A DNA stretch of 39,568 nt. Origin: a candidate division WWE3 bacterium (GTDB lineage Bacteria > Patescibacteriota > WWE3 > UBA101185 > UBA10185). The notes beneath the pieces are model-generated. The model had not been told where the DNA came from, did not search any database, and worked only from the letters and a program-made list of their open reading frames with translations. The stretch lies in NCBI GenBank assembly GCA_052035175.1, contig JBPOHV010000001.1, forward strand, positions 1 to 39,568, given 5' to 3'. This document shows, one piece after another, positions 1 to 39,568 of this stretch; positions within the stretch are counted from its first letter, which is position 1, and the number at the start of each line of letters is the position of its first letter. The position numbers and the translations under genes were made by a program.

Positions 1-63
1 TCTTATAAAGGTCAGTCCTTATGAAGGACAGATCCTTCTACTCCTGATATTATACATCTGTAT

Positions 64-1293
64 ATGCAAGTTGAAGAAAATAAACCTATACATGACTTTC
101 CAAAAGATTTTTTGTGGGGTACAGCAATGTCCGGGCATCAAACAGAAGGAAATAACACCAACTCTGACTGGTGGGCTTGGGAACATAGAGATGCACAACT
201 AAGGGCAAAAGAGCCAGAGTGGAAACGTATATGGCCAAAAGAACCATCGGATGTAGCGTGCGACTCATATAACAGATACGAAGAAGATTTTGACTTATGT
301 CTAAAACTAAATAACAAAGCAGTACGTATAGGTGTCGAATGGAGTCGTATAGAACCAAGTGAAGGAGTTTTCGACGAACAAGAAATTACTCATTATAAAA
401 AAGTTTTGAAAGCTGCTAAAGATCGCGGACTTATCGTGCACTTAACTATATGGCATTTTTCATTACCAAACTGGGTAGCGCTCAAAGGCGGTTGGACAAA
501 CAAACAAATTATAACTTGGTTTGCTAGATACTCTAAAAAATGCGCGCAAGCATTCGATGAATTTGTTGATGTTTACTTAACAATAAATGAACCACAAGTA
601 TATGCACTGCAAGGTTATATTGTAGGGCTTTGGCCGCCCAATCAAAGAAATTTTATAAACTCATTAATTTGCCAAATATATACATGGCGAGGGCATAACG
701 CAGCTTATAAATCGATAAAGACTGTTTCGTCAAAACCAGTAGGAATAGTAAAAAACATTGTAAATTATCAAACAAGCGAAAAAGTCTATTTGTTGAAACC
801 AATCGATATATTAATTGCAAAAACACTGTATTGGCTAAATTGTGAGTTTTATCTTGACCGTGTTGTAAAATGCTGCGACCTTATAGGCCTAAATTTTTAT
901 TTTACAAATGAAATTAGAAATCTCGCATTACGCAATCCAAATACTACGGTGAGTGATATGCATTGGTGGATATACCCACAAGGAATATTTCCTGTACTTT
1001 TAAGATTAAAGAAATACAACCTACCAATTTATATAACTGAAAATGGGTGTGCAGACGAAAGAGATCACATCAGAAAAGACTTTCTGGAACAAACACTTAT
1101 ATATATTTCTAAAGCTATCAAAGATGGAGCCCCAATCAAAGGCTACTTTCACTGGTCATTGATCGATAATTACGAATGGCATCACGGTTATTGGCCAAAA
1201 TTTGGACTTGTAGAAATCGATAGAAAAAATAATTTGCAAAGAAAACCACGACCATCTTTTTATTTTTACGCCGATGAGTGTTACCATTTATAA
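64..1293 (+). CDS. Glycoside hydrolase family 1 (beta-glucosidase-like)
   Basis: GH1 motifs FLWGTAMSGHQTEG, YNRYEEDF, EWSRIEP, acid/base TINEP, nucleophile YITENG, GYFHWSLIDNYEW. Confidence 0.95.
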   Translation: MQVEENKPIHDFPKDFLWGTAMSGHQTEGNNTNSDWWAWEHRDAQLRAKEPEWKRIWPKEPSDVACDSYNRYEEDFDLCLKLNNKAVRIGVEWSRIEPSEGVFDEQEITHYKKVLKAAKDRGLIVHLTIWHFSLPNWVALKGGWTNKQIITWFARYSKKCAQAFDEFVDVYLTINEPQVYALQGYIVGLWPPNQRNFINSLICQIYTWRGHNAAYKSIKTVSSKPVGIVKNIVNYQTSEKVYLLKPIDILIAKTLYWLNCEFYLDRVVKCCDLIGLNFYFTNEIRNLALRNPNTTVSDMHWWIYPQGIFPVLLRLKKYNLPIYITENGCADERDHIRKDFLEQTLIYISKAIKDGAPIKGYFHWSLIDNYEWHHGYWPKFGLVEIDRKNNLQRKPRPSFYFYADECYHL

Positions 1294-1348
1294 GATGCTG
1301 CCCTTCATAAGAAACAACTCAAAATTTAATCTCTTTCCCAAAGACTCT

Positions 1349-2407
1349 ATGGCAGTCAAACAATTTAAGCAGGCCCAGTCCCTTTTGCACAGATTACTTG
1401 GGCTTACATTAGTCAAAGGTGTGCTAGCTATAGCATTAATTGCACTTATAACACCGCTAATATTATTCTTTATACTGCGACCTAAAATGGCAAAAGATAT
1501 AGTGTATGGCATAACTTTTAGCGACAAATATGCCACAGACCTAGGACTCGACTGGAAAGATACTTATATAAAAATACTCGACGATTTAAATGTAAAACAC
1601 CTAAGATTAGTAGCGTACTGGGATGAAATAGAACCACAAGAAGGACAATTTAACTTCGATATTATTAAATGGCAAATAGAAGAAGCCCAAAAACGTGACA
1701 CCAAGATAATCTTACTAGTTGGAAGAAAGGCAGTACGTTATCCGGAATGTTATGAACCTAGCTGGGCAAAAAGTATCGAAAACAAAGTAGTTAGAGACGC
1801 AAAGCTATACAATTATGTCAGACGCACAATTACCGAGTTACAAGGTTATGAGGCTATAACCATGTGGCAAATAGAAAATGAACCATTTTTCCCGTTTGGA
1901 GAGTGTCCAAAAACTAGCGAAGAAACTTTGAAATATGAAGTGGGCATAGCAAAAACTCTAGATAACAGACCGATATTGGTACAAGATAGCGGCGAAGGCG
2001 GTTTGTGGAAAAAGACTTACGACTTAGGCAATTATCTAGGTATATCGATGTATAGAAAAATTTGGTATGACTTTTGGGGAGTATTTTTCGGCAATTTCAT
2101 ATATTTCAAATATCCGCTAGCGCATTGGTCGTACAAAATAAAAGCCGATATACTTGGAGTTCCCTACGATAAAGTAATAGTAACTGAATTACAAGCAGAA
2201 CCTTGGGGGCCATCGATAAACTCTTTGTTATCACAAAAAGAAAAAGATAAATCTTTTTCAGAAAGCGATTTCTTAGAAACAATTAGCTATGCGCAAAAAA
2301 CAGGTTTCAAAGAATTTTACTTATGGGGTGCTGAATGGTGGTTATGGGAAAAGCAAGTTAATAACAACCCATTCTTTTGGAATACAGGTAAAGCAATTTT
2401 CAATTAA
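1349..2407 (+). CDS. Membrane-anchored clan GH-A glycoside hydrolase (GH42/GH5-like TIM barrel)
   Basis: N-terminal hydrophobic anchor, YWDEIEPQEGQFNF, WQIENEP (acid/base), TELQAEPW (nucleophile). Start moved to ATG 1349 to avoid overlap with the GH1 gene. Confidence 0.7.
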   Translation: MAVKQFKQAQSLLHRLLGLTLVKGVLAIALIALITPLILFFILRPKMAKDIVYGITFSDKYATDLGLDWKDTYIKILDDLNVKHLRLVAYWDEIEPQEGQFNFDIIKWQIEEAQKRDTKIILLVGRKAVRYPECYEPSWAKSIENKVVRDAKLYNYVRRTITELQGYEAITMWQIENEPFFPFGECPKTSEETLKYEVGIAKTLDNRPILVQDSGEGGLWKKTYDLGNYLGISMYRKIWYDFWGVFFGNFIYFKYPLAHWSYKIKADILGVPYDKVIVTELQAEPWGPSINSLLSQKEKDKSFSESDFLETISYAQKTGFKEFYLWGAEWWLWEKQVNNNPFFWNTGKAIFN

Positions 2408-4062
2408 ATACCACGTTTAAACATTTTTTCAAAAGTAGATTTGTTAATAAACAAAGCAACAGGTCTGCCGTGTGGACAAGTATAATACATATGCTCGTCA
2501 GAAAGTTTCTTTACAAGGTTACTACGTTCAGACAGTGTTAATTTCTCACCTGCCTTGATAGCAGATCGACAAGCTAAATATGCAAGTGTACGCTTGGACA
2601 AATCATCAATAAACTTTTTGTTATTCGAATCAATCACCTCAATTAGCAACTCTTTGATATTATGATCAGAGTAAATCGAGGGTACACTGTTTATCTTATA
2701 TGTACGCTCACCAAATGATTCTATGACAAAGCCTAATTGAGCAAAGTCTACCAAATATGAATCAAACAAAAGAGACTGTGCTACAGACAAGTCAAAAATA
2801 ACTGGATTCAATAAATCTTTTGACGCAGACTGTTCTTGTAATATTGCAAATTCATCTAAAAACTGTGAGTATAAAATACTTTCATGCGCAGCGTGTTGAT
2901 CAATAAATAAAACCCCCTCATCAGTCTCGACGATTAAATAGGTATCAAAAACTTGCGCAATATTTTCAGGTACATCTTTTAACAACCATTTACTTGTGGA
3001 GTCTTTTAAAGTGTTAAAAACATAATTCGATTTTGATCCCCCATATATATCGGTGTTTAGATATAAGCTTTGTTGCAAATTGGCATCTGCAAGAGCAGAC
3101 TTTATTACAGTTGACAATGTAACTAAGAGCTCGGCCTCATTGAGAATAGAAATGCTTTCTTTTTGAGGATGTATGTTTATATCGAGTTCGTGATTGGGAA
3201 GATTAATATATAAAATATAAAATGGGAATTCTTTGTTAAAGATTAGATTGCTATATACCTCACGCATAAGCTTGTTAATATTGGTATTTTGAATTAATCG
3301 ATTATTAATAAAAACAATTTGACGGTCACGAGATACAGTACTTATTTGTGGCGCTCCAATAACTCCAGAAATACTTACTGTCTCACTTTTATACTCTATC
3401 TGTACAAGCTTGTTAGAAACAAAATCCCCATATATTTTTGAAACTTTATTAACGAGTGTATCGTCTGGTTCTATTGTCAAAACTAACTTGGAATTGTGAA
3501 ACAGTTGAAGCATGATACATTCGGTGGAAAAAGCAAATGCCTGAATAAGCTTTGTTATCTTTATAAATTCTTGAGATGCATTATTCAAAAACTTTTTACG
3601 AACAGGTAAATTGAAAAATAAATCTGATACAGATATAACAGTCCCAGTATCTATGTTACAAATAGATTGCGATATAAATTCGCCGCCAGAAATCTTGAGT
3701 GTGTGAGCGATAGAATCATTTGCCGATTTGCTAGTGATTTCAAAATTGGAAACTGTGCATATGCTATGCAAAGCTTCACCGCGAAATCCCAAGGTACTAA
3801 TATCTTCTAAATCGGACACTTTATCTAATTTGCTTGTTGTATGAGGTAAATAACATAACTGCAAGTCTTCATATGACATTCCGCAACCATTGTCACGAAC
3901 ACGGATCAAACTTTGACCTCCGTCTGTAACATCTACAATAATTTCTGTTGCACCAGCATCGAGCGAATTTTCAATTAATTCTTTTACAACATTCACAGGA
4001 GAATGTATTACTTCACCGGCAGCTATTTTGGCTATAACATCTTTATGCAGTTTCTTTATCAT
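2404..4062 (-). CDS. mutL: DNA mismatch repair protein MutL
   Basis: IAAGEVI, VKELIENSLDAGA, DNGCGM, TLGFRGEAL; C-terminal DQHAAHE, ACR and CPHGRP motifs. Confidence 0.97.
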   Translation of the reverse strand: MIKKLHKDVIAKIAAGEVIHSPVNVVKELIENSLDAGATEIIVDVTDGGQSLIRVRDNGCGMSYEDLQLCYLPHTTSKLDKVSDLEDISTLGFRGEALHSICTVSNFEITSKSANDSIAHTLKISGGEFISQSICNIDTGTVISVSDLFFNLPVRKKFLNNASQEFIKITKLIQAFAFSTECIMLQLFHNSKLVLTIEPDDTLVNKVSKIYGDFVSNKLVQIEYKSETVSISGVIGAPQISTVSRDRQIVFINNRLIQNTNINKLMREVYSNLIFNKEFPFYILYINLPNHELDINIHPQKESISILNEAELLVTLSTVIKSALADANLQQSLYLNTDIYGGSKSNYVFNTLKDSTSKWLLKDVPENIAQVFDTYLIVETDEGVLFIDQHAAHESILYSQFLDEFAILQEQSASKDLLNPVIFDLSVAQSLLFDSYLVDFAQLGFVIESFGERTYKINSVPSIYSDHNIKELLIEVIDSNNKKFIDDLSKRTLAYLACRSAIKAGEKLTLSERSNLVKKLSDEHMYYTCPHGRPVALFINKSTFEKMFKRGI

Positions 4063-6502
4063 TGGTATTCTTTTTCTCTAACTCAGACAAGATCTCGTAG
4101 GAAGACTTGATAACACCTTGTGGCAACCCTGCTATTTTTGCAACATCAATACCAAAACTGTGTTCCGAGCTGCCCCTTGCTAGTTTGTGCAAAAATAAAA
4201 GCGTATCATTCTCACGATGTACGGTTACATGATAGTTAGAAACTTTTTGTGGTATTACTTCTTCTAACCTTTGCAGCTCATGATAATGAGTCGCAAACAA
4301 AGTCTTGGGACCTTCCCCAAAAGCAGTTGCCAAATAGTTTGCTACAGACCATGCAATGCTAATACCATCGTATGTACTTGTACCGCGACCAATTTCGTCC
4401 ATGACAACAAAGCTTTGACTTGTACAATTTTTCAAAATATATGCGGTTTCTAACATTTCTAACATAAAAGTTGAATAGCCCATACCAATAGCATCAGATG
4501 CACCACTCCGTACAAAGATGCGGTCACGAAGTGATAACACTGCAGACTTAGCTGGTACATAACTGCCAATCTGTGCTAACAAGACAATAAGAGCAACTTG
4601 TCTTATAAACACCGATTTACCTGCCATATTTGGACCAGTGATAATAAATAAATTATCAGATAAATCAAATTTTGTGTCATTTGACACGAAGTCTCCATGA
4701 GGCAATGACGCTTCTACAACCGGGTGTCTTCCAGAGATAATTTCTATAGAGTTTTCATCTATAAATCGTGGTAAACACCAACGATACTCAAGCGCACATA
4801 AGGTTAAAGATAAAATACAATCTACAACAGCTATCTTATCTGCAACTTCTTGGATCTCTCGAGCTACAGAAACTACAGCATCTACAACTGTCAAAAATAT
4901 TTCATACTCAAGAGACTTAATATCTTCTTCAGCAGATAAGATTATTTGTTCGTGATGCTTTAAATCTTCGGTTATATACCGTTCGGCATTTACCAAAGTT
5001 TGCTTACGTTCATACGAAGAAGGTACATTGGCAGAATTTGCATGAGTCACTTCTATGTAATAGCCAAACACTTTGTTATATCGTACTTTTAAGGTATTTA
5101 TTCCTGTTTTTTGTCTTTCAAGACTTTCGAGATTAGCAACAAATTCTTTACTATCAAAAATAGCAGCTTTTAAATCATCGAGTTTCGCATTAATACCCGC
5201 ACATATTACACCACCTGATTTTGGATCAACAGGAGGCTCATCTACAAAAGTGCTTGAGATCAGTTGCACCAACCGCTCTAATTTTTCTTTCGATACGCTT
5301 GCAGCATCATGAAACAAAGGTGAGTCCAAAGTTATAAGTATGTGCATACTTTCAAAATACTTTTCTAATGCTTGTTTGATATTAAACACATCTCTAGGAT
5401 TACCAATACCTACTGAAATTCTAGATAATATCCGCTCTATATCTGGTATTTCACATATGATGCCTTGTATGCGCGCCCGCTGAGTGGAAGCTCCCTTCAA
5501 TGCAGAAACCGCATGTGATCTGTATGTAATTTCTTGAGTATTTAAAAGCGGGCGCGCAAGCCACTCTTTGAGCATGCGACCACCCATAGGAGAAGATGTC
5601 TTATCCAAAATCCCTATCAAACTTCCATGCTTACTACCATCCAACATAGTATGAAATAACTCCAAACTATTTACAGTAAATCGATCTAATAACATATGTT
5701 TTGAATAATTTAGATGAATTACAGTTTTAATATGATTAATATTTCCGCGCTGAGTATAATTGAGATAAGAAAGTATATTTGCGATCGCTAGCTTTTCAGC
5801 TAAACACTTGTTCACGACAAACCAATCGAGTTGCTCTTTATCCAAAGATTTTTTTAAGATTACATCTGCTCTTTTCTCATCGGCAGCAACACTAGCGTAG
5901 TTTGTTATAAGCAGGTTCTTGTACAAGCGCAACTGTGATAACAATGGTTGATCCTGTAACAAATTCTCATCCAAAACACATTCAGTTGGATTATATTGCT
6001 GTAAATAGTTTTGTAAAAATTCCGACAGTGACGTATCGATAAATTCAGTAGACAAAAGCTTGCCAGTAGAAACATCGCACAATGCCACACCATATTTGTT
6101 CTTCGATTTGTAAATCGTGAAAATATAATTGTTTATATCTTTTTGCAATGCGTGTTCATCAAAGAGAGTACCAGGTGTAACTATTCGCACAACATCTCGC
6201 TGCACTAGTTCTCCTGGCTTGGGTTGTGTCAATTGCTCACATATTGCAACTTTATACCCAGCTTTTACTAACTTTGATAAATAAGCATCGACTGCATGAT
6301 ACGGCACACCTGCCATAGGTATGCGGCCATCTTTCCCTCTATCACGTGAAGTAAGAGTAATACTCAGTACATTTGATGCTATTTTGGCATCGTCCATAAA
6401 CATTTCATAAAAATCTCCCAACCTAAAAAACAACAAACAATCAGCATACTTTTCTTTCAAAGCAAAATATTGTTGCATCATGGGTGTTTGAAACTCATCC
6501 AT
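4043..6502 (-). CDS. mutS: DNA mismatch repair protein MutS
   Basis: TPMMQQY, FFRLGDFYEMF, Walker A GPNMAGKS, DEIGRGTS, FATHYHEL; overlaps mutL start by 20 bp. Confidence 0.98.
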   Translation of the reverse strand: MDEFQTPMMQQYFALKEKYADCLLFFRLGDFYEMFMDDAKIASNVLSITLTSRDRGKDGRIPMAGVPYHAVDAYLSKLVKAGYKVAICEQLTQPKPGELVQRDVVRIVTPGTLFDEHALQKDINNYIFTIYKSKNKYGVALCDVSTGKLLSTEFIDTSLSEFLQNYLQQYNPTECVLDENLLQDQPLLSQLRLYKNLLITNYASVAADEKRADVILKKSLDKEQLDWFVVNKCLAEKLAIANILSYLNYTQRGNINHIKTVIHLNYSKHMLLDRFTVNSLELFHTMLDGSKHGSLIGILDKTSSPMGGRMLKEWLARPLLNTQEITYRSHAVSALKGASTQRARIQGIICEIPDIERILSRISVGIGNPRDVFNIKQALEKYFESMHILITLDSPLFHDAASVSKEKLERLVQLISSTFVDEPPVDPKSGGVICAGINAKLDDLKAAIFDSKEFVANLESLERQKTGINTLKVRYNKVFGYYIEVTHANSANVPSSYERKQTLVNAERYITEDLKHHEQIILSAEEDIKSLEYEIFLTVVDAVVSVAREIQEVADKIAVVDCILSLTLCALEYRWCLPRFIDENSIEIISGRHPVVEASLPHGDFVSNDTKFDLSDNLFIITGPNMAGKSVFIRQVALIVLLAQIGSYVPAKSAVLSLRDRIFVRSGASDAIGMGYSTFMLEMLETAYILKNCTSQSFVVMDEIGRGTSTYDGISIAWSVANYLATAFGEGPKTLFATHYHELQRLEEVIPQKVSNYHVTVHRENDTLLFLHKLARGSSEHSFGIDVAKIAGLPQGVIKSSYEILSELEKKNTNDKETA

Positions 6503-6550
6503 ATTAGTATCATAGCAGAAGAGATTATATGCACAGTGTATAATTTACTC
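6503..6550. promoter_or_regulatory. Back-to-back promoters for mutS and pgi, both predicted leaderless
   Basis: Minus strand TGc-TATGAT (6509-6514), 6 nt, mutS ATG; plus strand TATAAT (6539-6544), 6 nt, pgi ATG 6551. Confidence 0.7.
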
Positions 6551-7648
6551 ATGCGATATGTACTGCCCGTTACAAAAAGTGCTATAAGCAATACCAAGGT
6601 AGTGTTAACACCTCAAGATGCAGCTCATTATAAATCTACGCCTGATTTATCAAAGTTATACGCATTAAAACACAAGCTAAACCCACAAAAGTATGTCTTA
6701 GTTGTTGGTATTGGAGGCTCTAGTCTGGGGTCAAAAGCAATTTACAATAGCATATTTGGCTATTACGACAACATAGAAACTAATAGATTTCCAAAAATTA
6801 TTTTTATTGAAACCGAGAGCGATGTTTTTAATGAAAAACTTATTACTTTACTCAATTCGATAGATCCAAATGATTTAGTTATAAATATCATAAGTAAATC
6901 TGGTACAACAGCAGAAACAACTTTCAATTTTGAATTGATACTAAAAAACTTTCCTAATTTTAAAAACCGTATCGTTATAACCACACAAGAGCAATCACCT
7001 CTCTCAAATCTCGCACACGAGCTAAATATAGACTTACTAGAAATCCCAAAAGAACTCAGTGGGAGATTCTCTGTTTTCTCATATGTAGGACTGTTTCCAC
7101 TAATACTTGCAAATATTGATATTTCAAAATTACTAGAAGGAAGCGACCTGGCATTACAAGATCTACAAACGCCATTGGATGCAGCATTATCCAAACATCA
7201 AGCCTACGAAACAAACTGCTTTATAAATAATTTATTTATTTTTTCTCCGGCATTAGAAACTTTAGGAGATTGGCATTCACAACTAGTAGCAGAGTCTACA
7301 GGTAAAGATAACAAGGGAATACTTCCTACAACATCAATCGGCTCTAATGATTTGCATTCTATAGCACAGTTTTATCTTGGAGGAAATAGCGCAAACATTT
7401 TTTTTACATTTATGAGTATAAAAACTGAAATTCACTTAAACAAACTGCTAAATGCAACAAAAGAAGCTTTTACTAATAAAGGAATCGCGTATGATGAAAT
7501 AATCTTAGAAACGGTAAATGAAATAGAGCTAGGGTACTTTATGCAATTCAAAATGCTCGAAACAATTTTTCTTGCTAAACTAATTGGTGTAAATCCTTTT
7601 AATCAGCCAAATGTTGAAGACTACAAAAAATACATTAGTCGCACCTAA
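6551..7648 (+). CDS. pgi: Glucose-6-phosphate isomerase (short form)
   Basis: VGIGGSSLG, SKSGTTAET, GRFSVFS, QLVAESTGK, NPFNQPNVEDYK. Start set at ATG 6551 because the longer ORF overlaps the mutS start. Confidence 0.93.
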   Translation: MRYVLPVTKSAISNTKVVLTPQDAAHYKSTPDLSKLYALKHKLNPQKYVLVVGIGGSSLGSKAIYNSIFGYYDNIETNRFPKIIFIETESDVFNEKLITLLNSIDPNDLVINIISKSGTTAETTFNFELILKNFPNFKNRIVITTQEQSPLSNLAHELNIDLLEIPKELSGRFSVFSYVGLFPLILANIDISKLLEGSDLALQDLQTPLDAALSKHQAYETNCFINNLFIFSPALETLGDWHSQLVAESTGKDNKGILPTTSIGSNDLHSIAQFYLGGNSANIFFTFMSIKTEIHLNKLLNATKEAFTNKGIAYDEIILETVNEIELGYFMQFKMLETIFLAKLIGVNPFNQPNVEDYKKYISRT

Positions 7649-9230
7649 ATATTTATCAAAACAAAATGTAATCCTTTGCATAGTTTCATGTTTATTAATC
7701 TGCTTAGGACTATTGGCTAGATTGCACAATATAGAATTTGGACTTAGCGCGCCAAGCTACTATGCCGATGAGCCAGAATTTACAGAGTTTGCTATCAATT
7801 ACGCATTCAACCTCAAAAGTATTATAAACAATGGTGATACCTATAAACTAATACCTGTATCTTTTGTTTATGGCACTGCGCCTACTTACATCCTCACTGT
7901 GGTAACAATTGTGTTGAGTAAAGTAAACAGCTTAGTAGGTAATCAAATAGATAGAACATATATATATATTGGTTTACGTATCTTTACAACCCTGCTTTCA
8001 TTAGGAATTGCTATATTAACAGGAATAATTGCTTACAAACTCACACCGCTCCAAAAATCACATCAGGGTAACACTCAAAACAAATATATTGGGCTCATTG
8101 CGTTGTCATTAGGAGTGTTTAACTGGAAACTAATCGTGATGGGGCATTATGTAAATGCTGATATTTTTTTAACTTTATTTCTGTGGTTATCGTTTTTGTT
8201 TATGTGGATGTATACGCAAAAACAAAAAAACTCTTTTGTTTTGATAGCTGGTGTTTTTTTTGGATTAGCCTTTGGTACAAAAGTGACTGCGCTGATCTCA
8301 ATCCCTGCATATATTTATATTTTTTTAAAAAACCGTAAAGTATACGACTTGTATGCTTTCGTGCTTTCGGCTCTTGGGTCATTTATGGTTACGAATCCTT
8401 TTTCTATTATTTTCAACGACAAGTTTGTACTGCGCGTACTAGACATGGTCACAAAAGAAGGCGGATTAGTATTTGATTCTGTAGACACCAATCCAGTCAA
8501 ATATCTTGTAGCACTTTCCACACTCGTCACATTACCCATATTATTACTTGCAATACCAAGTGCATTGACGTGCATTTCACAAAAAAAAGATAAGACATTT
8601 CATATTTTTCTTCTTAGTAATCTATTGATATATGTAGTGTTCTTTTCAATACAAGCACGAATAGCAGATAGATGGCTTTTACCAATAATACCGATCATCA
8701 TGATATATGCCAGCTACACTATTTATTATCTAATTCAAAAAGGTCTTTTATTTAAACTGGCACTTATACTTTTATTAAGCTTATACGCTTGCTACACACT
8801 AAGCGCTACATATCAATTTACAAAAGAAACTCCGCGTAGCGCAGCATATCAGTGGATCAAACAAAACCTTCCGCCCTCTACAGTCAAACTATATTACACA
8901 GAAGAAGGACTCGACCCGCTAACCAAAATACCTAGCATGAAAGTAACCCGTATGGGAGTTTATGAGTCAGAAGGAGGTCAATTAATATTGCCCGATAATC
9001 CGTATTTATATGACTATATAATAATTGCCGATAAACCTATGACCTACTTTAAAAAAAATGAAGTAAAAGTTAAGTACCCATATTACGTACAAAGGTGGCA
9101 ATCGTTTGAAAATAGCGTACAAGACAGTGGTGATTTTGTACTAGTTAAAGCATTCACAACAAGTAAAGCCAATCTAATACCACTTACAAATATGTATGTT
9201 TATCAAAGAGTGAATCTAGTTTGCAAATAA
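7611..9230 (+). CDS. GT-C fold membrane glycosyltransferase (ArnT/PMT, GT39/GT83-like)
   Basis: About a dozen hydrophobic segments, DEP motif in the first loop, NADIF and FGLAFGTK segments, soluble C-terminal domain. Confidence 0.75.
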   Translation: MLKTTKNTLVAPKYLSKQNVILCIVSCLLICLGLLARLHNIEFGLSAPSYYADEPEFTEFAINYAFNLKSIINNGDTYKLIPVSFVYGTAPTYILTVVTIVLSKVNSLVGNQIDRTYIYIGLRIFTTLLSLGIAILTGIIAYKLTPLQKSHQGNTQNKYIGLIALSLGVFNWKLIVMGHYVNADIFLTLFLWLSFLFMWMYTQKQKNSFVLIAGVFFGLAFGTKVTALISIPAYIYIFLKNRKVYDLYAFVLSALGSFMVTNPFSIIFNDKFVLRVLDMVTKEGGLVFDSVDTNPVKYLVALSTLVTLPILLLAIPSALTCISQKKDKTFHIFLLSNLLIYVVFFSIQARIADRWLLPIIPIIMIYASYTIYYLIQKGLLFKLALILLLSLYACYTLSATYQFTKETPRSAAYQWIKQNLPPSTVKLYYTEEGLDPLTKIPSMKVTRMGVYESEGGQLILPDNPYLYDYIIIADKPMTYFKKNEVKVKYPYYVQRWQSFENSVQDSGDFVLVKAFTTSKANLIPLTNMYVYQRVNLVCK

Positions 9231-9271
9231 AATGAGTGTTGTCTTCATAAGAAGACATTACATTACCCCTT

Positions 9272-9304
9272 AAAAAGAGAAAAGGCCCCTTGCGGGACCT
9301 TTTC
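9272..9304 (-). terminator. Intrinsic terminator downstream of rpoD and of the candidate sRNA
   Basis: 11-bp stem GAAAAGGUCCC/GGGGCCUUUUC, GCAA loop, followed by UCUUUUU. Confidence 0.85.
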
Positions 9305-9340
9305 AGGTGCTCCCCCCAATCCTTGCGGATTGGTGAAAGC
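9272..9340 (-). ncRNA. Candidate ~69-nt small RNA with two GCAA-tetraloop hairpins
   Basis: TTGACA-N17-TAATAT promoter puts +1 at G9340, the first base of hairpin GCUUUC-A-CCAAUCC-GCAA-GGAUUGG-G-GGGAGC; ends in an intrinsic terminator; no ORF. Confidence 0.55.
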
Positions 9341-9346
9341 TCAGAT

Positions 9347-9375
9347 ATATTACCGTGTAATATTCAAACTGTCAA
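9347..9375 (-). promoter_or_regulatory. Sigma70-type promoter just after the rpoD stop
   Basis: TTGACA (9375-9370), 17-nt spacer, TAATAT (9352-9347). Confidence 0.7.
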
Positions 9376-9398
9376 CACTTTTATAAAGATGCTTATTA

Positions 9399-10544
9399 CT
9401 AGAGATAATCTCTCAATCTTTTGCTTCTAGAAGGGTGTCTCAATTTACGTAATGCCTTAGCTTCGATCTGACGTATGCGTTCTCTTGTGACACCAAATTC
9501 TTTACCAACCTCTTCCAAAGTACGAGTCCTTCCATCTTTCAAACCAAATCTCAATTCCAAGACTTTGCGTTCTCGAGGATTCAGTGTATCTAATACTTCA
9601 TCAATATGTTCGCGCAACAGCTCTATACTTGCTGATTCAAATGGGGACAAAGTGGTTTCATCAGGTATAAATTCTTTTAATCTAGTATCTTCTTCTTTAC
9701 CTATTGGTGTTTCTAAAGAGGCTGTATCTTGTGAAATCCTCACTATTTCGTAGGCTTTTTCATTTTCTATCCCCATAACTTTCGCAACTTCTTCTGGAGT
9801 AGGTGTTCTCTCTAACTCTTGTTCTAATTGTCTTTCAATCTTTTTATACTTATTTATGGTTTCAACCATATGAACAGGAATTCTTATAGTTTTAGCTTGG
9901 TCAGCAATAGCACGTGTAATCGCTTGGCGTATCCACCAAGTTGCATAAGTTGAAAATTTGAAACCACGTCGCCAATCAAATTTTTCTACAGCTTTCATCA
10001 ACCCGATATTTCCTTCTTGGATAAGGTCCAAAAACTGTAAGCCTCTACCCATATGTCTTTTTGCAATAGAAACAACTAAACGTAAATTGGCTTTTGCCAA
10101 TGCTTCTGCTGCCTTTTTATCGTCTTTTTCTACACGTTTAGCTAGATCAACTTCTTCTGCAGCGGTTAATAACTCGACTTTACCAATTTCTCTCAAATAC
10201 ATACGAACTGGGTCAGAAGATGTAGTTTTGTCTAATTTTACTGATGCTACATCTAGCTCTTGTAATTCTTTGAGCTTTTCCGCTTCTTTCTCTGAAGCAA
10301 CGTCAAATACGTCTACACCAGCTTCTACAAGTTTCTCGTAAAGAGAATCTAGTGTTTCTATGTCTTCTTCGGCTTGGGGGAAGATGCTCAATATGTCGTC
10401 GATAGTCAAATAACCTTGTTTTTTACCTCTAGTTATAATCTTTTTCAAAATAGACTCATCTAGTACAATATGACCGTTAACTAGGTCTTCTTTTTTTAAT
10501 ATATCCTTTTTAGTAGTTTTTTGTTCTTTTGGGGCTTTTGGCAT
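9399..10544 (-). CDS. rpoD: Primary RNA polymerase sigma factor
   Basis: [73 protein letters not shown]; ends TAG-TAA-TAA. Confidence 0.98.
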
Positions 10545-10634
10545 AATAATTTTTTTATTTATAAATATGCTAGAAATAGAAGTCTAAACACATTAGACTA
10601 TACAATTTTACCGGCATGATAGCAAATAACTCAA

Positions 10635-12398
10635 TTAAGTCAATTGCTTTGACAACTCTTGCATCTTGACTGTAAGTTTTGAAAGTTGCTCAACATCCTT
10701 TTGTGCCTCGGCAAGTTTAACAGATTTACCCAGAACTACAAGCTGTCGCTTGGTATATTCGAGTTTTAGCCTGCTACTAGTCTTCTTTAGCTCTGTAACA
10801 ACGGCCTGAGGATCGCTTACGTCAATATTAAAGTTCCATAGCATAAGCTCAGTTACTAGTTTGGTAAGATCGGCAGATAAAGTAGTCACCAAAGACTTTA
10901 AAGTAGTCGCTTCAGAGTTTTGCTTTAAATACAGCGCAATCTCATTATATATAGTTCTAAGGTCGATATTCACAAATACCTCTGATGGTACGTCATAAAC
11001 AAAATCTCTCGCTATAGAAATATCCGCTTGAAACAATAATGCAATAAATAGCTTTTCGGTGTTTGACATACCTGGCGATGGTTGTAAGGCCGCAGGCTCA
11101 ATAAGAGAACTTTTCTTTGCAACATTTGGTGATTGTAAGCGCTCAAGTACGATTGAAACCGAGACATCTAGAACTTGTGAAATAATTTGTGCATAGTGGT
11201 CTATCAAAACTTTACTCTTAATATTCACAAAATAAGAGCGCATAGCATCTAAAGCTGCATCTTTCCCGTAAGGGGAGGCGGTATCCATAGACTTCGCCAA
11301 GGTTGTTATTACATAGTCATAATACAATATGGTATTTCTGATTATAGTAAAAGCATTGTCTGGATCTTTTTGAACCAATTCATCTAGATCTTTATAACCA
11401 CTGGGTATAATAATGCACTTAATTGTAAAATCCATATCTTCTGCCAACGTAATAGCTTTACGTGCAGCTGTCATACCAGCACTATCAGAATCAAAACAAA
11501 ACGTGATGTCTTTTGTATATCGAGAAATAGCAGCTAAATGCTGCTCGGTCAAAGCAGTTCCTAGCGGAGCAACCACGTTATGTATACCTATTTTTACACA
11601 ACTTATGACATCCATCGGCCCTTCTACAACCAATGCACCCTCTTTACGCATATGCATTTTTGCCAAATGGAGACCGTATACAAAGTTGCTCTTTTTAAAT
11701 ATTTCTGTTTCTGCAGTGTTTAGATATTTTGGTTGTTGATCTGGCGTAAGCGCCCGGCCAATAAAACCGAGTACTTGGCTGTCTATTCCTATTAAAGGGA
11801 ACAGAACTCTGTGTCGAAACTTATCAATATAACCATTACCACTAGTTCTCTTTACGGTAACGCCAGCGCGAGACATATCAACATCACTATATTTACGCGA
11901 TCGCAAAGCTTTATATAAAAAGTCCCATTCTTCTGGAGCATAACCAAGTTGAAACTGTGAAATAAGCTCTTTGGTTAGTTTACGTGTGTTCAAAAAATAA
12001 TCTAAGCCGTCTTTTCCAGCACTATGCGTCAACAAAACTTTATTATAAATTTTTGCAGATAAATCATTTATTGCATAAAGCTTAGATTTCTCGTCATGAG
12101 ATTTATAATCTTGGGATTCTCCAGAAATATCGACGCCAGCTTTATCAGCCAATTTCTTTTTGGCTTCATGAAAAGTCAAACCTTCAATCTTTTGTATAAA
12201 TGCAAATATATCTCCGCTTTCATTACAACCAAAACACTTATATATTCCAATATCTGGTGAAACCATGAAAGATGATGTTTTTTCATTATGAAATGGGCAA
12301 AGGCCTTTGTAATTCTTTCCGCTTTTTTTCAAATCGACATAACTACCCACAATATCAACTATGCTAAGTTTGTGTTTTATTTGGGAGATTGTATCCAT
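10635..12398 (-). CDS. dnaG: DNA primase
   Basis: CHC2 finger CPFHNEKTSSF...CFGC, PKYLNT, TOPRIM VVEGPMDV and CFDSDSAG; upstream of rpoD. Confidence 0.97.
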   Translation of the reverse strand: MDTISQIKHKLSIVDIVGSYVDLKKSGKNYKGLCPFHNEKTSSFMVSPDIGIYKCFGCNESGDIFAFIQKIEGLTFHEAKKKLADKAGVDISGESQDYKSHDEKSKLYAINDLSAKIYNKVLLTHSAGKDGLDYFLNTRKLTKELISQFQLGYAPEEWDFLYKALRSRKYSDVDMSRAGVTVKRTSGNGYIDKFRHRVLFPLIGIDSQVLGFIGRALTPDQQPKYLNTAETEIFKKSNFVYGLHLAKMHMRKEGALVVEGPMDVISCVKIGIHNVVAPLGTALTEQHLAAISRYTKDITFCFDSDSAGMTAARKAITLAEDMDFTIKCIIIPSGYKDLDELVQKDPDNAFTIIRNTILYYDYVITTLAKSMDTASPYGKDAALDAMRSYFVNIKSKVLIDHYAQIISQVLDVSVSIVLERLQSPNVAKKSSLIEPAALQPSPGMSNTEKLFIALLFQADISIARDFVYDVPSEVFVNIDLRTIYNEIALYLKQNSEATTLKSLVTTLSADLTKLVTELMLWNFNIDVSDPQAVVTELKKTSSRLKLEYTKRQLVVLGKSVKLAEAQKDVEQLSKLTVKMQELSKQLT

Positions 12399-12493
12399 TA
12401 CTCAAGGTATAGCATAAAAAATAGTTTATGAGAAGAAATGGGATTAAGCTTGAGTAGAATAGAGTACAGTAAAACTAGATGTGCTGTAAACCA

Positions 12494-13111
12494 TTAGCTT
12501 AGCGGGCCATCACTAGAAATACCCCGACCTGTATATATTTCTGCAAGCACATCAAAAGGAACTCTTACACTACTTCCATATATACCTATATTTCTTGGGT
12601 CGTGAATAATAAAAACTAAACCATCCTCTGTTTTTTCGAATCCTATAACTATGCACATATGACCTTCCATAGGCATTGATGCATCTATAGGCCTATATAA
12701 AACTTTCTGATCCAGATTTGAAATAGATGGTACATAAACAGAAATTACAACAGGAGTATTTACATTTAGCTTACTGATCAAAAGAGAAGGTGCACCTAAC
12801 ATGAAACTAACTACACTTTTATCAAATGACTTTGCAATCTTACATAAACCAGAATGTAACCAACCAATAGGTTCAACATAAGTTGTAGGTGTTTTAAACG
12901 AATCCATATAAACACCGCTCGATTCGACAGCGCACCCTTTATATTTCAAAAACATTAGCAAGCTAGCTATCCCACAATTTCCTGGTAAAGCAGGTATATA
13001 AGGAACGTCCAGTGTTTTGCTTTTGACGAAGGGTAGAAACATAGGCAAAATCACCGAGCGATCAATTTTAAAAATAAATGATTTTAAATATGAATAAACA
13101 AAGTTTTTCAT
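12494..13111 (-). CDS. Papain-fold peptidase C39-like protein
   Basis: Cys in NCGIASLLM, His in GHMCIVIGF, Asp in IHDP. Start moved to ATG 13111 because the longer ORF runs through tRNA-Ser. Confidence 0.75.
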   Translation of the reverse strand: MKNFVYSYLKSFIFKIDRSVILPMFLPFVKSKTLDVPYIPALPGNCGIASLLMFLKYKGCAVESSGVYMDSFKTPTTYVEPIGWLHSGLCKIAKSFDKSVVSFMLGAPSLLISKLNVNTPVVISVYVPSISNLDQKVLYRPIDASMPMEGHMCIVIGFEKTEDGLVFIIHDPRNIGIYGSSVRVPFDVLAEIYTGRGISSDGPLS

Positions 13112-13138
13112 ATAAAATAAATGCGTTGTTACACTCAA

Positions 13139-13228
13139 TGGCGGAGGGAGAGGGATTTGAACCCTCGGTGAGATTGCTCCCACACAGTCTTTCCAGGACT
13201 GCGCACTAGACCACTATGCGATCCCTCC
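13139..13228 (-). tRNA. tRNA-Ser(GGA)
   Basis: GGAGGGA/TCCCTCC acceptor, G73, encoded CCA, anticodon arm CAGTC-CTGGAAA-GACTG, long variable arm, TTCAAAT T-loop. Confidence 0.97.
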
Positions 13229-13287
13229 AAGCACGTGAATTTTAACATAAGAACAAAGGTAATTTACTAAAAAATGGTTTTGAGAAC

Positions 13288-13605
13288 TTACTTCTTTATG
13301 GGAGCTTTGATCTCTATCTTACCCAAATTTTTTCCAAAATACTTAAAAAGTAAATAAACAACAAATGCCAAAACCAAAAAGTCTACAAATACAGAGATAA
13401 AGTGACCATATCTGAAAACCACACCATTTAAAGTGAGCGAAAGTGTTTCTAAATTGACAACTGAACCAAACAATAACGAAAGCGAAGGATTTATCAAATC
13501 ATCTACCAAAGCCGATACCAAGCCAGAAACACCTGTACCCATAATAAACCCTATTGCGAGGCCAAATATGCCCTGTTCTCTTACAAATGCAATAAATCCC
13601 CTCAT
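13288..13605 (-). CDS. mscL: Large-conductance mechanosensitive channel
   Basis: MRGFIAFVREQGIFGLAIGFIMG, DDLINP, RYGHFISVFVDFLVLAFVVY. Confidence 0.9.
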   Translation of the reverse strand: MRGFIAFVREQGIFGLAIGFIMGTGVSGLVSALVDDLINPSLSLLFGSVVNLETLSLTLNGVVFRYGHFISVFVDFLVLAFVVYLLFKYFGKNLGKIEIKAPIKK

Positions 13606-14309
13606 AACTCTTTTGAATTTTCTTTAAATTTACCCAAGTCTGGATCCAAATATAGTTTGGGCAACATACTAGAAGGTTCCCATTTGGCTTTTAGATCATT
13701 AATATCTGAACTAGTTTGATATTTGCCTTTTTCAGCATATGAATCAGCAATTTCTATAGGTGTTACAGCATGAAAGATTATTTGTGCTATGCGTATACCT
13801 ACTGGTAAAGGTATTAGGGCATTACTAAAATTGGTGATTTCCATAGTCCACCTATTAACATAGCCAATATCCCCCCAGCCAGCACATTTACACACAGCTA
13901 TACCCAAACGGCCAATACTACTGCGAGCGCGCATTTCGGTTGTAACTGCCGGTAGAGTGTCTGTTCCATTCCTTCCGCCTATAAACTCTATTGTATGAGC
14001 CAAAATAGTTTCACCAGGAGAAACCAAGATTACTTTATCGTCTGGATCAAGATTGTGATAAGGGTTGGTTTCAGAAATTAACTCTTTCACATAACTGGCT
14101 TCTTCTAGGTTTGCATACATCTTTTCAATAGACGGTTGCCAAAATGGGTTGAGAGTTTGCGAATGTTTTAGAGCAGTTTGACGATAAAAAAACTTTCCTA
14201 ATCTAACGTCATAACTTGCGTTTGCTAAATTAGCCTCATTAAAAGGTTCTATAACAATATTCCCAGCTTTGTAGTGTTTTAATATGTCTGGTTTCGAAAG
14301 TACACTCAT
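13602..14309 (-). CDS. dcd: dCTP deaminase
   Basis: NASYDVRLG, RARSSIGRLG, AGWGDIGY, TMEITN, RIAQIIF. ATG 14309 chosen; TTG 14315 is also possible. Confidence 0.88.
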   Translation of the reverse strand: MSVLSKPDILKHYKAGNIVIEPFNEANLANASYDVRLGKFFYRQTALKHSQTLNPFWQPSIEKMYANLEEASYVKELISETNPYHNLDPDDKVILVSPGETILAHTIEFIGGRNGTDTLPAVTTEMRARSSIGRLGIAVCKCAGWGDIGYVNRWTMEITNFSNALIPLPVGIRIAQIIFHAVTPIEIADSYAEKGKYQTSSDINDLKAKWEPSSMLPKLYLDPDLGKFKENSKEL

Positions 14310-14332
14310 ACGCAAATAAAACTATAACATAC

Positions 14333-14427
14333 TGGCGGAGGGAGTGGGATTCGGTCACCGGTTCTCGCTGCTAGCGAGCCCGTCGACCCCGCCTCACTCA
14401 CTTTGCTCGTTCCGGCATTCGAATCCC
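14333..14427 (-). repeat. Duplicated 3' end of tRNA-Ser(CGA) carrying a 63-nt structured insert in the T-loop
   Basis: 14333-14353 is identical to 14481-14501 (21 nt); ATTCG repeated at 14349-14353 and 14417-14421 around two hairpins. Confidence 0.85.
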
Positions 14428-14480
14428 TTTATACCTTTCCACAAAATACGCGCTTACAATCAAAGCTATAACTGATTTAT

Positions 14481-14571
14481 TGGCGGAGGGAGTGGGATTC
14501 GAACCCACGTGTAGCTTGCGCCACGCTTGGTTTTCGAGACCAGCCCGGTATGGCCACTTCGGTATCCCTCC
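14481..14571 (-). tRNA. tRNA-Ser(CGA)
   Basis: GGAGGGA acceptor, loop CT-CGA-AA, long variable arm, TTCGAAT T-loop, G73, CCA. Confidence 0.96.
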
Positions 14572-14588
14572 AATCAGCGTAAGCTATA

Positions 14589-14664
14589 TGGTGCACCCGG
14601 AGGGATTTGAACCCCCGACTTCAGCGTCCGCAACGCTGCGTTCTATCCCCTGAACTACGGGTGC
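14589..14664 (-). tRNA. tRNA-Arg(GCG)
   Basis: 76-nt cloverleaf GCACCCG/CGGGTGC, anticodon arm CAGCG-TTGCGGA-CGCTG, A after the D-loop GG, CCA. Confidence 0.95.
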
Positions 14665-14730
14665 GCATCAAAGTTAAGGCTGCGCCAGCCTCAACACAGA
14701 TACTCTAATGTGAATTTAAAGGAAAAGCAA

Positions 14731-15333
14731 CTAGAATTCAAATGTATTGGCGATTTTCTTATAAGCCTTATCAAAAAAAGTCTCGGGTTCAGCATCTAGT
14801 TTTGGCAAATGCCTAGACAAGATTTCATTGAGCTTTGATAACTCTTCTTCATCTATAAACAAAAATAACCTACCCGGCAAAGCATCAAACGTATCAAATA
14901 CCAAGGCCTGCATACCGTTTAACTTTGTAGAAAAAAAGTGCTTAAGCTCTGGCCAATAATATTGTTTGTTGTCATACAAAACCCCATAATTACTCAATTC
15001 GTATTTGACACTTTCTGGAGGCGCTTGGGTCAAGACATGATTTATAAAAATCAAACTACCAATGACCAAAATAAGAGTAAATTGCTGCATTATCAAAAGA
15101 AGTCCAAGTATGACAAATCCGATAGTCAAAAAGACGCGATTAGCTCGATTGTTTGATTTGGTTTTAACTGGCCTAACGATACTTTCTTTAGAAAAATAAA
15201 TATCTTTTTTACCAACACTACGTATAAAGTCTTCTGGAACAAAAGCATCATTTATAGCTTTGGCAGACTCGATAGGGGTAGAAGAATAACTTGCAGTTCT
15301 TACAAAATCTTTAGCTTTATCTAAATATCCCAT
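14731..15333 (-). CDS. Hypothetical membrane protein (two TM helices plus a small soluble domain)
   Basis: Clean 200-aa ORF with a hydrophobic hairpin; CATAAT 6 nt upstream of the ATG. Confidence 0.7.
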   Translation of the reverse strand: MGYLDKAKDFVRTASYSSTPIESAKAINDAFVPEDFIRSVGKKDIYFSKESIVRPVKTKSNNRANRVFLTIGFVILGLLLIMQQFTLILVIGSLIFINHVLTQAPPESVKYELSNYGVLYDNKQYYWPELKHFFSTKLNGMQALVFDTFDALPGRLFLFIDEEELSKLNEILSRHLPKLDAEPETFFDKAYKKIANTFEF

Positions 15334-15378
15334 GTTGTAATTATGTTATCACTAAGACACCAGTCACTCAATACTTAC

Positions 15379-15469
15379 TGGCGGAGGGTGTGGGATTCGA
15401 ACCCACGGACCGCATTTCTACAGTCACGGTTTAGCAAACCGCTGCCTTGGGCCACTCGGCCAACCCTCC
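15379..15469 (-). tRNA. tRNA-Ser(GCT)
   Basis: GGAGGGT acceptor, arm GCGGT-TTGCTAA-ACCGT, long variable arm, TTCGAAT, G73, CCA. Confidence 0.96.
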
Positions 15470-15518
15470 ATTACATGCGAATTATACTCTAGTAAAGATC
15501 ATTTATGTATAAATTTCC

Positions 15519-16598
15519 TTATAAATAAGGTGCGTACTTCTCTTCAAGCTCTAATTCTTTTAAAAGCCCGCTCACTTCACGAACGTTATCTTTGTGAACA
15601 ACAATTATTGCATCTTTTGTATTTACAACCACAAAACCATCCAAACCTACAGCAGTGAGTAATTTATGTTCATCTTCATTTATCAGCAAAGAGTCTTTTG
15701 TTTCATAAACATGCACCAAACCTTTAGTCATATTTTCTGTAGTTTGGCCTAATGTAGCTTCTTTTAATGCGTACAAAGTACCGGGATCAGACCAGCCCAT
15801 GTCAGTAGAAATCACTACTGCCTGATTCGCTGGTACTTTTTCGGCAATCGCTTTGTCAAAATGCATTGCTTCTATAGTTGGGTATATCTGATTTACAACC
15901 TCAGATTCATTTTGAGTACCCAAAGCCTCTTCTATTTTTAATAATTTAGTATAAATTTCTGGAACCAATGTTTTATATAAATCGAGTGTAAATTCTAAAT
16001 CTACAATAAAATAACCAGGGTTCCACTTCCATTCTCCAGAGTCAAACATTTTTATACAATCGTCGACATCAGGTCTATATTTCCAGCCCAAAAACTCGTG
16101 CACGTTACCATTTAGATTTTTTCCTATATGAATCCACCCCAAATTATTTTCAGCATAGCGTGGATTTTCACCAACAAATACCAATTGTTTTGGATTTTCT
16201 AAAATCAGCTTTTCGCCCAACTTAAGAGCTTCTATAAAGCTTTCTGGACGATCCATAAGATGATCAGCCCACAAAATAGCAACTGGACCTTTATAACCAC
16301 GCTTTCGTAATTGCATAAAGTTATAACCAATAGCCGCTGCTAAGTCTCGCTTTTCTGGTTCACCCAAGATATTTGATACCGGTATTTGTGGAACTTGTTC
16401 TTTTACTAAAGAAACATAATTTTCATTTGTACTTATATAAACATTGTGCGTACCAAAGACTCTTTCTACTCTACGAACAGCATACTGCAAAGTAGAAGTA
16501 CCACCGTTAAACATCTTTTTAAATTGTTTAGGCAGATTTTTGCGTGATAATGGCCATAAACGACTCCCAGTGCCACCTGCAAATATCAGTATTTTCAT
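15519..16598 (-). CDS. manC: Mannose-1-phosphate guanylyltransferase (no cupin domain)
   Basis: AGGTGSRLWPLSRKNLPKQF, EPEKRDLAAAI, WNPGYF, WSDPG. Confidence 0.9.
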   Translation of the reverse strand: MKILIFAGGTGSRLWPLSRKNLPKQFKKMFNGGTSTLQYAVRRVERVFGTHNVYISTNENYVSLVKEQVPQIPVSNILGEPEKRDLAAAIGYNFMQLRKRGYKGPVAILWADHLMDRPESFIEALKLGEKLILENPKQLVFVGENPRYAENNLGWIHIGKNLNGNVHEFLGWKYRPDVDDCIKMFDSGEWKWNPGYFIVDLEFTLDLYKTLVPEIYTKLLKIEEALGTQNESEVVNQIYPTIEAMHFDKAIAEKVPANQAVVISTDMGWSDPGTLYALKEATLGQTTENMTKGLVHVYETKDSLLINEDEHKLLTAVGLDGFVVVNTKDAIIVVHKDNVREVSGLLKELELEEKYAPYL

Positions 16599-17269
16599 AA
16601 GGAGCCTATTATAGCATTTTTACTTTCGTACGGATCATTTCGCATGCCTCTTGCTAATGCCAATGCCTTAACCTCACAAGCTTCTGCGCAAAGCAGTACC
16701 TTTTTTGCCTCTAACAAAGTTGCACCAGTCGTACATACGTCATCTATTAACAAAAGTTTCTTACCAACTACTATATCTGCATTAGCCACAAAAGCACCTG
16801 CTAAGTTTTTAAATCTCTGCGACTTACTTTGCGTATATTGATGCTTTGTAGAAATATTACGAGCTAATAAGTTGTTACAAACCGGAATTCTAAGAATCTT
16901 AGAAAATTCATTTGCAATAATATCAGCCTGGTTAAAGCCCCTTTCCTTATATCTGTTGTTTGAAATAGGTATAGGTATACATAAAAAGTCACTAAACTGC
17001 TTATATAATGCTTCTCTGTAAATCATAGCTCCATACCGCGTAATCTCTGAAATACCAGAAAACTCTTTGCGGGCAAACTTTGATCTACGGATTAATTGAC
17101 GGACATTTCGTTCATATTTATAGAAATAATACACATCGAGACCAAGCACCCGCTCATACGATAAATTTTTGGACAAGCTGTGCAAACAACACTGCTTACA
17201 CAGTAAGCCCCCAAAAGCCCCACAACCCAAACATTTGTAACCAGATAATAAAGAAAAGAAGATATTCAT
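16595..17269 (-). CDS. comF: ComF family phosphoribosyltransferase-fold protein
   Basis: N-terminal CxxC...CxxC, RYKERGFNQA, LLIDDVCTTGATL. Confidence 0.9.
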   Translation of the reverse strand: MNIFFSLLSGYKCLGCGAFGGLLCKQCCLHSLSKNLSYERVLGLDVYYFYKYERNVRQLIRRSKFARKEFSGISEITRYGAMIYREALYKQFSDFLCIPIPISNNRYKERGFNQADIIANEFSKILRIPVCNNLLARNISTKHQYTQSKSQRFKNLAGAFVANADIVVGKKLLLIDDVCTTGATLLEAKKVLLCAEACEVKALALARGMRNDPYESKNAIIGSL

Positions 17270-17463
17270 AAGTTGTCCACAACATCGTTATCATTGTCAC
17301 ACCAACCAATAAACATGTTGTGACTTATAGTGAGACGGTGTCACGAACTTATAGTAATAATACTTACGCACATACGTTTTGCAAGAATTAAGGTTCTAAT
17401 AATACTAGAAAATGGAAATAGAATATAAAAACTACGAATTGTTATGAAAATGGGTTAATACCA

Positions 17464-17673
17464 CTAATCAAGGTACACTGTTTTTACATAAGTAAGCTTA
17501 TCACCAACATTCTTTTGAAAATGTGATGTTAACGCCTGTAAATTAGTGCGTGTCTGCTCTAAAAGGAACTGCGCTTGTTGCTCTGCGGGCATGTTACTCG
17601 TAGACATTAAAATCCCCAAAGATAGCTCTATTTCTTCATTAGTTTTTTCTGACTTTAAAATGATTTTTTGCAT
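17464..17673 (-). CDS. Small hypothetical protein (69 aa)
   Basis: ORF with TATAAT exactly 6 nt before ATG 17673. Confidence 0.55.
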   Translation of the reverse strand: MQKIILKSEKTNEEIELSLGILMSTSNMPAEQQAQFLLEQTRTNLQALTSHFQKNVGDKLTYVKTVYLD

Positions 17674-17698
17674 ATAAATATTATACACAAAAAAATAG

Positions 17699-18640
17699 TT
17701 AGCTCAGTAAAGATTTTTCAACTATCAAAAAAACAAAGTAAACCGTAATGAGAATCGCAGCTTCTATTCTACTAAGCTTTTTGCTAGTTATAGAAAATAT
17801 ATAAAAAAGAAATAATGTAATAAACAAAAAGATTATTGAAGTAAAGCCCAAGCTACTATCTTTACTTATAGGGCTAATTAAAGCTGTGACACCCAAAACA
17901 AGTGTTGAGTTGGCTACAACACTTCCTACTATATTTCCAAGAACTTCTCCGTTGTGATGTGTCTTAATAGCTTTTAGACCAAAAACTAGCTCTGGCAATG
18001 ACGTACCAAGCGCAGTTACTGTGATACCTATAAAAATTAGCGGAACATTTAGCAGCAAACCAACATTTTCAGCGACTTTGACCAGTAAGTCTGCTGATAC
18101 TAATAACGCCAAGATTGACATCAAAAAGATGCCCAATTCTTTATAAACTTTTATATTGTGTAAGTTATTAACGATTGCCTCTAAAATCGTACTGCGTCTT
18201 AAAACCAACACGAGATAAAATATATAAGCTACGAGCAGTAATATTGCATCAAATCTAGATAATAATCCATCGTACATCAACACCAACGGAAATGCGCCAA
18301 AAAATACTGTGTACACTAAGTCTTTGTTTTTGATTATTTCTTTAGTTGAAATGCCACCCCCAAGCAATAAAGGAATTGCCAATATTAGTGTCAAATCTGC
18401 AATATTTGATCCTAAAACATTACCGTAAGAAAGCGAAGGATTTTTATCTAAAGCAGAAACTATGCCAACCAGAAGTTCTGGTAATGAAGTCGCAAACGCA
18501 ATAACTAAAAAGCTAACTGTATATTCAGAAATATTGTAAAACCGGGCGATCCTTGTAGAAGACTTGATTAACCAAGTTGTAGATTTGACCATCAAAAAGC
18601 AAAGTAAAATGATGCCTATAAAATAAAGCAAAATGGTCAT
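17699..18640 (-). CDS. Ca2+/Na+ antiporter (YrbG family)
   Basis: Two alpha repeats: AFATSLPELLV/GNVLGSNIAD and ALGTSLPELVF/GNIVGSVVAN. Confidence 0.93.
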   Translation of the reverse strand: MTILLYFIGIILLCFLMVKSTTWLIKSSTRIARFYNISEYTVSFLVIAFATSLPELLVGIVSALDKNPSLSYGNVLGSNIADLTLILAIPLLLGGGISTKEIIKNKDLVYTVFFGAFPLVLMYDGLLSRFDAILLLVAYIFYLVLVLRRSTILEAIVNNLHNIKVYKELGIFLMSILALLVSADLLVKVAENVGLLLNVPLIFIGITVTALGTSLPELVFGLKAIKTHHNGEVLGNIVGSVVANSTLVLGVTALISPISKDSSLGFTSIIFLFITLFLFYIFSITSKKLSRIEAAILITVYFVFLIVEKSLLS

Positions 18641-18712
18641 ACATTAAGTATGACATCAAAAGTGTTTGGAAGGAATTCCTGGGTCACTAAACATCGCTAA
18701 TAATAACTCTAT

Positions 18713-18796
18713 ATGGTGGACCTTAACCAGCGATATTTCAACCGTCTATTGCAAGTAGTAATCCTTATAAACAAAAGTACTGTTAGTGTACAATAA
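18713..18796 (+). pseudogene. Orphan LSR C-terminal tail at the distal att junction (MVDLNQRYFNRLLQVVILINKSTVSVQ*)
   Basis: Same frame relative to the att core and same VDLN-x3-[WF]N-x-L pattern as the tail at 21522. Confidence 0.55.
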
Positions 18797-18809
18797 CAAA
18801 ATAAATACT

Positions 18810-19343
18810 ATGTACAATCCCTCACCGCAACAACAACAACAACTAGATCTCCTTTTTAAAATACTCGATTTAGCTAGTCAAAATAATATTCGATTATATG
18901 TTACTGGAGGATATGGGTTAGACGCCTTATATGGTGAATTGACAAGAAACCACAGAGATATTGATGTCTATTTACATACCAGTGATGAAGCGGGGTTTAT
19001 TAAAATATTAAATGCGCTTGGCTTTTCCGCGACTAGTCAGACCATAGGTGAAGTTAAAAAGAGAGAGTATAAAAATCCTGACTTTACAGACGAGTTCTCT
19101 ATCGAGTACGGAATTATAGAAGAAGGTATGAGGCTTATGAATACAACTTCCATAGCTGAGTATGTACCAACCACGCCTATTGGAGTATTAAATGGCAAAC
19201 CTATTTGGACATTTACTTTATTCGCGTTCAAAAAGATGCACACATTTAACAAGAGTCCTGCGGCAAGGCATACAGAACCCTATAGACACCAACACTGGCT
19301 TGATAATTTAATGCCTAAATTGGAGGTTAAATATGGAAAATGA
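18810..19343 (+). CDS. Nucleotidyltransferase, ANT(2'')-Ia/Lnu(A)-like family
   Basis: GGYGLDALYGELTRNHRDIDV matches the GG[WY]xxDxxxGxxTRxHxDxD signature. ATG 18810 chosen over GTG 18786. Confidence 0.8.
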   Translation: MYNPSPQQQQQLDLLFKILDLASQNNIRLYVTGGYGLDALYGELTRNHRDIDVYLHTSDEAGFIKILNALGFSATSQTIGEVKKREYKNPDFTDEFSIEYGIIEEGMRLMNTTSIAEYVPTTPIGVLNGKPIWTFTLFAFKKMHTFNKSPAARHTEPYRHQHWLDNLMPKLEVKYGK

Positions 19344-19893
19344 ATTACTTGAGCAACTAAAATTAATCTCTAAAGAACATATGGAAAAAGACAAATTTTT
19401 TCACGACTATGCGCATGCACTAGGGGTGTATTCCAATGTTGAAAAGCTACTGGAGCATGAAAACGGAAATAGACTTGCTTTACTTACCGCGGCACTTTTT
19501 CATGATATTTGTCGAGATCAAGAAGATCACGATAAGGTAGGTGCTAAACTGGCAAAAGAAATTTTAGAAGGAATTAAAGAGTTTCCAAAGGAACATTTAG
19601 ACTCAGTAATTGCACTAATCGAGAAGCACGAAGCAGGGCAGGTCACACAAGATCAAAAAATATTCTCGGATGCAGACAAAATGGAAGCATTTACACCACT
19701 TGGTTTTGCACGAGGTTTAATGATGTTTGCCGAATGGAAATATCCACTTAAAAAAGCCATTTTTACTTATGAGGAATTACTCAAAAAATGGTATAAAGGT
19801 TTTTATTTTGACGTGACTAACCACCTTGTAGAAACAAACTATTCGGAACTTAAAAAATACATCGATGAACTAAAAAGCAGATATAATTATTGA
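19333..19893 (+). CDS. HD-domain phosphohydrolase
   Basis: HDYAH, ALFHDI, IEKHE, DADKME; overlaps the upstream gene by 11 bp. Confidence 0.88.
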   Translation: MENELLEQLKLISKEHMEKDKFFHDYAHALGVYSNVEKLLEHENGNRLALLTAALFHDICRDQEDHDKVGAKLAKEILEGIKEFPKEHLDSVIALIEKHEAGQVTQDQKIFSDADKMEAFTPLGFARGLMMFAEWKYPLKKAIFTYEELLKKWYKGFYFDVTNHLVETNYSELKKYIDELKSRYNY

Positions 19894-19943
19894 TTTTTCC
19901 ATATTCCACTAAGTGTAAGAAATCCATAGAAGATTTAAGTATA

Positions 19944-20019
19944 TGGTGGACCTGAGGGGAATCGAACCCCTGCTCTCTACAATGCGAATGTAGCGCTTTA
20001 CCAACTAAGCTACAGGCCC
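19944..20019 (-). tRNA. tRNA-Ala(CGC)
   Basis: 76-nt cloverleaf, G3:U70 pair, arm CTACA-TTCGCAT-TGTAG, A73, CCA. Confidence 0.97.
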
Positions 20020-20143
20020 AAACTGCATACTTTACGCGCTCGCCTGGTGGCTAACGCACTTTACCAACTAAGCTACAGGCCCATGAAATGGGTAATGTAA
20101 GAGGAAGCGCAGCTGCGAAGCAGGAACAAGCTCTTACAGGCCC
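20020..20143 (-). repeat. Two partial copies of the tRNA-Ala 5' end with hairpin inserts
   Basis: 25-bp copy at 20059-20083 equals 19996-20020; 9-bp copy at 20135-20143; inverted repeat TGTAAGAG/CTCTTACA at 20096-20103 and 20131-20138. Confidence 0.85.
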
Positions 20144-20204
20144 TGACCAAACGATTTTATCATTTTTTTATAAAACCCCTTCTTTTTACTGCTATAATTT
20201 ATAT

Positions 20205-20369
20205 ATGATAAAAGATAACTCTTTAAAATTCGCAGGTTTAATCAGTATAGGGTATTTGGTAATCCAAGTACTTTCAAATGATATTGATGGGCTAGATATT
20301 ATTCCAGCGCTAGTACTAGGTGCTATTGTTTATGTGCTGATGAAAAAATTAGAGCATACGAGAAGGTAA
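20205..20369 (+). CDS. Small two-TM membrane protein (54 aa)
   Basis: TGc-TATAAT 6 nt before ATG 20205; two hydrophobic helices. Confidence 0.6.
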   Translation: MIKDNSLKFAGLISIGYLVIQVLSNDIDGLDIIPALVLGAIVYVLMKKLEHTRR

Positions 20370-20375
20370 TTAAAT

Positions 20376-20492
20376 ATGCCAGTAGCAGGAGAAACACAAA
20401 ACATGAACTGCCCTAAATGCAAGGCATTAACAACACATCAGTATAACGGTAGCCATTGGATTTGCTTAGGGCCAAACCATCGCGGATCATAG
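20376..20492 (+). CDS. 38-aa zinc-ribbon-like microprotein
   Basis: MPVAGETQNMNCPKCKALTTHQYNGSHWICLGPNHRGS; AGAAGG upstream; below the ORF-track cutoff. Confidence 0.45.
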   Translation: MPVAGETQNMNCPKCKALTTHQYNGSHWICLGPNHRGS

Positions 20493-20523
20493 TTTCATTG
20501 CACGAAACAAACAATTAACGTGT

Positions 20524-21198
20524 CTATTCTTGATGTAATAGCGGTACTAATTTTGTCACCGCATCTGGTACAGCAAATTTCCCCAATACAGTCTCCACGC
20601 CAGCTACAGGATATTTACATGCAAACAATGTATTACCTTTAATCTCTTGCGGTTGCTCAGCAGGCGACCCATCAGCAAAACAATAATGATATAAACCTTC
20701 TTCAACTAACCTTTCGAGGAGAGGTAAACTTCTTCTGTTGCATATTGATATGTGCACAATAGGCTGTTCTGCAAGACGAGCGGTCTCATTTATTGTACTG
20801 ATTAAAGTAAATAGCGCCTTAGTACCAGCTAAGGGATTTCGTATCGGTCGGAACTTTTCATCAAAAGTATTCCTTGTACTAATAGCAGAAATAGCAAAAC
20901 GTGGCTCACCTGCGACTAATAAAATAGTTGAATCAGAGTCGGGAGATGGAAATATTTCTTGAACAAAACTAACTTCTATAGAACCTGCATCAAAATCAGT
21001 GGAATTAGGCTCTGTTGATCCCCATTTTATTTGTACTTGATGAACAGGCTTACCGTTTGTTGCCATTGTAGGCATATCAAACTCGGTGACAATAGGATCT
21101 GAAATAGGCTCAATTCTTTGAGATAATCGTTGTAAAGATGGGTTAAACTGTATTGACTCAGGAATAAAATTATCTGGCAAGTTTTCCATATCAGACAT
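20524..21198 (-). CDS. Hypothetical protein (224 aa)
   Basis: Long clean ORF; TAGAAT 9 nt upstream of the ATG; no motif recognised. Confidence 0.6.
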   Translation of the reverse strand: MSDMENLPDNFIPESIQFNPSLQRLSQRIEPISDPIVTEFDMPTMATNGKPVHQVQIKWGSTEPNSTDFDAGSIEVSFVQEIFPSPDSDSTILLVAGEPRFAISAISTRNTFDEKFRPIRNPLAGTKALFTLISTINETARLAEQPIVHISICNRRSLPLLERLVEEGLYHYCFADGSPAEQPQEIKGNTLFACKYPVAGVETVLGKFAVPDAVTKLVPLLHQE

Positions 21199-21310
21199 AA
21201 TAAAAGTATTCTACAACTAATATTGATAACCACACCATAGAAAAGTGAAGCCACGTGTTTGTATATGTACTAAAGTGGACAAAATCACTATAATTCAAAC
21301 AGTGCTTAGC

Positions 21311-21517
21311 ATGAAAAGATTATTTATATCAATAACCTTTACAGTTCTAATGTTTATTTTATTGATTAAGAAACTGTTTCCTCCTATATGTATAAAAATT
21401 GCAGGAGTACCGTGTCCACAACCATTCTATTATCCTACACTTATTATCGGTACTATTATGATTTTTGCAGGAACATACTTGTGTCTTACCCTAATTTCTA
21501 AATTTACAAAAAAGTAA
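21311..21517 (+). CDS. Small membrane protein with a CxxxxxxxC loop (68 aa)
   Basis: Two hydrophobic helices flanking ICIKIAGVPCP. ATG 21311 chosen. Confidence 0.5.
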   Translation: MKRLFISITFTVLMFILLIKKLFPPICIKIAGVPCPQPFYYPTLIIGTIMIFAGTYLCLTLISKFTKK

Positions 21518-21521
21518 AATC

Positions 21522-21626
21522 TTGGTGGACCTAAACCCCAATACTTGGAACCATTTGTTTGACTGGGTTTTGAAATGGGGAAACCTAATACCAAACAAGG
21601 ATTTTGCCTTGGATTATGGTAAATAA
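21522..21626 (+). other. Alternative (excised-state) integrase tail LVDLNPNTWNHLFDWVLKWGNLIPNKDFALDYGK*
   Basis: In frame with LSR codon L505 once 21522 is joined to 26170; no start codon of its own. Confidence 0.7.
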
Positions 21627-21710
21627 TCTACCGCAGGCTATCACATACAGTGATTGGAACTATCCCGCATCACGTATCAAACACTATAGAAGTGGTGATA
21701 AAATTACATA

Positions 21711-22259
21711 ATGAAAGTCTTAGCTTTATTAATTTGGCCGTTATTTTTCATAACTACATTTTTTTTGTTCAATAAAGCTAAACTAAGCATTTTCAATAAA
21801 ACATATAGTAATTTAGGTTCTAATATAAAATACGGCAAAATGTTTAACTTTATTCTTGTTATAACGGGGTTAATTCAACTTCTATTTCTTACGTACGTAT
21901 TAGTAAATAATAAAAGTCAGTATTCCATAATCGGTGTTATGGGTTTAAGTAGCCTGATAGTTACAACAATTGCGGGGATTTTTACGGGAATTATCGCAGA
22001 ACACCATAACGAAAAAATTCACATGAAAATAGCGATAATAGGTTTTACAGGCGCAATAATTGGCTACCCTTTATACGGATTGTATCTGTTTAATGCAAAC
22101 TACAGTGTTGGCGTATTCATGCTTATCTGGGGTTTAATTGTAATGCCTTATCAAGCGTATCGTCATATGTCTGGTAAAAAAATCTATGCTATAAACGAAG
22201 TTTTTATGTTTCTGGGTGCTTTTTTCACCAATATTGCTTTGGTTTGGTTATATTTTTAA
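21711..22259 (+). CDS. Multi-TM membrane protein, DUF998-like
   Basis: TYSNLGS...MFNFILVITG, conserved His (KIHMKIA), 5-6 TM segments; TGa-TAAAAT 6 nt before the ATG. Confidence 0.6.
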   Translation: MKVLALLIWPLFFITTFFLFNKAKLSIFNKTYSNLGSNIKYGKMFNFILVITGLIQLLFLTYVLVNNKSQYSIIGVMGLSSLIVTTIAGIFTGIIAEHHNEKIHMKIAIIGFTGAIIGYPLYGLYLFNANYSVGVFMLIWGLIVMPYQAYRHMSGKKIYAINEVFMFLGAFFTNIALVWLYF

Positions 22260-22283
22260 TGTAGCCCTTTGGCTTACTGGAAA

Positions 22284-22838
22284 TTACAACTTTTTCATTT
22301 CAAATACTTTTCCCATAACTTCTTTCAACTTTTGTAAGTCTTTCGTATAACCTTTTGAAATTAGCCTATCTATAAGCATCGGTGCGCCTAGCACATGTTC
22401 TTTTTCAAGGACGATCAAAGCATTTTTTAACATTTTTTTGTCATTTGAAACCAAGAATAATTCGGGGTGATTTTGACACAGGGATATTAGGGCATAATCT
22501 GTGGCTGAAACTTTATTTCCTACTATATAAGCCAGTTTGTCATTTTCTTGTACTATCAATCTATTTTCTTTCCAATTAGGATCACCTGAATATTCTGAAT
22601 TAATAATATGACTTGTAAGAAACTTGTAATCTAAAGTCCTTGGACCATTTGCAAGTTCTAAAATAACTGAATTTGGAATTAAAAAAGTGGAATGTGCAGA
22701 ACCTTTTATGACATTAAGAATGTTTATACCGCAAAGTTTTTCCAATTCTTCAAAACGGCAGAAAGCACTGGTATCAATAAGGTAAACTTCTAATCCTTTT
22801 AAATTTGCAATTATCTTGTTATTGATATCGTAGGACAT
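22284..22838 (-). CDS. PIN-domain ribonuclease
   Basis: Acidic quartet D22 (LIDTS), E61 (SVILEL), D114 (SATD), D133 (VSND). Confidence 0.8.
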   Translation of the reverse strand: MSYDINNKIIANLKGLEVYLIDTSAFCRFEELEKLCGINILNVIKGSAHSTFLIPNSVILELANGPRTLDYKFLTSHIINSEYSGDPNWKENRLIVQENDKLAYIVGNKVSATDYALISLCQNHPELFLVSNDKKMLKNALIVLEKEHVLGAPMLIDRLISKGYTKDLQKLKEVMGKVFEMKKL

Positions 22839-22840
22839 TT

Positions 22841-23440
22841 TTAGAAAATTCGGATACGATCAGGGACAATGCTTAAACGGTATAAAAATTCCCATATGGT
22901 TAAACATAAAGTAACTACTTTGATTATTAACTTTACTAATTTGCCCACGAAGGAAAATTCCAATTGTTTTCTATTAAAACCAACACTTCCTAATAGCTGG
23001 AAGGGTATGCTTGCTATCAATTCTAAGATTTTACCAAGCCAGTAGAAAGGGTTCACTGTACGCAAGATTGCCATTGGAATGTCGCTTTCGTAATTACCGT
23101 ATGCCCTGTCAACCATGTCGATAAGTGCTTGGTATTCTATTTCATATCTGGATAAATTAAAGATATTTTCCATCATATCAATATGAACAACGGGACCACC
23201 TATAGCGGGCGGAGGGCAATAAGTTACGGAAGGATAAATATCGGCATCCATTAGCAACTGCTTAACTTTACCGGCATTCTTGTTTATTTGGTCCCGGATA
23301 GGCAAACTTTTGTCGTTATCAATAAGATCTGGGCTGAATTCCGCATATTCTACAGTAGAAAAGTATTTTGTTATAAGCTTTTTAAATAGTTCTAAAGACT
23401 TTCTGGAATTATTGTTATCAAAGATTGTCTTGTCTTTCAT
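22841..23440 (-). CDS. Hypothetical protein with C-terminal hydrophobic helices, co-operonic with the PIN gene
   Basis: 199-aa ORF with PPPAIGG and NPFYW motifs; stop is 2 bp before the PIN start. Confidence 0.7.
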   Translation of the reverse strand: MKDKTIFDNNNSRKSLELFKKLITKYFSTVEYAEFSPDLIDNDKSLPIRDQINKNAGKVKQLLMDADIYPSVTYCPPPAIGGPVVHIDMMENIFNLSRYEIEYQALIDMVDRAYGNYESDIPMAILRTVNPFYWLGKILELIASIPFQLLGSVGFNRKQLEFSFVGKLVKLIIKVVTLCLTIWEFLYRLSIVPDRIRIF

Positions 23441-23446
23441 ATGACT

Positions 23447-23489
23447 GGATTATAACACCGCTTATGCTTGTAACAATAAGCTATAATCC
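23447..23489. promoter_or_regulatory. Palindromic divergent promoter/operator inside the element
   Basis: GGATTATA (23447-23454) / TATAATCC (23482-23489) and GCTTAT/ATAAGC inverted repeats; each TATAAT is 8 nt before an ATG. Confidence 0.65.
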
Positions 23490-23495
23490 TATTAC

Positions 23496-24077
23496 ATGGA
23501 TACAATACAAGATAAAATTGGAAAAATCGGACCTGTGGAAATTGGTACACCCTATAAAACCGAAAAGGGCGGAACATATAAATATCCACTTCATCGGTTA
23601 ATAGAATTTCTTGACGTTAATGCAGACGACGAAGAATTTGTTGAACTGTTTTGCGAACGATTTAAATTTATTCCACGAAACCTTACAGAAGGTTGGGCAA
23701 AAGGATTTAAAGAAGAACAAGCACCAATAAAGGAAATCTACGAAAAACTTGAAAAGGGTAATTTGACAGAAGACGACATTAATCGCATAAACATAGAACT
23801 GGAACAAATCCACCCAAAGTTACATATACATAAAACTATGGGGCAAATAAATACAAATTCAGTTTACGAAACTTCAATTCATAAAAATTCTGTGGTTTCC
23901 ATTTGGGAAGATTTAAAAAACTATATCTTGGAAAAAAGTTATATCAAGCGTTGCCCCTACTGCGGAAATCCTTTTTTAAGGAATAAAATAAGACCACAGC
24001 AAAAATTCTGCTGTGACGAACACCGCTTAAAAGCACGCGAAGCAAGAAAACAGCAGAACAGAAGGCAGAAAAACTGA
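23496..24077 (+). CDS. Protein with a C-terminal zinc finger (CGNR/DUF6076-like), probable regulator
   Basis: IKRCPYCGNPF...KFCCDEHRLKAREARK; N-terminal EFL-x9-LFCERFKF. Confidence 0.65.
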   Translation: MDTIQDKIGKIGPVEIGTPYKTEKGGTYKYPLHRLIEFLDVNADDEEFVELFCERFKFIPRNLTEGWAKGFKEEQAPIKEIYEKLEKGNLTEDDINRINIELEQIHPKLHIHKTMGQINTNSVYETSIHKNSVVSIWEDLKNYILEKSYIKRCPYCGNPFLRNKIRPQQKFCCDEHRLKAREARKQQNRRQKN

Positions 24078-24129
24078 CCCCCCGGAAGACCCCCTGAAAG
24101 CAAGCCAATCAATCCGATAAAGTATCCCT

Positions 24130-24375
24130 GTGATACAAGATATATACAAAACAAAGGACCTTTTTGAAGCAAGCTATCTTCATTCAGCCGGATTACCCCT
24201 TAATGGATTAACCAATGGTGGTAATTACTATTGGTTTGAATTTTCCAATCAAAAACAATGCCAAGAACTATCTACAAAATATTGGGCTAAAAAAGCCAAC
24301 GGCAACATTAAAACATTTGTGGACAGTCTTAAGACGCTTAAAGACTTGGTTTTTTCAAGAAAAGGAGCGCTATGA
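24130..24375 (+). CDS. DUF5659-like small protein
   Basis: YKTKDLFEASYL...G..L...FEF...Y...K.LKDLVF pattern; GTG start. Confidence 0.6.
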   Translation: MIQDIYKTKDLFEASYLHSAGLPLNGLTNGGNYYWFEFSNQKQCQELSTKYWAKKANGNIKTFVDSLKTLKDLVFSRKGAL

Positions 24376-24500
24376 TTACTGTAAACGACGCAAGAAAGAT
24401 ATTGGGCACTTTTGGAAGTAATAAAACTGACGTTGAAATCGAAATGATAGTAAAATTTATTTATAAGTTAGGCGAAAGGGTGGTGCTGGATTTTGGGTAA
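24372..24500 (+). CDS. 42-aa protein upstream of the LSR (candidate directionality factor)
   Basis: MITVNDARKILGTFGSNKTDVEIEMIVKFIYKLGERVVLDFG; ATGA overlap with the upstream stop; AAAGGAG RBS; not in the ORF track. Confidence 0.65.
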   Translation: MITVNDARKILGTFGSNKTDVEIEMIVKFIYKLGERVVLDFG

Positions 24501-24657
24501 AATGTCCGAAATGCCCGACTTCAGGCATATCAAATTGCCGAAATTCCCGATTGAAGGGCATTGAAATTAAGCAAATTCAGCAGTTAAAGTGCTTAAAATG
24601 TCACAAATGTAGCACTTTTGGGGGTATAAATCCCACAAATCCCGCATAAAAGACTAT

Positions 24658-26241
24658 ATGGATACAAAAAACAAAAAAGCATTAATATATTGCAGGGTTT
24701 CATCAGAAAGACAGGTCAATGAAGGCCACGGACTGGATAGCCAAGAAAGTAGGTGCCGACAATACGCCGAAAACAAGGGATATGCTGTTACAGAAATCTT
24801 TCGTGACGAAGGTATTTCTGGCGGTTTGTTTGAACGCCCCGCCATGAAACAGTTAATTTCTTTCATGGATAAGACCCCTTTTGAAAAATATATAGTCATT
24901 TTTGATGACCTAACAAGATTTGCGCGTGACGTTAAAGTTCACTTGGAATTGAAACTGGCGCTTAAATCACGTGGCGCTACATTTGAATGCTTAAACTTCA
25001 ACTTCGAAGATAGCCCTGAAGGTGAATTAAGCGAAAACATTTCTATGGCTTCCGCCCAATATGAAAGGCAGAAAAACAGACGCCAAGTGATGCAGAAGCA
25101 GAAAGCCCGACTTGAAGCTGGTTATTGGTGTTTCTGTAATGCAGACGCCTTTAAATTCACCAAAGACCCCGTGCACGGGAAACTACTGGTCAGAAACGAA
25201 CCGTTCGCTTCAATTTACAAAGACGCCATTGAACAGTTTGAACAAAGAAAGTTAATAAGCAAAGAACAAGTCAAAGAATTTATCTATGCTGAATATCAAC
25301 GACTTAATTTGAAAAGAAAAAAACCCGGCAATAATACAGTTGAAAGAATACTTAAAAACCCCTTGTTCGCTGGATATGTCGAATATTTGCCTTGGGGTGT
25401 GACCAGACGACTGGGACATCACAAAGGTTTTATATCCCCTGAAACGTTTGATAATGTACAAGAAATCCTTGCTGGAAGGACTTTAAAACGTACACGCAAA
25501 GACTACAGCCTTGATTTTCCATTAAGGGGATATGTTTTATGCGCGGAATGCCAAGAACCAATTACCGCAAGTTGGTCAAAGGGAAGAACCGCCTACTACG
25601 CTTACTATTCTTGTAAAACGGTTGGTTGTAAAAACAGATATAAAACTATCAGAAAAATTAATATCGACGTGGAATTTGAAAAATTACTTGAAGAAACAAA
25701 AACGGCAGAAGAAATACTGAACCTTACAAAACGTATTATGCAAGAAGTTTGGAATAACCAAAAAGTTCAGTTTGAAAGCATAAGTTCCCAAAGCGAAGGT
25801 AAGAAACTGGCGTTACAGAAACAAATTGATGGCTTTATGGGAAGAATAGCCAATGCAACCAACGAACAGGTCATAAAGGCTTATGAAAACCAAGTGGAAA
25901 AACTGATGCAAGAAAAGACAGAACTTGAAACAGGCTTCAAACCTAATCCGTACACCGAAAGTCAGTTTGGAACCGCATTGAATAAAGTGTTTAATGTAAT
26001 ACAGAACCCCTTGTTACAGTGGAAAACCGACAATATTACGGATAAGGAAACGGTGTTAAATATGTATTTTAATGGCAAACTTAATTACGACTTAAATTAT
26101 GGGTTTGGAACCTCCACTTTGGCCCCTGAAATCAACTTAATCAAAGACTTCGGGGCACAAAAAGTTTCATTGGTGGAGATGAGGGGAATTGAACCCCTGT
26201 GTTGCAAGGCTGTTATGCAAAAGTATACAAGCTTATTCTGA
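24658..26241 (+). CDS. Large serine recombinase (integrase)
   Basis: Catalytic IYCRVSS, RPAMKQL, DDLTRFARD; recombinase domain; zinc ribbon LRGYVLCAEC...YYSCKTVGC; coiled coil. The last 23 codons are antisense to tmRNA. Confidence 0.95.
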   Translation: MDTKNKKALIYCRVSSERQVNEGHGLDSQESRCRQYAENKGYAVTEIFRDEGISGGLFERPAMKQLISFMDKTPFEKYIVIFDDLTRFARDVKVHLELKLALKSRGATFECLNFNFEDSPEGELSENISMASAQYERQKNRRQVMQKQKARLEAGYWCFCNADAFKFTKDPVHGKLLVRNEPFASIYKDAIEQFEQRKLISKEQVKEFIYAEYQRLNLKRKKPGNNTVERILKNPLFAGYVEYLPWGVTRRLGHHKGFISPETFDNVQEILAGRTLKRTRKDYSLDFPLRGYVLCAECQEPITASWSKGRTAYYAYYSCKTVGCKNRYKTIRKINIDVEFEKLLEETKTAEEILNLTKRIMQEVWNNQKVQFESISSQSEGKKLALQKQIDGFMGRIANATNEQVIKAYENQVEKLMQEKTELETGFKPNPYTESQFGTALNKVFNVIQNPLLQWKTDNITDKETVLNMYFNGKLNYDLNYGFGTSTLAPEINLIKDFGAQKVSLVEMRGIEPLCCKAVMQKYTSLF

Positions 26242-26567
26242 ATTTTCTTTTGAAGAAAAAGTTTCAGACCAACTTTTGATTTCTTCAGCAAGTAAAGTAG
26301 TTGTGCTTATTGCACTAGATAAATGTTGTTTACTAGACAACATAACCTCAAATCAGTTTTATAAGACAAATCTTTTCTCACCTGATTGAGAGAAAAGCTG
26401 CCCCCCACAAAGTGGGAATCGAAGATCTTATGCAAAAGCATAAGCCATTGCTGGTTCTTCAACTTGTGCGTATTCATTTGCACTTGTATTTGTTGAAAGA
26501 TTAACGAGGAATCAACACCTCAGCTTGCTCCTGCACAAAGAACTTACAGTCAAAGCCTGTCATCCCC
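26171..26567 (-). ncRNA. ssrA: tmRNA (one-piece, 397 nt)
   Basis: 5' GGGGATG pairs with CATCTCC-ACCA (G3:U70), T-arm AGGGG-TTCAATT-CCCCT, internal tag ORF, adjacent to smpB. Confidence 0.95.
26428..26481 (-). other. tmRNA tag reading frame (A)ANEYAQVEEPAMAYAFA*
   Basis: Resume codon GCA after TACAAGT; hydrophobic Ala-rich C-terminus; TAA stop. Confidence 0.8.
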
Positions 26568-26593
26568 GTGCCAACGTATTTTACCATCAAGAG

Positions 26594-27064
26594 CTAATAA
26601 GTGCGTAATTTGTCTTGGAGAGCGAGATCGCTTTTGATTTGGCGATCTTTGAGTACTTGTTTCTTTTCAAAATCTTTTTTGCCTTTTACAATGCCTACTT
26701 CGACTTTTAATAATGGCCCTTTTGTTACAAAAGATAAAGGTACGGCTGTGCGTCCTTTTTGAGAAAGCTCTGCAGATAGATGCGCGATTTCTTTTTTTGT
26801 CATCAAAAGTTTTTTGCTTTCACGAGCACGTATAGCGTCGATTTCTTGGCTCTGCTTAGAATAAGCACCTATATACATATTTACAATAAAAGCCTCGTTT
26901 CCTATAACTTTTACAAATGTACCTTCTAGATTGGCCTGGCCTTCGCGGATTGCTTTTACTTCATAACCACGCAAAACAATGCCAGCTTGGATAGTTTCTA
27001 GCACTTCGTGATTGTATAAAGCTTTGCGATTTTTTATTAAAATTCCATGTCTCAACACGTCCAT
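26594..27064 (-). CDS. smpB: SsrA-binding protein
   Basis: NRKALYNHEVLETIQAGIVLRGYEVKAIR, KKLLMTKKEI, GKKDFEKK; TGt-TAAAAT 6 nt before the ATG. Confidence 0.96.
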   Translation of the reverse strand: MDVLRHGILIKNRKALYNHEVLETIQAGIVLRGYEVKAIREGQANLEGTFVKVIGNEAFIVNMYIGAYSKQSQEIDAIRARESKKLLMTKKEIAHLSAELSQKGRTAVPLSFVTKGPLLKVEVGIVKGKKDFEKKQVLKDRQIKSDLALQDKLRTY

Positions 27065-27197
27065 GGCTACATTTTAACACTATAGATGAAAAAACAAGGA
27101 GATTACTCACAAAAAACATTTACTAAAAAAGTTGTTTATTGCTAAAAACAAAGGTTTAACTAATAAGAGTAGGGTTTACGATCTAAACTAAAGGGCT

Positions 27198-28553
27198 TTA
27201 TTTCTTATCTTTTTTCTTATCGCCGCCACCGCCTACACCGAATGCTGCTTGCATTTTGGCTGGTATGCTTCTGGCAAGGCCAAGACCATATATAAGAACT
27301 AAAGGTCCAAGCAATAAAGAATAAGACAATGTTGTAAAAATAGCTGCTATATCTAGGCTAAATATCGAAATACCTATATGCCAAGCCACATTCAAAGTCA
27401 ATGAAACGACAAGTCCCATTGCAGGTATAGACAAAACATTGGCACCAAAACCTTTAAACCATTTGACCGTACCATCATTTCCAGGTAGTGCACCTAAAGC
27501 AAATGTTATAGGTGCCATTACAATTGAAACAAGTATATTGAAGTAAATCTTCACAAACTCAAACCAAACCATCAAGTATAAAAAGGCTGCAACTACACCA
27601 CCAGCTAAAACAGCGATAAATACGCCTAGACCAAGACCTGCACCCCATGGAGCTGCCAAAACAACACCAACAAGCATAAAAATAACACCTGCACCGGCAG
27701 ATGAGCTAGAAACAGCATTTAATGGTTGTGCACCAAGATTTGGAACAATATAATCGGCTACGAAAGTGTCCATGCTCCAACGCATGTTATAAGCCAAAGA
27801 AGCTCCTATCGCACCAATAGTATATGAGAAAAATATCAAGACTATAGCCACAGCAATACGTGGTAGAGCCAGTTGCACACTAACAGCTGCTTGCGCGCTG
27901 ATTTTTTTACCAGTGATTATCATGATACCCACAACCAACATTATCATAGCAATCAAAACCAAAGCGATATCTTTGGATATCTGAGCTACGCCGTAAGTAA
28001 GATCAAGAAATGGGCCAGAGTAATCTTCTGGTGCAGCAAAAGCTGTTTTTACAAAAGGAATCTTTTCTATATTACGATTCCAGGCATATGCGGCATCAAC
28101 CGGAAGGCCACCACTAATAGTATAATCTGCAACGTTTAACAAACCCAAAAGGCCACCACCACCGCTTAGATGAGCTTGTGGGTCTGAATTATTAAATACA
28201 TTTTCATCAGAAAAACCTTCCATTATGATCCTACATTCTGCCTCTGTAATAGAACACGAAGAAGGTACTTCTATGGAAGGATCTTCTGAACTTGCTTTGA
28301 GAAGTGCGCATTTTTGTACATCGCTAATATTTCTTTCAACAAAAACATGTGTAGTAGTTTCTACTATAGTAGCTATACCTGTCGTGATAAGCGTTTTACC
28401 AAGGTCACTACCTGGTACAGAGTTGGTTATCGAATTGTATATATCTTCTCTTCCGGTACAACTACCAGTAAATGCATATGCACTGGGCAACACATGGGCT
28501 AAAGTGAAAAGAAAAATAAATGCGTAAATTACAGATTTTTGTAGTTTGTTCAT
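27198..28553 (-). CDS. VirB6/TrbL-like polytopic membrane protein
   Basis: Signal-like N-terminus, soluble region, then many TM helices including GIMIITGKKI...LALPRIAVAIVLIFFSY; next to the pilin array. Confidence 0.55.
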   Translation of the reverse strand: MNKLQKSVIYAFIFLFTLAHVLPSAYAFTGSCTGREDIYNSITNSVPGSDLGKTLITTGIATIVETTTHVFVERNISDVQKCALLKASSEDPSIEVPSSCSITEAECRIIMEGFSDENVFNNSDPQAHLSGGGGLLGLLNVADYTISGGLPVDAAYAWNRNIEKIPFVKTAFAAPEDYSGPFLDLTYGVAQISKDIALVLIAMIMLVVGIMIITGKKISAQAAVSVQLALPRIAVAIVLIFFSYTIGAIGASLAYNMRWSMDTFVADYIVPNLGAQPLNAVSSSSAGAGVIFMLVGVVLAAPWGAGLGLGVFIAVLAGGVVAAFLYLMVWFEFVKIYFNILVSIVMAPITFALGALPGNDGTVKWFKGFGANVLSIPAMGLVVSLTLNVAWHIGISIFSLDIAAIFTTLSYSLLLGPLVLIYGLGLARSIPAKMQAAFGVGGGGDKKKDKK

Positions 28554-28620
28554 TACCTATACATTTTTTCACACAAAAAGGAATTTTTCAATACAATTTT
28601 CTGTTAGAATATATTGCAAT

Positions 28621-31600
28621 ATGGCATTGCATCCAAATCCAAATTATCAAAGCAAGCATTACACAGGTAAACCTATCTCTTTAGAGCTTTGGGAAAACAT
28701 ATTTGGTAATTGGGGAAAAGAGCTTACGGCTGGGATGCGCCCAAAAATCACAGCTAAAGGTAAATCAGAAGATTATGCTGTCATAGAAGCATATGAATAC
28801 AAAAATGGTAAAGCTAGCTTAGAAGAAGTTTTTGAAGAGCCTGGTGTTAAGTTGGTTGTTGAATTAGATACTGCAATCACCAACCCAGCGCAATTTATCA
28901 AAAAAACAGCTGAACAAAGTATTAAACAAGTGTTTTACCCCAAAGACCTTGATTCTGGGATGCAGCAAGATATTTGGAAAAAAATATTAAGCGGAGAATC
29001 TACAGGTATAGCCGGCGAAGAATACTTTAAACGGATTGTCCAGGGCAAAGACCAAGTCAACCTTTCACTCAAAGATATACCAGTTACAAAAAAAGTCATA
29101 AGTACATTTTATGTAGGTAAAGCCAACGGTAAATTTGAAAAAGTAGAAGAAGAAAGCCAAGAAGGTATATACGGGCATCTGGCCAATACATATACAAGTG
29201 CCATCACAGGAATGGCAAGTAAAGAAAATAGAAATGCTGCAATGCGCAAATGGCAAGCAGAAACTTTGGGGGATTTGTCTGAAGAACTTCAACAAAAGAT
29301 ACGCGCAGGTAAATTGCGTGCAGATTCTCCAGAAGTAAAATTGATCCTCGCTCAAAATAAAATAGCAAACTCAATGGGAAGCATAAGCTCTGATATAAGC
29401 AAGGTAGCTTCTGGCGCGAGCAGTTTGCGCATGATCACATCACCACTTGCTTCTGACAAAGTTAAAGCCAAAGCAAAATGGCAAATGACTGACACCACGA
29501 GAAGTACCTTACAACAAGTTACTGACGGGAAATTAACACTCGCCGACGCTATAAAACAAGGACTGCTTGATGCAGAATCGAATGTAGTACAAGCATATGC
29601 TGCACAACAAAAACTAACCGCAACTATCGCAGCATCTCAAAAAGAACTCAAAGATTTGGCCGCACAATTCAAAGGTACGCAATATGCAACTCAATTTGAA
29701 AAAGCTACAAGAGAACATGCCAGATATTTGGAAAATTTGAGTAAAAAAGTAAACGGCGTAAAAGTAGAAGATTTTGGCACTGGGCAATATGTGATATATG
29801 GTGGAAGCTTAAAAGCTTATTTGCATGATCTTGAAAATGCTAACTTTGAAGGCGGTATAAGAGACAGATTTTTAAATAGAACACACGATGTACTGAGCTG
29901 CAACAATGTAAAGATACGACAAATACTAGACAGTACTGAAGGTGCTCCAACTATAAATAGATTATCTCGCGTTTTGAGAACACGCTACAGAAGTGGGGCG
30001 CTCGACGATTTGAATGATGATATAGCTGAAGGCGCAGGTGGTGTATTTAATACATTTGTTCTTTCGAAATATCAACACAGACTAGCTATATTTGGTCCTC
30101 CAAAAATCCTAAAAGACTTTTTAGTTAAAACACATTATTTTGGCCTTAACTACGAAGAAGATGGCGATGAAAAATATGCGCGTTTAGTACCTTTACATAA
30201 ATTTAATTTAGACGTATTAGGAGATATAGTAAAAGTTACCGGTGGCTCTCATTTTGCAGGATCTATAGAACTTTATAAATTGTTAGCTACCGGACAACTC
30301 AATGGATTGCGTATAAAAACTGAAGGTAAAGACTTTAACCCAATTGCCAATTTTTCATCAATTGCACACGGAAAAGATTTACTTAGCTTATTAAACGGAA
30401 AAGCCATTGACGGTTTGAAATTGACCGATGTAAAAGGATTTCAAGGTAAAGTTGGCGGTTTTAGAAAATGGGTACTAGATAATGCATCTAAATTGGGTAT
30501 AACACTCAAAAACGGCGAGATAGAAAGCACGCTAGAAAATTCTAATAGACTAATCTCAATCATAAATCAAACGACGCGCAGAGAATTTGACCACACATTG
30601 CTTAACGCAACACAAATGAGAGTTGGCTTATTAGAAAGATACACATCATTTTTGGGACAAGGGCAAGCAAAAATGTATCAACTGCTCAATGCCGTTGGAA
30701 TTGGAAAATATGTAAAAAGCTATACATATTATAAAGAAGCAATTGCTGTAGCAATTTCAAGCTTTTTGAAAGCTGCTGCGGGAACAGTATCAGGCGGTAC
30801 AGCGGCTGTATTCTTGAATTGGGTCTTTGACTATATCGGACATACTGTAGTCAAAATGGGAGAAGGCTTTATAAAAGCGCTAAATCCACTCGTCGAAGGC
30901 GATTTCGGAACTGTCTTCAAAAACATTGAACGTACAATAGATGGTGCGGTAGATATCGTAATAAAAGTCTTTATGATTCCACTCGGAATTATATTTGTTT
31001 TCTCATTTTTATATGTCAGTTCGATCTTTTCTTTGGTAAATCCAGCTGATCCAGCGCGTGCTACTACATTTAAAGAACTCGACCTTGGCGGGAGCTATCC
31101 TATACCTCCTAACATTGAAGCGTGTATTGGTGATGCTGATGATGGAGGGCTTGCAGAACTTTCTGGAGGAGGAGGCGTTGCCGACGAAGCAAAATCAATA
31201 GCATCTGGGCTGTTACGCGGGTTTTGGTGCTTTTGGAATCACCACCCAAGCTATGATCCAGAATTTTGGAATCAAGCAGTATTTGATGCAAACCCAAGCC
31301 CAGGGTCTGACTTTAGCTGCGGAAATTGTTTATTTTGGTGTACAGCTTTACCTATCAAAGCTTATGATGGAGCCATACCAGGAGATTTATTGAATTCTCA
31401 GTCTATGGCTGAATTTTTTGGATATCAAAATGATGACGTTACAAGTACATCTGCGGACGGCACGCGGGTATTTATTGCAAATAATGCAGCAGGTATGGAG
31501 GTATACCAGCCTCAGCCGGGCGATGTCATCTTCTTTAGAACACCTTTGCGCCAATATTACCGTATAGCTCACGTAGCAATGGTGTATTCGTATCAAGCAG

Positions 31601-31740
31601 GCGTTGCTATGGAATCTGTACATTCAAATTCTTACTACAAACGCTTCACATACACTGTAAATGGAGATGGTGTTGTCCAAGACTACGCAATAGGCGGAGA
31701 CACTGTACAAGAAGTAATTGGTTTTGGAAGATTTTTGTAA
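28621..31740 (+). CDS. 1039-aa protein: long N-terminal region, TM segments, C-terminal CHAP/NlpC-P60-like domain
   Basis: FWCTALP (Cys), QPGDVIFF, AHVAMV (His), HSN. Start moved to ATG 28621 to avoid overlap with the divergent gene. Confidence 0.65.
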   Translation: MALHPNPNYQSKHYTGKPISLELWENIFGNWGKELTAGMRPKITAKGKSEDYAVIEAYEYKNGKASLEEVFEEPGVKLVVELDTAITNPAQFIKKTAEQSIKQVFYPKDLDSGMQQDIWKKILSGESTGIAGEEYFKRIVQGKDQVNLSLKDIPVTKKVISTFYVGKANGKFEKVEEESQEGIYGHLANTYTSAITGMASKENRNAAMRKWQAETLGDLSEELQQKIRAGKLRADSPEVKLILAQNKIANSMGSISSDISKVASGASSLRMITSPLASDKVKAKAKWQMTDTTRSTLQQVTDGKLTLADAIKQGLLDAESNVVQAYAAQQKLTATIAASQKELKDLAAQFKGTQYATQFEKATREHARYLENLSKKVNGVKVEDFGTGQYVIYGGSLKAYLHDLENANFEGGIRDRFLNRTHDVLSCNNVKIRQILDSTEGAPTINRLSRVLRTRYRSGALDDLNDDIAEGAGGVFNTFVLSKYQHRLAIFGPPKILKDFLVKTHYFGLNYEEDGDEKYARLVPLHKFNLDVLGDIVKVTGGSHFAGSIELYKLLATGQLNGLRIKTEGKDFNPIANFSSIAHGKDLLSLLNGKAIDGLKLTDVKGFQGKVGGFRKWVLDNASKLGITLKNGEIESTLENSNRLISIINQTTRREFDHTLLNATQMRVGLLERYTSFLGQGQAKMYQLLNAVGIGKYVKSYTYYKEAIAVAISSFLKAAAGTVSGGTAAVFLNWVFDYIGHTVVKMGEGFIKALNPLVEGDFGTVFKNIERTIDGAVDIVIKVFMIPLGIIFVFSFLYVSSIFSLVNPADPARATTFKELDLGGSYPIPPNIEACIGDADDGGLAELSGGGGVADEAKSIASGLLRGFWCFWNHHPSYDPEFWNQAVFDANPSPGSDFSCGNCLFWCTALPIKAYDGAIPGDLLNSQSMAEFFGYQNDDVTSTSADGTRVFIANNAAGMEVYQPQPGDVIFFRTPLRQYYRIAHVAMVYSYQAGVAMESVHSNSYYKRFTYTVNGDGVVQDYAIGGDTVQEVIGFGRFL

Positions 31741-31769
31741 AAAGTTTTAAATAAAAGAATCTAAAAAAA

Positions 31770-32240
31770 ATGGAAAGCCTAATAGAATTTGTAAATAAAA
31801 AATGGAAATACTTGTTAGTTATTTGTGGTGCATCCCTTTTGATATATGTGGTCGTAAACTTCTTTACAACAAAAGCTCCTTTGCAATCAAAGCCGTCAAG
31901 CGATCAAGTGTACAGTGTTGAAACACAAAACCAAATACAAAAAAAGCAGCTACAGCAAATAAACTATAGCAGTCCGACAATAATGGAACGTATTGAAGAT
32001 CAAAATATTGGTGACACATTTTTTAGCGAGTCTGGTAAACAAATGGCAGATGCTTATCCTTGGTTTAGAGACATACCTATCTATGCAGATACTTACACGG
32101 TAGTTTTTGATTATGAACAACAAAAATTTAGAATAGTTGTAAAGCCAGGGGCTGATAAACCAACTGCCACAAGCAACGCACTTCAAGCGTTGAGAGATAT
32201 AGGAGTTCAGATAACCGCCACAAATTATTATGTTCAATAA
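31770..32240 (+). CDS. N-terminally anchored hypothetical protein
   Basis: Single TM at residues ~12-32, then a soluble domain. Confidence 0.65.
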   Translation: MESLIEFVNKKWKYLLVICGASLLIYVVVNFFTTKAPLQSKPSSDQVYSVETQNQIQKKQLQQINYSSPTIMERIEDQNIGDTFFSESGKQMADAYPWFRDIPIYADTYTVVFDYEQQKFRIVVKPGADKPTATSNALQALRDIGVQITATNYYVQ

Positions 32241-32306
32241 AGATAGAAGATAGAGTAGTCCCAAATCTCAAGAACTATTACGTTTATGTAAAAGAAGCAC
32301 GTCTAA

Positions 32307-32729
32307 TTATTTAGACGTGTAAGCCGTAACCAACTCTTCCAGCTTGGTCGCAGCTGCATCAAAGACTTCAGAAAATGTAGAAAAATAGCTTAAACCCAAA
32401 GAAGTCACAATAATTGAATAAATAGCTGCAAAACCCACAATTACTAAAAACCCATAAATAACATACGTCCAATTGGCACTTGCTGCTTTGAGACCTTCAG
32501 GGTTACCCATAGCTAAAGACATCTTTATAACTCCTACCAGAATCATTATTGTTAAAAGAACACCAGCCAAAAGTATGGCTGCATTAAATACTCTTTTGAA
32601 TGGGCACACCAAATATTCTGCGGGTATATCCTCATCGAGCGGAATAGTATTGCAATCAACAGCTGCAAATGCAACGCGCATATTCAAAAGCATTATAAAA
32701 AACATTAATGTATATAATATTTTTTTCAT
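32307..32729 (-). CDS. VirB2/TrbC-like pilin 5
   Basis: Signal peptide ending AFA, then TM - AMGNPEGLKAA - TM. Start MKKILY at 32729. Confidence 0.7.
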   Translation of the reverse strand: MKKILYTLMFFIMLLNMRVAFAAVDCNTIPLDEDIPAEYLVCPFKRVFNAAILLAGVLLTIMILVGVIKMSLAMGNPEGLKAASANWTYVIYGFLVIVGFAAIYSIIVTSLGLSYFSTFSEVFDAAATKLEELVTAYTSK

Positions 32730-32733
32730 AGAT

Positions 32734-33057
32734 TTAAAATCCAGGTGTACTGCTATTAATCTCGGCTGTTTGTACACCGATTGATTGTAAAATAGCGCCT
32801 TTTACAGACAACACACCTATAGAAACACACGCAGCAATTATACCCAAAATAAAGGCATTCCACGCTACTTCTGTTTTCTTTGGGTCACCTTCGCTGTGAG
32901 AATATAAAATTGCTGAATAAGCGATACTCATAATACCTATACCAAAACCAAGACCCATAAATAAATTTATCAACAAACCAGAAATGCCTGAGATTGTACT
33001 CAATGGTTCTGGATTTGGTACTCCGCTGCCTGTTAATGTATCAATAAGTTTATCCAT
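32734..33057 (-). CDS. VirB2/TrbC-like pilin 4
   Basis: TM - SEGDPKKTEVA - TM. Confidence 0.7.
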   Translation of the reverse strand: MDKLIDTLTGSGVPNPEPLSTISGISGLLINLFMGLGFGIGIMSIAYSAILYSHSEGDPKKTEVAWNAFILGIIAACVSIGVLSVKGAILQSIGVQTAEINSSTPGF

Positions 33058-33063
33058 ATAATT

Positions 33064-33609
33064 TTAATTTGGCTCACATGTACAACAATGTCCTGTCGTG
33101 CCACCCATGCAATTCTGTTCACAATAAGTATCAAAGTCACAAACTAAATGAAAACCTTGCACGCATTGAGGTTCAAAGCCTGGACAAGCACAAACCGAAT
33201 TCTCACAAGTAATTTGGCCTCCGCCGCCTCCGCCACCACCACCGCCGCCCCCGCTTGTAGATTGATCTTCACCTTCAAAGTTGGTTATACCGTTAATAAT
33301 AAACGTACCGCTATTAGTACCGAGTCCTTGAGGAATGTAGGCTTTAAAAGTCATTACAAAAAAGAGCATAACACCACCAACAACAGCGTAGGCGATTTTA
33401 TTTATACCCTTTTTAACATTGTCTGGAGTGCCTTGCGACACAATAAGTGCATCTATACCAAGAGCAATTTGATAAAAAACCAATGCCCACCCGATATAAA
33501 TAATCGCGCTTATAATAAATCCAAGTATATTCGCAATAGATAAAAACCTGCCGCCTAAAGGATCTACTATCGCATCTCCTAAGGCAGCAAGTCGAAATAG
33601 TCCATACAT
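33064..33609 (-). CDS. VirB2/TrbC-like pilin 3 with a Gly12 linker and a 10-Cys C-terminal domain
   Basis: TM - SQGTPDNVKKG - TM, then 12 Gly and 10 Cys in the last ~50 aa. Confidence 0.72.
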   Translation of the reverse strand: MYGLFRLAALGDAIVDPLGGRFLSIANILGFIISAIIYIGWALVFYQIALGIDALIVSQGTPDNVKKGINKIAYAVVGGVMLFFVMTFKAYIPQGLGTNSGTFIINGITNFEGEDQSTSGGGGGGGGGGGGQITCENSVCACPGFEPQCVQGFHLVCDFDTYCEQNCMGGTTGHCCTCEPN

Positions 33610-33624
33610 ATAATAATTACGCTA

Positions 33625-33670
33625 ACAAAGAGAAACAAACAGCCGTACCGAGCAGAATACTAGGTACGGT
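33625..33670 (-). terminator. Putative terminator/attenuator after pilin 2
   Basis: CCGTACC/GGTACGG stem (33643-33649, 33663-33669) followed on the minus strand by CUGUUUGUUUCUCUUUG. Confidence 0.5.
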
Positions 33671-33675
33671 TGTTG

Positions 33676-34023
33676 TTAATTTGTACCTGTACCACCAAAG
33701 TCTGTAACTCCGGTTAACTCCAAACTTCCACCGACGAGTTGAGGAATGATTACCTTCAAAACTCCGACGAAGAATAAGCCAACACCACCGACTATTGCGT
33801 AAGTTACCCATTGTTGAGCAGCATTAACTGCTTTTTCATCGCCTTTGGACATAACGTATTGAGCAAAACCAAATGCCAACATTACGAAAACCAAAGCCCA
33901 ACCTACGTAAATGATTGTATTGATAATAAAACCAAATATTGCAGAAAGGCTACCAAAACGATCTGTGAATGTTGGAACTGCTACTGGTATTGCATCTGCT
34001 AATTTAAATAAAGAATTCAACAT
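33676..34023 (-). CDS. VirB2/TrbC-like pilin 2 (candidate major pilin)
   Basis: TM - SKGDEKAVNAA - TM; upstream AAGGGGGTG SD-like sequence. ATG 34023 aligns with the start of its paralog at 33609. Confidence 0.75.
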   Translation of the reverse strand: MLNSLFKLADAIPVAVPTFTDRFGSLSAIFGFIINTIIYVGWALVFVMLAFGFAQYVMSKGDEKAVNAAQQWVTYAIVGGVGLFFVGVLKVIIPQLVGGSLELTGVTDFGGTGTN

Positions 34024-34056
34024 ATTGTTTATGTACACCCCCTTTTAACATTAAAT

Positions 34057-35139
34057 TTATGACGTACCGCCTAATACTGTGCTTATTATAATTCTTAATA
34101 TAGCTACTGACAACAACAAGAAAATCACTCCAAGGATTGCACTTGTCAGAGATCCCTGGCATTCTTGGACTTTCTTTGGATCACCCTGACTTGTACCCAA
34201 ACACCAGCCTGACTTTACAATATAAAATCCACCAATTGCCAAACCTGCAGGGAATAAAATAGAACCAACGGTTTGTAAAAATTCAAAAGGATCAACTATT
34301 TTAAATTCTGGATTAATACCAGGGAAAGGGTCACCAGGATTTCCCCCACCACCACCACCGCCACCACTTGAGTCATAAACACATTGCAATAATGTAGTGC
34401 CACAAGAACCATTATAAACTGGCTCACAATTATAATTCTCAGCGCAATCTCCTTGACCGCTACATTGGTCAAAACATTCAGCTACAGTACAATCATTGAA
34501 ACCCTCAGGACACTCATCTGGATAAACCATGCCACAAATAGAACCACCAGAACAATCTTCAGGACCATCACAACGATCTTCACAGCTAGCTTCTACCTGC
34601 ATACAACGTAAATAGGTATTTGGTGGTGCTGTACAACCCAATGTACCAGCATTAACCTGCATACACTCTTCAAAAGGATCCGGGCATGTAGAATCATCAT
34701 ACAGAACACATTCATCACTGCACATACTGCCATTACCAATTACGCACTCATAGTGAGGGTTTGCGCACGACACACCTGGTGCTACTAAATCACAATGATA
34801 AGGTGCTGTGCATGTATCTGGGTTAGTACCACAGCTATCTTCGCATTCACCGGGGGCTATAGGAAAACACTGATCTGTAAAATCATTAACACATACACCA
34901 TCTTGACAATAATCACCATTGTCGCAACAAGTACCAGAGCATGTCTCAAAATTACCACTACACCCAGATTCCATACAACCTGCAGTTGTGCAAACCTCTC
35001 CTGCTGCGCATTCTGGTGAACCGCACACACCAATAACATCGCAAGGATCACCATCTGCAGCGTACACGTTATTTGTAAAAATAAACAAGCCTGCAACTAC
35101 CAATAAGCTAATAAATATTTTGTATCTTTTATTCGTCAT
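34057..35139 (-). CDS. VirB2/TrbC-like pilin 1 with a 36-Cys N-terminal region and Gly8 linker
   Basis: Signal peptide (VYA), Cys-rich residues 33-253, 8 Gly, then TM - SQGDPKKVQEC - TM. Confidence 0.75.
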   Translation of the reverse strand: MTNKRYKIFISLLVVAGLFIFTNNVYAADGDPCDVIGVCGSPECAAGEVCTTAGCMESGCSGNFETCSGTCCDNGDYCQDGVCVNDFTDQCFPIAPGECEDSCGTNPDTCTAPYHCDLVAPGVSCANPHYECVIGNGSMCSDECVLYDDSTCPDPFEECMQVNAGTLGCTAPPNTYLRCMQVEASCEDRCDGPEDCSGGSICGMVYPDECPEGFNDCTVAECFDQCSGQGDCAENYNCEPVYNGSCGTTLLQCVYDSSGGGGGGGGNPGDPFPGINPEFKIVDPFEFLQTVGSILFPAGLAIGGFYIVKSGWCLGTSQGDPKKVQECQGSLTSAILGVIFLLLSVAILRIIISTVLGGTS

Positions 35140-35744
35140 AATAAATTAAACTCTCTTACCCAAGTATTGGCAGTCTGCGCGACATATTCACGCGTGCCAA
35201 ATACATAATATAAACTATACGGGTCTATACCCATTCCTTCAATCCTTTTTTTCATAAATTCAAATGCCTCGACAAATGCTTTTGCGTTGGGATTCTTAGT
35301 AACATCTGAAGAAGCTTGATTATAATTTATACCTGCAAGTTCCATACGTACCAAATAATCTGGATCTTTAGGAAAAGTAAACATTACCAAAGTCAATCTC
35401 ATACCATTGGAAGCAATGAAATCTACATTAATAGGTAAACTTGGCATCAATAAAGCTTTTGCTACACGCGCTTCTTCGTAAGTTGGGGGCGTAGGCGACT
35501 CATATGTAGTAAACAAATCTGGATTTTTTTCAATAAACTTCTCGGTACTATTTACAGGGATATCGTTCTTTTCGGCTTGTTGCCTCTCGATTTGAGATGT
35601 GAAAGGCGTATCTGCAACTGGTAGATTAGTCTTTTTATTTCTAGAAACAAGTACTACTACAAAAACAGATAAAATAACTATCCCTACGATATAAATGTAT
35701 CTCGAAGGCGTTTTATATAATTGTTTTACTCCACCAAAGTTCAT
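35136..35744 (-). CDS. N-terminally anchored hypothetical protein
   Basis: Single N-terminal TM and soluble domain; 4-bp overlap with pilin 1. Confidence 0.65.
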   Translation of the reverse strand: MNFGGVKQLYKTPSRYIYIVGIVILSVFVVVLVSRNKKTNLPVADTPFTSQIERQQAEKNDIPVNSTEKFIEKNPDLFTTYESPTPPTYEEARVAKALLMPSLPINVDFIASNGMRLTLVMFTFPKDPDYLVRMELAGINYNQASSDVTKNPNAKAFVEAFEFMKKRIEGMGIDPYSLYYVFGTREYVAQTANTWVREFNLL

Positions 35745-35747
35745 ATA

Positions 35748-38624
35748 TTAATTAGCGTTAGGGTTCCCACCCAACATTTGGAAGAAAGTCATAGCAGCAG
35801 TAAGAGCACCAGGGCTTTCGTATTCAAGAGGTGATGGGCATGCTGGCCACATACTATGCGCACTATTAGCTTCATCTGCACAAAATAAATCTGCTCTAGT
35901 ACCATCTGTTGGATAAATAAGAGACATATTGCCGTATCTTGGAGAATATTTATTCATAGCATAAGTATTATCTTCACCCAAATAAAATTCTGGGCAATGG
36001 TCATAACCTGTAACCGCAGCAATAAGTGGCGGATCATATGCACTCCATGGGCCTTTCCAATCGCATTGTGCATTACCAGGACCATTATACTTTTCAAATC
36101 CACCTATAATATCTTCGACAGTCCACGAGCCTGGCTCACCACCGACTAAACTTTTAAAATATCCCATATAAGTAGCTGCATCTTCGGGCAAATCGGCCTC
36201 AGAAATATCATGGCCATCTTTCAAAGAAAGATAAGGCTTATTGCCACCTTCTCTAAAATGAATTGCTGCAGCAATTATACAAGGAACGCCAGTTTGTTCT
36301 TCGGCATATGCATACGCTTGTGCAACTTGATCGGTGTATGGCGCAATAGGTGTACTGCCTACATAATTAAACGCATCGGGCAACGTAGATCGTGAGAGTA
36401 TTTCTTCAAAAGAAGTTTTATCACATATGCCAGAGATTTCTGGTCCTGTGTATGGGTTGATCATTATTGGAAGTAAATCTTCTGGTTCTTCAGTTGTCGG
36501 CATACGCTTTGCAAAACGCATACTATCGGTGTTGGCAGTACCCTGAACCGGGCTCGAAATACCATATTTTATTTCTTGTGTATTAGGACCACTGTTTGTA
36601 ACATCACTTTTTGCAAAAGCTGTACCACCAATACTATTCTTTGATTCATAAGGAACAGTAAACATGTCTTTTATGCCCTGAGTTGTATACCCAATACTTT
36701 CACCAGAAGTTCCTTGGATCTTGGTCTCGGCTGACATGGTGACACCAATAGTTCCATCGCATGTATATGCATAAATAGGTATTTGACCTACAGTTGTGCA
36801 GTTAGTGCTACCTGGGGGATCGCAAACTACAGTTTCTTCACAATATTCCAGATTACCGCACCCGCCAGCTTGATCTTCATAATGGTCTAGTGGTACACAG
36901 CTTTCACCCAAATTGTCATATACGTTGGGCAAAGCTACTTGGAATTGCGCTAAAACATTTGCAAATAAGTTCGCCAAAGCACCAGATAAACCTACACCAT
37001 AAAATGTGTTGGGGCTTGGAGTTTGCTCGGTTGTTATTTTATAACCAGAAGAAGTAGGATGACCTTCCAAGCCATATGCAGGCTCTGGCATGCTGCATGC
37101 CCCACCCTCTAATGTCGAACAAGTACAATGCACACTACCTATGCCCAAGCGACTAATACCTGGAACAGTACCCGCTAAAATAATTTGACTTTGTAATCCT
37201 CCAGATGTTGGAAAAGCAAAATTACCAGAGACCGATGCAGCAACATATTCTGTTTCTGCGTCACCGGGATGCACTATGTAATTACAAGCGTTAAATGGCT
37301 TATCTGCAATGGCACTAGTAGCCGTCAATTCTCGGCAATCTTCTCCATCGTTACCACCAAAATTATATGCAGAGTCTGTAGTTCCTTTATACTTTTGCTT
37401 TGTGGTACTAAGCTTTTTCGTCAAATCTATATTTCTACTGATCTCGTATACACGTTGAAAAGGAAAATCTGGATCTCCGTATTCAAATTGCGCTAGTTTT
37501 TTTACAGAACCGCCAGAAACACATATCTCAGTTGAGTTTTTCACAGCTTCAGGAATAGCTTCAAACATTTCTTGTATTTCACCTGGAAATGCCATACCTG
37601 CAGCAAGTCCAGCAACATTTGCATAATTGAAATTTGGATCACCGCCAGTACTTACAAGTTTGTAACCCGCAGTTATAGTCGAACAATAAGGTAATGGTGG
37701 ATTACCGCCTTCGCCTTCTTTAATAACCTTTTGTGGGATATAACCAGGATTAAACAACTGGTCTGCAGCCAATGTACCACGACGATCGTCTAAAAATTTT
37801 AAACTATGCCTACCTTCAATCGGCTGACTAGTAGCTTGCGTTAACTCGGATGGAACATCGTCAGGGTTTATATCATTTGGATCAAATGTGTTATCTCCAC
37901 TAGAAAACACTTCATCTAAATAACTTACAAAGTGAGAAAAATTTGCATATTTATCAGAAAGTGGGCCTGATGCCCCACCAACAGCGCGATCAACACCACA
38001 TTGTAAATACCCATCTTCATCAACATAACCCAACGGTGCCGGTGCGAGTGTATCTAGTGCTACACTGCTGGTAACTGCATACTCTTGGCAAGGAACACCC
38101 ATGTTAAACGAACCCTCACTCAAAGAGACTGTGTCTACTTTGAATAAATCTACTAAATATTTTTTCTGACCATCTGGTGTAACACAAAATACACCTAAAT
38201 AATTGTTGATACTGCTCTTTCTAATAGGGATCATGAACTCACCTTCATTATTTGACCAAACCTGTACATAAGGCTTGTCTAATGATCCTGTTAATACTTC
38301 TTCATATGTTGTAAAAAACACACCTTTCACGGGCTCACCTGGCTTTTTAAACCCTTTCGCCTGTAAAAACGGATCGTCAGGCTGCACACTATAAGTACGA
38401 CCGCATAAAAATATGTGTGTTAATGGACTAAACTGCTGAACACCCCAGTCCATATAACCTGCCAAAAGTAGCTTACCTTTTTCTGAATCTGGATCTGGGC
38501 AATACCTACCAGATACAAAATAATCTGGTACCTGCAACTCCACAGGTGCAGCATGCGCAAATACTGGTGTAAATACAAATGTAAGTATAAGTAAAGATAA
38601 TGAAATGAAAAAAGATTTCTTCAT
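35748..38624 (-). CDS. 958-aa secreted protein with a C-terminal lysozyme/lytic-transglycosylase-like domain
   Basis: Signal peptide (AHA), many Cys, AYAYAEEQTGVPCIIAAAIHFREGG and later KYNGPG resembling the SLT/GH23 core. Confidence 0.55.
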   Translation of the reverse strand: MKKSFFISLSLLILTFVFTPVFAHAAPVELQVPDYFVSGRYCPDPDSEKGKLLLAGYMDWGVQQFSPLTHIFLCGRTYSVQPDDPFLQAKGFKKPGEPVKGVFFTTYEEVLTGSLDKPYVQVWSNNEGEFMIPIRKSSINNYLGVFCVTPDGQKKYLVDLFKVDTVSLSEGSFNMGVPCQEYAVTSSVALDTLAPAPLGYVDEDGYLQCGVDRAVGGASGPLSDKYANFSHFVSYLDEVFSSGDNTFDPNDINPDDVPSELTQATSQPIEGRHSLKFLDDRRGTLAADQLFNPGYIPQKVIKEGEGGNPPLPYCSTITAGYKLVSTGGDPNFNYANVAGLAAGMAFPGEIQEMFEAIPEAVKNSTEICVSGGSVKKLAQFEYGDPDFPFQRVYEISRNIDLTKKLSTTKQKYKGTTDSAYNFGGNDGEDCRELTATSAIADKPFNACNYIVHPGDAETEYVAASVSGNFAFPTSGGLQSQIILAGTVPGISRLGIGSVHCTCSTLEGGACSMPEPAYGLEGHPTSSGYKITTEQTPSPNTFYGVGLSGALANLFANVLAQFQVALPNVYDNLGESCVPLDHYEDQAGGCGNLEYCEETVVCDPPGSTNCTTVGQIPIYAYTCDGTIGVTMSAETKIQGTSGESIGYTTQGIKDMFTVPYESKNSIGGTAFAKSDVTNSGPNTQEIKYGISSPVQGTANTDSMRFAKRMPTTEEPEDLLPIMINPYTGPEISGICDKTSFEEILSRSTLPDAFNYVGSTPIAPYTDQVAQAYAYAEEQTGVPCIIAAAIHFREGGNKPYLSLKDGHDISEADLPEDAATYMGYFKSLVGGEPGSWTVEDIIGGFEKYNGPGNAQCDWKGPWSAYDPPLIAAVTGYDHCPEFYLGEDNTYAMNKYSPRYGNMSLIYPTDGTRADLFCADEANSAHSMWPACPSPLEYESPGALTAAMTFFQMLGGNPNAN

Positions 38625-38682
38625 GTGCCTGTATTATATCAACATAGTATAATGAACGGGTAGAGAAAAGGTCAAACCTCTT

Positions 38683-39568
38683 ATGTCAACTGCTCAAAAG
38701 ATTTTCAAAAAGATAATACTTTTATCACTCATAGTATTTATTGCTGTTGCAACAACCAATTTAAAAAGTGTTTTTGCAAATGGCTGTGACGCAATATCAG
38801 ATATAGATGACAAAGCCGAATGCCTTGAAAAAGAAATAGCAGAAAAAGAAAAGGACTATGAATCTACAAGCAAAAAACTCGAAGATATACGTAAAGATAA
38901 AGATGAAGTCAATAAACAAATCGCAAACTTGGCAGGTCAACTAAATGTTACACAAAGCCAAATAGACGATTTGGCAAAAAAGATAGCTGATATGCAAAAG
39001 GCTTTGGAAGAAATCCAAACCAATCTAACAGATCGTCGGGTAAAATTGAGCGATAAAATAGATTTGCGAAACAGAGTCATCAGAAACTATTCAAAACGTG
39101 GACACCTAAGTGATTTTGATTTGATATTTGGTGGGAATTTCCAATTGGCTTCAACAACCGAAATGTTTAACCAAAAAGTAACTTCAGAAACCCTTAAAAT
39201 AATAGGAGCACTAAACTCAGAAATCACAAGCTTCGAAAACGACAAAAAAGAAGCAGAAGATATCAAAGTCGAGCTTGTTACATCACAAAACAACTTAATC
39301 GCTGCAAAAGTAGAAATGGATAACAAAAAATTGGCAGCACAATCAGAGTTTAATGTTTTATCGTCATCAGAAGAAGACCACGAAGAAGAGTTAGAAGAAA
39401 TTGAGAGAGAAATAGCCGAGTTATCAAAAAAACAACAAGAAATACTAAATCAAAAGTCAGGAGATAGTAGCGGATCTGTAGGTGACTATGAGTCTCCAGA
39501 TGCAAACGTACCAAACCCACCTTTCAAACCTGCGTTTGCAGCATTTAGTTATGGTGCATACACACATT
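38683..39568 (+). CDS. Secreted coiled-coil protein, probably SpoIID/LytB-type (3' truncated by the window)
   Basis: Open frame from ATG 38683 to the window end: signal peptide, long heptad coiled coil, then PAFAAFSYGAYTH. Confidence 0.6.
   Translation, partial: MSTAQKIFKKIILLSLIVFIAVATTNLKSVFANGCDAISDIDDKAECLEKEIAEKEKDYESTSKKLEDIRKDKDEVNKQIANLAGQLNVTQSQIDDLAKKIADMQKALEEIQTNLTDRRVKLSDKIDLRNRVIRNYSKRGHLSDFDLIFGGNFQLASTTEMFNQKVTSETLKIIGALNSEITSFENDKKEAEDIKVELVTSQNNLIAAKVEMDNKKLAAQSEFNVLSSSEEDHEEELEEIEREIAELSKKQQEILNQKSGDSSGSVGDYESPDANVPNPPFKPAFAAFSYGAYTH

What the first reader, a model, noticed from the sequence alone, without database searches (positions are those of the whole stretch)
9272..9375. 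Unannotated ~69-nt small RNA with a near-consensus sigma70 promoter directly behind rpoD
Seen: TTGACA-N17-TAATAT lies about 24 bp after the rpoD stop. The predicted +1 (G9340) is the first base of a 13-bp hairpin capped by GCAA, followed by a second GCAA-capped 11-bp stem and a U-tract. An alternative ACCU-GAAA-AGGU hairpin overlaps the terminator's 5' arm. There is no ORF. It does not match the tRNA, SRP or 6S hallmarks I can recognise. Inference: a discrete sRNA transcribed by the sigma factor encoded just upstream.
Basis: partly seen in the sequence, partly recalled or inferred. Interest (0 to 1): 0.6.

Follow-up and report, generated by a model that had tools for sequence, protein, structure and literature searches.

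The report
New multicopy small-RNA gene behind rpoD
The stretch behind the sigma-factor gene is most likely a complete small gene for a tightly folded RNA of about 70 bases, one copy of an undescribed family scattered through the genomes of a group of ultra-small Saccharibacteria, whose job is still unknown.

Summary
TTGACA-N17-TAATAT starts 23 nt after the rpoD stop. The predicted +1 (G9340) is the first base of a 13-bp GCAA hairpin. A 4-nt linker and an 11-bp GCAA terminator with a U-tract follow. No Rfam family matches.

It is not an rpoD-specific element: 29 relatives have nothing like it behind rpoD. It is one copy of a dispersed cassette of about 120 bp. The same genome holds a clear paralogue and a look-alike. 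A covariance model of the RNA part alone finds full-length copies in other genera of the same family. Of 28 non-self hits, 16 carry TTGACA-N16-18-TANNN[T/A] ending 4-8 nt upstream, although the promoter was not in the model; about 0.02 were expected. Both helices covary and fold better on the promoter's strand in 19 of 19 copies.

So this is probably an independently transcribed small-RNA gene that shares its terminator with rpoD. No expression data exist. Its function is unknown. No unpaired seed, antisense target, or Hfq or ProQ gene was found, so I favour an RNA recognised by its shape. A similar cassette was noted earlier on other CPR DNA (e1-765853, untested).

The parts
9399..10544 (-). 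rpoD (housekeeping sigma-70, 381 aa). This is context only: its mRNA must read through the cassette and end at the shared terminator.
   Evidence: ORF; Pfam Sigma70_r1_1, r1_2, r2, r3 and r4.
9376..9398 (-). A-rich stretch between the rpoD stop and the -35 hexamer, ending in AAAGTG. The same AAAGTG precedes the -35 in the paralogue, and similar A-rich stretches precede it in other genera. It may act as an UP-like element.
   Evidence: In a related contig of run X10, all 4 indels fall in 9378-9395.
9370..9375 (-). -35 hexamer TTGACA
   Evidence: The hexamer is present at the matching place in 16 of 28 non-self hits of the RNA-only model.
9347..9352 (-). -10 hexamer TAATAT, 17 nt after the -35
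   Evidence: The T and A at positions 1 and 2 are invariant in alignment A5 (those rows were chosen for having full-length hits).
9340..9340 (-). Predicted transcription start (G), the 7th nt after the -10 and the first base of hairpin 1
   Evidence: Inferred. In this genome TANNNT ends exactly 6 nt before the start codon in 173 of 968 ORFs, against a background of about 35, which marks leaderless starts. The same geometry is seen in the paralogues.
9309..9340 (-). Hairpin 1: 14 positions per arm, 13 paired, including 2 U.G pairs and 1 A.G mismatch; GCAA loop
   Evidence: All 14 pairs of this helix show changes on both sides across 19 family members.
9305..9308 (-). 4-nt linker (ACCU)
   Evidence: The linker is 3-5 nt in most of the 19 family members, with the pattern R-C-Y-N (1 nt in two of them).
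9279..9304 (-). Hairpin 2: stem-loop of the intrinsic terminator, 11 bp with a GCAA loop
   Evidence: Terminator scan and fold. Across the family, 99% of cells in this helix are paired.
9270..9278 (-). U-rich tail of the terminator; predicted 3' end of both the small RNA and the rpoD mRNA
9270..9340 (-). Predicted small RNA as a whole, about 69-71 nt
   Evidence: Models R1 and R2 score it at 94.1 and 67.5 bits. No Rfam match reaches threshold.
7611..9230 (+). Convergent neighbour, a PMT-type glycosyltransferase-like membrane protein. It ends 39 nt beyond the terminator.

Best explanation
The region is a self-contained small-RNA gene lodged between the rpoD stop codon and rpoD's terminator.

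How it is probably made. A strong sigma-70-type promoter (TTGACA, 17 nt, TAATAT) starts transcription at G9340. The RNA folds at once into a hairpin that begins at its very first base. Four nucleotides later comes an intrinsic terminator, giving an RNA of about 70 nt that is almost entirely double-stranded and capped by a helix at both ends. Such an RNA should be very stable. The rpoD mRNA reads through the cassette and uses the same terminator.

What it belongs to. It is one copy of an undescribed cassette of about 120 bp (promoter, 5' hairpin, terminator). The cassette is dispersed at 1 to 4 copies per genome in about a quarter of the sampled genomes of this Saccharibacteria family. Its position behind rpoD is incidental.

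What is shown and what is inferred. The anatomy, the conservation of the promoter, the covariation of both helices, the strand preference and the dispersal are shown. Transcription, the exact ends and the stability of the RNA are inferred.

Function. This is my best guess, at roughly 35-40% given that the gene is real. What is conserved is the shape and the high-level transcription, not any unpaired sequence. I therefore think the RNA acts in trans by being recognised as a structure, as a decoy or partner of an RNA-binding protein or nuclease, and not by seed pairing with mRNAs.
For: Anatomy.

The genome uses this type of promoter.
- Sites matching 10 or more of 12 consensus positions occur at 1.66 per kb in intergenic DNA and 0.36 per kb in coding DNA. 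Of 102 intergenic sites, 89 point at a co-directional ORF.
- TTGACA-N16-18-TANNNT occurs 28 times in 61.6 kb of intergenic DNA and 24 times in 864 kb of coding DNA.
- Of the 16 intergenic sites that lack a co-directional ORF, 5 sit upstream of a tRNA gene or the 23S rRNA and 1 drives a small ORF that my caller missed.
- Leaderless genes put the start at the 7th nt after the -10, which here is G9340.

Paralogues. G000:C14 562002-562105(+) shares the flank before the -35, the 17-nt spacer, the 6 nt before +1, a 13-bp hairpin starting at +1 and a like terminator. C14 523410-523512(-) has the same layout with a different sequence.

Independent test of the promoter. Model R1 contains the RNA only. 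It gave 28 non-self hits held as loci from the search of 85 other genomes of the family. Of these, 16 (16 of the 20 hits of 60 nt or more, 0 of the 8 shorter ones) have TTGACA-N16-18-TANNN[T/A] ending 4-8 nt before the hit. The background is 27 such patterns in 163,594 strand positions of the same loci, so about 0.02 were expected. Three more hits have the pattern 16-23 nt upstream. Among hits of R2 that were not in its training set, 4 of 4 uncut hits of 49 bits or more also have it.

Structure. Across 19 members, 93.3% of cells pair, 21 of 25 pairs have changes on both sides (113 cells), 0 of 500 shuffles reach this, and slid controls reach at most 56.5% paired. There are 29 G.U cells against 12 A.C cells, and the sense strand folds better in 19 of 19 members.

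A related contig from another study (run X10) covers 9271-9594 with 46 substitutions and 4 indels. All 4 indels lie between the rpoD stop and the -35.

For recognition by shape: no conserved unpaired stretch beyond the 3-5-nt linker; no complementary site in the genome beyond what chance gives; no Hfq or ProQ gene found in this genome.
Against: - No expression data exist, and no RNA run holds the locus (see Tried and rejected).
- Within this genome alone the promoter argument is weak. Convergent gaps without a tRNA gene called inside them hold 3 sites of 10 or more of 12 matches in 7.9 kb, the same rate as coding DNA; the other 2 sit upstream of tRNA genes. The local scan is not above chance.
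- Nothing homologous lies behind rpoD in 29 relatives, and blastn finds no homologue of the spacer in 85 family genomes.
- The family is patchy, present in 23 of 85 genomes, and mostly at non-syntenic sites. This would also fit a spreading element with no function in trans.
- Hairpin 1 of this copy is the sequence outlier of the family.
- Alignment A6 was fitted to the model and its 19 rows were chosen by me (full-length hits), so the pair counts lean towards the structure.
- The E-values of R1 and R2 are rough.
- My gene calls come from a crude ORF picker.
- The proposed function rests on absences, not on any positive result.
Confidence: 0.7

Rival explanations
1. The cassette is a spreading or duplicating promoter-terminator module whose selected effect, if any, is local. 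It ends the upstream gene's transcript, insulates neighbours, offers sites for recombination or donates promoter activity. The short RNA is a by-product with no role in trans.
For: Between most pairs of loci compared, only about 100-120 bp (promoter plus RNA) are alike and the flanks are unrelated. Even two species of one genus carry it at different loci (G075 against G076). In G072 an MFS gene is flanked by two copies. Distribution is patchy and copy number is 0 to 4. In 9 of 20 copies the cassette begins right after the stop codon of a co-directional ORF, with 37-64 nt from the stop to +1. Neighbouring genes are heterogeneous. A known analogue exists: PeSL cassettes of T4-type phages, which combine a strong sigma-70 promoter with a terminating stem-loop and recombine with each other (PMC2839356, abstract and section 14 read).
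Against: Hairpin 1 is not needed for termination, yet all 14 of its pairs covary. G.U pairs and fold energies favour the transcribed strand in 19 of 19 copies, which points to selection on the RNA and not on a DNA palindrome. Copies within one genome are old and diverged, but each keeps the hairpin. G075 and G009 share flanking sequence upstream of the cassette (only upstream matches were inspected), and their hairpins differ by paired changes. No transposase, terminal repeats or target duplications were looked for, so mobility as such is not shown.
Confidence: 0.2
2. It is only the 3' untranslated region of rpoD, with a stabilising hairpin and a terminator (a 'double terminator'), and the promoter-like sequence is a chance match.
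For: The rpoD mRNA has no other terminator before 9279. Promoter-like sites in convergent gaps occur at the background rate in this genome. Some relatives have a plain terminator behind rpoD (for example L017, L019, L035, L037 and L045).
Against: The same promoter is kept at the same distance from homologous RNAs in 16 of 28 hits in other genera, against about 0.02 expected. The paralogue shares the flanks of the promoter hexamers. Hairpin 1 has no U-tract, so it is not a terminator.
Confidence: 0.04
3. It is a cis-antisense RNA. It pairs fully with the 3' end of the convergent glycosyltransferase mRNA whenever that mRNA reads past its weak stop signal, and so controls that mRNA's stability.
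For: The convergent gene ends 39 nt beyond the terminator. On the plus strand hairpin 2 is followed by only 4 U, so read-through is plausible (reading). In 7 of 20 copies a convergent ORF lies within about 130 nt. One other copy (G029) also neighbours a PMT-family gene, although that gene lies upstream and co-directional. The two-hairpin layout resembles plasmid antisense RNAs.
Against: The clear paralogue and 8 further copies have a co-directional gene within about 120 nt downstream, so a convergent partner is not a family trait. The tetraloops (GCAA, CUUG, UUCG) are poor kissing loops. No promoter-driven transcript of the opposite strand is shown.
Confidence: 0.05
4. It is a leader or attenuator in which hairpin 1 and a factor decide whether the terminator forms, controlling what lies downstream.
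For: In 9 of 20 copies a co-directional ORF follows within about 20-120 nt.
Against: This copy faces a convergent gene. The terminator is a perfect, stable helix, and no conserved alternative pairing was seen. The gene downstream of the paralogue has a promoter-like site and a ribosome-binding site of its own in the gap (my reading).
Confidence: 0.02

Closest known systems
Small RNAs from mRNA 3' ends that have their own promoter ('type I', such as DapZ and MicL). The class is recalled from memory; of review PMC9438474 I saw only the search listing and the start of the abstract.
   Same: It lies in the 3' region of a protein-coding transcription unit, has its own promoter and shares the parent mRNA's terminator.
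   Different: The promoter lies after the stop codon, not inside the gene. The element is not tied to the parent gene: rpoD of 29 relatives lacks it. It is multicopy and dispersed. No Hfq gene and no unpaired seed were found.
FinP and other plasmid countertranscripts (FinP/FinO: PMC3105414, passages read; RNAI, Rfam RF00106)
   Same: It is a short RNA made of two stem-loops. In FinP, a 4-nt spacer separates SLI from SLII and a 3' tail follows. Several family members give sub-threshold matches to RNAI (24-35 bits against a gathering score of 47), which I attribute to the likeness of the terminators (the pUC-origin sequence is recalled).
   Different: There is no target transcribed from the opposite strand, no plasmid context, no ProQ/FinO-domain gene, and the loops are 4-nt tetraloops rather than 6-7-nt kissing loops. 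It is below Rfam's threshold, so it is not a member.
Multicopy 'sibling' small RNAs (LhrC1-5, Qrr1-5, streptococcal csRNAs; recalled from memory)
   Same: Several diverged copies per genome, each with its own conserved promoter and terminator. The csRNAs also have two stem-loops.
   Different: Siblings keep an unpaired seed and let the stems drift. Here the stems covary and no unpaired seed is kept.
PeSL (promoter-early stem-loop) cassettes of T4-type phages (PMC2839356, abstract and section 14 read)
   Same: A repeated intergenic cassette that starts just after the upstream stop codon, with an AT-rich stretch, a consensus sigma-70 promoter and a stable stem-loop with G-T pairs. Copies differ in position between relatives.
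   Different: In PeSLs the stem-loop sits inside, over or just before the promoter, and the cassette ends in a ribosome-binding site and a gene. Here two helices follow +1, the second is a terminator, and no gene is served. The setting is a cellular genome, not a phage.
Multicopy promoter-hairpin-terminator cassette noted earlier in this scan in another CPR genome (e1-765853)
   Same: It was described as a near-perfect promoter firing straight into its own terminator hairpin, multicopy, in ultra-small bacteria.
   Different: I could not see its sequence, so I cannot say whether it is the same family. That note describes one hairpin; this family has two.

Membership tests
Sigma-70-type promoter | -35 and -10 hexamers near consensus with a 16-18-nt spacer | tested here: met
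   TTGACA, 17 nt, TAATAT; 10 of 12 positions match.
Sigma-70-type promoter | The motif is used as a promoter in this organism | tested here: met
   Intergenic enrichment is 4.6-fold for sites of 10 or more of 12 matches, and about 16-fold for TTGACA-N16-18-TANNNT. Of 102 intergenic sites, 89 are co-directional with the next ORF. The sharp -10 to start-codon spacing marks leaderless genes.
Sigma-70-type promoter | Kept at the same position in homologues | tested here: met
   16 of 28 non-self hits of an RNA-only model carry it 4-8 nt upstream, against about 0.02 expected. The same holds for 4 of 4 further high-scoring hits.
Sigma-70-type promoter | Mapped primary 5' end | not testable with these tools
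   No RNA run holds the locus.
Intrinsic (Rho-independent) terminator | G+C-rich stem-loop directly followed by a U-tract | tested here: met
   Hairpin 2 at 9304-9279 has 11 pairs (6 G-C), and a U-run follows.
Tandem ('double') terminator | Both hairpins followed by a U-tract | tested here: not met
   Hairpin 1 is followed by ACCUGAAAAG with no U-run.
Any Rfam 15 family (including tRNA, tmRNA, SRP, 6S, known small RNAs) | Score at or above the family's gathering threshold | tested here: not met
   There is no match at 9270-9375 at gathering thresholds. The best sub-threshold match is ctRNA_p42d at 18.5 bits against 50, covering the terminator only. Other members give RNAI at 24-35 bits against 47.
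Type I 3'-UTR-derived small RNA | Own promoter within the parent transcription unit and a shared terminator | tested here: met
   This follows from the geometry: the promoter starts 23 nt after the rpoD stop, and the only terminator is at 9279-9304.
Type I 3'-UTR-derived small RNA | Co-inherited with the parent gene | tested here: not met
   None of the 29 rpoD-downstream regions from relatives shows it. No homologue of the spacer was found by blastn in 85 family genomes.
Base-pairing sibling small RNAs (LhrC, Qrr, csRNA type) | Conserved unpaired seed | tested here: not met
   Only a short (mostly 3-5-nt) linker and variable tetraloops are unpaired. No complementary site was found beyond chance.
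FinP-like or countertranscript antisense RNA | Two stem-loops with a short spacer and a 3' tail | tested here: met
   compared with passages of PMC3105414.
FinP-like or countertranscript antisense RNA | Complementary target transcribed from the opposite strand; FinO/ProQ partner | tested here: not met
   No opposite-strand gene start lies at the locus. PF04352 was not found in the genome. Transcription of the opposite strand itself could not be tested.
PeSL-type regulatory cassette | Repeated cassette of a strong sigma-70 promoter plus stem-loop right after an upstream stop codon | tested here: met
PeSL-type regulatory cassette | Stem-loop within or before the promoter, cassette ending in a ribosome-binding site and gene; phage genome | tested here: not met
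   Both helices follow +1 and no gene is served. PeSL layout is taken from section 14 of PMC2839356.
REP- or MITE-like mobile repeat | Terminal inverted repeats, target-site duplication, cognate transposase | not tested
   Only dispersal of a unit of about 120 bp was shown.

The most novel reading that the evidence does not exclude
The cassette is a new kind of dispersing, complete transcription unit of CPR bacteria. Its product is a tRNA-sized, almost fully double-stranded RNA with a flush 5'-triphosphate helix end, made from one of the best promoters in the genome. On this reading the RNA is recognised purely by its shape. It might be a decoy that ties up a nuclease or an RNA-binding protein. 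It might be a sink that tunes free RNA polymerase: two of the three copies here lie right behind rpoD and a RelA/SpoT-like gene (my reading of its motifs, not run against Pfam). Or it might be an RNA that the epibiont passes to its host cell.
Probability: 0.15. Interest if true: 0.8.

Novelty: new variant of a known kind. Interest (0 to 1): 0.6.

Why it matters
My three literature searches found no paper on small RNAs or promoter use in Saccharibacteria or other CPR bacteria, and these organisms are hard to grow.

This finding gives a concrete family that can be tested:
- an exact predicted 5' end, a predicted 3' end and a size of about 70 nt;
- a promoter that should work with ordinary sigma-70 polymerase;
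- more than 20 homologues with covarying helices.

It also shows that in these genomes a consensus promoter with no ORF behind it is a good pointer to RNA genes.

If the RNA acts through its shape, it would be an abundant small RNA of a type unlike the seed-pairing regulators of model bacteria. If it is a spreading promoter-terminator module, it would be a cellular counterpart of the phage PeSL cassettes.

Tried and rejected
- RNA evidence: no RNA holder is listed for window 8900-10000, so expression could not be examined.
- DNA runs: the contigs gave only fragments.
- Direct homology: blastn of the spacer found only the rpoD coding end (61 genomes) or chance matches of 18-26 nt (86 genomes).
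- rpoD-downstream regions of 29 relatives show no conserved element.
- The metagenome and genome scans with RpoD returned nothing above 82% identity, and I did not mine those loci further.
- Rfam: nothing at threshold.
- SRP RNA: neither RF00169 nor RF01854 matches anywhere in the genome. I considered and rejected the idea that this hairpin is the SRP RNA, because it is multicopy, variable in sequence and, in this copy, lacks the internal loops (a recalled feature of SRP RNA).
- tRNA-like minihelix idea: two members have ACCA after hairpin 1, but the linker is only R-C-Y-N across the family. Rejected.
- Antisense targets: 13-mers across hairpin 1 and the linker, allowing 1 mismatch, gave only scattered hits of the number that chance predicts.
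- Partner by co-occurrence: RRM_1 proteins are in 75 of 86 genomes, so they do not discriminate. Hfq and ProQ were not found.
- Neighbouring genes show no common theme.
- The look-alike at C14 523 kb is not detected by R1 or R2, so its kinship is by layout only.
- MAFFT misaligned it in A2, and that alignment was not used.
- Literature: three searches found no paper on small RNAs of Saccharibacteria or Patescibacteria.
Full report
**1. What is in the sequence**

The feature lies on the minus strand. The rpoD ORF is 9399-10544(-) and carries all five Pfam sigma-70 regions. The primase gene dnaG lies upstream of it at 10635-12398(-). A PMT-like membrane glycosyltransferase gene converges from the other side at 7611-9230(+).

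The layout after the rpoD stop codon is as follows:

| Element | Coordinates (minus strand) | Notes |
|---|---|---|
| A-rich stretch | 9398-9376 | 23 nt, ends in AAAGTG |
| -35 TTGACA | 9375-9370 | |
| Spacer | | 17 nt |
| -10 TAATAT | 9352-9347 | |
| Gap to +1 | 9346-9341 | 6 nt |
| Predicted +1 | G9340 | first base of hairpin 1 |
| Hairpin 1 | 9340-9309 | 13 pairs, one A.G mismatch, GCAA loop |
| Linker | 9308-9305 | 4 nt |
| Hairpin 2 | 9304-9279 | 11 pairs, GCAA loop |
| U-rich tail | to about 9270 | |

The two-hairpin fold is both the MFE and the centroid, at -38.8 kcal/mol with z = -6.6. No ORF of 40 aa or more lies on this strand in the RNA. ARAGORN and Rfam at gathering thresholds find tRNAs and the tmRNA elsewhere in the window but nothing here. 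A permissive Rfam scan gives only terminator-level noise; the best match is ctRNA_p42d at 18.5 bits against a threshold of 50.

**2. The organism, and whether the promoter is credible**

The window is the first 39.6 kb of a 925-kb contig of a 0.96-Mb, 36% G+C genome. The closest RpoD relatives carry Saccharibacteria or Patescibacteria titles.

I called ORFs crudely, taking the longest non-overlapping ORFs (968 on the large contig), and asked how sigma-70-like sites behave.

- Sites with 10 or more of 12 matches occur at 1.66 per kb in intergenic DNA and 0.36 per kb in coding DNA. Of 102 intergenic sites, 89 point at a co-directional ORF.
- The stricter pattern TTGACA-N16-18-TANNNT occurs 28 times in 61.6 kb of intergenic DNA and 24 times in 864 kb of coding DNA.
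- Of the 16 intergenic sites without a co-directional ORF, 5 sit upstream of a tRNA gene or the 23S rRNA and 1 drives a small ORF that my caller missed.
- TANNNT ends exactly 6 nt before the start codon in 173 of 968 ORFs, against a background of about 35 at other distances, and a TGn signal lies in front of it. Leaderless mRNAs are therefore common, and the start is the 7th nt after the -10. Here that is G9340.

Against this, convergent gaps without a tRNA gene called inside them hold 3 such sites in 7.9 kb, which is the coding rate. The other two sit upstream of tRNA genes that my ORF caller had masked. The local scan is also not above chance, with 3 sites found and 4.0 expected. From this genome alone the promoter would remain an open question.

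**3. Nothing comparable behind rpoD in relatives**

- The window's genus has no other genome in the collection.
- blastn of the spacer finds only the rpoD coding end (61 genomes) or chance matches of 18-26 nt (86 genomes).
- I extracted the 330 nt after rpoD in 29 relatives with 62-82% RpoD identity (28 full regions; one is cut at 48 nt by a contig end). Some have a single terminator and most run straight into another gene. None has this promoter and double hairpin.
- No RNA run holds the locus.
- Among DNA runs, one 428-nt contig from another wastewater study (X10) covers 9271-9594 with 46 substitutions and 4 indels. All four indels lie at 9378-9395, between the rpoD stop and the -35. None lies in the promoter spacer or the RNA. 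The substitutions were not listed.

**4. The same layout elsewhere in the genome**

I screened all 3,392 promoter-like sites (9 or more of 12 matches) for a helix of 8 or more pairs starting within 2 nt of the predicted +1 and a terminator within 130 nt. Fourteen sites passed. Eleven of them lie in coding DNA, with weak promoters and mostly a single poor hairpin.

The three intergenic ones stand out. Each has a perfect TTGACA, exactly 17 nt of spacer, and two separate tetraloop-capped helices, the second a terminator. They are:

- the window locus;
- C14 562002-562105(+);
- C14 523410-523512(-).

The 562-kb copy is a clear paralogue. It shares AAAGTG before the -35, the 6 nt ATCTGA before the +1 G, two U.G pairs at the same stem positions and a like terminator. 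Six of the 12 aligned pairs of hairpin 1 are changed on both sides.

The 523-kb copy has the same layout with CUUG loops but a different sequence.

All three begin 12-29 nt after the stop codon of a co-directional gene: rpoD, a PIG-L deacetylase (Pfam), and a 457-aa protein that I read as RelA/SpoT-like from its motifs, without running it against Pfam.

**5. A family, and an independent test of the promoter**

I built covariance model R1 from the RNA parts only of the two paralogues (+1 to the tail, 25 pairs). In 85 other genomes of the same GTDB family it gave full-length hits of 30-55 bits in many genera.

I then looked upstream of the 28 non-self hits held as loci.

- Sixteen have TTGACA-N16-18-TANNN[T/A] ending 4-8 nt before the hit. 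That is 16 of the 20 hits of 60 nt or more and 0 of the 8 shorter hits, which look like bare terminators.
- Three more have the pattern 16-23 nt upstream.
- The pattern occurs 27 times in 163,594 strand positions of those same loci, so about 0.02 hits were expected to have it in that 5-nt window.
- After retraining (R2, 19 sequences), 4 of 4 new, uncut hits of 49 bits or more also have it. Two further hits are cut by contig ends, and two hits of about 35 bits lack it.

In the MAFFT alignment of 20 copies the -35 hexamer and the TA of the -10 are invariant. Those rows were chosen for being full-length hits, nearly all with a promoter, so the unbiased figure is 16 of 28.

**6. Structure**

The count was made on the model-fitted alignment of 19 members (A6). 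I had dropped 11 loci with short or low-scoring hits, one 5'-truncated second copy and one opposite-strand hit from the 32 matches.

| Measure | Result |
|---|---|
| Cells forming a standard pair | 93.3% |
| Pairs with changes on both sides | 21 of 25 (113 cells) |
| Shuffles reaching the observed values | 0 of 500 |
| Slid controls | at most 56.5% paired, at most 24 double-change cells |
| Helix 1 | all 14 pairs change on both sides |

The alignment leans towards the model, so these counts are somewhat generous.

Strand test:

- There are 29 G.U cells against 12 A.C cells.
- The transcribed strand folds better in 19 of 19 members.
- For this copy the energies are -38.8 against -26.3 kcal/mol.

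Positions 6-8 of helix 1 form a small internal loop in one subtype and are paired in others. This copy's hairpin 1 is the sequence outlier of the family.

**7. Distribution and behaviour**

- With R2 at E of 0.001 or less, 23 of 85 other genomes of the family have it. In the rest of the class, 1 of 48 genomes has a hit, a weak 51-nt one.
- Copy number is 1 to 4.
- In most pairs of loci compared, only about 100-120 bp (promoter plus RNA) are alike and the flanks are unrelated. This includes two species of one genus.
- G075 and G009 share flanking sequence upstream of the cassette (only upstream matches were inspected), and their hairpins differ by paired changes.
- In G072 an MFS gene has a copy on each side.
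- Neighbouring genes have no common theme.
- Nine of 20 copies start right behind a co-directional ORF. Downstream, 9 have a co-directional and 7 a convergent ORF nearby.

**8. What it does**

What is shown: a conserved, strong promoter; a helix flush with +1; a short linker; a terminator; and selection on the RNA strand.

What is inferred: a very stable, abundant RNA of about 70 nt. The rpoD mRNA would share its terminator.

I looked for a mode of action and found the following.

- Nothing unpaired is conserved beyond the short R-C-Y-N linker (3-5 nt in most members), and the loops are interchangeable stable tetraloops.
- 13-mers across hairpin 1 and the linker find no complementary site beyond chance.
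- Hfq and ProQ are not found.
- Small RRM proteins are nearly universal in the family, so they are uninformative.

This speaks against a seed-pairing regulator. I favour an RNA recognised by its shape, as a protein decoy or partner. The main rival is that the cassette is a duplicating promoter-terminator module with local effects only. The covariation of a helix that termination does not need, together with the G.U asymmetry, argues for selection on the RNA.

**9. Comparison with what is known**

- By position it resembles small RNAs from mRNA 3' ends that have their own promoter. That class is recalled; of PMC9438474 I saw only the listing and the start of the abstract. This element is not tied to its parent gene.
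- By shape it resembles FinP, which has two stem-loops, a 4-nt spacer and a 3' tail (PMC3105414, passages read). Some members brush the RNAI model below threshold. There is no antisense target and no FinO-domain protein.
- By being a repeated cassette of promoter plus stem-loop just after stop codons, it resembles phage PeSLs (PMC2839356, abstract and section 14 read). In those, the stem-loop lies at or before the promoter and a gene follows.
- Three full-text searches found nothing on small RNAs of these bacteria.
I could not compare the sequences.

**10. Verdict**

The reading as a discrete small-RNA gene is supported by comparative evidence, though not yet by expression data. The link to rpoD is incidental. 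The element belongs to an undescribed, lineage-restricted, dispersed family of unknown function.

Noticed in passing
G000:C14 562002-562105 (+), outside the window (locus L221): A clear paralogue of the cassette. It starts 12 nt after the stop of a PIG-L deacetylase gene. It shares the promoter flanks and the terminator type, and 6 of 12 stem pairs are changed on both sides.
   Followed up: yes
G000:C14 523410-523512 (-), outside the window (locus L220): A look-alike cassette: TTGACA-N17-TATATT, a +1 G at the base of a 10-bp CUUG hairpin, and a CUUG terminator. It starts 29 nt after the stop of a RelA/SpoT-like gene (my reading of the protein's motifs, not run against Pfam). Models R1 and R2 do not detect it.
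   Followed up: partly
Whole contig G000:C14: Leaderless mRNAs look widespread. TANNNT ends exactly 6 nt before the start codon in 173 of 968 crude ORF calls, against a background of about 35, and a TGn extended -10 signal and only a weak -35 lie upstream.
   Followed up: partly
G000:C14 96880-97021 (-), 280025-280150 (-), 844450-844574 (-), 103892-104002 (+): Four more promoter-to-terminator units with no ORF, giving predicted RNAs of about 65-105 nt. Three of them were scanned against Rfam and had no match at E of 0.1 or less. The 104-kb unit scores 35.5 bits with R2 through its terminator.
   Followed up: partly
Whole genome G000: Neither Rfam SRP model (RF00169, RF01854) finds an SRP RNA in a genome that is 98% complete. 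The SRP RNA is either very divergent or missing from the assembly.
   Followed up: no
window 10616-10643 (-): A promoter-like site, TTGACT-N16-TATCAT, lies in the dnaG-rpoD gap 72 nt upstream of rpoD, so rpoD may have its own promoter besides operon read-through.
   Followed up: no
Locus L241 (G072:C100 1-2380): An MFS transporter gene is flanked by two copies of the cassette. The first copy is cut by the contig end. The single copy in the congeneric G025 matches the first one.
   Followed up: partly
Loci L232, L234, L223, L229: Sub-threshold matches to the plasmid RNAI family RF00106 (24-35 bits, threshold 47). They seem to rest on the likeness of the terminators.
   Followed up: partly
window 9239-9262: A further 7-bp hairpin without a U-tract lies between the cassette's terminator and the stop of the convergent glycosyltransferase gene. 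Its role is unknown.
   Followed up: no

Follow-up and report, generated by a model that had tools for sequence, protein, structure and literature searches.

In Streptococcus thermophilus, the cis-mobilizable elements (CIMEs) associated with ICESt1 and ICESt3 are flanked by att sites, carry neither integrase nor transfer genes, and are thought to have arisen by decay or accretion and to be moved by an element with a related integrase (accretion-mobilization). In staphylococci, SCC and pseudo-SCC cassettes at orfX/rlmH, which depend on the large serine recombinases (LSRs) CcrAB or CcrC, reside at the 3' terminus of a conserved gene. The ssrA islands of Dehalococcoides form a third system, in which 15 of 31 islands lack an integration module and were proposed to be either cis-mobilizable or fixed (McMurdie et al. 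2011, PMC3146451). Their recombinase, DsiB (e.g., GenBank ACZ62382), was suggested to be complete only on the circle or beside an island supplying a "3' gene fragment," and its C-terminal overlap was reported to be divergent (PMC3146451). According to a 2015 survey, no serine integrase was known to use a tRNA gene as its target (PMC4383910).

Here we analyze an islet at a tRNA-Ala(CGC) gene in a window of 39,568 nt, the whole stretch of DNA examined, from a candidate division WWE3 bacterium. We give a probability of roughly 55% to the reading that this is a mini-island, non-autonomous and integrase-less, which entered the CCA end of tRNA-Ala(CGC) through recombination of the LSR-family type and is mobile only when a cognate LSR is supplied in trans.

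A direct repeat brackets two genes at the 3' end of tRNA-Ala(CGC)

The islet and its target comprise the following features.

18710 to 18723, forward strand: distal copy of a 14-bp direct repeat, the putative attL core; exact match to 19940 to 19953, contains GTGGA
18713 to 18746, forward strand: candidate P'-type arm ("A-type"; site A), which reads MVDLNQRYFNR in the LSR frame
18810 to 19343, forward strand: cargo gene 1, a nucleotidyltransferase (NTase) of the ANT(2'')/Lnu fold (PF10706, 1e-13)
19333 to 19893, forward strand: cargo gene 2, a YedJ-like HD-domain phosphohydrolase (PF01966, 4e-11; PDB 3djb and 3gw7)
19894 to 19939, forward strand: spacer from the HD stop codon to the core, the putative right-hand (P-side) arm of the module, homologous to positions 1504 to 1557 of locus L087
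19940 to 19953, forward strand: proximal repeat copy, the putative attR core; last 10 nt of tRNA-Ala plus 4 nt of downstream flank
19944 to 20019, reverse strand: tRNA-Ala(CGC), the putative integration target (ARAGORN; Rfam tRNA, 72.7 bits; repeat family D6)
20047 to 20083, reverse strand: degenerate partial tRNA-Ala copy, its 5' 28 nt matching at 27 of 28 positions, followed by a CCACCAG-like sequence (repeat family D5)

A first-pass annotation had reported that the repeat brackets two cargo genes, and this holds: the two copies of TATATGGTGGACCT are exact, and only two overlapping ORFs, the NTase and the HD hydrolase, lie between them. The right boundary of the islet is GTGGA at 19946 to 19950, inside the repeat at the tRNA-Ala 3' end, as in the LSR family described below. 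The 3'-terminal 29 nt of this tRNA are identical to the tmRNA 3' end at 26 positions (repeat family D6), the same 3-nt difference that had been annotated. The degenerate copy, which Rfam does not recognize, lies immediately upstream of the live tRNA-Ala(CGC) gene, and a homologous tRNA remnant is found upstream of tRNA-Ala(CGC) in L085. Rfam, promoter, and terminator scans added nothing. We rejected a wider grouping in which the region from the NaCa gene up to the tmRNA gene would be a single large tmRNA array; only 10 nt separate the end of the NaCa gene from the start of the following gene, which has the same orientation, and no further cores or arms were found between 20084 and 21521.

Same-strand exact matches of at least 14 nt within the window were found for 2.1% of random 36-nt window segments, and restricting the match to the few kilobases 3' of one of six tRNA/tmRNA genes gives, by arithmetic, roughly 0.01 to 0.02. 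Since the chance level is of this order, the repeat by itself is suggestive, not overwhelming. The empirical level for the repeat alone, about 2% per tRNA end, and a GC content of the islet no different from that of the flanks agree with a reading in which the repeat is a chance match or the scar of some other recombinase (e.g., a lost tyrosine integrase), with the NTase and HD genes being ordinary chromosomal neighbors of tRNA-Ala. However, the window contains no tyrosine integrase gene, pseudogene, or fragment, and the duplicated portion of the tRNA is only 10 nt, as opposed to a fragment usually reaching the T arm in islands made by tyrosine integrases. A 10-nt tRNA duplication suits an LSR crossover better than the typical identity block of a tyrosine integrase.

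Cargo genes of the islet

The NTase gene has an alternative GTG start at 18786, and the start of the HD gene overlaps the NTase stop codon. Matches of the NTase to AadB and LnuA in the PDB are limited to its N-terminal region, and its NCBIfam scores for Lnu and ANT(2'') are far under the cutoffs; PF10706 has as its founding member ANT(2'')-Ia, a gene classically carried on integron cassettes. Homologues are few, with only 7 found for the NTase and 4 for the HD protein. Neither Pfam nor tblastn detected a recombinase domain or LSR remnant within the islet, in agreement with the annotated lack of an integrase inside it. Neither cargo gene occurs in any of 84 LSR loci (80 genome-contig loci plus L001 to L004). 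A metagenome scan with the NTase alignment returned only distant homologues (30 to 45% over most of the protein), without arms or adjacent tRNA ends, and the summary table of a viral-contig scan for the LSR family listed four or five full-length relatives in contigs of 13 to 59 kb, none with the cargo.

The resident LSR element and its family

The sole recombinase in the window is an LSR belonging to an element at the tmRNA gene.

21522 to 21631, forward strand: attL of the resident LSR element, with core TTGGTGGA and a genuine P' arm encoding the excised-form tail LVDLNPNTWNHLFDWVLKWGNLIPNKDFALDYGK
24658 to 26241, forward strand: LSR gene, 527 aa (Resolvase, Recombinase, and Zn_ribbon_recom domains)
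26171 to 26567, reverse strand: tmRNA gene, attB of the resident element (ARAGORN), with the attR core TTGGTGGA at 26170 to 26177

The element spans 21522 to 26177, with the LSR gene at the right end running into the att core; in the integrated form, the last ~23 codons of the gene are antisense to the tmRNA 3' end. Its attL and attR at ssrA have only 8 bp in common, and its accessory genes encode a 193-aa protein, a DUF5659 protein, and a 42-aa ORF product (24372 to 24500), which is a candidate directionality factor. The LSR matches CcrB weakly (NCBIfam, 6.6e-18, far under the cutoff). The frame at 21525 reads LVDLNPNTWNHLFDWV; with 41 to 43 bits in the tail hidden Markov model (HMM) and a match to the strict DNA pattern, the tail at 21522 is, by these scores, a true tail of the LSR family.

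The family is large and occurs in candidate phyla radiation (CPR) bacteria and in Proteobacteria. About 3000 LSR homologues were found, most with the C terminus LVEMxGxEPxS; among the top 120, the C-terminal codons of the majority are antisense to a tRNA/tmRNA 3' end, and 4 homologues terminate in LVDIxxNxWN tails. From 551 confirmed relatives in genome contigs, 80 were fetched and examined, and every gene called by ARAGORN at the ORF end in these loci was a tmRNA or a tRNA, the tRNA targets being Ala(UGC/GGC/CGC), Arg, Tyr, Met, Lys, Leu, and Ser. The conserved tail of the family, V[DE]-x5-WNQ[IL]ExY[IV]F, is gained only upon excision of the element. The tail profile recovered about 31 attL arms at 15 to 45 bits, with noise below 10, and the pattern GT[GC]GA[CGT]-N15-TGGAA[CT] matched 31 times across 1.37 Mb, in every case on the strand of the LSR. 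LSR homologues without VDLN-type tails had been named in advance as evidence against the annotated islet; tails of the form V[DE]-x5-[W]N are in fact present in the excised form. At every one of 20 loci, attP and attB share only the block GTGGA, which places the family crossover in GTGGA at the tRNA/tmRNA CCA end, and this block lies within the 14-bp repeat of the islet. A dyad-symmetry search of 22 reconstructed attP and 20 attB sites gave peaks only at the tRNA T arm and at terminator hairpins; no P-arm consensus emerged with which to score the islet spacer as a half-site.

Site A as a candidate arm

In the frame starting at 18716, site A reads MVDLNQRYFNRLLQVV. Compared with the left boundary of the family (GTGGA[C/G], 15 nt, TGGAAY), the core and spacing fit but the motif deviates: TTCAAC lies 15 nt after GTGGAC, at the place where most family arms have TGGAAC. 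Authentic arms elsewhere also have TCGAAC, TTGAAC, or TTGGAC. In the tail HMM, site A scores 4 to 6 bits versus 15 to 45 for true arms and is by itself indistinguishable from noise; the conditional P value with MVDL fixed is 0.012, and that of the DNA profile is 0.07. Such near-noise tail and DNA scores would also be expected if the repeat had no connection with LSRs. The first-pass annotation had drawn a parallel between the tails at 18716 and 21522. The second of these is genuine, but the parallel is near noise when scored by itself, with 7 of 15 residues identical and V-D-L among them forced by the tRNA-Ala 3' end. With its own score of 4 to 6 bits, the 18716 tail becomes credible only via positional homology with arms in other genomes.

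That homology takes two forms. Arms lie in register upstream of the NTase in five genomes (the window, L088, L085, L098, and L099). In addition, site A is identical to positions 1558 to 1588 of L087 at 28 of 31 nt, while in the adjacent genes third-codon-position identity is only 47 to 50%; an arm identity of 90% against this background argues for constraint on the site. We infer that site A is a P' arm of the family type and, from its conservation, that it is probably still a working recombination site. Exact and degenerate scans of viral and metagenome contigs found no A-type arm beyond the window and L087, and no LSR gene reading into an A-type arm was found; the cognate recombinase is hypothetical.

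Two other interpretations of the islet ends were rejected. Site A could not be read as a decayed T-arm/acceptor remnant of a tRNA, as inspection by eye showed no pairing or similarity beyond the 10-nt end. The spacer at 19894 to 19939, which has the block TAAGAAATCC in common with L087, was considered as the C-terminal coding stretch of a lost LSR; it contains an in-frame stop at 19916 to 19918, its basic residue is 1 to 2 codons off the K-x3-V[DE] of the family, and tblastn found no recognizable LSR coding remnant in it.

Cargo homologues in other genomes

In other genomes, homologues of both cargo genes are found in modules of one or two genes that lack an LSR and are bounded by genuine family arms. 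The individual contexts are as follows.

L096 (ERR8482638): true arm (17 bits in the DNA profile, with an 11-bp repeat), HD gene, 5 nt, tmRNA
L088: NTase flanked by two strict-pattern arms, whose tail frames are interrupted by stops
L085: decayed arm, NTase, tRNA fragment, tRNA-Ala(CGC); core decayed to ATAATAAGCC
L098: degenerate arm-like stretch upstream of the NTase; tRNA end with a non-Ala-like acceptor 10 nt after the NTase stop
L087: HD gene, homologous spacer, core, and the same A-type arm (28 of 31), on a 1.7-kb contig (Logan SRR22387770)
L090: HD gene stably beside a tmRNA-like end, without an arm, in many samples
L089: distant NTase homologue, plainly chromosomal

The HD gene ends 5 to 57 nt from the core in four of five HD-homologue contexts (the window, L087, L090, and L096). 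Each module seems to have its own promoter. LSR-less one-gene islets also lie beside LSR elements in L001, L006, and L024 (tandem cases). The L087 arrangement indicates that the same junction halves recombined with different partners, although the L087 contig might instead show a junction within an array, created by a newer element that carries an LSR and not through islet movement.

These contexts bear on the idea that the islet has nothing to do with LSRs. The armless HD gene of L090 and the chromosomal NTase homologue of L089 agree with it, but it does not account for the true family arms beside homologues in L088 and L096, for arms in register in five genomes, or for an arm conserved at a different junction in L087. 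We consider it improbable.

The same contexts allow for a dead relic, in which tRNA-Ala was formerly occupied by a complete sister LSR element that lost its recombinase and core genes by deletion but retained the useful cargo at its left end (NTase and HD), and the sites are now inactive. In every case the NTase directly follows the arm, at the position that cargo takes in complete elements, and both the stops in the L088 tail frames and the decayed core of L085 are in keeping with inactive sites. Small CPR genomes readily lose DNA, and L022, where 14 nt of the LSR 3' end and nothing more lie left of the attL, illustrates that such a truncation can happen. The linkage of the NTase to tRNA-Ala(CGC), common to the window and L085, suggests long residence more than a recent move; it fits long vertical inheritance, i.e., a fixed element, and counts against the mini-island reading. 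The first-pass annotation had held that linkage of the cargo to tRNA-Ala without a repeat would speak against its proposal; the NTase of L085 is indeed linked without an intact repeat, yet a decayed arm is present. What deletion of a sister element explains poorly is that tblastn found no LSR pseudogene in this or any comparable islet, that the constant position of the HD gene end would require repeated precise deletions or one old deletion, and that the cargo is missing from all 84 LSR loci. Neutral decay, moreover, does not predict a 28-of-31 identity with the L087 arm when synonymous sites are saturated. We regard a relic of this kind as possible but rather doubtful, and an arm-bounded, non-autonomous mini-island as the better account.

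The resident LSR as a candidate helper

The first-pass annotation had also suggested that the islet is a satellite mobilized in trans by the LSR 5 kb away. In that case, the tmRNA-specific LSR at 24658 would excise and integrate the islet via the near-identical tRNA-Ala and tmRNA arms. The B' arms do differ at only 3 of 29 nt, sites A and C have TGGTGGACCT-AACC in common, no other recombinase is available in the window, and the HD homologue of L096 lies behind an arm very close to that of the 24658 LSR itself (AATACTTGGAACCA..TGTTTGA). However, site A matches only about half of the specified positions conserved in the window, L001, and L096, with mismatches at up to 12 of 21, and it has no TGGAAC; nor does the spacer to the left of site B resemble the P arm of the 24658 LSR. 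The resident attL arm is 98.5% identical to that of L001 over 66 bp, versus 82% for the LSR genes, which implies tight specificity. Mobilization by the resident enzyme thus appears very improbable. Because site A deviates at about half of the arm positions conserved in the clade of the 24658 LSR, that enzyme is an unlikely helper, and we infer that the helper is instead an A-arm-specific LSR outside the window.

A model for the islet

In the model that we favor, insertion into the CCA end of tRNA-Ala(CGC) would have occurred by the same type of site-specific recombination that the neighboring LSR family uses at tmRNA and tRNA genes. Site A (18710 to 18746) would represent attL, in which the former downstream flank of the tRNA is joined at GTGGA to an element-type (P') arm, and site B (19894 to 19953) would represent attR, in which the right end of the module is joined to the tRNA body. 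Having no recombinase of its own, the module could move only if another element supplied the cognate LSR and, probably, a directionality factor. Excision would yield a 1.23-kb circle with the junction ...GATTTAAGTATATGGTGGACCTTAACCAGCG... and leave the empty site ...AACTCTATATGGTGGACCTGAGGGG....

More tentatively, it is conceivable that CPR LSRs service a pool of one- and two-gene cassettes, each combining a P' arm with a promoter and a gene that ends a few bases from GTGGA; these would lack a recombinase and be stacked at tRNA/tmRNA CCA ends as a serine-recombinase counterpart of the integron. In such a pool, the arm might double as a recombination site and as a spare C-terminal exon for the adjoining LSR gene. 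We think this broader scheme unlikely as a whole.

If the arm works, this would be a minimal mobile unit of 1.2 kb, consisting of two genes plus two half-sites, which a serine recombinase would insert into a true tRNA gene. It would offer a compact system for asking how little element-side DNA an LSR needs and whether the swap of the LSR C-terminal tail on integration controls directionality. Should the islet be no more than a relic, it would be an ordinary scar that still marks tRNA-Ala(CGC) as a second target of the element family in a very small genome.

Comparison with known systems

Like CIMEs, the islet is att flanked and has no integrase or transfer genes. The CIMEs of ICESt1 and ICESt3, however, use a tyrosine integrase and lie in tandem with their helper at the same att site, whereas the only LSR element here is at the tmRNA gene, 1.5 kb beyond the tRNA-Ala gene, and has another arm type. 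SCC cassettes resemble the modules described here in forming arrays, in which some members lack recombinase genes but keep flanking repeats; they differ in that their target is protein coding, the cassettes are large, no recombinase gene extends across the att site, and no tail swap occurs. Integron cassettes are likewise single-gene mobile units without their own recombinase that insert serially beside a fixed site, and the NTase has a PDB match to AadB. Integrons, in contrast, rely on the tyrosine recombinase IntI and folded attC sites, where the modules here have LSR-type arms, a tRNA/tmRNA CCA end, and apparently their own promoters.

By analogy, the closest known case is that of the Dehalococcoides ssrA islands. 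Comparing architecture alone, DsiB and the resident LSR are alike in being LSRs of ~530 to 540 aa whose gene 3' end overlaps the att site, with the stop codon in ssrA or a neighboring island. The DsiB islands also insert at the tmRNA gene 3' end, as does the resident element, with a repeat that begins TGGTGGAG, and they occur in tandem, as in the tandem cases of the LSR family. Their six-gene module (DsiB, DsiA, RecF-like, ParB, and Mom with an embedded tRNA-like gene) is absent from the islet, and the accessory genes of the resident element are not DsiA, RecF, ParB, or Mom. The excised-form tail is strongly conserved in the LSR family, as opposed to the divergent DsiB overlap. The islet repeat is 14 bp versus ~20 bp, and the islet has two genes in 1.23 kb versus several kilobases for the islands. 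An islet of this kind is already known in outline from Dehalococcoides; what differs here is the target, a true tRNA gene (Ala-CGC) instead of ssrA, the CPR host, and the small size.

Integrase-less islet at tRNA-Ala(CGC)

The source genome is low in GC and about 0.9 Mb in size, as estimated from the longest contig carrying the window's proteins. The first-pass annotation had described a 14-bp repeat bracketing two cargo genes at tRNA-Ala(CGC) with no integrase inside, and this was borne out: the repeat copies are exact, and the islet interior contains two translationally overlapping genes and neither a recombinase nor a recombinase fragment.

18810-19343, NTase with an ANT(2'')/Lnu fold
19333-19893, HD phosphohydrolase, YedJ-like
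19944-20019, minus strand, tRNA-Ala(CGC)

The 14-mer, TATATGGTGGACCT, comprises 10 nt of the tRNA-Ala(CGC) 3' end and 4 nt of flank, with its second copy at 18710-18723. Taken alone, the repeat is suggestive and not proof: when 36-nt segments were drawn at random from the window, 2.1% had a same-strand match of at least 14 nt within it. The NTase scores far below every resistance gene cutoff. The sole recombinase of the 39.5-kb window is the resident large serine recombinase (LSR; 24658-26241).

A degenerate partial tRNA-Ala copy (20047-20083, minus strand) lies directly upstream of the live gene; its 5' 28 nt match at 27 positions and are followed by a CCACCAG-like sequence. The NTase-homologue contig L085 carries a homologous remnant (3467-3560) that contains a 28-nt insertion, as well as a 58-nt tRNA 3' fragment between the NTase gene and the live tRNA gene. 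tRNA-Ser(CGA) stands at the exact end of two NTase-homologue contigs (L085, 2-92; L088, 1-90); in the window, it is found 4.3 kb left of the NTase gene (14481-14571), and the intervening genes are unrelated. The interval between the two tRNA genes may be a variable region. Right of smpB, among large proteins without a family match, two ORFs (32307-35139) weakly match a type IV secretion pilin (PF18895, below the cutoff).

The resident LSR and its family

The last codons of the resident LSR (…SLVEMRGIEPL…) are antisense to the tmRNA 3' end. Its approximately 3000 homologues are mostly from Patescibacteria (candidate phyla radiation [CPR]); among the best 120, most end in an LVEMxGxEPxS-like sequence and 4 in LVDI(L/A)xNxWNx(L/I)xx(W/Y)(V/I). 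The family is widespread in CPR phyla and in Alpha- and Gammaproteobacteria, and its ORFs run antisense into their target genes; in the 80 loci fetched from these groups (L005 to L084), wherever ARAGORN called a gene at the end of the LSR ORF, it was tmRNA or tRNA-Ala (UGC, GGC, CGC), Arg, Tyr, Met, Lys, Leu, or Ser. When the alternative tail was used as a profile, one copy was detected a few kilobases upstream of the LSR in ~30 loci (15 to 45 bits; noise, <10 bits). Across 1.37 Mb, the pattern GT[GC]GA[CGT]-N15-TGGAA[CT] was matched 31 times, always on the LSR strand and, with the possible exception of one match (L071), at such upstream tail sites. attP of this family thus lies inside the LSR gene: in the circular form, the protein ends in the conserved tail, and integration leaves this tail behind at attL, so that the gene then reads into the tRNA or tmRNA. 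GTGGA is the only block common to attP and attB in every locus.

The window sequence at 21522-21631 scored 41 to 43 bits, and its arm is 98.5% identical over 66 bp to that of another element, while the LSR genes are just 82% identical. This stretch is a genuine attL of the family, and the resident element therefore spans ~21522-26177.

The excised-form tail, WNQ[IL]ExY[IV]FxWY, is strongly conserved in attL arms (e.g., window 21525-21600; L006, 7426; L024, 5784), and its Asn codon is AAC in nearly all of them, although the genomes are AT rich. Constraint may act on the protein tail, the DNA site, or both, and the tail swap upon integration could be a directionality switch. A 42-amino-acid ORF (24372-24500) directly upstream of the LSR, adjoined by a DUF5659 protein (24130-24375), keeps its position in loci L001, L006, L007, L013, L015, and L028 and is a candidate regulator or directionality factor. 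In L022, a 21-nt repeat (3683-3709 and 11476-11502) takes in the core and, on the left of attL, the final 14 nt of LSR coding sequence, with no other LSR remnant found farther upstream; an earlier tandem copy may have left this trace.

Site A and the cargo homologues

Judged on its own evidence, site A, the left boundary of the islet (18710-18746), would barely qualify as a family arm. Its reading, MVDLNQRYFNRLL, scored 4 to 6 bits with the tail profile. Because the tRNA end forces MVDL, these residues were held fixed, and 1.2% of window-derived peptides then scored as well; the DNA profile without the core ranks site A among the top 7% of the null. In place of the TGGAAC of nearly all family arms, site A has TTCAAC; authentic arms with TCGAAC, TTGAAC, or TTGGAC exist.

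The comparative evidence is stronger. Detectable homologues are limited to seven for NTase and four for HD. In L087, the closest relative (both proteins 73% identical), the order is NTase, HD, a spacer homologous to 19894-19939, the core, an A-type arm identical to site A at 28 of 31 positions, and an unrelated gene. In the window, the HD-spacer-core half meets tRNA-Ala and the core-arm half is attached to a chromosomal flank, whereas in L087 the HD-spacer-core half meets the A-type arm; halves joined to different partners in this way are the hallmark of site-specific exchange at the core. Between the two genomes, NTase and HD are only 47 to 50% identical at third codon positions, compared to 90% for the arm, which argues that selection keeps the A-type arm as a DNA site. 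An alignment of five genomes, the window among them, places the arm, a -10-like box, and the start of NTase in register. Elsewhere, L096 has an 11-bp repeat and reads true family arm (17 bits and similar to the resident element's arm at 21522), HD, 5 nt, and tmRNA 3' end. L085 has a decayed arm, NTase, the tRNA fragment, and tRNA-Ala(CGC); L099 has an arm with a one-base insertion; L098 has, upstream of NTase, a degenerate stretch resembling an arm and, 10 nt past the NTase stop codon, the end of a tRNA with a non-Ala-like acceptor; and in L088, NTase is flanked by two strict-pattern arms with stop codons in both. The "orphan integrase tail" at site A is real by context but weak by sequence.

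Direct repeats of ~35 nt with GTTAGAAC- or GTTCTAAC-like cores flank both sides of distant NTase homologues (30 to 45% identical) in further contigs (L100, about 9870 and 10600; L101, about 3900 and 4610; L111/L112 flanks) and recall cassette arrays, for example integron attC sites.

Relic or mobilizable module

The best reading of the islet is an integrase-less module within the LSR family's system, and we assign a probability of 0.55 to a nonautonomous module whose att site is still constrained. One-gene islets without an LSR adjoin complete elements from the outside in L001, L006, and L024. No LSR pseudogene was found in these islets or in any NTase or HD module, and none of the first 84 LSR loci retrieved carries either cargo gene. 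Among the five contexts of HD homologues, four (window, L087, L090, and L096) have the HD gene ending 5 to 57 nt from the core. Together with conservation of the A-type arm, these findings favor a module long without its own recombinase and count against a dead, fixed relic. In favor of such a relic, which we consider unlikely, the NTase-tRNA-Ala(CGC) linkage recurs in L085, the L088 tail frames are broken, and the L087 arrangement could be a junction within an array that a newer, complete element produced. A "deleted LSR" origin is unproven.

The first-pass annotation also proposed mobilization in trans by LSR 24658. Its interpretation is supported in part, but this proposal is not: site A matches just 11 of the 21 positions specified by the conserved stretch of that LSR's clade, the islet spacer is unlike the LSR's P arm, and the LSR's own arm hardly varies from element to element, making it an unlikely helper.

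The recombinase-less one-gene islets are 0.6 to 1.1 kb long (L001, 2217-3272; L006, 6423-7425; L024, 4949-5783; L096, 700-1416; L088, 1398-2015) and bounded by family arms or tRNA/tmRNA ends. Both arms of the array are near-identical in L006 and L024.

Comparison with known systems

A 2015 survey stated that serine integrases with tRNA gene targets were not known (PMC4383910). The LSR ORFs analyzed here run into tRNA-Ala, Arg, Tyr, Met, Lys, Leu, and Ser genes as well as tmRNA. In the literature, we found neither a description of this LSR family for CPR bacteria or for tRNA gene sites nor a paper on an antisense-reading LSR family beyond Dehalococcoides ssrA. The tandem islands at Dehalococcoides ssrA (McMurdie et al. 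2011, PMC3146451) have genes for the large serine recombinase DsiB whose stop codon lies in ssrA or in the neighboring island, and 15 of 31 islands lack an integration module and might be cis-mobilizable or fixed; the authors suggested that DsiB is perhaps complete only on the circle or beside an island with "the requisite 3' gene fragment" (PMC3146451). The architecture is the same as here, and essentially the idea of the first-pass annotation was already present there. The system described here differs in four respects: the islet's target is a true tRNA gene in a CPR bacterium, its module is very small, conservation of the excised-form tail is strong, and the accessory genes are different.

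Follow-up and report, generated by a model that had tools for sequence, protein, structure and literature searches.

A probable tmRNA-targeting integrative element in a WWE3 bacterium, with its attachment site embedded in the gene for its large serine recombinase

Canonical large serine recombinases (LSRs) such as A118/LI, Bxb1, phiC31, and SPbeta act on short att sites with a non-palindromic central dinucleotide, located in protein genes or at intergenic sites; the inner half-sites of attP and attB align in register, and the attB copy of an outer motif sits 5 bp nearer the crossover than the attP copy (PMC3783163). For LI integrase, the motif bound by the zinc-ribbon domain (ZD) occupies positions 16-24 in attP and 11-19 in attB (PMC3783163). 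Serine recombinases at tRNA or tmRNA genes have been described as rare, and other examples are phiRSM1 (tRNA-Ser), Mycobacterium AICEs (tRNA-Leu), and LSR-bearing tycheposons (PMC3218068; bioRxiv 10.1101/2020.12.28.424599). The enzyme of phiRSM is small and resolvase-like, unlike the one described here, and the AICEs and tycheposons are only catalogued in these two sources, without att anatomy. On gene arrangement, the closest prior art is the ssrA islands of Dehalococcoides. Their LSR, DsiB (about 540 aa), is convergent with ssrA and overlaps the att site with its 3' end, and its gene was proposed to be possibly fully functional only on the circle (McMurdie et al. 2011, PMC3146451). These islands have a 20-bp ssrA repeat, with insertion inferred to have taken place within the T-loop, and carry a six-gene module including an additional small serine recombinase, DsiA, as well as homologues of RecF, ParB, and Mom; a conserved tail, covariation, and register analysis were not reported for DsiB (PMC3146451).

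The window analysed here is a stretch of 39,568 nucleotides from a candidate division WWE3 bacterium (contig JBPOHV010000001.1). Inside the 3' end of its tmRNA gene, between attL and attR, lies a 4,648-bp segment (21529-26176, plus strand) bounded by an 8-bp direct repeat, TTGGTGGA, at 21522-29 and 26170-77, as against 20 bp in Dehalococcoides (Table 1). This segment is most likely a small integrative element that was inserted into the tmRNA 3' end by its own LSR, which resembles DsiB in size, in its convergence with the tmRNA gene, and in the overlap of its 3' end with the att site. Domains of the DsiA, RecF, ParB, and Mom-type module were absent from the island ORFs in the window (Pfam). We rejected an Islander-type tyrosine-integrase island as an identity for the element, since a Pfam scan of the region 18786-26241 (11 ORFs, each 80 aa or longer) gave no phage-integrase domain. 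In 52 related loci a homologue of the smpB-like gene is found in the corresponding place (tblastn), and one locus carries the annotation PF01668 SmpB. The DUF5659 ORF, which immediately precedes the LSR gene, is kept beside the LSR in seven related loci and is a candidate directionality factor or regulator.

Table 1. Features of the tmRNA element, the tRNA-Ala islet, and their surroundings; positions count from the first letter of the window
Feature	Position	Strand	Remarks
tRNA-Ala islet, 1,230 bp, without integrase	18720-19949	+	14-bp repeat
Islet cargo: ANT(2'')-like nucleotidyltransferase	18786-19343		Pfam
Islet cargo: HD-domain protein	19333-19893		Pfam
tRNA-Ala(cgc)	19944-20019	-	T-arm TCGAACC at +13..+19 (19962-19968)
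Host flank B'	left of attL core		ORF 21245-21517 stops 4 bp before repeat
attL core (TTGGTGGA)	21522-21529	.	inferred crossover GG at 21527-21528
P' arm and detached 3' end of LSR gene	21525-21626	+	in-frame reading VDLNPNTWNHLFDWVLKWGNLIPNKDFALDYGK*
TTGGAACC, candidate ZD-binding motif	21545-21552	+	+17..+24 of P'
DUF5659 ORF, 81 aa, directly upstream of LSR	24130-24375	+	Pfam PF18903, E=1.4e-7
LSR gene, integrated form, 527 aa	24658-26241	+	Pfam Resolvase, Recombinase, Zn_ribbon_recom
attR core (TTGGTGGA)	26170-26177	.	inferred crossover GG at 26175-26176, antisense to tmRNA C72-C71
tmRNA gene (target, B arm)	26171-26567	-	ARAGORN; Rfam RF00023, 111 bits over full model
tmRNA T-arm TTGAACC	26189-26195		+13..+19 from crossover; B-arm consensus
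smpB-like host gene adjoining tmRNA gene	26594-27064	-	host context right of element

By its domains, its invariant residues, and the modelled fold of a homologue, the recombinase is a large serine recombinase. It matched the Resolvase catalytic domain (PF00239, 3.8e-25) together with the Recombinase (PF07508) and zinc-ribbon (PF13408) families, and across 32 aligned LSR sequences R13, S15, and other residues of the catalytic core were invariant, as were the zinc-ribbon cysteines C295, C298, C319, and C324. Its PDB profile matches included the catalytic domains of TP901-1 and TnpX, and the AF2 model of a homologue (pLDDT 87), which has long helices at 347-423 after the zinc ribbon, found Bxb1 (9iu2, E=4.6e-16), SPbeta (9dxh), phiC31 (9tep), and LI (4kis) as its top Foldseek matches. 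Domain set and fold are thus those of the canonical enzymes, and the short att sites are likewise shared, as the putative non-palindromic central dinucleotide would be; the target is not, being the 3' end of a tRNA or tmRNA where the canonical enzymes use protein genes or intergenic sites.

The four half-sites described in the first-pass annotation, with their AACC coordinates, were all reproduced: the GG lies at 26175-76, 21527-28, 19948-49, and 18718-19, and is antisense to C72-C71 in both RNA genes, as had been stated. The same annotation had placed the crossover at this GG, and comparison with related elements agrees. The most likely site of strand exchange is the GG that is complementary to tmRNA C72-C71, because the central dinucleotide tracks the target while the +1 base does not: between element and target it is GG in 53 pairs, GA in L109 (tRNA-Glu), and CC in L138 (tRNA-Ile), with +1 mismatched between sites in both L109 and L138. 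Identity within the 53 attL/attR pairs is limited to GTGG(A), in which the G at -3 and the T at -2 are the same in every pair, and these repeats would also permit a crossover one or two bases further left, at TG or GT. That alternative is improbable, as it needs positions -1 and 0 to follow the target without a mechanistic reason while +1 does not, and the T-NN-A symmetry (identity 0.9 at position 1 and 0.8 at position 2) is centred on GG, not on TG or GT; local symmetry by itself does not separate GG from GA. The covariation comes from two variant elements only, with the local symmetry beside it. With exchange at GG, the right end of the element (its P arm) would supply the ACCA 3' terminus, and the tmRNA gene would stay intact.

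A further difference from the canonical enzymes is the location of attP within the LSR ORF, by which integration swaps the C-terminal 32 residues. In the integrated form, codons 1-506 are encoded by the element and codons 507-527 (EMRGIEPLCCKAVMQKYTSLF) are antisense to the tmRNA gene, into which the ORF extends by 71 bp (26171-26241). When the element ends are rejoined, the P' arm continues codon 506, a valine invariant in the alignment of homologues, in frame and yields a 538-aa form with a 32-residue C-terminal tail that only the excised circle encodes. The joined sequence reads the same tail, with consensus VD....WN.[IL]..[YW][IV].[KR]W..., that is found in homologous form in about 60 other elements and in four native attP-form proteins. 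Of 120 homologues, 116 end in ..VEMxGxEP, antisense to an RNA gene, and four in VDIxxxxWN...; these four attP-form proteins are all on small contigs, three of which are circles by their terminal overlaps (127 nt in two, 26 nt in one). Elements in relatives span 3.4-10.6 kb, and circular contigs about 4.2-10.8 kb. Among the roughly 60 non-redundant P' arms, collected with a pattern that left W-N unspecified, the tail Trp occurs in 55/59 and the Asn in 53/59, and conservation at the protein level reaches +56 (Y/W, I/V, K/R, W, Y, P). In the model the tail forms a helix of moderate pLDDT (about 66-70), with few tail rows in the alignment.

On the excised circle, the LSR ORF runs across the crossover into the P' arm and encodes the tail; integration strands the tail-coding piece 4.6 kb away at attL and leaves an enzyme ending with about 21 residues antisense to the tmRNA acceptor and T arms. 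The tail is presumably important for LSR activity. In phage Mx8 IntP and SSV-type integrases, which are tyrosine recombinases, attP is likewise inside int, and the integrase gene is altered or split upon integration; the altered integrase gene is common to these systems and the present one, but the enzyme family is unrelated and the mechanism different. It is conceivable, though we hold the idea only tentatively and rather doubt it, that the embedded attP is a built-in state sensor, the circle giving a full-length LSR with its C-terminal helix and the chromosome a tail-swapped enzyme, with the tail favouring integration and its loss favouring excision or silence, and the same DNA doubling as Trp-Asn codons and as the enzyme's own binding motif. 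If so, the recombination event itself would partly encode directionality or timing.

The first-pass annotation had also proposed AACC as an att motif, at +21..+24 in both element arms (21549-52 and 18740-43) and at +16..+19 in both RNA arms (26192-95 and 19965-68), with a 5-bp register shift between attP and attB; each proposal stood in part. In the P' arm, TTGGAACC includes both this AACC and the Trp-Asn codons TGG AAC (21546-51), so that AACC is also an in-frame Asn codon plus one C of the LSR tail, and coding constraint confounds its conservation because attP lies inside the ORF. Conservation over the 59 P' arms is high (T18 1.00, G19 0.93, G20 1.00, A21 0.98, A22 0.97), and synonymous sites are strongly biased as well: T17 occurs in 53 of the 59 arms against a 31% background (p=7e-21), and Asn codons divide 47:6 between AAC and AAT where the AAC share across those genes is 35% (p=9e-16), while nearby Gln and Tyr codons follow background usage. 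As judged from this synonymous-site bias, the TTGGAAC stretch is constrained as DNA as well as coding, and the motif seen in the first-pass annotation is genuine and shared across the family. The P' arm of the window (from 21529) is highly significant, ranking first of about 79,000 window positions when scored with a matrix of weights derived from 57 further elements.

The element arm has TTGGAAC at +17..+23, against TYGAACC at +13..+19 in the tRNA/tmRNA T-arm. When P'(i+s) was scanned against B(i) for i=13..18, the match peaked at s=5 (0.71), followed by s=4 (0.51), with all other shifts at or below 0.36, and the inner 8 bp aligned in register, with the peak at s=0. The arrangement P'/B is therefore that of canonical LSRs, and the shift was upheld for this arm pair; it was not for P/B', which gave no signal in the scan. 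The motif was absent from both of those arms, P (coding) having TTTTTG at 11-16 and B' being unconserved, so that, unlike in canonical LSRs, the shifted motif occupies just one arm per site. GAAC at +20..23 is also missing from L161, an attP-form relative (38% identical, on a viral contig), which confines the shift to one clade at best. These absences, together with the exact in-frame match to TGG AAC, the conservation of the tail as protein far past a 25-bp half-site, and an estimated probability of about 0.01-0.02 that a 4-mer would match by chance at the predicted shift, would accord with a reading in which GGAAC is kept solely as Trp-Asn codons, the offset is coincidental, and the zinc-ribbon domain recognizes a different feature. 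We consider this unlikely in view of the synonymous-site bias in and beside the motif, the coincidence of the sharp scan peak with the value expected a priori, and the location of the sole mismatch (P'19 / B14) at a site free of contacts in LI integrase (PMC3783163). Rather, in attB the shared T.GAAC(C) lies 5 bp nearer the crossover than it does in attP, fitting the canonical ZD spacing, and the motifs in the P' and B arms would both be read by the zinc-ribbon domain. As a whole, the picture of a tmRNA element with GG crossover, ORF-embedded attP, DNA-constrained motif, and 5-bp shift appears probable to us on comparative sequence evidence.

LSR homologues numbered 2,855 at E<=1e-20, and the comparison set comprised about 190 related loci. 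Insertion sites of the homologues bear out the targeting of RNA genes: at 96 of 166 LSR loci, a convergent tRNA or tmRNA has its 3' end inside the end of the LSR ORF (ARAGORN), mainly tmRNA (39) and tRNA-Ala (35), with Arg (7), Tyr (6), Met (3), Leu (2), Ile (2), Lys (1), and Glu (1) as the remainder, and Rfam tmRNA was present at 8/8 loci where ARAGORN gave no RNA gene. The AACC of both RNA arms in the window is trivial: it belongs to the GTPsiC/T-stem, which is universal and always equally far from the acceptor end; the T-arm motif has the same position in any tRNA, whatever the integrase.

The window also contains the tRNA-Ala islet, flanked by a 14-bp direct repeat, TATATGGTGGACCT, at 18710-23 and 19940-53. 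The reconstructed attP indeed overlaps tRNA-Ala (TGGTGGACCT, 10 bp) for longer than the tmRNA site (TTGGTGGA, 8 bp), as the first-pass annotation had noted; its suggestion that one LSR can target both genes was not borne out by the comparison: relatives of the window LSR use tmRNA or tRNA-Ala, one or the other, and the islet is integrase-less with an arm that is weakly family-like. Neither an integrase nor an LSR remnant was found in or near the islet, its cargo genes were unseen among the related loci, its arm scored -4.3 in the weight matrix, close to two unrelated GTGG sites (-5.1 and -5.2) and far from the true P' (15.3), and the matrix found no family (tail) signal in it beyond +26. Tyrosine-integrase islands often repeat a tRNA 3' end (Islander, PMC4383910), and the islet could accordingly be unrelated to the LSR family, its repeat the scar of such an island or of another rearrangement and its AACC there by chance, an explanation that we take seriously and place somewhat short of even. 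Against it, the islet arm, at a position fixed by the repeat, ranked 569/79,086 over +2..+26 (p about 0.007), and this left arm in the tail frame reads VDLNQRYFNRLL (VDLN...FN.L), nearest to the window's own P' (21/43; family mean 15.5). Judging by these arm comparisons, the islet is probably related to the LSR elements, in decayed or non-autonomous form; tRNA-Ala is a target of relatives of the window LSR, and integrase-less remnants lie beside tRNA-Ala in three related loci (L022, L027, and L028).

The recombinase of the tmRNA island is a large serine recombinase (LSR) by both sequence and fold—a PDB sequence search with it returned catalytic-domain matches only, the full-length match coming from a fold search, and the AF2 model of its attP-form homologue P0005 (pLDDT 87) matches the Bxb1, SPbeta, phiC31, and LI integrase structures. 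Homologues number 2,855 at E<=1e-20, mostly from Patescibacteria, with one branch in Alpha- and Gammaproteobacteria. Of the 166 LSR loci fetched, 96 have, by ARAGORN, a tRNA or tmRNA gene that converges on the LSR and has its 3' end within the final part of the LSR reading frame (39 tmRNA, 35 tRNA-Ala, 7 Arg, 6 Tyr, 3 Met, 2 Leu, 2 Ile, 1 Lys, and 1 Glu). These counts understate tmRNA targeting, since Rfam detects a tmRNA abutting the LSR (85-117 bits) in all 8 rechecked loci for which ARAGORN gave no RNA gene (L002, L005, L006, L008, L009, L011, L015, and L017). A scan of viral contigs yielded only three close relatives; these elements are therefore mostly not phages. A tblastn search of the LSR against the window (E<=10) recovered neither a second copy nor a remnant, and an exact database look-up of the window's SmpB protein, aimed at an empty site or sister strain, returned no record.

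Alignment of the LSRs gives a consensus end, ..GFGTAxLxxPIxLIxxxGxxKxxxVEMxGxEPxS (V506 invariant), whose last part is the antisense translation of the RNA's acceptor and T arms. This peptide forms the C-terminus in 116 of 120 homologues; the remaining four (P0005, P0026, P0042, and P0117) read on as LVD(I/L)xxxxWNx(I/L)xx(Y/W)(I/V)x(K/R)W... and lie on small contigs without an RNA gene. Three of these contigs are excised circles, as their ends overlap by 127 nt (4,330 and 10,950 bp) or 26 nt (7,539 bp). Joining window position 26176 to 21529 produces the same tail, VDLNPNTWNHLFDWVLKWGNLIPNKDFALDYGK followed by a stop at 21626, in a product of 538 aa; the predicted circle junction is ..CATTGGTGG joined to ACCTAAACC.., and the predicted empty site ..AATCTTGGTGG joined to AGATGAGG... 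The P0005 model places the att codon within a linker, 498-508, that is disordered and leads into a helix modelled with moderate confidence.

The P' arm, or left end of the element, which encodes this tail, was sought across related loci with a pattern whose W-N columns were deliberately left free; 103 forward versus 17 reverse matches gave, once redundancy was removed, ~60 P' arms, each located upstream of an integrated LSR, with Trp in 55/59 and Asn in 53/59 at the free columns. A weight matrix from 57 other elements ranks window 21529 onward first of ~79,000 positions, and attL is thus correctly placed. Searching for attL by repeats alone proved misleading: a 10-nt match near window position 961 is due to chance, like many 9-10-nt matches, and in L022, L027, and L028 an older tRNA fragment, 150-180 bp off the true P' arm, makes up the longest repeat. 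These fragments, 15-20 nt of a tRNA-Ala 3' end to the left of the arm (L022 5786, L027 5623, L028 5445), look like the scar of an older tandem insertion, almost fully deleted.

Features of the window that bear on the att sites
Feature	Position	Strand	Content or evidence
LSR ORF	24658-26241		Resolvase, Recombinase and Zn_ribbon_recom domains
tmRNA gene	26171-26567	-	ARAGORN and Rfam
tRNA-Ala(cgc) gene	19944-20019	-	ARAGORN and Rfam
GG dinucleotides	26175-76, 21527-28, 19948-49, 18718-19		Direct sequence reading
8-bp repeat TTGGTGGA	flanking 21529-26176		
14-bp repeat TATATGGTGGACCT	flanking 18720-19949		

The first-pass annotation had located the crossover at a GG that, in the tmRNA and tRNA-Ala genes, is antisense to C72-C71; all of its coordinates were borne out by direct reading of the window sequence, and the crossover itself is supported by our survey of related insertion sites. 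Among 53 non-redundant attL/attR pairs bounding islands of 3.4-10.6 kb, GTGG(A) is the sole common sequence. At a tRNA-Glu (L109) the central pair is GA in both sites and the next base is A versus C; at a tRNA-Ile (L138) it is CC in both, with the next base A versus G. Because the pair covaries with the target while its neighbour differs, the element arm follows its target at precisely those two bases that are antisense to 72-71, and no further. The central dinucleotide of serine recombinases must match between sites. Weaker support comes from local symmetry (T-NN-A and G..C), which is centred on the same pair; an inverted-repeat symmetry scan leaves GG and GA undistinguished as centres, and the GT left of the central pair is invariant, so the repeats would also admit GT. 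Taken from these sequence comparisons, crossover at the GG is likely. In relatives at tRNA-Arg (L038, L041, L069, L070, and L077) and tRNA-Leu (L076 and L079), positions 72-71 are GC, a palindrome, and with such a centre the orientation of a serine recombinase reaction would be left unfixed.

A 5-bp attP/attB shift had also been proposed from an AACC motif, which lies at +21..+24 from the GG in both element arms of the window versus +16..+19 in both RNA arms. Across the family, the consensus is ACAT..T....AAAA.TTGGAACCAA.T for the P' arm and AGATG.CGGGA.TTGAACCCG.GTCC for the B arm (the acceptor and T arms of the RNA gene), where the motif is the universal GTPsiC region. We compared P'(i+s) with B(i) within elements: for i=13..18 identity is 0.71 at s=5, 0.51 at s=4, and <=0.36 at all other shifts, whereas for i=1..8 it peaks at s=0 (0.43). 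The shift therefore holds for the P'/B pair, but the same scan found no shifted-motif signal in the P and B' arms. The pattern is that described for LI integrase, whose zinc-ribbon-domain motif occupies 16-24 in attP and 11-19 in attB (PMC3783163), and the one P'/B mismatch (P'19/B14) falls at a position without LI integrase contact. An attempt to trace the motif into Proteobacterial relatives was unsuccessful: island lengths there go beyond the 10-kb flanks, and the sole attP form found (L161, a viral contig, 38% identity) has no GAAC at +20..23.

The AACC of the first-pass annotation consists of the Asn codon AAC and the C after it, within TGG AAC C; as part of the reading frame, the motif could owe its conservation to coding alone. 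Bias at synonymous sites argues against this and indicates that T17-C23 is under constraint at the DNA level as well: Asn is written AAC in 47 arms versus AAT in 6, compared with 35% AAC among Asn codons of the same genes (p=9e-16), and the variable codon before Trp has T as its third base in 53/59 arms versus a 31% background (p=7e-21). Usage is at background for the Gln codon (CAA/CAG) that follows and for a farther Tyr codon. Tail residues Y/W, I/V, K/R, W, Y, and P are kept out to +56 with their synonymous sites free, so the tail is a real protein segment too.

We propose that the excised circle would express full-length LSR and that its attP (P + P') would pair with B' + B at the tmRNA 3' end, T.GAAC being read by the zinc-ribbon domain in P' (+18..+23) and in the T-arm (+13..+18). 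Strand exchange at the GG would restore the tmRNA, with ACCA supplied by the element, and would strand the tail-coding segment at attL, leaving a chromosomal copy that yields a tail-swapped enzyme. Because circles occur, excision must work in this integrated, tail-swapped state, perhaps aided by the DUF5659 protein, a candidate directionality factor or regulator. Its ORF (81 aa, 24130-24375) is directly upstream of the LSR and holds the same position in many related elements, circular ones included. In Proteobacterial relatives (L036-L080 and others) the LSR is preceded, at a distance of ~240 bp, by a conserved small ORF (..EEFLQALWSIIVSFVELGFGVHP..), and one related island (L008) contains a LOOT RNA (RF03000, 85 bits) at 8672-8788.

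The integrase-less islet at tRNA-Ala has two overlapping ORFs (18786-19893), one for an ANT(2'')-like nucleotidyltransferase and one for an HD-domain protein; tblastn of both ORFs against all ~190 related loci gave no matches. Read in the tail frame, its left arm gives VDLNQRYFNRLL.. and has its best match in the P' arm of the tmRNA island (21/43 versus a family mean of 15.5). Its weight-matrix rank is 569/79,086 over +2..+26, with no signal farther out, and two unrelated GTGG sites come close to it in score. The case for tying the islet to the LSR family is modest, and we lean slightly towards the islet being a decayed or non-autonomous relative of these elements. It is no evidence that the window's enzyme uses both tmRNA and tRNA-Ala, as had been suggested. 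The match of the inner arm to tRNA-Ala is not diagnostic of the target, because L188 (83% identity), also in tmRNA, shares the ACCT inner arm.

Serine integrases are the main tools for large-DNA insertion and in nature mostly target idiosyncratic protein genes. Serine recombinases that target tRNA or tmRNA are seldom described: a 2015 statement held that they were not known to target tRNA genes (PMC4383910), with phiRSM1 and Mycobacterium AICEs cited as exceptions (PMC3218068). The closest precedent, compared here by its published description, is the Dehalococcoides ssrA islands, in which dsiB overlaps the att site and may, its authors speculated, be complete only on the circle (PMC3146451); unlike those islands, the window lacks their module and 20-bp repeat. 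For LSRs that target tRNA or tmRNA, our literature search found no account of a conserved split tail or a register shift; the overlap is anticipated by the DsiB paper. The split tail, dual coding/binding motif, covarying centre, and family breadth appear undescribed. With thousands of members in Patescibacteria and Proteobacteria, the family appears to read the universal tRNA/tmRNA T-arm as its attB outer motif, and its central dinucleotide tracks the acceptor stem; together these make target sites predictable from sequence and target switching easily followed. The embedded attP is a clean natural experiment on the role of the LSR C-terminal tail and on how a single DNA stretch meets coding and binding constraints together.

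In L161, the P' arm (~3110-3150) copies tRNA-Tyr up to +14 and then diverges, matching in extent the Dehalococcoides repeat. The window also holds, at 20040-20083, a 27/28 copy of the tRNA-Ala 5' half (19993-20020), 63 bp upstream of the gene; as CCTGGTGG precedes it, this seems a truncated tRNA-like remnant of another rearrangement. Finally, a tRNA-Ser/Arg/Ser cluster at 13139-15469 also occurs near the tmRNA gene in Patescibacteria relatives L004, L007, L008, L015, L019, L026, and L085.

What the first reader, a model, noticed from the sequence alone, without database searches (positions are those of the whole stretch)
19996..20162. Two nested 5'-end duplications moved tRNA-Ala 124 bp away from its promoter
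Seen: TGa-TAAAAT (20162-20154) lies exactly 10 nt before the outermost GGGCCTGTA copy (20143), the same spacing as at tRNA-Ser(GGA) and tmRNA, yet the intact tRNA starts at 20019. Between them are two ~60-bp units, each starting with the tRNA 5' end. Unit 1 is an 8-bp inverted repeat enclosing the minihairpins AGC-GCA-GCT and TGC-GAA-GCA. Unit 2 has the 25-bp acceptor/D-arm copy and a GCC-ACCA-GGC hairpin flanked by a 7-bp ACTTTAC direct repeat. Inference: successive insertions of small hairpin elements that regenerate the tRNA by duplicating its 5' half, the mirror image of usual 3'-end att duplications; the leader may also present decoy RNase P substrates.
Basis: partly seen in the sequence, partly recalled or inferred. 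Interest (0 to 1): 0.6.

Follow-up and report, generated by a model that had tools for sequence, protein, structure and literature searches.

The report
Small hairpin element inserted at tRNA-Ala
The stretch in front of this alanine tRNA gene holds a copy of a small, repeated hairpin element that in related tiny bacteria sits at the very ends of tRNA and housekeeping genes beside a duplicated gene end, so it looks like an undescribed miniature mobile element.

Summary
On the minus strand, TGATAAAAT (20162-20154) lies 10 nt before the first of three GGGCCTGTA copies (20143, 20082, 20019). The last copy starts the intact tRNA-Ala(CGC).

Unit 1 (20143-20083) is not a private oddity. It belongs to a repeat family with the core GAGCTTGCTC, a variable and mostly compensated hairpin, then CTGCGCTTCCTC. 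A strict pattern found it in 20 of 86 genomes of this family (39 matches, 0 in the reversed control). It also occurs in Saccharibacteria/Patescibacteria-titled MAGs.

Copies sit at tRNA 5' or 3' ends, and at the 5' ends of yebC-like, GAPDH and DnaK genes. The layout is: copy T of the gene end, the module, an inverted copy T', a spacer, then the intact gene. The closest copy lies before tRNA-Ala(UGC) in this genome's own 23S operon.

In G000, 6 of 48 tRNAs carry an upstream copy of their own first 7 nt (control mean 0.44).

Unit 2's hairpin is unique, and it creates -10-like TAAAGT boxes. So "124 bp from its promoter" is unproven.

Best reading: a non-autonomous, gene-end-regenerating hairpin element, with an unknown mobilising enzyme. 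No Rfam family matches, and six literature searches found no description.

The parts
20154..20162 (-). Extended -10 promoter-like box TGATAAAAT, 10 nt before the outermost tRNA 5'-end copy
   Evidence: Sequence. tRNA-Ser(GGA) and tmRNA show the same motif type with a 10-nt gap, and 10 nt is the commonest gap in G000. No transcript data.
20135..20143 (-). T: outermost copy of tRNA-Ala nt 1-9 (GGGCCTGTA), read here as the displaced original 5' end
   Evidence: (D2). That it is the original end is inferred from the canonical promoter spacing.
20096..20138 (-). Hairpin module. Outer stem TGTAAGAG/CTCTTACA; 5' box GAGCTTGTTC (20133-20124); variable hairpin CTGC-TTC-GCAG (20123-20113); 3' box CTGCGCTTCCTC (20112-20101)
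   Evidence: Homologous to the element before tRNA-Ala(UGC) in G000 and G003. Family consensus and consensus fold.
20090..20099 (-). T': TACATTACCC, an imperfect inverted copy of T (reverse complement GGGTAATGTA against GGGCCTGTA); it overlaps the outer stem
   Evidence: T/T' complementarity across the family is 5.24 of 8 positions, against 3.90 (max 4.74) in 2000 permutations.
20082..20090 (-). Mini-hairpin CAT-TTC-ATG abutting the next GGG. The UGC-locus copies have CAC-TTC-GTG (G000) and CGC-TTC-GCG (G003)
   Evidence: Read directly from the alignment; only three sequences, so weak.
20056..20082 (-). Second copy of tRNA-Ala nt 1-27 with one mismatch (C24 to T), which creates TGGTAAAGT (20066-20058)
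   Evidence: D1.
20036..20057 (-). Unit-2 hairpin GCG-TTA-GCC-ACCA-GGC-GAG-CGC; no other copy in the genome
   Evidence: blastn-short gave only 11-13-nt matches elsewhere in G000.
20029..20035 (-). GTAAAGT, a direct repeat of the D-loop copy. It contains the -10-like hexamer TAAAGT, ending 9 nt before tRNA +1
   Evidence: (D5). Promoter function not tested.
19944..20019 (-). Intact tRNA-Ala(CGC) with encoded CCA
   Evidence: ARAGORN; Rfam RF00005, 72.7 bits. 82-90% identical to tRNA-Ala(CGC) of related genomes.

Best explanation
Unit 1 is a copy of a small, non-autonomous hairpin element that spreads within and between Saccharibacteria-like genomes. It lodges in the first or last nucleotides of conserved genes. 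An intact gene remains because the gene's terminal segment T is present twice. The layout is T, module, T' (an inverted copy of T), a short spacer or mini-hairpin, then T and the rest of the gene.

At this locus the element entered after nt 9 of a tRNA-Ala 5' end. It most likely came from the sister copy before tRNA-Ala(UGC) in the 23S operon, whose 5' end is the same. That left the original promoter and nt 1-9 upstream.

Unit 2 is read as an earlier event of the same general kind: a partial 5' copy of 27 nt carrying a different GC-rich hairpin.

Shown here: the family exists, it is associated with gene ends, it has the T/T' architecture, and a paralogous copy is present. Inferred: mobility, the order of events, and the mechanism. 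My favoured mechanism is recombination between a gene-end segment carried by the element and the host gene, by an enzyme acting in trans. The tRNA would then be made either as a 124-nt-leader precursor trimmed by RNase P, or from a new -10 box inside unit 2.
For: 1. Paralogue and orthologue. 20143-20050 aligns at 80% with the stretch directly before and into tRNA-Ala(UGC) of G000's 23S operon, and at 78% with the same place in G003, another genus.

2. Family. The pattern GAGCTT-N18-34-GCRYTTCCTCNTA hits 20 of 86 family genomes with 39 matches and 0 in the reversed control. I collected 51 distinct copies.

3. Structure. The variable part is a compensated hairpin of unrelated sequence in most copies. 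RNAalifold on 33 such copies gives one continuous irregular hairpin.

4. Gene ends. Of 32 distinct copies, 27 have a tRNA within 265 nt, and 26 of 32 show a repeat of 7 nt or more of the flank just before the module. 5' types: Pro, Ala, Leu, Thr, Val, Gly. 3' types with a T-loop junction: Ala, Glu, Phe, Gly, Lys.

5. Protein genes show the same layout: yebC-like (L092, L093, L105), GAPDH (L118) and DnaK (L130). In L093 and L105 both copies encode MSGHSKWATI, but Ser is TCA in one and AGT/AGC in the other. That suggests one copy was brought in rather than copied in place.

6. T/T' complementarity exceeds all 2000 permutations.

7. Signs of activity. Tandem arrays at tRNA-Pro (L063, L067). Identical variable hairpins at different tRNAs in one genome (G076).

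8. Patchy spread. By the strict pattern, 9 of 51 genera of the family carry it, and 1 (chance-looking) of 293 sampled genomes outside the family.

9. Genome-wide excess. 6 of 48 G000 tRNAs have an upstream copy of their own 5' end.

10. Possible empty-site allele. One contig of run X7 (another study) joins 20139 to 20072 and so lacks unit 1, while X7 and X8 hold unit 2 plus the tRNA at 95-99%. This is weak: depth 2.6, side 30, min_likeness 88.

11. Processing capacity. A full-length RNase P RNA candidate exists in G000 (85.6 bits, E 6e-27, below the 100-bit cut-off).
Against: - No mobilising gene was found. ORFs within 1.5 kb of modules cluster only into syntenic neighbour genes (these ORFs were not scanned against Pfam).
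- Y1 transposase was found in only 2 of 5 element-bearing genomes checked.
- RT is at most mildly enriched: 12 of 20 element-positive against 23 of 66 element-negative genomes, and kin are not independent.
- Tyrosine recombinases are in 5 of 5, but they are near-universal.
- The duplicated segment varies from 7 to 25 nt, unlike a fixed transposase stagger.
- There was no exact module match in 2.9 million viral contigs.
- The window copy deviates from consensus (GTTC for GCTC, short hairpin), and T' matches T at only 4 of 8 ungapped positions.
- Unit 2's hairpin belongs to no family I could find.
- The predicted fold of the 209-nt precursor is no more stable than shuffles (z -0.21).
- There are no RNA data and no clean empty-site allele.
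Confidence: 0.6

Rival explanations
1. The units arose in place without a mobile element. Stable hairpins near heavily transcribed genes provoke replication slippage or template switching. That produces direct (T...T) and inverted (T...T') copies of the adjacent gene end, and the module spreads between similar tRNA genes only by gene conversion.
For: The repeat length varies from 7 to 25 nt. The inverted copy T' sits next to a hairpin, as expected from quasi-palindrome template switching (established knowledge, recalled). Isoacceptors with the same 5' end share the module: Ala-UGC with Ala-CGC, and Pro-UGG with a 13-nt remnant at Pro-GGG. No transposase was found.
Against: The same 22 conserved nucleotides occur at unrelated targets (tRNA 5' ends, T-loops, yebC, gap, dnaK) and in distant MAGs, which conversion between paralogues cannot explain. 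The two yebC copies differ by Ser TCA against AGT/AGC while keeping the peptide, which is not what an in-place copy gives.
Confidence: 0.15
2. The module with T and T' is a cis-acting RNA device rather than selfish DNA. T' can pair either with the decoy T (module at the tip) or with the true gene start. This would control RNase P processing or translation of highly expressed genes, or give an RNase III entry site.
For: The internal loops are conserved and the apex is compensated. T' is complementary to the gene start. The module sits in leaders of an rRNA operon, tRNAs, dnaK, gap and yebC. The mini-hairpin abutting +1 covaries in the three Ala copies.
Against: The 3'-type copies lie downstream of tRNAs, often on the opposite strand, where such a switch makes no sense. 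Most orthologous genes in the family lack it: for example, only G000 and G003 among the tRNA-Ala(UGC) loci read carry it. There are tandem arrays. There is no Rfam family. The fold of this precursor is not unusually stable.
Confidence: 0.12
3. The two units are simply decayed remains of tandem tRNA-Ala gene copies (internally deleted pseudogenes), with no special element.
For: Unit 2 keeps tRNA nt 1-27 and contains CCACCA, which could be a remnant of the 3' end. The Gly leaders in G000 hold both acceptor strands.
Against: Unit 1's interior is not tRNA-like. It is the conserved module found at non-tRNA genes too, and it is conserved between genera at the UGC locus.
Confidence: 0.08
4. The duplications are scars (attL/attR) of larger integrase-borne islands that integrated into the tRNA and were later almost wholly deleted.
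For: Direct repeats of tRNA terminal segments, including T-loop-to-3'-end blocks, are the classic signature of integrase-borne elements. This comes from passages of PMC9897764 read, which cites Williams 2002 and Reiter 1989 (neither read). One gene-end copy looks imported.
Against: The repeats are only 52-130 nt apart at every site I inspected, with no integrase or cargo between them. One module serves at least ten different targets, unlike site-specific integrases. There were no viral-contig matches.
Confidence: 0.1

Closest known systems
attL/attR duplications left by integrase-borne elements in tRNA genes (passages of PMC9897764 read; Williams 2002 and Reiter 1989 known only as cited there)
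   Same: The terminal segment of a tRNA gene is present twice, so the gene stays whole. T-loop-to-3'-end blocks occur. One copy can be foreign.
   Different: Here only about 50-130 nt lie between the repeats. There is no integrase or cargo. 5' ends are used as often as 3' ends. Protein-gene 5' ends are used too. An inverted copy T' is present.
MITEs and REP/REPIN elements (Correia, ERIC, RPE, REPIN-RAYT; recalled, plus the listing of PMC3184786)
   Same: Short, multi-copy, hairpin-forming and non-autonomous, with a patchy distribution among relatives.
   Different: There is no fixed-length target duplication and no parent IS with matching ends. Y1 transposase was absent from 3 of 5 element-bearing genomes checked. 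The element has a strict preference for gene termini with regeneration of the gene end.
Folded single-strand recombination sites: integron attC and CTX-phi attP(+) (recalled)
   Same: An imperfect hairpin with conserved unpaired positions and a variable apex. The structure is more conserved than the apex sequence.
   Different: No integron integrase/attI context was looked for or seen. The targets are many different gene ends. The boxes here are conserved in sequence.
Group II intron EBS-IBS pairing and IS200/IS605 guide-target pairing (recalled)
   Same: A segment inside the element (T') is complementary to the host sequence just 5' of the insertion point.
   Different: The element is about 10 times smaller than an intron and lacks intron boundary motifs. 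The target is duplicated, which neither system does.

Membership tests
tRNA (Rfam RF00005), for the intact gene | Cloverleaf covariance model score above the gathering score | tested here: met
   72.7 bits against a 29-bit threshold; ARAGORN calls tRNA-Ala(CGC). Units 1 and 2 are not called as tRNA.
Hairpin-module element family defined in this report | 5' box GAGCTTGCTC and 3' box CTGCGCTTCCTC around a variable hairpin, closed by an outer stem NNNGAG/CTCNNN | tested here: met
   The window copy has GAGCTTGTTC (one substitution), hairpin CTGC-TTC-GCAG, an exact CTGCGCTTCCTC, and an 8-bp outer stem.
Hairpin-module element family defined in this report | Module preceded by a copy T of the adjacent gene's terminal segment and followed by an intact gene starting with T | tested here: met
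   GGGCCTGTA lies before the module and again at 20082 and 20019. The same holds in 26 of 32 copies.
Hairpin-module element family defined in this report | Inverted copy T' after the module | tested here: inconclusive
   In the window, TACA and CCC pair with TGTA and GGG around a 2x3 internal loop, but only 4 of 8 positions pair without gaps. The family mean is 5.24.
MITE | Fixed-length target-site duplication | tested here: not met
   Repeat lengths range from 7 to 25 nt and depend on the distance to the gene end.
MITE | Autonomous IS with the same terminal repeats in the same or related genomes | tested here: not met
   No recurrent non-syntenic ORF cluster within 1.5 kb of modules in about 60 loci. 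This covers flanks only, not whole genomes.
REP/REPIN with RAYT | A Y1 (HUH) transposase present wherever the repeats are | tested here: not met
   PF01797 was found in G000 and G065 but not in G076 (7 copies), G015 (4) or G094 (3). G000's Y1 gene is flanked by a different palindrome.
Integrase-borne genomic island at a tRNA gene | Integrase gene and cargo between the direct repeats | tested here: not met
   52 and 38 nt lie between the repeats here, and at most about 130 nt at the other sites I read.
Any Rfam 15 family | Match to a curated covariance model | tested here: not met
   Nothing in 20020-20162 at gathering thresholds. Nothing on the module in six loci at E up to 1.
Integron attC | IntI integrase and attI nearby; R and L boxes with extrahelical bases | not tested
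   Only a shape resemblance, recalled from memory.

The most novel reading that the evidence does not exclude
The module with T' is a new class of miniature, guide-bearing mobile element. The conserved hairpin would be the handle for a trans-acting enzyme, and T' base-pairs with the first or last 7-25 nt of a conserved gene to choose the site. The element carries or templates a replacement gene end, so that it can live inside essential tRNA, rRNA-operon and housekeeping genes without killing the host.
Probability: 0.2. Interest if true: 0.85.

Novelty: new variant of a known kind. Interest (0 to 1): 0.66.

Why it matters
If it is a mobile element, it shows how selfish DNA can persist in roughly 1-Mb reduced genomes: by sitting inside the most conserved genes while restoring them. 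It also rewrites promoter-to-gene distances and precursor leaders of tRNAs and of an rRNA operon.

The complementarity between T' and the target would make site choice predictable and testable.

There is a practical consequence too. These partial tRNA ends and tandem units can mislead tRNA annotation and promoter calling in Saccharibacteria-like MAGs.

Tried and rejected
Searches that led nowhere:
- Rfam gave no family, at gathering thresholds on the window or at E up to 1 on six loci.
- The sigma-70 two-hexamer scan found nothing on the minus strand of 19700-20500. It needs a -35 box, so it misses extended -10 boxes.
- The fold of the 209-nt precursor is not unusually stable.
- Unit 1 and unit 2 gave no further full-length copies in G000 by blastn-short. 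The family was only seen after the relatives search and the upstream listing.

Metagenome and viral scans:
- A 51-nt stretch of the tRNA gave 0 matches in metagenome contigs.
- A 20-nt stretch of the unit-2 hairpin gave one match, which lies inside a protein-coding gene of an unrelated contig and is chance.
- The viral contig scan with the module gave 0 matches.

Sequencing runs:
- No RNA holder was listed, so nothing can be said on expression.
- Parts without contig cover: X2 at 20024-20096, and X7/X8 beyond 20083 apart from the one X7 joint. These are no evidence.

Search for a mobilising enzyme:
- Neighbour-ORF clustering, RVT_1, Y1_Tnp and Phage_integrase gave no convincing partner.

Chance hits and unverified labels:
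- Of the 43 genome-contig hits, 11 lie in GC-rich genomes of other phyla. They lack the outer stem and hairpin and look like chance coding matches. I dropped them before the counts. L133 was dropped only; it remained among the 53 copies, in the non-hairpin group of 20, not among the 33 folded.
- Six true-looking copies lie in MAGs titled 'uncultured Gammaproteobacteria'. I could not verify those labels. Their proteins are 27-52% identical to G000's, much like other Patescibacteria-titled loci at 26-45%.

Literature:
- Six searches (and passages of PMC9897764) found no description of this element. That is a limited search of open-access text, not proof of absence. Supplements were not consulted.

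Ideas considered and dropped:
- Unit 1 as a vestigial tRNA-Ile of the rRNA spacer: its interior is the module, not tRNA-like.
- Unit 1 as boxB/boxA antitermination signals: boxA-like CGCTCTTTGAA sits elsewhere in L022.
- cDNA run-off at transcript ends: in protein genes T starts at the ATG, not at a likely transcription start, and L130's upstream copy has its own AGGAGG.

Full report
**What is there.** On the minus strand the window reads as follows:
- TGATAAAAT (20162-20154), then 10 nt.
- GGGCCTGTA (20143-20135).
- A hairpin closed by TGTAAGAG/CTCTTACA (20138-20096), then TTACCC and CAT-TTC-ATG.
- A second tRNA 5' copy of 27 nt with one mismatch (20082-20056).
- The hairpin GCGTTAGCCACCAGGCGAGCGC (20057-20036), then GTAAAGT and ATGCAGTTT.
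- The intact tRNA-Ala(CGC), 20019-19944 (ARAGORN; Rfam 72.7 bits).

The promoter argument also holds as an observation. tRNA-Ser(GGA) and tmRNA in the window have TGnTAAAAT with the same 10-nt gap. In the whole genome 10 nt is the commonest gap: 8 genes, and 17 of 49 tRNA/tmRNA genes have TAWWWT ending 7-14 nt before +1.

**Unit 1 has relatives.** I searched 41 related genomes with 301 nt of the locus. The leader part matched only two places:
- G000's own second tRNA-Ala locus, at 80%.
- The equivalent place in G003, another genus, at 78%.

Both lie directly before tRNA-Ala(UGC), which is followed by 23S rRNA. The three sequences align from GGGCyTG through the hairpin to the tRNA. G003 has a further copy between the tRNA and the 23S gene, flanked by a repeated boxA-like CGCTCTTTGAA.

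So unit 1 is not a private accident of this locus. The tRNA itself resembles other genomes' tRNA-Ala(CGC) (82-90%) more than G000's own UGC gene (84%). The element was therefore added to an existing CGC gene, and the gene was not copied along with it.

**A genome-wide habit.** In G000, 6 of 48 tRNAs have an exact copy of their first 7 nt within 200 nt upstream: Ala-CGC, Pro-GGG, Gln-CUG, Gly-GCC, Gly-UCC and Asn-GUU. In 500 permutations the mean was 0.44 and the maximum 3. Ala-UGC and Pro-UGG have near-copies.
- Pro-UGG carries a full module.
- Pro-GGG carries only CGGGGTA plus GAAGAGCTTGCTC.
- Gln and Asn carry 5' copies interrupted by other GC-rich hairpins.
- Gly-GCC again has TGATAAAAT 10 nt before its outermost copy.

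**The family.** The pattern GAGCTT-N18-34-GCRYTTCCTCNTA matched 20 of 86 genomes of the family. That is 39 matches, 0 for the reversed pattern, and 9 of 51 genera. The window's own copy has a 17-nt gap and so escapes this pattern.

In a phylum-wide sample the pattern matched 3 of 8 family genomes. Outside the family it matched 1 of 293 genomes, and that match looks like chance.

An exact scan of 185,579 species genomes with the two boxes gave 43 loci:
- 26 in records titled Saccharibacteria, Saccharimonadales or Patescibacteria.
- 6 in MAGs titled Gammaproteobacteria. These look like true copies; the labels were not verified.
- 11 in other phyla that lack the stem and hairpin, which I treat as chance.

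No Rfam family covers the element. The scan of viral contigs found none.

**Anatomy of the family.** I collected 51 distinct copies.
- The two boxes are nearly invariant.
- The region between them is either a hairpin of unrelated, compensated sequence (33 copies, which I call A type) or a conserved non-hairpin CTCAYTTCRTTCG-like stretch (the rest, B type).
- RNAalifold on the 33 A copies gives one continuous irregular hairpin: GAG/CUC, a 3x3 loop, GC/GC, a bulge, and the variable stem. It extends outward by at least 5 more pairs into the flanks.
- The base next to GAG/CUC covaries: A-T 19, T-A 9, C-G 6. However, 16 of 51 copies are mismatched there.

**Position of copies.**
- Of 32 distinct copies, 27 have a tRNA within 265 nt.
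- In 26 of 32, the 7-25 nt before the module recur further on, at the start of the intact gene.
- When module and tRNA share a strand, the repeat is the tRNA 5' end. The junction is after nt 9, or in the D-loop for tRNA-Leu.
- When they are on opposite strands, the repeat is the reverse complement of the 3' end including CCA, with the junction in the T-loop.
- A third arrangement puts the module on the same strand, downstream of an intact tRNA, between an inverted T-arm piece and a direct copy of the 3' end.
- After A-type modules comes T', an inverted copy of the preceding flank. Over 25 distinct targets, 5.24 of 8 ungapped positions pair, against 3.90 (sd 0.24, max 4.74) in 2000 permutations.

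**Not only tRNAs.** The same layout occurs at the 5' ends of four protein genes:
- A yebC-like gene (L092, L093, L105).
- GAPDH (L118).
- DnaK (L130).
- Just before an rpsN-like gene (L110).

In L093 and L105 both copies encode MSGHSKWATI, yet Ser is TCA upstream and AGT or AGC in the working gene. An in-place copy followed by decay would hardly keep the peptide while changing all three bases of a codon. This suggests that one copy came from another lineage together with the element. In these genes the repeat starts at the ATG, as expected if only the conserved coding part is alike between a native and an imported end.

**Signs of movement.**
- Tandem arrays of two or three units lie before tRNA-Pro (L063, L067).
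- Identical variable hairpins occur at different tRNAs within G076, while the flanks follow each target.
- The distribution among genera is patchy.
- In public runs, X7 and X8 (two further studies) hold the tRNA plus unit 2 at 95-99% with a different downstream flank.
- One 78-nt X7 contig joins 20139 to 20072, which is an allele without unit 1. It skips 66 rather than 61 nt, has depth 2.6, and was laid at 88% likeness, so it is weak. If real, unit 2 is the older event and unit 1 entered its outer copy.

**What moves it is unknown.**
- ORFs within 1.5 kb of modules form only syntenic neighbour clusters.
- Y1 transposase is in 2 of 5 element-bearing genomes.
- RT is in 12 of 20 element-positive and 23 of 66 element-negative genomes.
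- Tyrosine recombinases are in 5 of 5, but they are nearly universal.

I therefore commit only to a trans-mobilised, gene-end-regenerating hairpin element. My favoured mechanism is recombination between a carried gene-end segment and the host gene. That is inference.

**This locus.** The most economical history is:
1. A 27-nt 5' copy with its own hairpin arose (unit 2).
2. The module, most likely from the tRNA-Ala(UGC) copy that shares 21 identical 5' nucleotides, then entered after nt 9 of the outer copy.

The canonical promoter is now 124 nt from the mature 5' end. A full-length RNase P RNA candidate exists (85.6 bits, below the 100-bit cut-off), so a long leader could be removed.

But unit 2 changes the picture. 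Its one mismatch (C24 to T) makes TGGTAAAGT 38 nt before +1, and the repeat GTAAAGT places TAAAGT 9 nt before +1, the usual distance in this genome. Whether the tRNA depends on the distant promoter is therefore open. The idea of decoy RNase P substrates remains untested, and the precursor fold is not unusually stable (z -0.21).

**Comparison with known systems.**
- Integrase-borne islands at tRNA genes share the regenerating duplication (PMC9897764, passages read), but not the size, the 5' ends, the protein-gene targets or T'.
- MITEs and REPINs share the size and copy behaviour, but not the variable repeat length or the gene-end habit.
- Folded attC-like sites share the shape only.
- Guide-target pairing of group II introns and IS200/IS605 shares the complementarity only.

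I rate this a new variant of a known kind, with a 0.2 chance that it is a truly new, guide-bearing class of mobile element.

Noticed in passing
G000:C14:831020-831512, and nine other places on C14 (none in the window): There are eleven copies of a 19-nt palindrome-like repeat, GACCWGGTCNGACCWGGTC. Two flank a Y1 (HUH) transposase-like ORF at 831056-831388, next to tRNA-Ile(GAU). Others sit just before tRNA promoters (Leu-UAA, Leu-UAG, Trp, Gly-GCC). This looks like a REP/RAYT-type pair.
   Followed up: partly
G000:C14:829236-829700 (L021) and G003 (L022): 23S rRNA is preceded by tRNA-Ala(UGC) and has its own TTGACA-17-TATTAT promoter. tRNA-Ile(GAU) lies about 1.6 kb away on the other strand. 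A leader motif CCAATACGGAATGGGA and GAAGCTCTGRATTC recur in many family genomes.
   Followed up: no
G000:C14:219615-219669 and 871972-872075: tRNA-Gln(CUG) and tRNA-Asn(GUU) have upstream 5' copies interrupted by other GC-rich hairpins (CCTGCCTGCGCAGGCAGG; CTGGCTAAAGCCAG). L005 (G037, another family) has GGGCCTGTAG about 105 nt before its tRNA-Ala(CGC), followed by GC-rich hairpins.
   Followed up: partly
window 20205-20369 (+): A small ORF of 54 aa (MIKDNSLKFAGLISIGYLV...) with a hydrophobic core runs divergently from the tRNA promoter. The longer 93-aa ORF listed from 20088 overlaps the leader units and is probably not real in its first part.
   Followed up: no
G000:C14:142522-142913 (-): The RNase P RNA candidate matches the bacterial type A model over its full length, but at 85.6 bits it falls below the 100-bit gathering score.
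   Followed up: no
G000:C14:650048-650898: ARAGORN reports two tRNA-like genes of undetermined type (72 and 71 nt) and a tRNA-Ile(UAU)-like gene starting TAGGGATG. They form a cluster that also holds two of the 19-nt palindromes.
   Followed up: no
L093 and L118 (yebC-like and GAPDH 5' ends): The upstream short reading frame that starts at the duplicated ATG runs through the module without a stop. It ends 9 nt before (L093), or overlapping (L118), the real start codon, which hints at translational coupling.
   Followed up: no

Follow-up and report, generated by a model that had tools for sequence, protein, structure and literature searches.

A tmRNA-integrated serine recombinase element in a WWE3 bacterium whose integrase gene spans attP and exchanges its C-terminal tail on integration

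The large serine recombinases (LSRs) of phages A118/LI, phiC31, Bxb1 and SPbeta (SprA) mostly target protein-coding genes, and we know of no report of an attP situated inside the integrase ORF for any of them. They share with the integrase described here the resolvase, recombinase and zinc-ribbon/coiled-coil regions, whereas their directionality comes from a separate RDF and not from a rewritten enzyme. In their attP sites the zinc-ribbon motif is 5 bp more distant from the centre than in attB (PMC3783163), an offset also found here, and F532 at the extreme C-terminus of SprA is cited in PMC11722253 as affecting directionality. Serine integrases have been stated as not known to target tRNA genes (PMC4383910). 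With the 'suicidal' SSV1-type tyrosine integrases of archaeal viruses and plasmids, the present element shares an attP within the integrase ORF, a tRNA target and an integrase gene altered by integration, but the SSV1-type gene belongs to the tyrosine recombinase family and is split into two non-functional parts (PMC8371274), whereas here a serine LSR keeps its domains in one ORF. Likewise, in cluster N/P mycobacteriophages, as summarised in PMC5764923, attP lies in a gene overlapping a tRNA, and integration truncates the C-terminus of the product and changes its behaviour; there, however, the rewritten gene encodes the repressor, the integrase is a tyrosine recombinase, and an ssrA-like degradation tag is removed (Broussard et al. 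2013 in PMC5764923), while the episomal tails of the LSRs studied here end in ...DYGK, ...LTNS, ...KRFI and so on, with no ssrA-like tag.

The initial annotation regarded the locus as the best candidate for an undescribed system, a view that is overstated, as DsiB of Dehalococcoides is already a direct precedent: dsiB is an ssrA-specific serine integrase gene that always overlaps the att site and whose stop codon lies beyond the island, and the circular element was proposed to be perhaps the one state in which it functions fully (McMurdie et al. 2011, PMC3146451). Both systems comprise an LSR that inserts small non-conjugative islands at the ssrA 3' end, an integrase gene that crosses the att site with its stop outside the island or inside ssrA, and tandem and integrase-less islands accumulating beside ssrA (PMC3146451). 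In contrast to the 20-bp repeat with crossover in the T-loop reported for DsiB islands, the core here is 5–8 bp long and located at the acceptor/CCA end. The DsiB islands also carry a six-gene module (among others DsiA, a second and small serine recombinase, and RecF-, ParB- and Mom-like proteins, with an embedded tRNA-like locus; PMC3146451); no such domains were detected among the proteins of our element with Pfam or PHROGs, and no tRNA lies inside it. Instead, a single LSR is accompanied by a 42-aa partner, and tRNA genes are targeted as well. Finally, the overlapping part of the gene was reported as divergent in DsiB, with no conserved circle-specific tail demonstrated (PMC3146451), while the episomal tail described below is conserved as protein. 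The likeness to DsiB is drawn from the published description.

The element was located in a window of 39,568 nucleotides, the whole stretch of DNA that was analysed, and its features are collected in Table 1. The LSR ORF crosses the right-hand core, where L505-V506 correspond to TTG GTG at 26170–26175, so that residues 1–504 are encoded by the element, 505–506 by the core and 507–527 by antisense tmRNA. Given the position of the tmRNA gene, the ORF overlaps 71 nt of the tmRNA 3' end in antisense. When read on from 21522 instead, the frame continues into the tail LVDLNPNTWNHLFDWVLKWGNLIPNKDFALDYGK and gives an LSR of 538 aa; the exchange covers the last 30–34 codons or so (residues 507–538) and leaves every recognised domain in place. 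The LSR gene thus spans attP, and integration replaces its C-terminal tail. The ORF and tmRNA coordinates agree with the earlier reading of a 527-aa frame ending antisense in tmRNA, of the 71-nt overlap (tmRNA 3' end at 26171, LSR end at 26241), of an open 538-aa frame on joining the cores at 26170 and 21522, and of a circle of 4648 bp (one core copy plus the interval).

Table 1. Features of the element and its immediate surroundings, in window coordinates.
Feature	Position	Strand	Remarks
attL common core TTGGTGGA	21522-21529	+	Left boundary of element; reads antisense to the ...TCCACCA terminus of tmRNA, with one extra base
P' half-site of attP, GTGGAC-N15-TGGAAC	21525-21551	+	Also encodes V506-N514 in the tail of the episomal LSR
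Predicted amphipathic tail helix CDS (T512-G524: TWNHLFDWVLKWG)	21543-21581	+	Translated only from the circle
Unconserved episomal tail end (NLIPNKDFALDYGK) and stop	21582-21626	+	Stop TAA at 21624-21626; direct reading
Cargo: 182-aa membrane protein	21711-22259	+	Weak DUF998 match, E = 6e-4, below Pfam cut-off
Cargo: two adjacent genes	22284-23440	-	184 aa at 22284-22838; 199 aa at 22841-23440
193-aa protein	23496-24077	+	Weak HNH-like C-terminus; starts the block common to L003
DUF5659 protein, 81 aa	24130-24375	+	Pfam PF18903, E = 1.4e-7
42-aa partner gene	24372-24500	+	Directly upstream of LSR; positional conservation
LSR, integrated isoform	24658-26241	+	527 aa, ends ...KVSLVEMRGIEPLCCKAVMQKYTSLF before the stop; ORF reading, Pfam
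attR common core TTGGTGGA	26170-26177	+	Right boundary of element; repeat of attL core
tmRNA gene (ssrA)	26171-26567	-	Intact integration target, complete with CCA; 111 bits vs Rfam cut-off of 47 bits
smpB	26594-27064		After the tmRNA gene; Pfam

According to Pfam, the LSR comprises the Resolvase, Recombinase and Zn_ribbon_recom domains. The resolvase catalytic domain (PF00239, E = 3.8e-25) covers residues 8–155, includes the catalytic motif YCRVSSxRQ, whose R13, S15 and S16 vary little or not at all in alignments, and matches the catalytic domain of TP901-1 integrase (3bvp), while residues 143–323 match A118 integrase (4kis). PF07508 and PF13408 both exceeded their cut-offs, the zinc-ribbon cysteines C295, C298, C319 and C324 are invariant in the alignment, and AF2 predicted long helices at 351–399 and 403–425. 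The best PHROGs match was the integrase family phrog_95 (E = 1.5e-67).

The element spans 21522–26169 (4,648 bp) at the tmRNA 3' end. The 8-mer core TTGGTGGA is by itself weak boundary evidence: the window contains six copies where 1.3 would be expected, and 1 of 100 shuffles reached six. The boundaries are secured instead by context, namely by a sister element and by the match of the tail to a motif that recurs across the family. The sister element, L003, is tmRNA-integrated in another organism and carries an LSR 83% identical to ours. Its attL arm is 98.5% identical to 21518–21583, with homology beginning at the core and an unrelated outer flank, compared to 82% identity for the rest of the element, homologous over 23457–26235. 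Outer-flank information content was also close to zero in an initial set of 31 attL/attP tails. The sequence common to attP and attB is 8 bp long in the window, GTGGA family-wide, and 19–20 nt long in L005 and L031, and the att arms of our element diverge right after ...GTGGA, i.e., within the acceptor stem. The complete tmRNA with CCA, the repeated core and the L003 homology edge support integration at the tmRNA 3' end. A search for the combined attP/attB pattern of this element in JGI metagenomes gave no matches, hence no circle or empty site, and the only other contig with the smpB of the window was the same sequence with the element present and no empty attB.

The sequence comparisons indicate that the element belongs to a large, so far unnamed serine-integrase element family. 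More than 2,900 LSR homologues were found, mostly in Patescibacteria, and the ORFs of those examined extend into the 3' ends of tmRNA or tRNA genes, including relatives from Proteobacteria, for which no helix motif was found within 10 kb of the LSR. Of these >2,900, the 120 best homologues included 116 with tRNA-antisense C-termini of the ..VEM.G.EP.S type, and in 160 fetched loci the ORFs run into tmRNA or tRNA-Ala/Lys/Tyr/Met/Arg/Leu/Ser/Thr/Glu/Ile. The integrated tails have arbitrary sequences and lengths (about 8 to >100 residues). V506 is invariant in LSR alignments. Proteins in the natural attP form are rare; seven were identified (L001, L002, L059, L086, L087 = P0005/26/42/117 plus a genome contig; L127), and their tail equals the reconstructed episomal tail type, which bears out the tail swap. 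The two ends of three attP-form contigs overlap exactly, by 127, 127 and 26 nt, consistent with circles.

Regarding the remaining genes, a DUF998 gene occupies the equivalent position in L003, and the 184-aa and 199-aa cargo proteins had no match in Pfam, PHROGs or PADLOC. DUF5659 genes recur just 5' of related LSRs and also occur in L002 and L087. Homologues of the 42-aa gene were found at the equivalent position in 98 of 163 tested loci and, among the 60 tested loci where a tail was detected, in 52, with the consensus TIxxARKILGxxxxxLTDxEIExxxxxLYxL; the protein had no Pfam or PHROGs match and is a candidate directionality factor or regulator.

Since attP lies within the 3' end of the integrase gene, there are two isoforms of the enzyme, each fixed by the genetic state of the element. 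When the element is a free circle, the LSR would end in a flexible linker, whose coding DNA is also the P' half-site, and then in a conserved Trp/Tyr-rich amphipathic helix. Recombination between attP and attB would move the helix-coding DNA 4.6 kb away, to attL, leaving the integrated LSR to end in an arbitrary peptide from antisense tmRNA. Family members insert right at the 3' terminus (acceptor stem/CCA) of tmRNA and tRNA genes. We consider, with a probability of roughly 60%, that the integration-phase enzyme uses the helix as a functional module and that it behaves differently once integration has removed the helix. Most likely the loss would affect the directionality or activity of recombination, in concert with the conserved 42-aa partner, and changed stability is the alternative; like the initial annotation, we infer that the tail swap may act as a switch for one of these properties. 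In addition, integrase expression is probably dampened once the element is integrated, as its transcription then converges on that of the highly expressed tmRNA gene. It counts against a functional helix that, if excision uses the integrated enzyme, the helix-less isoform must be catalytically competent, and the helix would be dispensable for the chemistry. As a tentative extension, the helix could have an effect in cis on the zinc-ribbon/coiled-coil region, perhaps by obstructing or imitating the conserved 42-aa partner, so that the circle enzyme only integrates and the helix-less one only excises. Such a mechanism would constitute a self-rewriting toggle without external regulator, with directionality held in the DNA state, used by thousands of elements aimed at the universally conserved tRNA/tmRNA 3' end.

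The main alternative, which we judge unlikely, is that the two isoforms are equivalent and the arrangement is a by-product of compaction, attP overlapping the end of the integrase gene and the tail being kept as the P' DNA-binding arm. A DNA-level contribution is clear from the 65 distinct tails compared, in which GTGGAC and TGGAAC are fixed at synonymous positions. For instance, codon 2 is GAC and never GAT in 54 of 54 tails (C-ending codons in LSR bodies, 37%; p = 5e-24) and codon 9 is AAC in 53 of 62 (35% in LSR bodies; p = 3e-16), both p-values being inflated by the phylogenetic relatedness of the tails. The T-loop-like GAACC lies at nt 24–28 in P' and at nt 19–23 in the tRNA/tmRNA arm B', counted from the G of GTGGA; this displacement of 5 bp further out in attP fits the canonical LSR site geometry, here for the P' and B' arms only, the P and B arms not being conserved family-wide. 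Part of the tail conservation (GTGGAC, TGGAAC) thus reflects attP recognition at the DNA level, and W8/N9 are inseparable from the DNA motif, their invariance being partly produced by the design of the search. Equivalence of the isoforms would also agree with the arbitrary integrated tails of elements that nevertheless appear mobile, with AF2, which predicted the tail helix at 512–524 (pLDDT about 60) with no confident docking or contact with the LSR body, and with the similarly trivial reading given for dsiB by McMurdie et al. (PMC3146451).

In contrast, conservation of the tail reaches about nt 66, well past a half-site of 25–28 bp, and follows the codons. Across codons 11–22, mean information by codon position was 0.56, 1.05 and 0.31 (position 2 > 1 > 3; 65 tails), and at codons 11, 15 and 22 the second-position T is invariant or nearly so although contributed by 9–15 different codons, that is, many synonymous codons at conserved hydrophobic positions. 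Close pairs gave pN/pS of 0.06–0.22 in three of four cases (pS 0.55–0.74 vs pN 0.03–0.13), while the pooled value for codons 23–30 was 0.93; the pair formed by the window and L003 counts against protein selection, with a pN/pS of only about 0.5 over codons 10–22. The tail frame stays open for a median of 34–36 codons compared to 5–11 in the other two frames, i.e., about three times longer, and no examined family member has a stop before the core. Codons 11–22 fit an amphipathic helix, and this dual-layer pattern of DNA motifs and protein-coding codons argues that the tail swap is real and that the episomal tail is selected as protein. The purifying selection on the attP-encoded tail that the earlier note had proposed to look for is hence present at codons 11–22, and its converse clause, that tail conservation might be explained entirely by a DNA motif, holds for GTGGAC and TGGAAC and not for codons 11–22.

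Rather improbable is a one-way lock, as also proposed for DsiB (PMC3146451), in which the helix-less isoform is inactive, like a mild form of 'suicidal' integrase, and excision needs intact enzyme from a co-resident circle or from an adjacent tandem element, the attL arm of which supplies the missing tail. Tail arms in tandem, and cassettes lacking an LSR, are indeed frequent (window 18710–19953; L003/L005, L007, L027, L099, L117), and the circular-assembly signatures on several episomal-form contigs would be expected if circles persist. However, the catalytic and DNA-binding domains are all intact in the 527-aa form, the LSR of the window is adjoined by tmRNA and not by another tail arm, and there is no sign that the integrated form is inactive. 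It is very improbable that the conserved sequence beyond the core is no integrase tail at all and instead represents an independent small ORF, a site bound by an accessory protein, or the promoter or terminator for the first cargo gene: the integrated arm is physically apart from the LSR gene and upstream of cargo genes, but its periodicity follows the LSR frame, it is continuous with the LSR ORF in 7/7 natural attP-form contigs, and attL has neither a start codon nor conserved sequence before the arm (flank information about zero).

A homologous tail had also been claimed to exist independently at 18713, which is borne out only in part. Positions 18716–18742 do match the GTGGAC-N15-TGGAAC frame with two mismatches and encode MVDLNQRYFNRLLQVV..., but the site fails a scan with the tail HMM. 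It is a decayed arm of a different cassette, which lacks an LSR and is flanked by a 14-bp direct repeat at tRNA-Ala, and not an independent intact tail. Apart from one additional match inside the episomal-form contig L127, matches to the tail HMM occur only on the LSR strand, either at the 3' end of the LSR gene itself or 1.2–9 kb upstream of it.

The large serine recombinase (LSR) gene encodes a 527-aa product that matched the TP901-1 and A118 integrase structures in a sequence-level comparison. The final 71 nt of the ORF are antisense to the tmRNA 3′ end, and residues L505-V506 correspond to TTG GTG (26170-26175), the antisense of the tmRNA ...ACCAA. The core 8-mer TTGGTGGA is present at 26170 and at 21522, and the LSR frame continued from the latter position reads LVDLNPNTWNHLFDWVLKWGNLIPNKDFALDYGK, with a stop codon at 21624-26. 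The initial annotation had described an integrase exchanging its C-terminal tail on integration, with a circle of 4,648 bp and a product of 538 aa; by direct reading, its sequence statements were all correct, since the ORF, the tmRNA, the cores, and the continued tail frame read as described there, and the claimed 71-nt antisense overlap was borne out by the ORF and the ARAGORN/Rfam tmRNA. Cargo annotation by Pfam, PHROGs, and PADLOC gave mostly no matches.

The 8-bp repeat was rejected as stand-alone boundary evidence: TTGGTGGA occurs six times in the window versus 1.3 expected, a number reached in 1 of 100 shuffles. The closest homologue, P0002 (83% identical), belongs to another organism and also adjoins tmRNA and smpB (loci L003-L005). 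Its DNA is 82% identical to the window over 23457-26235, with a separate 98.5% block over 21518-21583, and left of this block the two are unrelated; homology therefore starts at the proposed attL core. At the sequence level, the element ends are fixed by this sister locus and by a family-wide tail motif confined to the expected place. The attP site was shown to be embedded in the integrase gene, and the tmRNA sequence to be left intact by integration, because the exchange falls within ...GTGGA.

Features of the window and lists of related loci
Feature	Position, locus, or sequence	Strand	Remarks
tmRNA gene	26171-26567	minus	ARAGORN and Rfam, 111 bits vs 47-bit cut-off; complete, CCA encoded
smpB	26594-27064		directly beyond tmRNA
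LSR ORF, 527 aa	24658-26241	plus	three Pfam domains
Pfam domains in LSR	Resolvase 8-155, Recombinase 217-274, Zn_ribbon_recom 288-337
42-aa ORF	24372-24500		directly upstream of LSR
attP junction expected on circle	...AAAAAGTTTCA TTGGTGGA CCTAAACCCC...		reconstructed
restored attB junction expected after excision	...AAAAGTAAAATC TTGGTGGA GATGAGGGG...		reconstructed
proteobacterial loci	L039, L043-L045, L050-L057, L060-L064
further proteobacterial loci	L066-L070, L077-L079, L082-L083
tandem tail-arm pairs	L007 (6420, 7423), L027 (4946, 5781), L099 (5378, 6156)
further tandem tail-arm pairs	L117 (1845, 2507), L127 (9087, 12025)

More than 2,900 LSR homologues in the protein collection passed E <= 1e-10. 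Among the best 120, 116 end in ...LVEMPGIEPGS...-like peptides, as encoded in the LSR frame by the antisense strand of tRNA or tmRNA acceptor stems and T-arms, while four (P0005, P0026, P0042, P0117) end LVDI..(S/N)WN.(L/I)..(Y/W)(I/V).(K/R)W... and share the motif of the tail reconstructed for the window. In the loci fetched (80 from species-representative genomes and 80 from metagenomes), the ORFs enter tmRNA or tRNA-Ala, Lys, Tyr, Met, Arg, Leu, Ser, Thr, Glu, or Ile, the targets used most often by the family being tmRNA and tRNA-Ala. Integrated tails are set by the tRNA antisense and extend from about 8 to more than 100 residues past the core. V506 is invariant in the LSR alignments: in none of the members examined does the ORF end ahead of the core. 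Overlapping a highly transcribed gene in antisense is likewise characteristic of the family. Most hosts are Patescibacteria (CPR), whose mobile elements are poorly known; the elements are tiny (3.5-11 kb), their cargo includes restriction-modification genes and genes with TIR and protease domains, and the family seems to be a frequent vehicle for small cargo in this group. Relatives from Alpha- and Gammaproteobacteria (37-41% identity) show the same read-in. The proteobacterial relatives (Rhodobacterales, Hyphomicrobiales, and others) enter tRNA genes, mostly tRNA-Ala; a repeat search and the tail HMM found no convincing attL arm within 10 kb of them, and both the tail helix motif and the 42-aa partner were undetected nearby. 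In the window, the 3′ 29 nt of tRNA-Ala(CGC) (19944-19972) and the tmRNA 3′ end (26171-26199) are 90% identical; judging from sequence, a single integrase specificity could plausibly serve both targets.

The episomal form of the gene was found on natural contigs. An exact terminal overlap, which usually marks a circular assembly, measures 127 nt on both the P0005 contig (4,330 bp) and the P0117 contig (L087, 10,950 bp) and 26 nt on the P0042 contig (L086, 7,539 bp). Three further natural attP-form genes lie on L002, L059, and L127, and on all these episomal-form contigs the LSR ORF runs unbroken into the W-rich tail; no tRNA was found on contigs L001 or L002. In integrated loci, the matching tail was located by motif or HMM search on the LSR strand, at a distance of 1.2-9 kb upstream of the gene, with nothing downstream or on the opposite strand; the only extra match was one inside L127, and 65 distinct tails were collected in all. 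Defence-type cargo is present on the apparently circular L087 (two DNA methylases, Vsr, and an HNH nuclease) and L086 (a TIR-domain protein, a trypsin-like protease, and a LexA-type DNA-binding protein), and L002 encodes an S24 (LexA/CI-like) peptidase. Five metagenome contigs (L093, L108, L122, L138, L160) consist of one element each plus roughly 60-120 nt past each att site, except that the right end of L122 extends 515 nt beyond it; both junctions seem to have interrupted assembly, which would be expected if the element occurs in varying contexts within the population. On L124 (5,092 bp) and L126, the LSR crosses about 19 nt of tmRNA-like sequence followed by unrelated DNA. L124 also bears a terminal repeat; in addition, the 85 nt at its start (just before a tail arm) recur near its end, and it may represent a circle from an unusual site pair.

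The tails are related by descent, and their statistics are therefore descriptive: with the GTG of V506 as codon 1, codons 11, 15, and 22 have an invariant or near-invariant T at the second position (Leu/Ile/Val) across the 65 tails, these hydrophobic codons are written by 14, 9, and 15 different codons, respectively, and the mean information content over codons 11-22 is 0.56, 1.05, and 0.31 at codon positions 1, 2, and 3. Over codons 10-22, pS was 0.55-0.74 versus a pN of 0.03-0.13 in three of four close pairs; the fourth, the window versus the sister locus L003, gave a pN/pS of about 0.5, and the pooled ratio for codons 23-30 was 0.93. The open stretch of the LSR frame past the core has a median length of 34-36 codons (minimum 23, about 12 being guaranteed by the search design), compared with 5-11 for the remaining two frames. 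The hydrophobic positions recur as in an amphipathic helix. AlphaFold2, run on an alignment of the reconstructed 538-aa protein and 59 natural homologues, predicted the body well, followed by a disordered linker (502-511) and a helix (512-524); the pLDDT there was only about 60, and no contacts were confident. Purifying selection on the attP-encoded tail as protein, the check proposed in the initial annotation, was upheld for codons 11-22 by the codon periodicity and by the low pN/pS in three of four pairs. The comparison shows a predicted, circle-specific C-terminal helix kept by selection on the protein, the chromosome-encoded enzyme being without it.

The beginning of the tail also carries a DNA layer. 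Asp at codon 2 is GAC in 54 of 54 cases, never GAT, and Asn at codon 9 is AAC in 53 of 62, while C-ending codons make up 37% and 35% in the LSR bodies of the same loci (p = 5e-24 and 3e-16, uncorrected for relatedness); this skewed synonymous usage identifies GTGGAC and TGGAAC(C) as DNA motifs, with which W8 and N9 of the tail motif are confounded. Counted from the G of GTGGA, GAACC lies at nt 24-28 in the P′ arm; in the tRNA/tmRNA arm its place is nt 19-23, and there it corresponds to the antisense strand of the T-loop/T-stem. A zinc-ribbon-domain motif 5 bp further out in attP than in attB is established for the A118-type integrase and has been proposed for LSRs generally (PMC3783163); the outward shift of GAACC matches this rule, so that the P′ half-site corresponds to the first ~28 nt of the tail. 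In the P arm, at the end of the LSR body, no conserved DNA motif was found beyond one Lys codon. Conservation of the tail as a pure by-product, without functional difference between the isoforms, would account for these first 28 nt but fails for the periodic, low-pN/pS, open-frame stretch past nt 28, and we consider it rather unlikely.

In the functional reading of the tail, the helix would matter for LSR action while the element is episomal, and its removal on integration would alter activity, direction, or stability. We infer directionality to be the most attractive role because of the precedent of SPbeta SprA, the conserved 42-aa gene, and the little regulatory room in such tiny elements. 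Residue F532 at the extreme C-terminus of SprA affects directionality and adjoins the directionality factor in cryo-EM structures (PMC11722253). Homologues of the 42-aa ORF lie directly upstream of, or overlap, the LSR start in 98 of the 163 loci tested, and the gene is present in 52 of 60 tested tail-bearing loci. It is a real, conserved gene family with two predicted helices and the consensus TIxxARKILG....LTDxEIE....LY.L, without matches in Pfam or PHROGs; its product may be a directionality factor, and it would be expressed together with the LSR whether the element is free or integrated. The antisense overlap may additionally lower integrase expression when integrated. A one-way lock with an inactive integrated isoform, the version of the idea put forward by McMurdie et al. 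(PMC3146451), is a special case of such a functional switch, possible though somewhat less probable than the by-product explanation. That the conserved stretch is a separate attL feature rather than an integrase tail is highly improbable, being contradicted by its continuity with the LSR ORF on natural contigs.

The sole close precedent found in the literature is DsiB, the serine integrase of the Dehalococcoides ssrA islands (PMC3146451), whose stop codon lies outside the island. These islands have a 20-bp repeat with a T-loop crossover (PMC3146451), whereas the core here is 8 bp at the acceptor end; their DsiA, ParB, and Mom module is absent here, and tRNA genes are also targeted here, unlike in the islands as described. 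The circle-specific tail is conserved here, a conservation unseen by the DsiB authors, the comparison with DsiB being by published description. In the literature searched, neither this CPR family nor an LSR tail that is circle-specific and conserved had been described. SSV1-type integrases (PMC8371274) and integration-dependent immunity (PMC5764923) have the att-inside-gene principle in common with this system but differ in enzyme family, affected gene, and consequence. If true, our reading would define a large serine integrase clade targeting tRNA and tmRNA genes, which the Islander paper states is not known for serine integrases at tRNA genes (PMC4383910), and would give the first sequence support for the 2011 two-isoform conjecture on att-spanning serine integrase genes, with the circle-only C-terminus as a selected protein module overlying a DNA recognition arm. 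If the tail proves to control directionality or stability, the system would reveal how LSRs set direction through their extreme C-terminus, an active question in the field. It could also be of practical use as a source of compact integrases that carry their own state switch and insert at natural sites of high conservation.

The circle and restored attB that the initial annotation proposed to detect gave no matches in the JGI metagenome collection with one IUPAC pattern for attP, attB, attL, and attR of this element, and a search for an empty site via the neighbouring smpB returned a sole other contig, which matches the window at 100% identity and has the element inserted. A Logan contig (L088, run SRR34217543) is 100% identical to window 20054-37064, so public reads of the same organism exist.

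Additional cassettes were observed beside the element. Window 18710-19953 is a 1.2-kb cassette between exact 14-bp direct repeats of TATATGGTGGACCT (18710-18723 and 19940-19953, where chance predicts 0). The 3′ end of tRNA-Ala(CGC) constitutes the second copy, and a decayed P′-like arm (GTGGACCTTAACC...TTCAAC) follows the first. The cassette encodes proteins of 185 and 186 aa, the latter matching a PHROG of unknown function, but lacks a recombinase gene. By appearance it belongs to the same type of element, either as a remnant without integrase or as a cassette that could be mobilised in cis, and similar cassettes have been described for Dehalococcoides. The 5′ 28 nt of the same tRNA gene are duplicated 63 bp upstream with 96% identity (19993-20020 and 20056-20083), forming a partial tRNA copy. 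The sister locus contains, at L005:99 (about L003:2216), 19 nt that repeat the tmRNA 3′ end (TTGGTGGAGATGGGGAGAA); ..TTGGAAC follows one base out of register, and the copy sits upstream of a 271-aa gene preceding the element's attL (L003:3270). This copy and gene are another tandem integrase-less remnant. In the loci with tandem tail arms, these lie upstream of, or around, one LSR, and the paired copies differ mostly synonymously, suggesting element accretion at the same site.

Follow-up and report, generated by a model that had tools for sequence, protein, structure and literature searches.

VirB2-like pilins fused to cysteine-rich domains through poly-glycine tethers in a pilin array of a candidate division WWE3 bacterium

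The pilins VirB2 and TrbC are trimmed and cyclised proteins. Canonical members of the TraA/VirB2/TrbC family (PF04956), such as the subunit of the F-pilus, are two-helix hairpins of ~70-90 aa with a short polar loop and a leader peptide (PMC5018250). They carry no folded passenger. The pED208 pilin has an N-terminus that projects from the subunit (PMC5018250). Arrays of VirB2-like pilins are also known from Patescibacteria, and in S. epibionticum they are essential (PMC10633639, PMC12102498, PMC12857230). By Wang et al. 2023 (PMC10633639) and Quinonero-Coronel et al. [quoted passage not shown] It has been proposed that the PrgF-type VirB2-like proteins of Gram-positive T4SS, which are small, contain two TM segments and are encoded beside a VirB6-like gene, assemble on a VirB6 pentamer into a pilus or conduit that spans the wall in monoderms (bioRxiv 10.64898/2025.12.18.695078). 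That study describes neither four-class arrays nor passenger domains, and its search was limited to 50-150 aa, so that fusions like the one described below for P1 would have been filtered out. Passenger domains, Cys-rich fusions and Gly tethers are likewise not mentioned in the accessible portions of the literature on Patescibacteria T4SS arrays; the arrays themselves are already published, and a description of such fusions was not found. Another group of proteins with some likeness to the domains reported here are the large extracellular Cys-rich proteins of Peribacteria, which are exported, strain-variable and have a proposed role in attachment, but are free proteins of ~1,650 aa with ~7% Cys and no fused T4SS pilin core (PMC4736985).

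The window analysed here, the whole 39.6-kb stretch of DNA from a WWE3 bacterium, likewise contains a pilin array, with five VirB2-like genes (P1 to P5, all on the minus strand) and neighbours shared with arrays located next to PrgI and VirB4; the nearest loci are also from WWE3. Four pilin classes follow one another in the constant order class 1, 2, 3, 4, class 2 being doubled in the window as P2 and P3, and the presence of four orthologous classes at constant order suggests a hetero-oligomeric assembly. P1 (class 1; 34057..35139, 360 aa) is composed of a signal peptide, a Cys-rich passenger, a Gly8 run and a VirB2-like core. P2 (class 2; 33676..34023, 115 aa from its ATG, the GTG-started ORF reaching 34038) is devoid of Cys and is a candidate for the major subunit, class 2 being, along with the class-1 core, the best conserved. 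P3 (33064..33609, 181 aa), 43% identical to P2, represents a diverged class-2 duplicate in which the core is followed by Gly12 and a 10-Cys C-terminal domain. P4 (class 3; 32734..33057, 107 aa) matches the NCBIfam Mbov_0395 pilin-like family (E = 2e-4) and has orthologues at the matching array position in other loci, while P5 (class 4; 32307..32729, 140 aa from MKK) comprises a signal peptide, a two-Cys loop, the core and an amphipathic C-terminal tail. A terminator-like hairpin, a consensus match only, lies at the P5 end (32298..32319, minus strand).

The apparent operon starts with the gene of a 958-aa secreted protein with 24 Cys (35748..38624, minus strand), for which Pfam and PDB searches gave no match and next to which a promoter-like site was noted at 38646-38675. 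It continues with a 202-aa membrane-anchored protein (35136..35744, minus strand), which ends in a 4-nt overlap with the start of P1 and which has no counterpart in the orthologous loci L001 and L003. Beyond P5 there are a 156-aa single-pass membrane protein (31770..32240, plus strand), conserved in position only; a ~1040-aa protein that combines a membrane segment with a CHAP-like hydrolase region at the C-terminus (28621..31740, plus strand); and a polytopic membrane protein of 451 aa that carries a signal peptide (27198..28553, minus strand). Pfam, NCBIfam and PDB sequence searches with the last two proteins, and likewise with the 958-aa protein, the P1 passenger and the P3 C-terminal domain, gave nothing usable, the 451-aa protein matching neither Pfam nor PDB. 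The ~1040-aa protein has a weak CHAP match (E = 0.015), is conserved in position across loci and is homologous to a 1115-aa protein of L001 that ends in an M23-like HxH motif; it is a candidate VirB1-type wall hydrolase. The 451-aa protein, 32% identical to a 455-aa protein of L001, is a candidate VirB6-like partner, and a scan of genome contigs with it retrieved two WWE3 loci only. The cassette formed by a SpoIID-like protein, the pilins, a small TM protein, a ~1000-aa hydrolase and a ~450-aa polytopic protein is also present in L001, L003, L008, L009 and L010, and in L003 and L010 the ~450-aa protein is directly followed by PrgI (PrgI/VirB3), a TraC-like protein and a VirB4-like ATPase. Because the same cassette continues into PrgI/VirB3 and VirB4 in these two related genomes, we call the window array T4SS-associated; VirB4, PrgI and VirD4 were found neither within the 39.6-kb window nor within 10 kb of P1. 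An integrated mobile element as the carrier of the array is not favoured, since the serine recombinase sits beyond ssrA/smpB relative to the array and synteny of the cassette extends to several genomes. An assembly artefact or chance is ruled out by the identity of the window sequence across 15.5 kb in a second public assembly, together with the extreme p-values given below.

P1 begins with a Sec-type signal peptide read from the sequence (aa 1-27, MTNKRYKIFISLLVVAGLFIFTNNVYA, then AD; 35059..35139, minus strand), with a hydrophobic segment at residues 7-28 and an AlphaFold2 helix at 4-23. The passenger that follows (aa 28-258, 231 aa, 25 kDa; 34366..35058, minus strand) contains 36 Cys and has a net charge of -39. 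The original prediction had counted 36 Cys in residues 33-253, and an exact recount returned the same number (16.3% Cys) out of 38 in the whole protein; the mean over the remaining ORFs of the window is 1.15% Cys (binomial p = 6e-30 for this segment), and D+E outnumber K+R by 38 to 2 in the same residues. Four tandem six-Cys C-x-D-x-C modules (34366..34845, minus strand) occupy aa 99-139, 140-185, 186-221 and 222-258, and their opening motifs CEDSC, CSDEC, CEDRC and CFDQC begin at residues 99, 140, 186 and 222, as first described, with C99 at nt 34845 and the end of C253 at nt 34381. The spacing C-x3-C-x5-7-C-x5-6-C-x7-9-C-x6-9-C is common to all four. A search for a DNA-level repeat between the modules detected none, which indicates that their duplication is old. 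An HMM of the module recovered these four copies only among all fetched proteins, and the passenger as a whole has no Pfam family at E<=10, no PDB relative and a best BLAST E of 0.005 against 101 other passengers. It is joined to the core by the Gly8 tether (aa 259-266; 34342..34365, minus strand), encoded by an imperfect GGN trinucleotide run, and the order first described, of Cys passenger, Gly8 and pilin core, holds.

For P3 the order had been described as core first, then Gly12 and a 10-Cys domain, and this is what the gene encodes. The Gly12 tether (aa 120-131; 33217..33252, minus strand) is again specified by an imperfect GGN run, and the domain behind it (aa 132-181, 50 aa; 33067..33216, minus strand) has a net charge of -6, the probability of 10 Cys in 50 residues being p = 3e-10. 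Across all six frames of the 39.6-kb window, Gly runs of at least five residues occur just twice, as Gly8 and Gly12, each exactly at the junction of a pilin core and a Cys domain. Pfam and PDB searches with the P3 C-terminal domain gave no match, and the other class-2 pilins examined have no C-terminal domain like it, save for one short 3-Cys tail. The P3 fusion is without comparative support, since a C-terminal Cys domain is absent from all five loci that the P2/P3 core retrieved in a metagenome scan.

The P1 core (aa 267-360; 34060..34341, minus strand) follows the plan of the canonical pilins, with helices at 284-316 and 321-356 connected by the loop TSQGDPKK and, by hydropathy, TM segments at 290-308 and 327-360. 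Unlike the canonical pilins, those of the window fail the Pfam thresholds: against a PF18895 gathering threshold of 26.6 bits, P1 scores 20.5 (residues 286-349), P3 14.3, P4 23.4 and P5 22.7 bits, and P2 has no PF18895 match. A phmmer search with P1, run exhaustively over representatives, collected 584 relatives matched through core residues ~285-358, while a whole-protein search of a word-indexed database of 5.8 billion proteins gave one relative, also via the core. Among the best 150 of the 584 relatives, PF18895 recognises 149 (best 1.5e-11) and PF04956 (TrbC/VirB2) 23 (best E = 1.5e-6); the P2/P3 class can be aligned with numerous proteins annotated as PF18895. Taken through these intermediates, the homology of the P1 and P3 cores to VirB2-type T4SS pilins is supported at the level of sequence profiles, and the relationship to pilins originally proposed is corroborated by PF18895, by the core relatives and by their PF04956 matches. 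In the AlphaFold2 model of P1, built on an alignment of 150 sequences, the helical hairpin has a pLDDT above 90, residues 261-267 are below 50, and the passenger likewise stays under 50, the sole exception being a beta hairpin in module 4. In that of P3, helices 25-57/62-95 reach 70-89, residues 113-134 are below 50 and the C-terminal domain forms a beta hairpin at 52-75. Foldseek against PDB does not single out pilins: both models retrieved generic helical hairpins, for P1 all at E > 0.8, and the archaeal conjugation pilus of A. pernix (8dfu) came no higher than rank 50. When the cores were run as profiles against PDB, no pilin was found; the sole matches were helical repeats designed de novo, with a 'GDPK' turn in common with the cores, which we judged to be convergence. 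The net-positive loop and acidic flanks of P1 fit an N-out/C-out hairpin, and the predicted topology, based on the Sec signal peptide of P1, hydropathy and charge and the AlphaFold2 models, agrees with the earlier placement of the Cys domains outside the cytoplasm.

The relatives of P1 make it possible to compare core and passenger. Among the best 150, 108 have an N-terminal extension >60 aa, Cys-rich in 102 of them, with up to 64 Cys in 574 aa; 88/102 Cys-rich passengers are net acidic, and the number of Cys is even in 55/76 complete sequences (p = 6e-5). All core pairs (100%) are alignable, with a median identity of 49%, versus 1.4% of passenger pairs. This is well illustrated by P0123 and P0126, whose cores are 78% identical and whose passengers are unrelated, that of P0126 being Gly-rich and Cys-free. 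Several class-1 orthologues have no passenger at all; the passenger of P0279 contains an enzyme-like GH42 domain, and beta-rich passengers also occur. The linkers of the relatives are short and P/G/T-rich and have no conserved cleavage motif. Poly-Gly tethers, the C-x-D-x-C module and the P3 C-terminal domain were not found outside the array of the window genome; judged on the sequences compared, the poly-Gly tether is a trait of this genome and not of the family. The earlier suggestion that orthologous pilin cores would carry variable Cys modules is true for P1, where both length and sequence differ completely. In contrast to the published arrays, in which divergence among paralogues has been emphasised, the family comprises four orthologous classes with variability concentrated in the class-1 passenger, and the window array is detached from VirB4. 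Class-1 pilins apparently constitute an undescribed large family with a conserved core and a wildly variable outer domain, and these comparisons support the P1 passenger as a putative swappable surface display domain.

With somewhat better than even confidence, we read the region as the pilin array of a monoderm-type Patescibacteria (CPR) T4SS, in which the P1 passenger would lie outside the membrane and the core in the filament or conduit. A different possibility is that the hairpin is a membrane anchor only, P1 and P3 holding Cys ectodomains at the membrane or wall without ever being polymerised. The profile-level homology to TrbC/VirB2 argues against this, although the fold is generic and the searches brought up no specific match among solved pilin structures. 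The window array has no adjacent VirB4, but co-location with PrgI, VirB4 and the VirB6-like candidate is strict in L003 and L010, and the four conserved classes in fixed order suggest a hetero-oligomer. Passengers of up to 574 aa, or with a GH42 domain as in P0279, would be difficult to accommodate in a filament, and according to PMC12857230 a Patescibacterial T4SS pilus has never been imaged; on the opposite side, a role in a pilus or conduit has genetic support for the PrgF-type VirB2-like proteins of monoderms. Altogether we consider a pure anchor unlikely, while giving it some weight.

As regards the fold of the passenger, the modules had been proposed to be knottin/EGF-like and possibly Ca2+-binding. 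The EGF-like assignment found no support, as no Pfam family was matched at E<=10 and regular expressions found no C-x-C, cbEGF ([DN]-x-[DN]-[EQ] ahead of the first Cys), LDLa or TSP3 motif in the passenger. Concerning knottins, for which six Cys in about 30-45 aa is a necessary and far from sufficient size criterion, the P1 modules have six Cys each in 36-46 aa; true knottins also have a knotted I-IV, II-V, III-VI disulfide connectivity. The one feature that would point to Ca2+ binding is acidity. The passenger is presumably disulfide-bonded; the strong disulfide-forming capacity that was expected to accompany it is in line with the reported enrichment of a disulfide-forming MdbA-like/VKOR system in CPR (bioRxiv 10.1101/335083). 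Within the 39.6-kb window no disulfide oxidoreductase was found.

The six-Cys modules of P1 resemble those of defensins and knottins (Defensin_2, Gamma-thionin; ~35-45 aa) in size and Cys number, and it may be asked whether the Cys parts are cargo, that is, toxin- or defensin-like mini-proteins released or presented at the tip to harm the host envelope, the Gly tracts acting as processing sites or spacers. Orthologous passengers do have defensin-like features: that of P0123 matches Defensin_2 at 20.4 bits, which equals the gathering cut-off, as well as four related families, and 17/19 of its weak PDB matches are defensin-type proteins; the L003 passenger contains two C..CxxxC..GxC..CxC defensin-like modules, a weak match, and one class-1 relative matches the scorpion calcine knottin family. 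The window passengers, by contrast, match no toxin family. The defensin signature and profiles recognise neither P1 nor P3, and the C-x-D-x-C modules and the P3 domain differ from defensins and knottins in being strongly acidic and tethered to a membrane protein, the net charge of -39 being unlike that of most membrane-active defensins. Canonical VirB2 and TrbC pilins are trimmed by proteolysis, which would suit a released cargo, but Pfam and NCBIfam reveal no dedicated peptidase gene in the cluster, and the linkers of the relatives offer no conserved motif for cleavage. A cargo function accordingly appears improbable to us.

Still less probable, in our opinion, is a purely structural function, in which passengers would be protease-resistant acidic spacers through the wall or S-layer, or shields of the filament, their variability reflecting weak constraint. 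Apart from being acidic and rich in Cys and Gly, most passengers show nothing recognisable as a binding domain, and the Gly-rich, Cys-free passenger of P0126 on a core close to that of P0123, as well as the orthologues that lack a passenger, would be easily accommodated. Counts of up to 64 Cys that tend to be even imply, on the contrary, folded domains under selection; enzyme-like and beta-rich passengers occur, and wholesale replacement beside a conserved core is a pattern typical of receptor-binding modules. Finally, binding of metal by the Cys (zinc, iron-sulfur or metallothionein-like) in place of disulfides, for which the very high Cys density and the anoxic waters inhabited by many CPR bacteria, where disulfide formation is harder, might be invoked, was rejected as the main reading and is highly improbable, given the absence of CxxC and CxC pairs from P1, the scarcity of His (two in the passenger), the export of the domain via a Sec signal peptide, the even Cys counts and the enrichment of an MdbA/VKOR-type oxidase in CPR.

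Returning to the T4SS pilin array as the preferred reading, P1 would be exported via its Sec signal peptide, leaving the 231-aa acidic passenger outside the membrane, and Gly8 would link this passenger to the hairpin core, which would be incorporated into the T4SS filament or conduit or form its cap. A passenger of 25 kDa is too large for every subunit of a tight filament, for which reason P1 would be sub-stoichiometric, located at the tip or sparsely spaced; on these steric grounds a status as minor pilin is plausible. Minor pilins of type IV pili (CofB/TcpB, PilY1-type) are low-abundance proteins with an extra domain on a flexible linker that bind at the tip. The analogy is one of function only, as their superfamily is unrelated: these pilins have one N-terminal helix and depend on a prepilin peptidase and another assembly machine. 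P3 would be a lineage-specific class-2 copy that gained twelve Gly and a 10-Cys mini-domain at its outward-facing C-terminus. Either the P1 passenger or the P3 tail may be removed by cleavage; RP4 TrbC and VirB2 lose C-terminal residues in maturation. Once incorporated into the filament, the passenger might bind as an adhesin and contact the host-cell surface of this presumably episymbiotic bacterium. Since the class-1 core is conserved and the passenger is replaced wholesale, the passenger most likely sets specificity, and it is probably the specificity-determining part of the apparatus, for host recognition.

According to a 2024 perspective, the role of the T4SS in Saccharibacteria is 'completely unknown' (PMC11665869). 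In the sole genetically tractable Patescibacterium, both the T4SS and the pilin array are essential. With regard to how ultra-small epibionts select their hosts, a conserved core bearing an exported, hypervariable and disulfide-rich domain has the very features expected of a specificity determinant. The fusions broaden the picture of VirB2-type pilins, usually seen as bare ~70-aa peptides, and passenger-bearing pilins will be overlooked by small-protein surveys, for example those that apply a 50-150 aa filter. They also indicate that bacteria possess many disulfide-rich mini-domains still lacking annotation, defensin-like ones included. As a more speculative extension, to which we give rather less than even credence, the class-1 pilin might be a natural display scaffold at the tip of an essential secretion pilus across hundreds of lineages, with interchangeable disulfide-rich domains ranging from defensin-like ones to >570 aa with 64 Cys, whose exchange as cassettes would set the host that the bacterium attaches to or feeds from. 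The window would then present an extreme form of this arrangement, with a C-x-D-x-C module family of its own, tethers of poly-Gly and a duplicated shaft pilin whose C-terminus provides a second display site.

The window is a bacterial chromosome segment of low GC content (~37%) that includes mutS, mutL, rpoD, dnaG, five tRNAs, tmRNA and smpB. The genes of its five two-helix VirB2-like pilins, P1 to P5, close a tight operon-like run on the minus strand (32307-38624), behind genes for a 958-aa secreted protein and a 202-aa membrane protein. Neighbouring genes of the run are -4 to 66 nt apart, a promoter-like site precedes the first gene (that of the 958-aa protein), and the P5 end carries a terminator-like hairpin. 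A second public assembly is 100% identical to the window over 15.5 kb. P1 starts with a classical signal peptide (MTNKRYKIFISLLVVAGLFIFTNNVYA followed by AD) and continues with a passenger, that is, an exported N-terminal part, with 36 Cys in residues 33-253, four six-Cys modules (CEDSC at residue 99, CSDEC at 140, CEDRC at 186 and CFDQC at 222) and 38 acidic versus 2 basic residues; Gly8 (residues 259-266) and a C-terminal hairpin core follow. P3 is arranged as core, Gly12 (residues 120-131) and 50 residues with 10 Cys. Recounting confirmed every Cys, module and Gly count of the original prediction. Against a Cys background of 1.15% in the other ORFs of the window, enrichment is highly significant (p = 6e-30 for P1, p = 3e-10 for P3), and Gly8 and Gly12, encoded by imperfect GGN repeats, are the sole Gly runs of at least five in all reading frames. 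Two core Cys of P1, residues 313 and 327 (34159-34203, minus strand), flank the inter-helix loop (GWC...QEC) and are missing from orthologues.

The Pfam T4SS pilin family PF18895 gives sub-threshold matches to P1, P3, P4 and P5, and P4 also matches an NCBIfam family of pilin-like conjugal transfer proteins. Used as query in an exhaustive phmmer search, P1 retrieved 584 representative proteins at E <= 0.001, mainly through residues ~285-358; among the best 150, 149 match PF18895 and 23 the classical TrbC/VirB2 family PF04956. In the AlphaFold2 models the cores form helical hairpins (pLDDT above 90 in P1, 70-89 in P3) and the Gly tracts of both proteins are disordered. Signal peptide, hydropathy and charge distribution fit a predicted N-out/C-out topology, which would put the Cys domains of P1 and P3 on the extracytoplasmic side. 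Foldseek and PDB profile searches with the cores returned nothing informative, since a transmembrane hairpin is a generic fold; pilin membership therefore rests on profile homology and gene context, not on fold, and on those grounds the predicted pilin homology is supported. That P1 and P3 are membrane-anchored surface proteins, never polymerised, is a rival reading, against which this homology and context speak.

The nearest loci belong to candidate division WWE3 genomes and other Patescibacteria. In five of them (L001, L003, L008, L009 and L010) the same cassette recurs: a SpoIID-like gene, the pilin array, a small transmembrane protein, a ~1000-1200-aa protein ending in a wall hydrolase and a ~450-aa polytopic protein; the L006 contig shows just the first two of these elements and then ends. 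[quoted passage not shown] In the window, the expected PrgI/VirB4 place is occupied by smpB, tmRNA and a serine recombinase, and the 10 kb to either side of P1 are free of VirB4, so the ATPase half is either elsewhere or lost in this genome. The large serine recombinase gene (24658-26241, plus strand) overlaps the 3′ end of the tmRNA (26171-26567, minus), smpB (26594-27064, minus) is adjacent, and hypothetical ORFs lie in the same region at 20.5-24.1 kb; the region may represent an ssrA-integrated element. In L010 and L011, smpB (with a resolvase in L011) flanks the T4SS cassette at the opposite end, and in the window genome a rearrangement at ssrA/smpB may have separated the pilin genes from the PrgI-VirB4 half.

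Several neighbouring genes deserve mention. The ~1000-aa protein (window 28546-31740, plus; L001 13851-17198) has the same long N-terminal part and membrane segment in different genomes, but its C-terminal wall-hydrolase domain is swapped: the window protein has a CHAP-like one, the L001 protein an M23-like one (HIHME). A divergently transcribed secreted coiled-coil protein (38683-39568, plus), which runs off the window end, is homologous to the SpoIID-domain proteins flanking the array in every related locus and may be a wall-remodelling partner of the system. Between this gene and P1 (35136-38624, minus), the genes for the 958-aa protein (24 Cys, no database match) and the 202-aa protein are private to the window genome and missing in L001, L003 and L010; they seem to be co-transcribed with the pilins, and their products could be a further surface or tip component. 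The top sigma-70-like match of the region (34085-34113, minus; 11/12 positions), inside the P1 3′ end just upstream of P2, could boost expression of the putative major pilin, although this is weak evidence because shuffled versions of the region hold more promoter-like sites. Elsewhere, a peptidase C39-like-domain ORF (12494-13183, minus), listed with a GTG start, overlaps tRNA-Ser(GGA) (13139-13228, minus) by ~45 nt and probably starts further downstream.

Gene order by pilin class is the same in eight loci. Class 1 is P1-like (loop TSQGDP..QE, then LTSAI.G); class 2 is P2-like, in one to three copies, with a core (GWALVFVMLALGFVQYVMSRGEKTAVE.AQKWLTYAVIGGVGLFF) that hardly varies in most metagenomic relatives; class 3 is P4-like; and class 4, P5-like, has a signal peptide, a two-Cys loop and an amphipathic C-terminal tail. 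Members of one class share on average 47-48% identity (class-1 core, class 2) or 32-36% (classes 3 and 4), and five of the six between-class pairs within the window share ~25-28%; the class-1 core and P2 share 41% over a short end-gap-free overlap. P3 is a diverged class-2 duplicate (43% identity to P2). The fixed order and these identities point to a hetero-oligomeric assembly with fixed roles, in which class 2 is likely the major subunit; the array does not resemble a collection of antigenic variants that replace one another. Class-2 pilins (window 33676-34038 and 33064-33609; L001, L003, L005-L009) share a conserved leader of 8-10 aa, M(x)SL(I/L)(E/Q)KV(Y/H)A, then A or Q (MLNSLFKLADA in P2, MYGLFRLAALGDA in P3). 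It has no basic n-region and differs from the classical Sec signal peptides of classes 1 and 4; a leader of this kind may point to cleavage by a dedicated route or to an atypical mode of insertion.

The new point of this analysis is that class-1 pilins carry hypervariable passengers. The core is C-terminal in all of the best 150 P1 relatives; 108 have more than 60 residues ahead of it, and 102 of these extensions hold at least six Cys (median 14% Cys; the largest load is 64 Cys in 574 aa). Net charge is acidic in 88 of the 102. All-against-all BLAST gave significant matches for 5151/5151 core pairs (median identity 49%) and for only 71 passenger pairs (1.4%). Two relatives, P0123 and P0126, have similar signal peptides and 78%-identical cores, whereas the passenger is a six-Cys module in the former and a Gly-rich, Cys-free segment in the latter. 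The P0123 module reaches the gathering score of Defensin_2 (Pfam), matches four related defensin families, and 17 of its 19 weak PDB matches are defensin-type proteins; two modules of this type occur in the WWE3 locus L003. Such modules would also suit a rival reading, a released toxin- or defensin-like cargo. Across syntenic P1 orthologues the passenger is absent or measures ~40, ~95, ~215 (P0002, with five C..CC..C..C..C modules) or ~330 aa; a structural spacer would be another explanation for segments of such differing length and sequence. The original proposal had suggested checking orthologous cores for variable Cys modules, and this comparison, with conserved P1 cores bearing very different passengers, supports a swappable display domain. 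In a few class-1 pilins the passenger is not Cys-rich or is mixed (P0279, P0224, P0163; L008 4222-5517): it contains a glycosidase domain of GH42-like type (Pfam E = 6e-8) or has beta-rich domains preceding Cys modules, so the class-1 scaffold would display enzymes too.

Other features are private to the window. Among the 102 Cys-rich relatives, P1 alone has a Gly run of at least five or repeated C-x-D-x-C, and an HMM of this module found its own four copies and nothing further in all fetched proteins. In other relatives a Pro-, Gly-, Asp- and Thr-rich linker of ~11 residues joins the last Cys to the core. No Cys-rich C-terminal domain was found on class-2 pilins in eight loci or 120 listed proteins (P0106 has a short tail with three Cys), and the P3 fusion is therefore lineage-specific and without comparative support.

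Searches with the P1 passenger gave no Pfam match up to E = 10 and a single, insignificant PDB match (E = 0.13). In the AlphaFold2 model pLDDT is below 50 over most of the passenger, with a module 4 beta hairpin at 70-80, and the knottin fold once suggested is neither favoured nor disfavoured. Neither the EGF-like fold nor the calcium binding once suggested is borne out, as cbEGF, LDLa and TSP3 calcium-binding motifs and C-x-C are all missing. Metal binding by the Cys would suit their density, but metal clusters are unlikely, judging from a passenger with two His only and neither CxxC nor C-x-C. We infer disulfide bonding from export, from even Cys counts (55 of 76 complete sequences, p = 6e-5), as expected for disulfide pairing, and from the reported enrichment in CPR genomes of an MdbA-like oxidoreductase, often beside VKOR (bioRxiv 10.1101/335083). 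The window holds no MdbA-like/VKOR-type gene.

In the mechanism proposed, P1 would be inserted by Sec, its passenger folding and oxidising outside the membrane, and its core would join a class-2 polymer that would grow on a VirB6-like platform, as proposed for monoderm PrgF-type pilins. A ~25-kDa passenger is too large for every subunit of a tightly packed filament, so P1 would be rare or terminal. Gly8 would give the passenger reach and free orientation, and P3, as a shaft-type subunit, would carry another, smaller domain at its outward-facing C-terminus. Earlier work proposed a role in CPR attachment for large extracellular proteins rich in Cys (PMC4736985). Three papers (PMC10633639, PMC12102498, PMC12857230) describe Patescibacterial VirB2-like arrays of 2-11 pilins, essential in S. 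epibionticum, and propose host adaptation as a possibility; no mention of passenger domains was found in their open-access text. An open-access text search combining Patescibacteria, 'cysteine-rich' and pilin found no paper, though a prior description is possible. From an exported variable domain we infer an adhesin: the passenger would bind a partner-cell surface component, and exchanging one passenger for another would alter specificity. The family-level passenger finding is of more interest than the particular tethers of the window.
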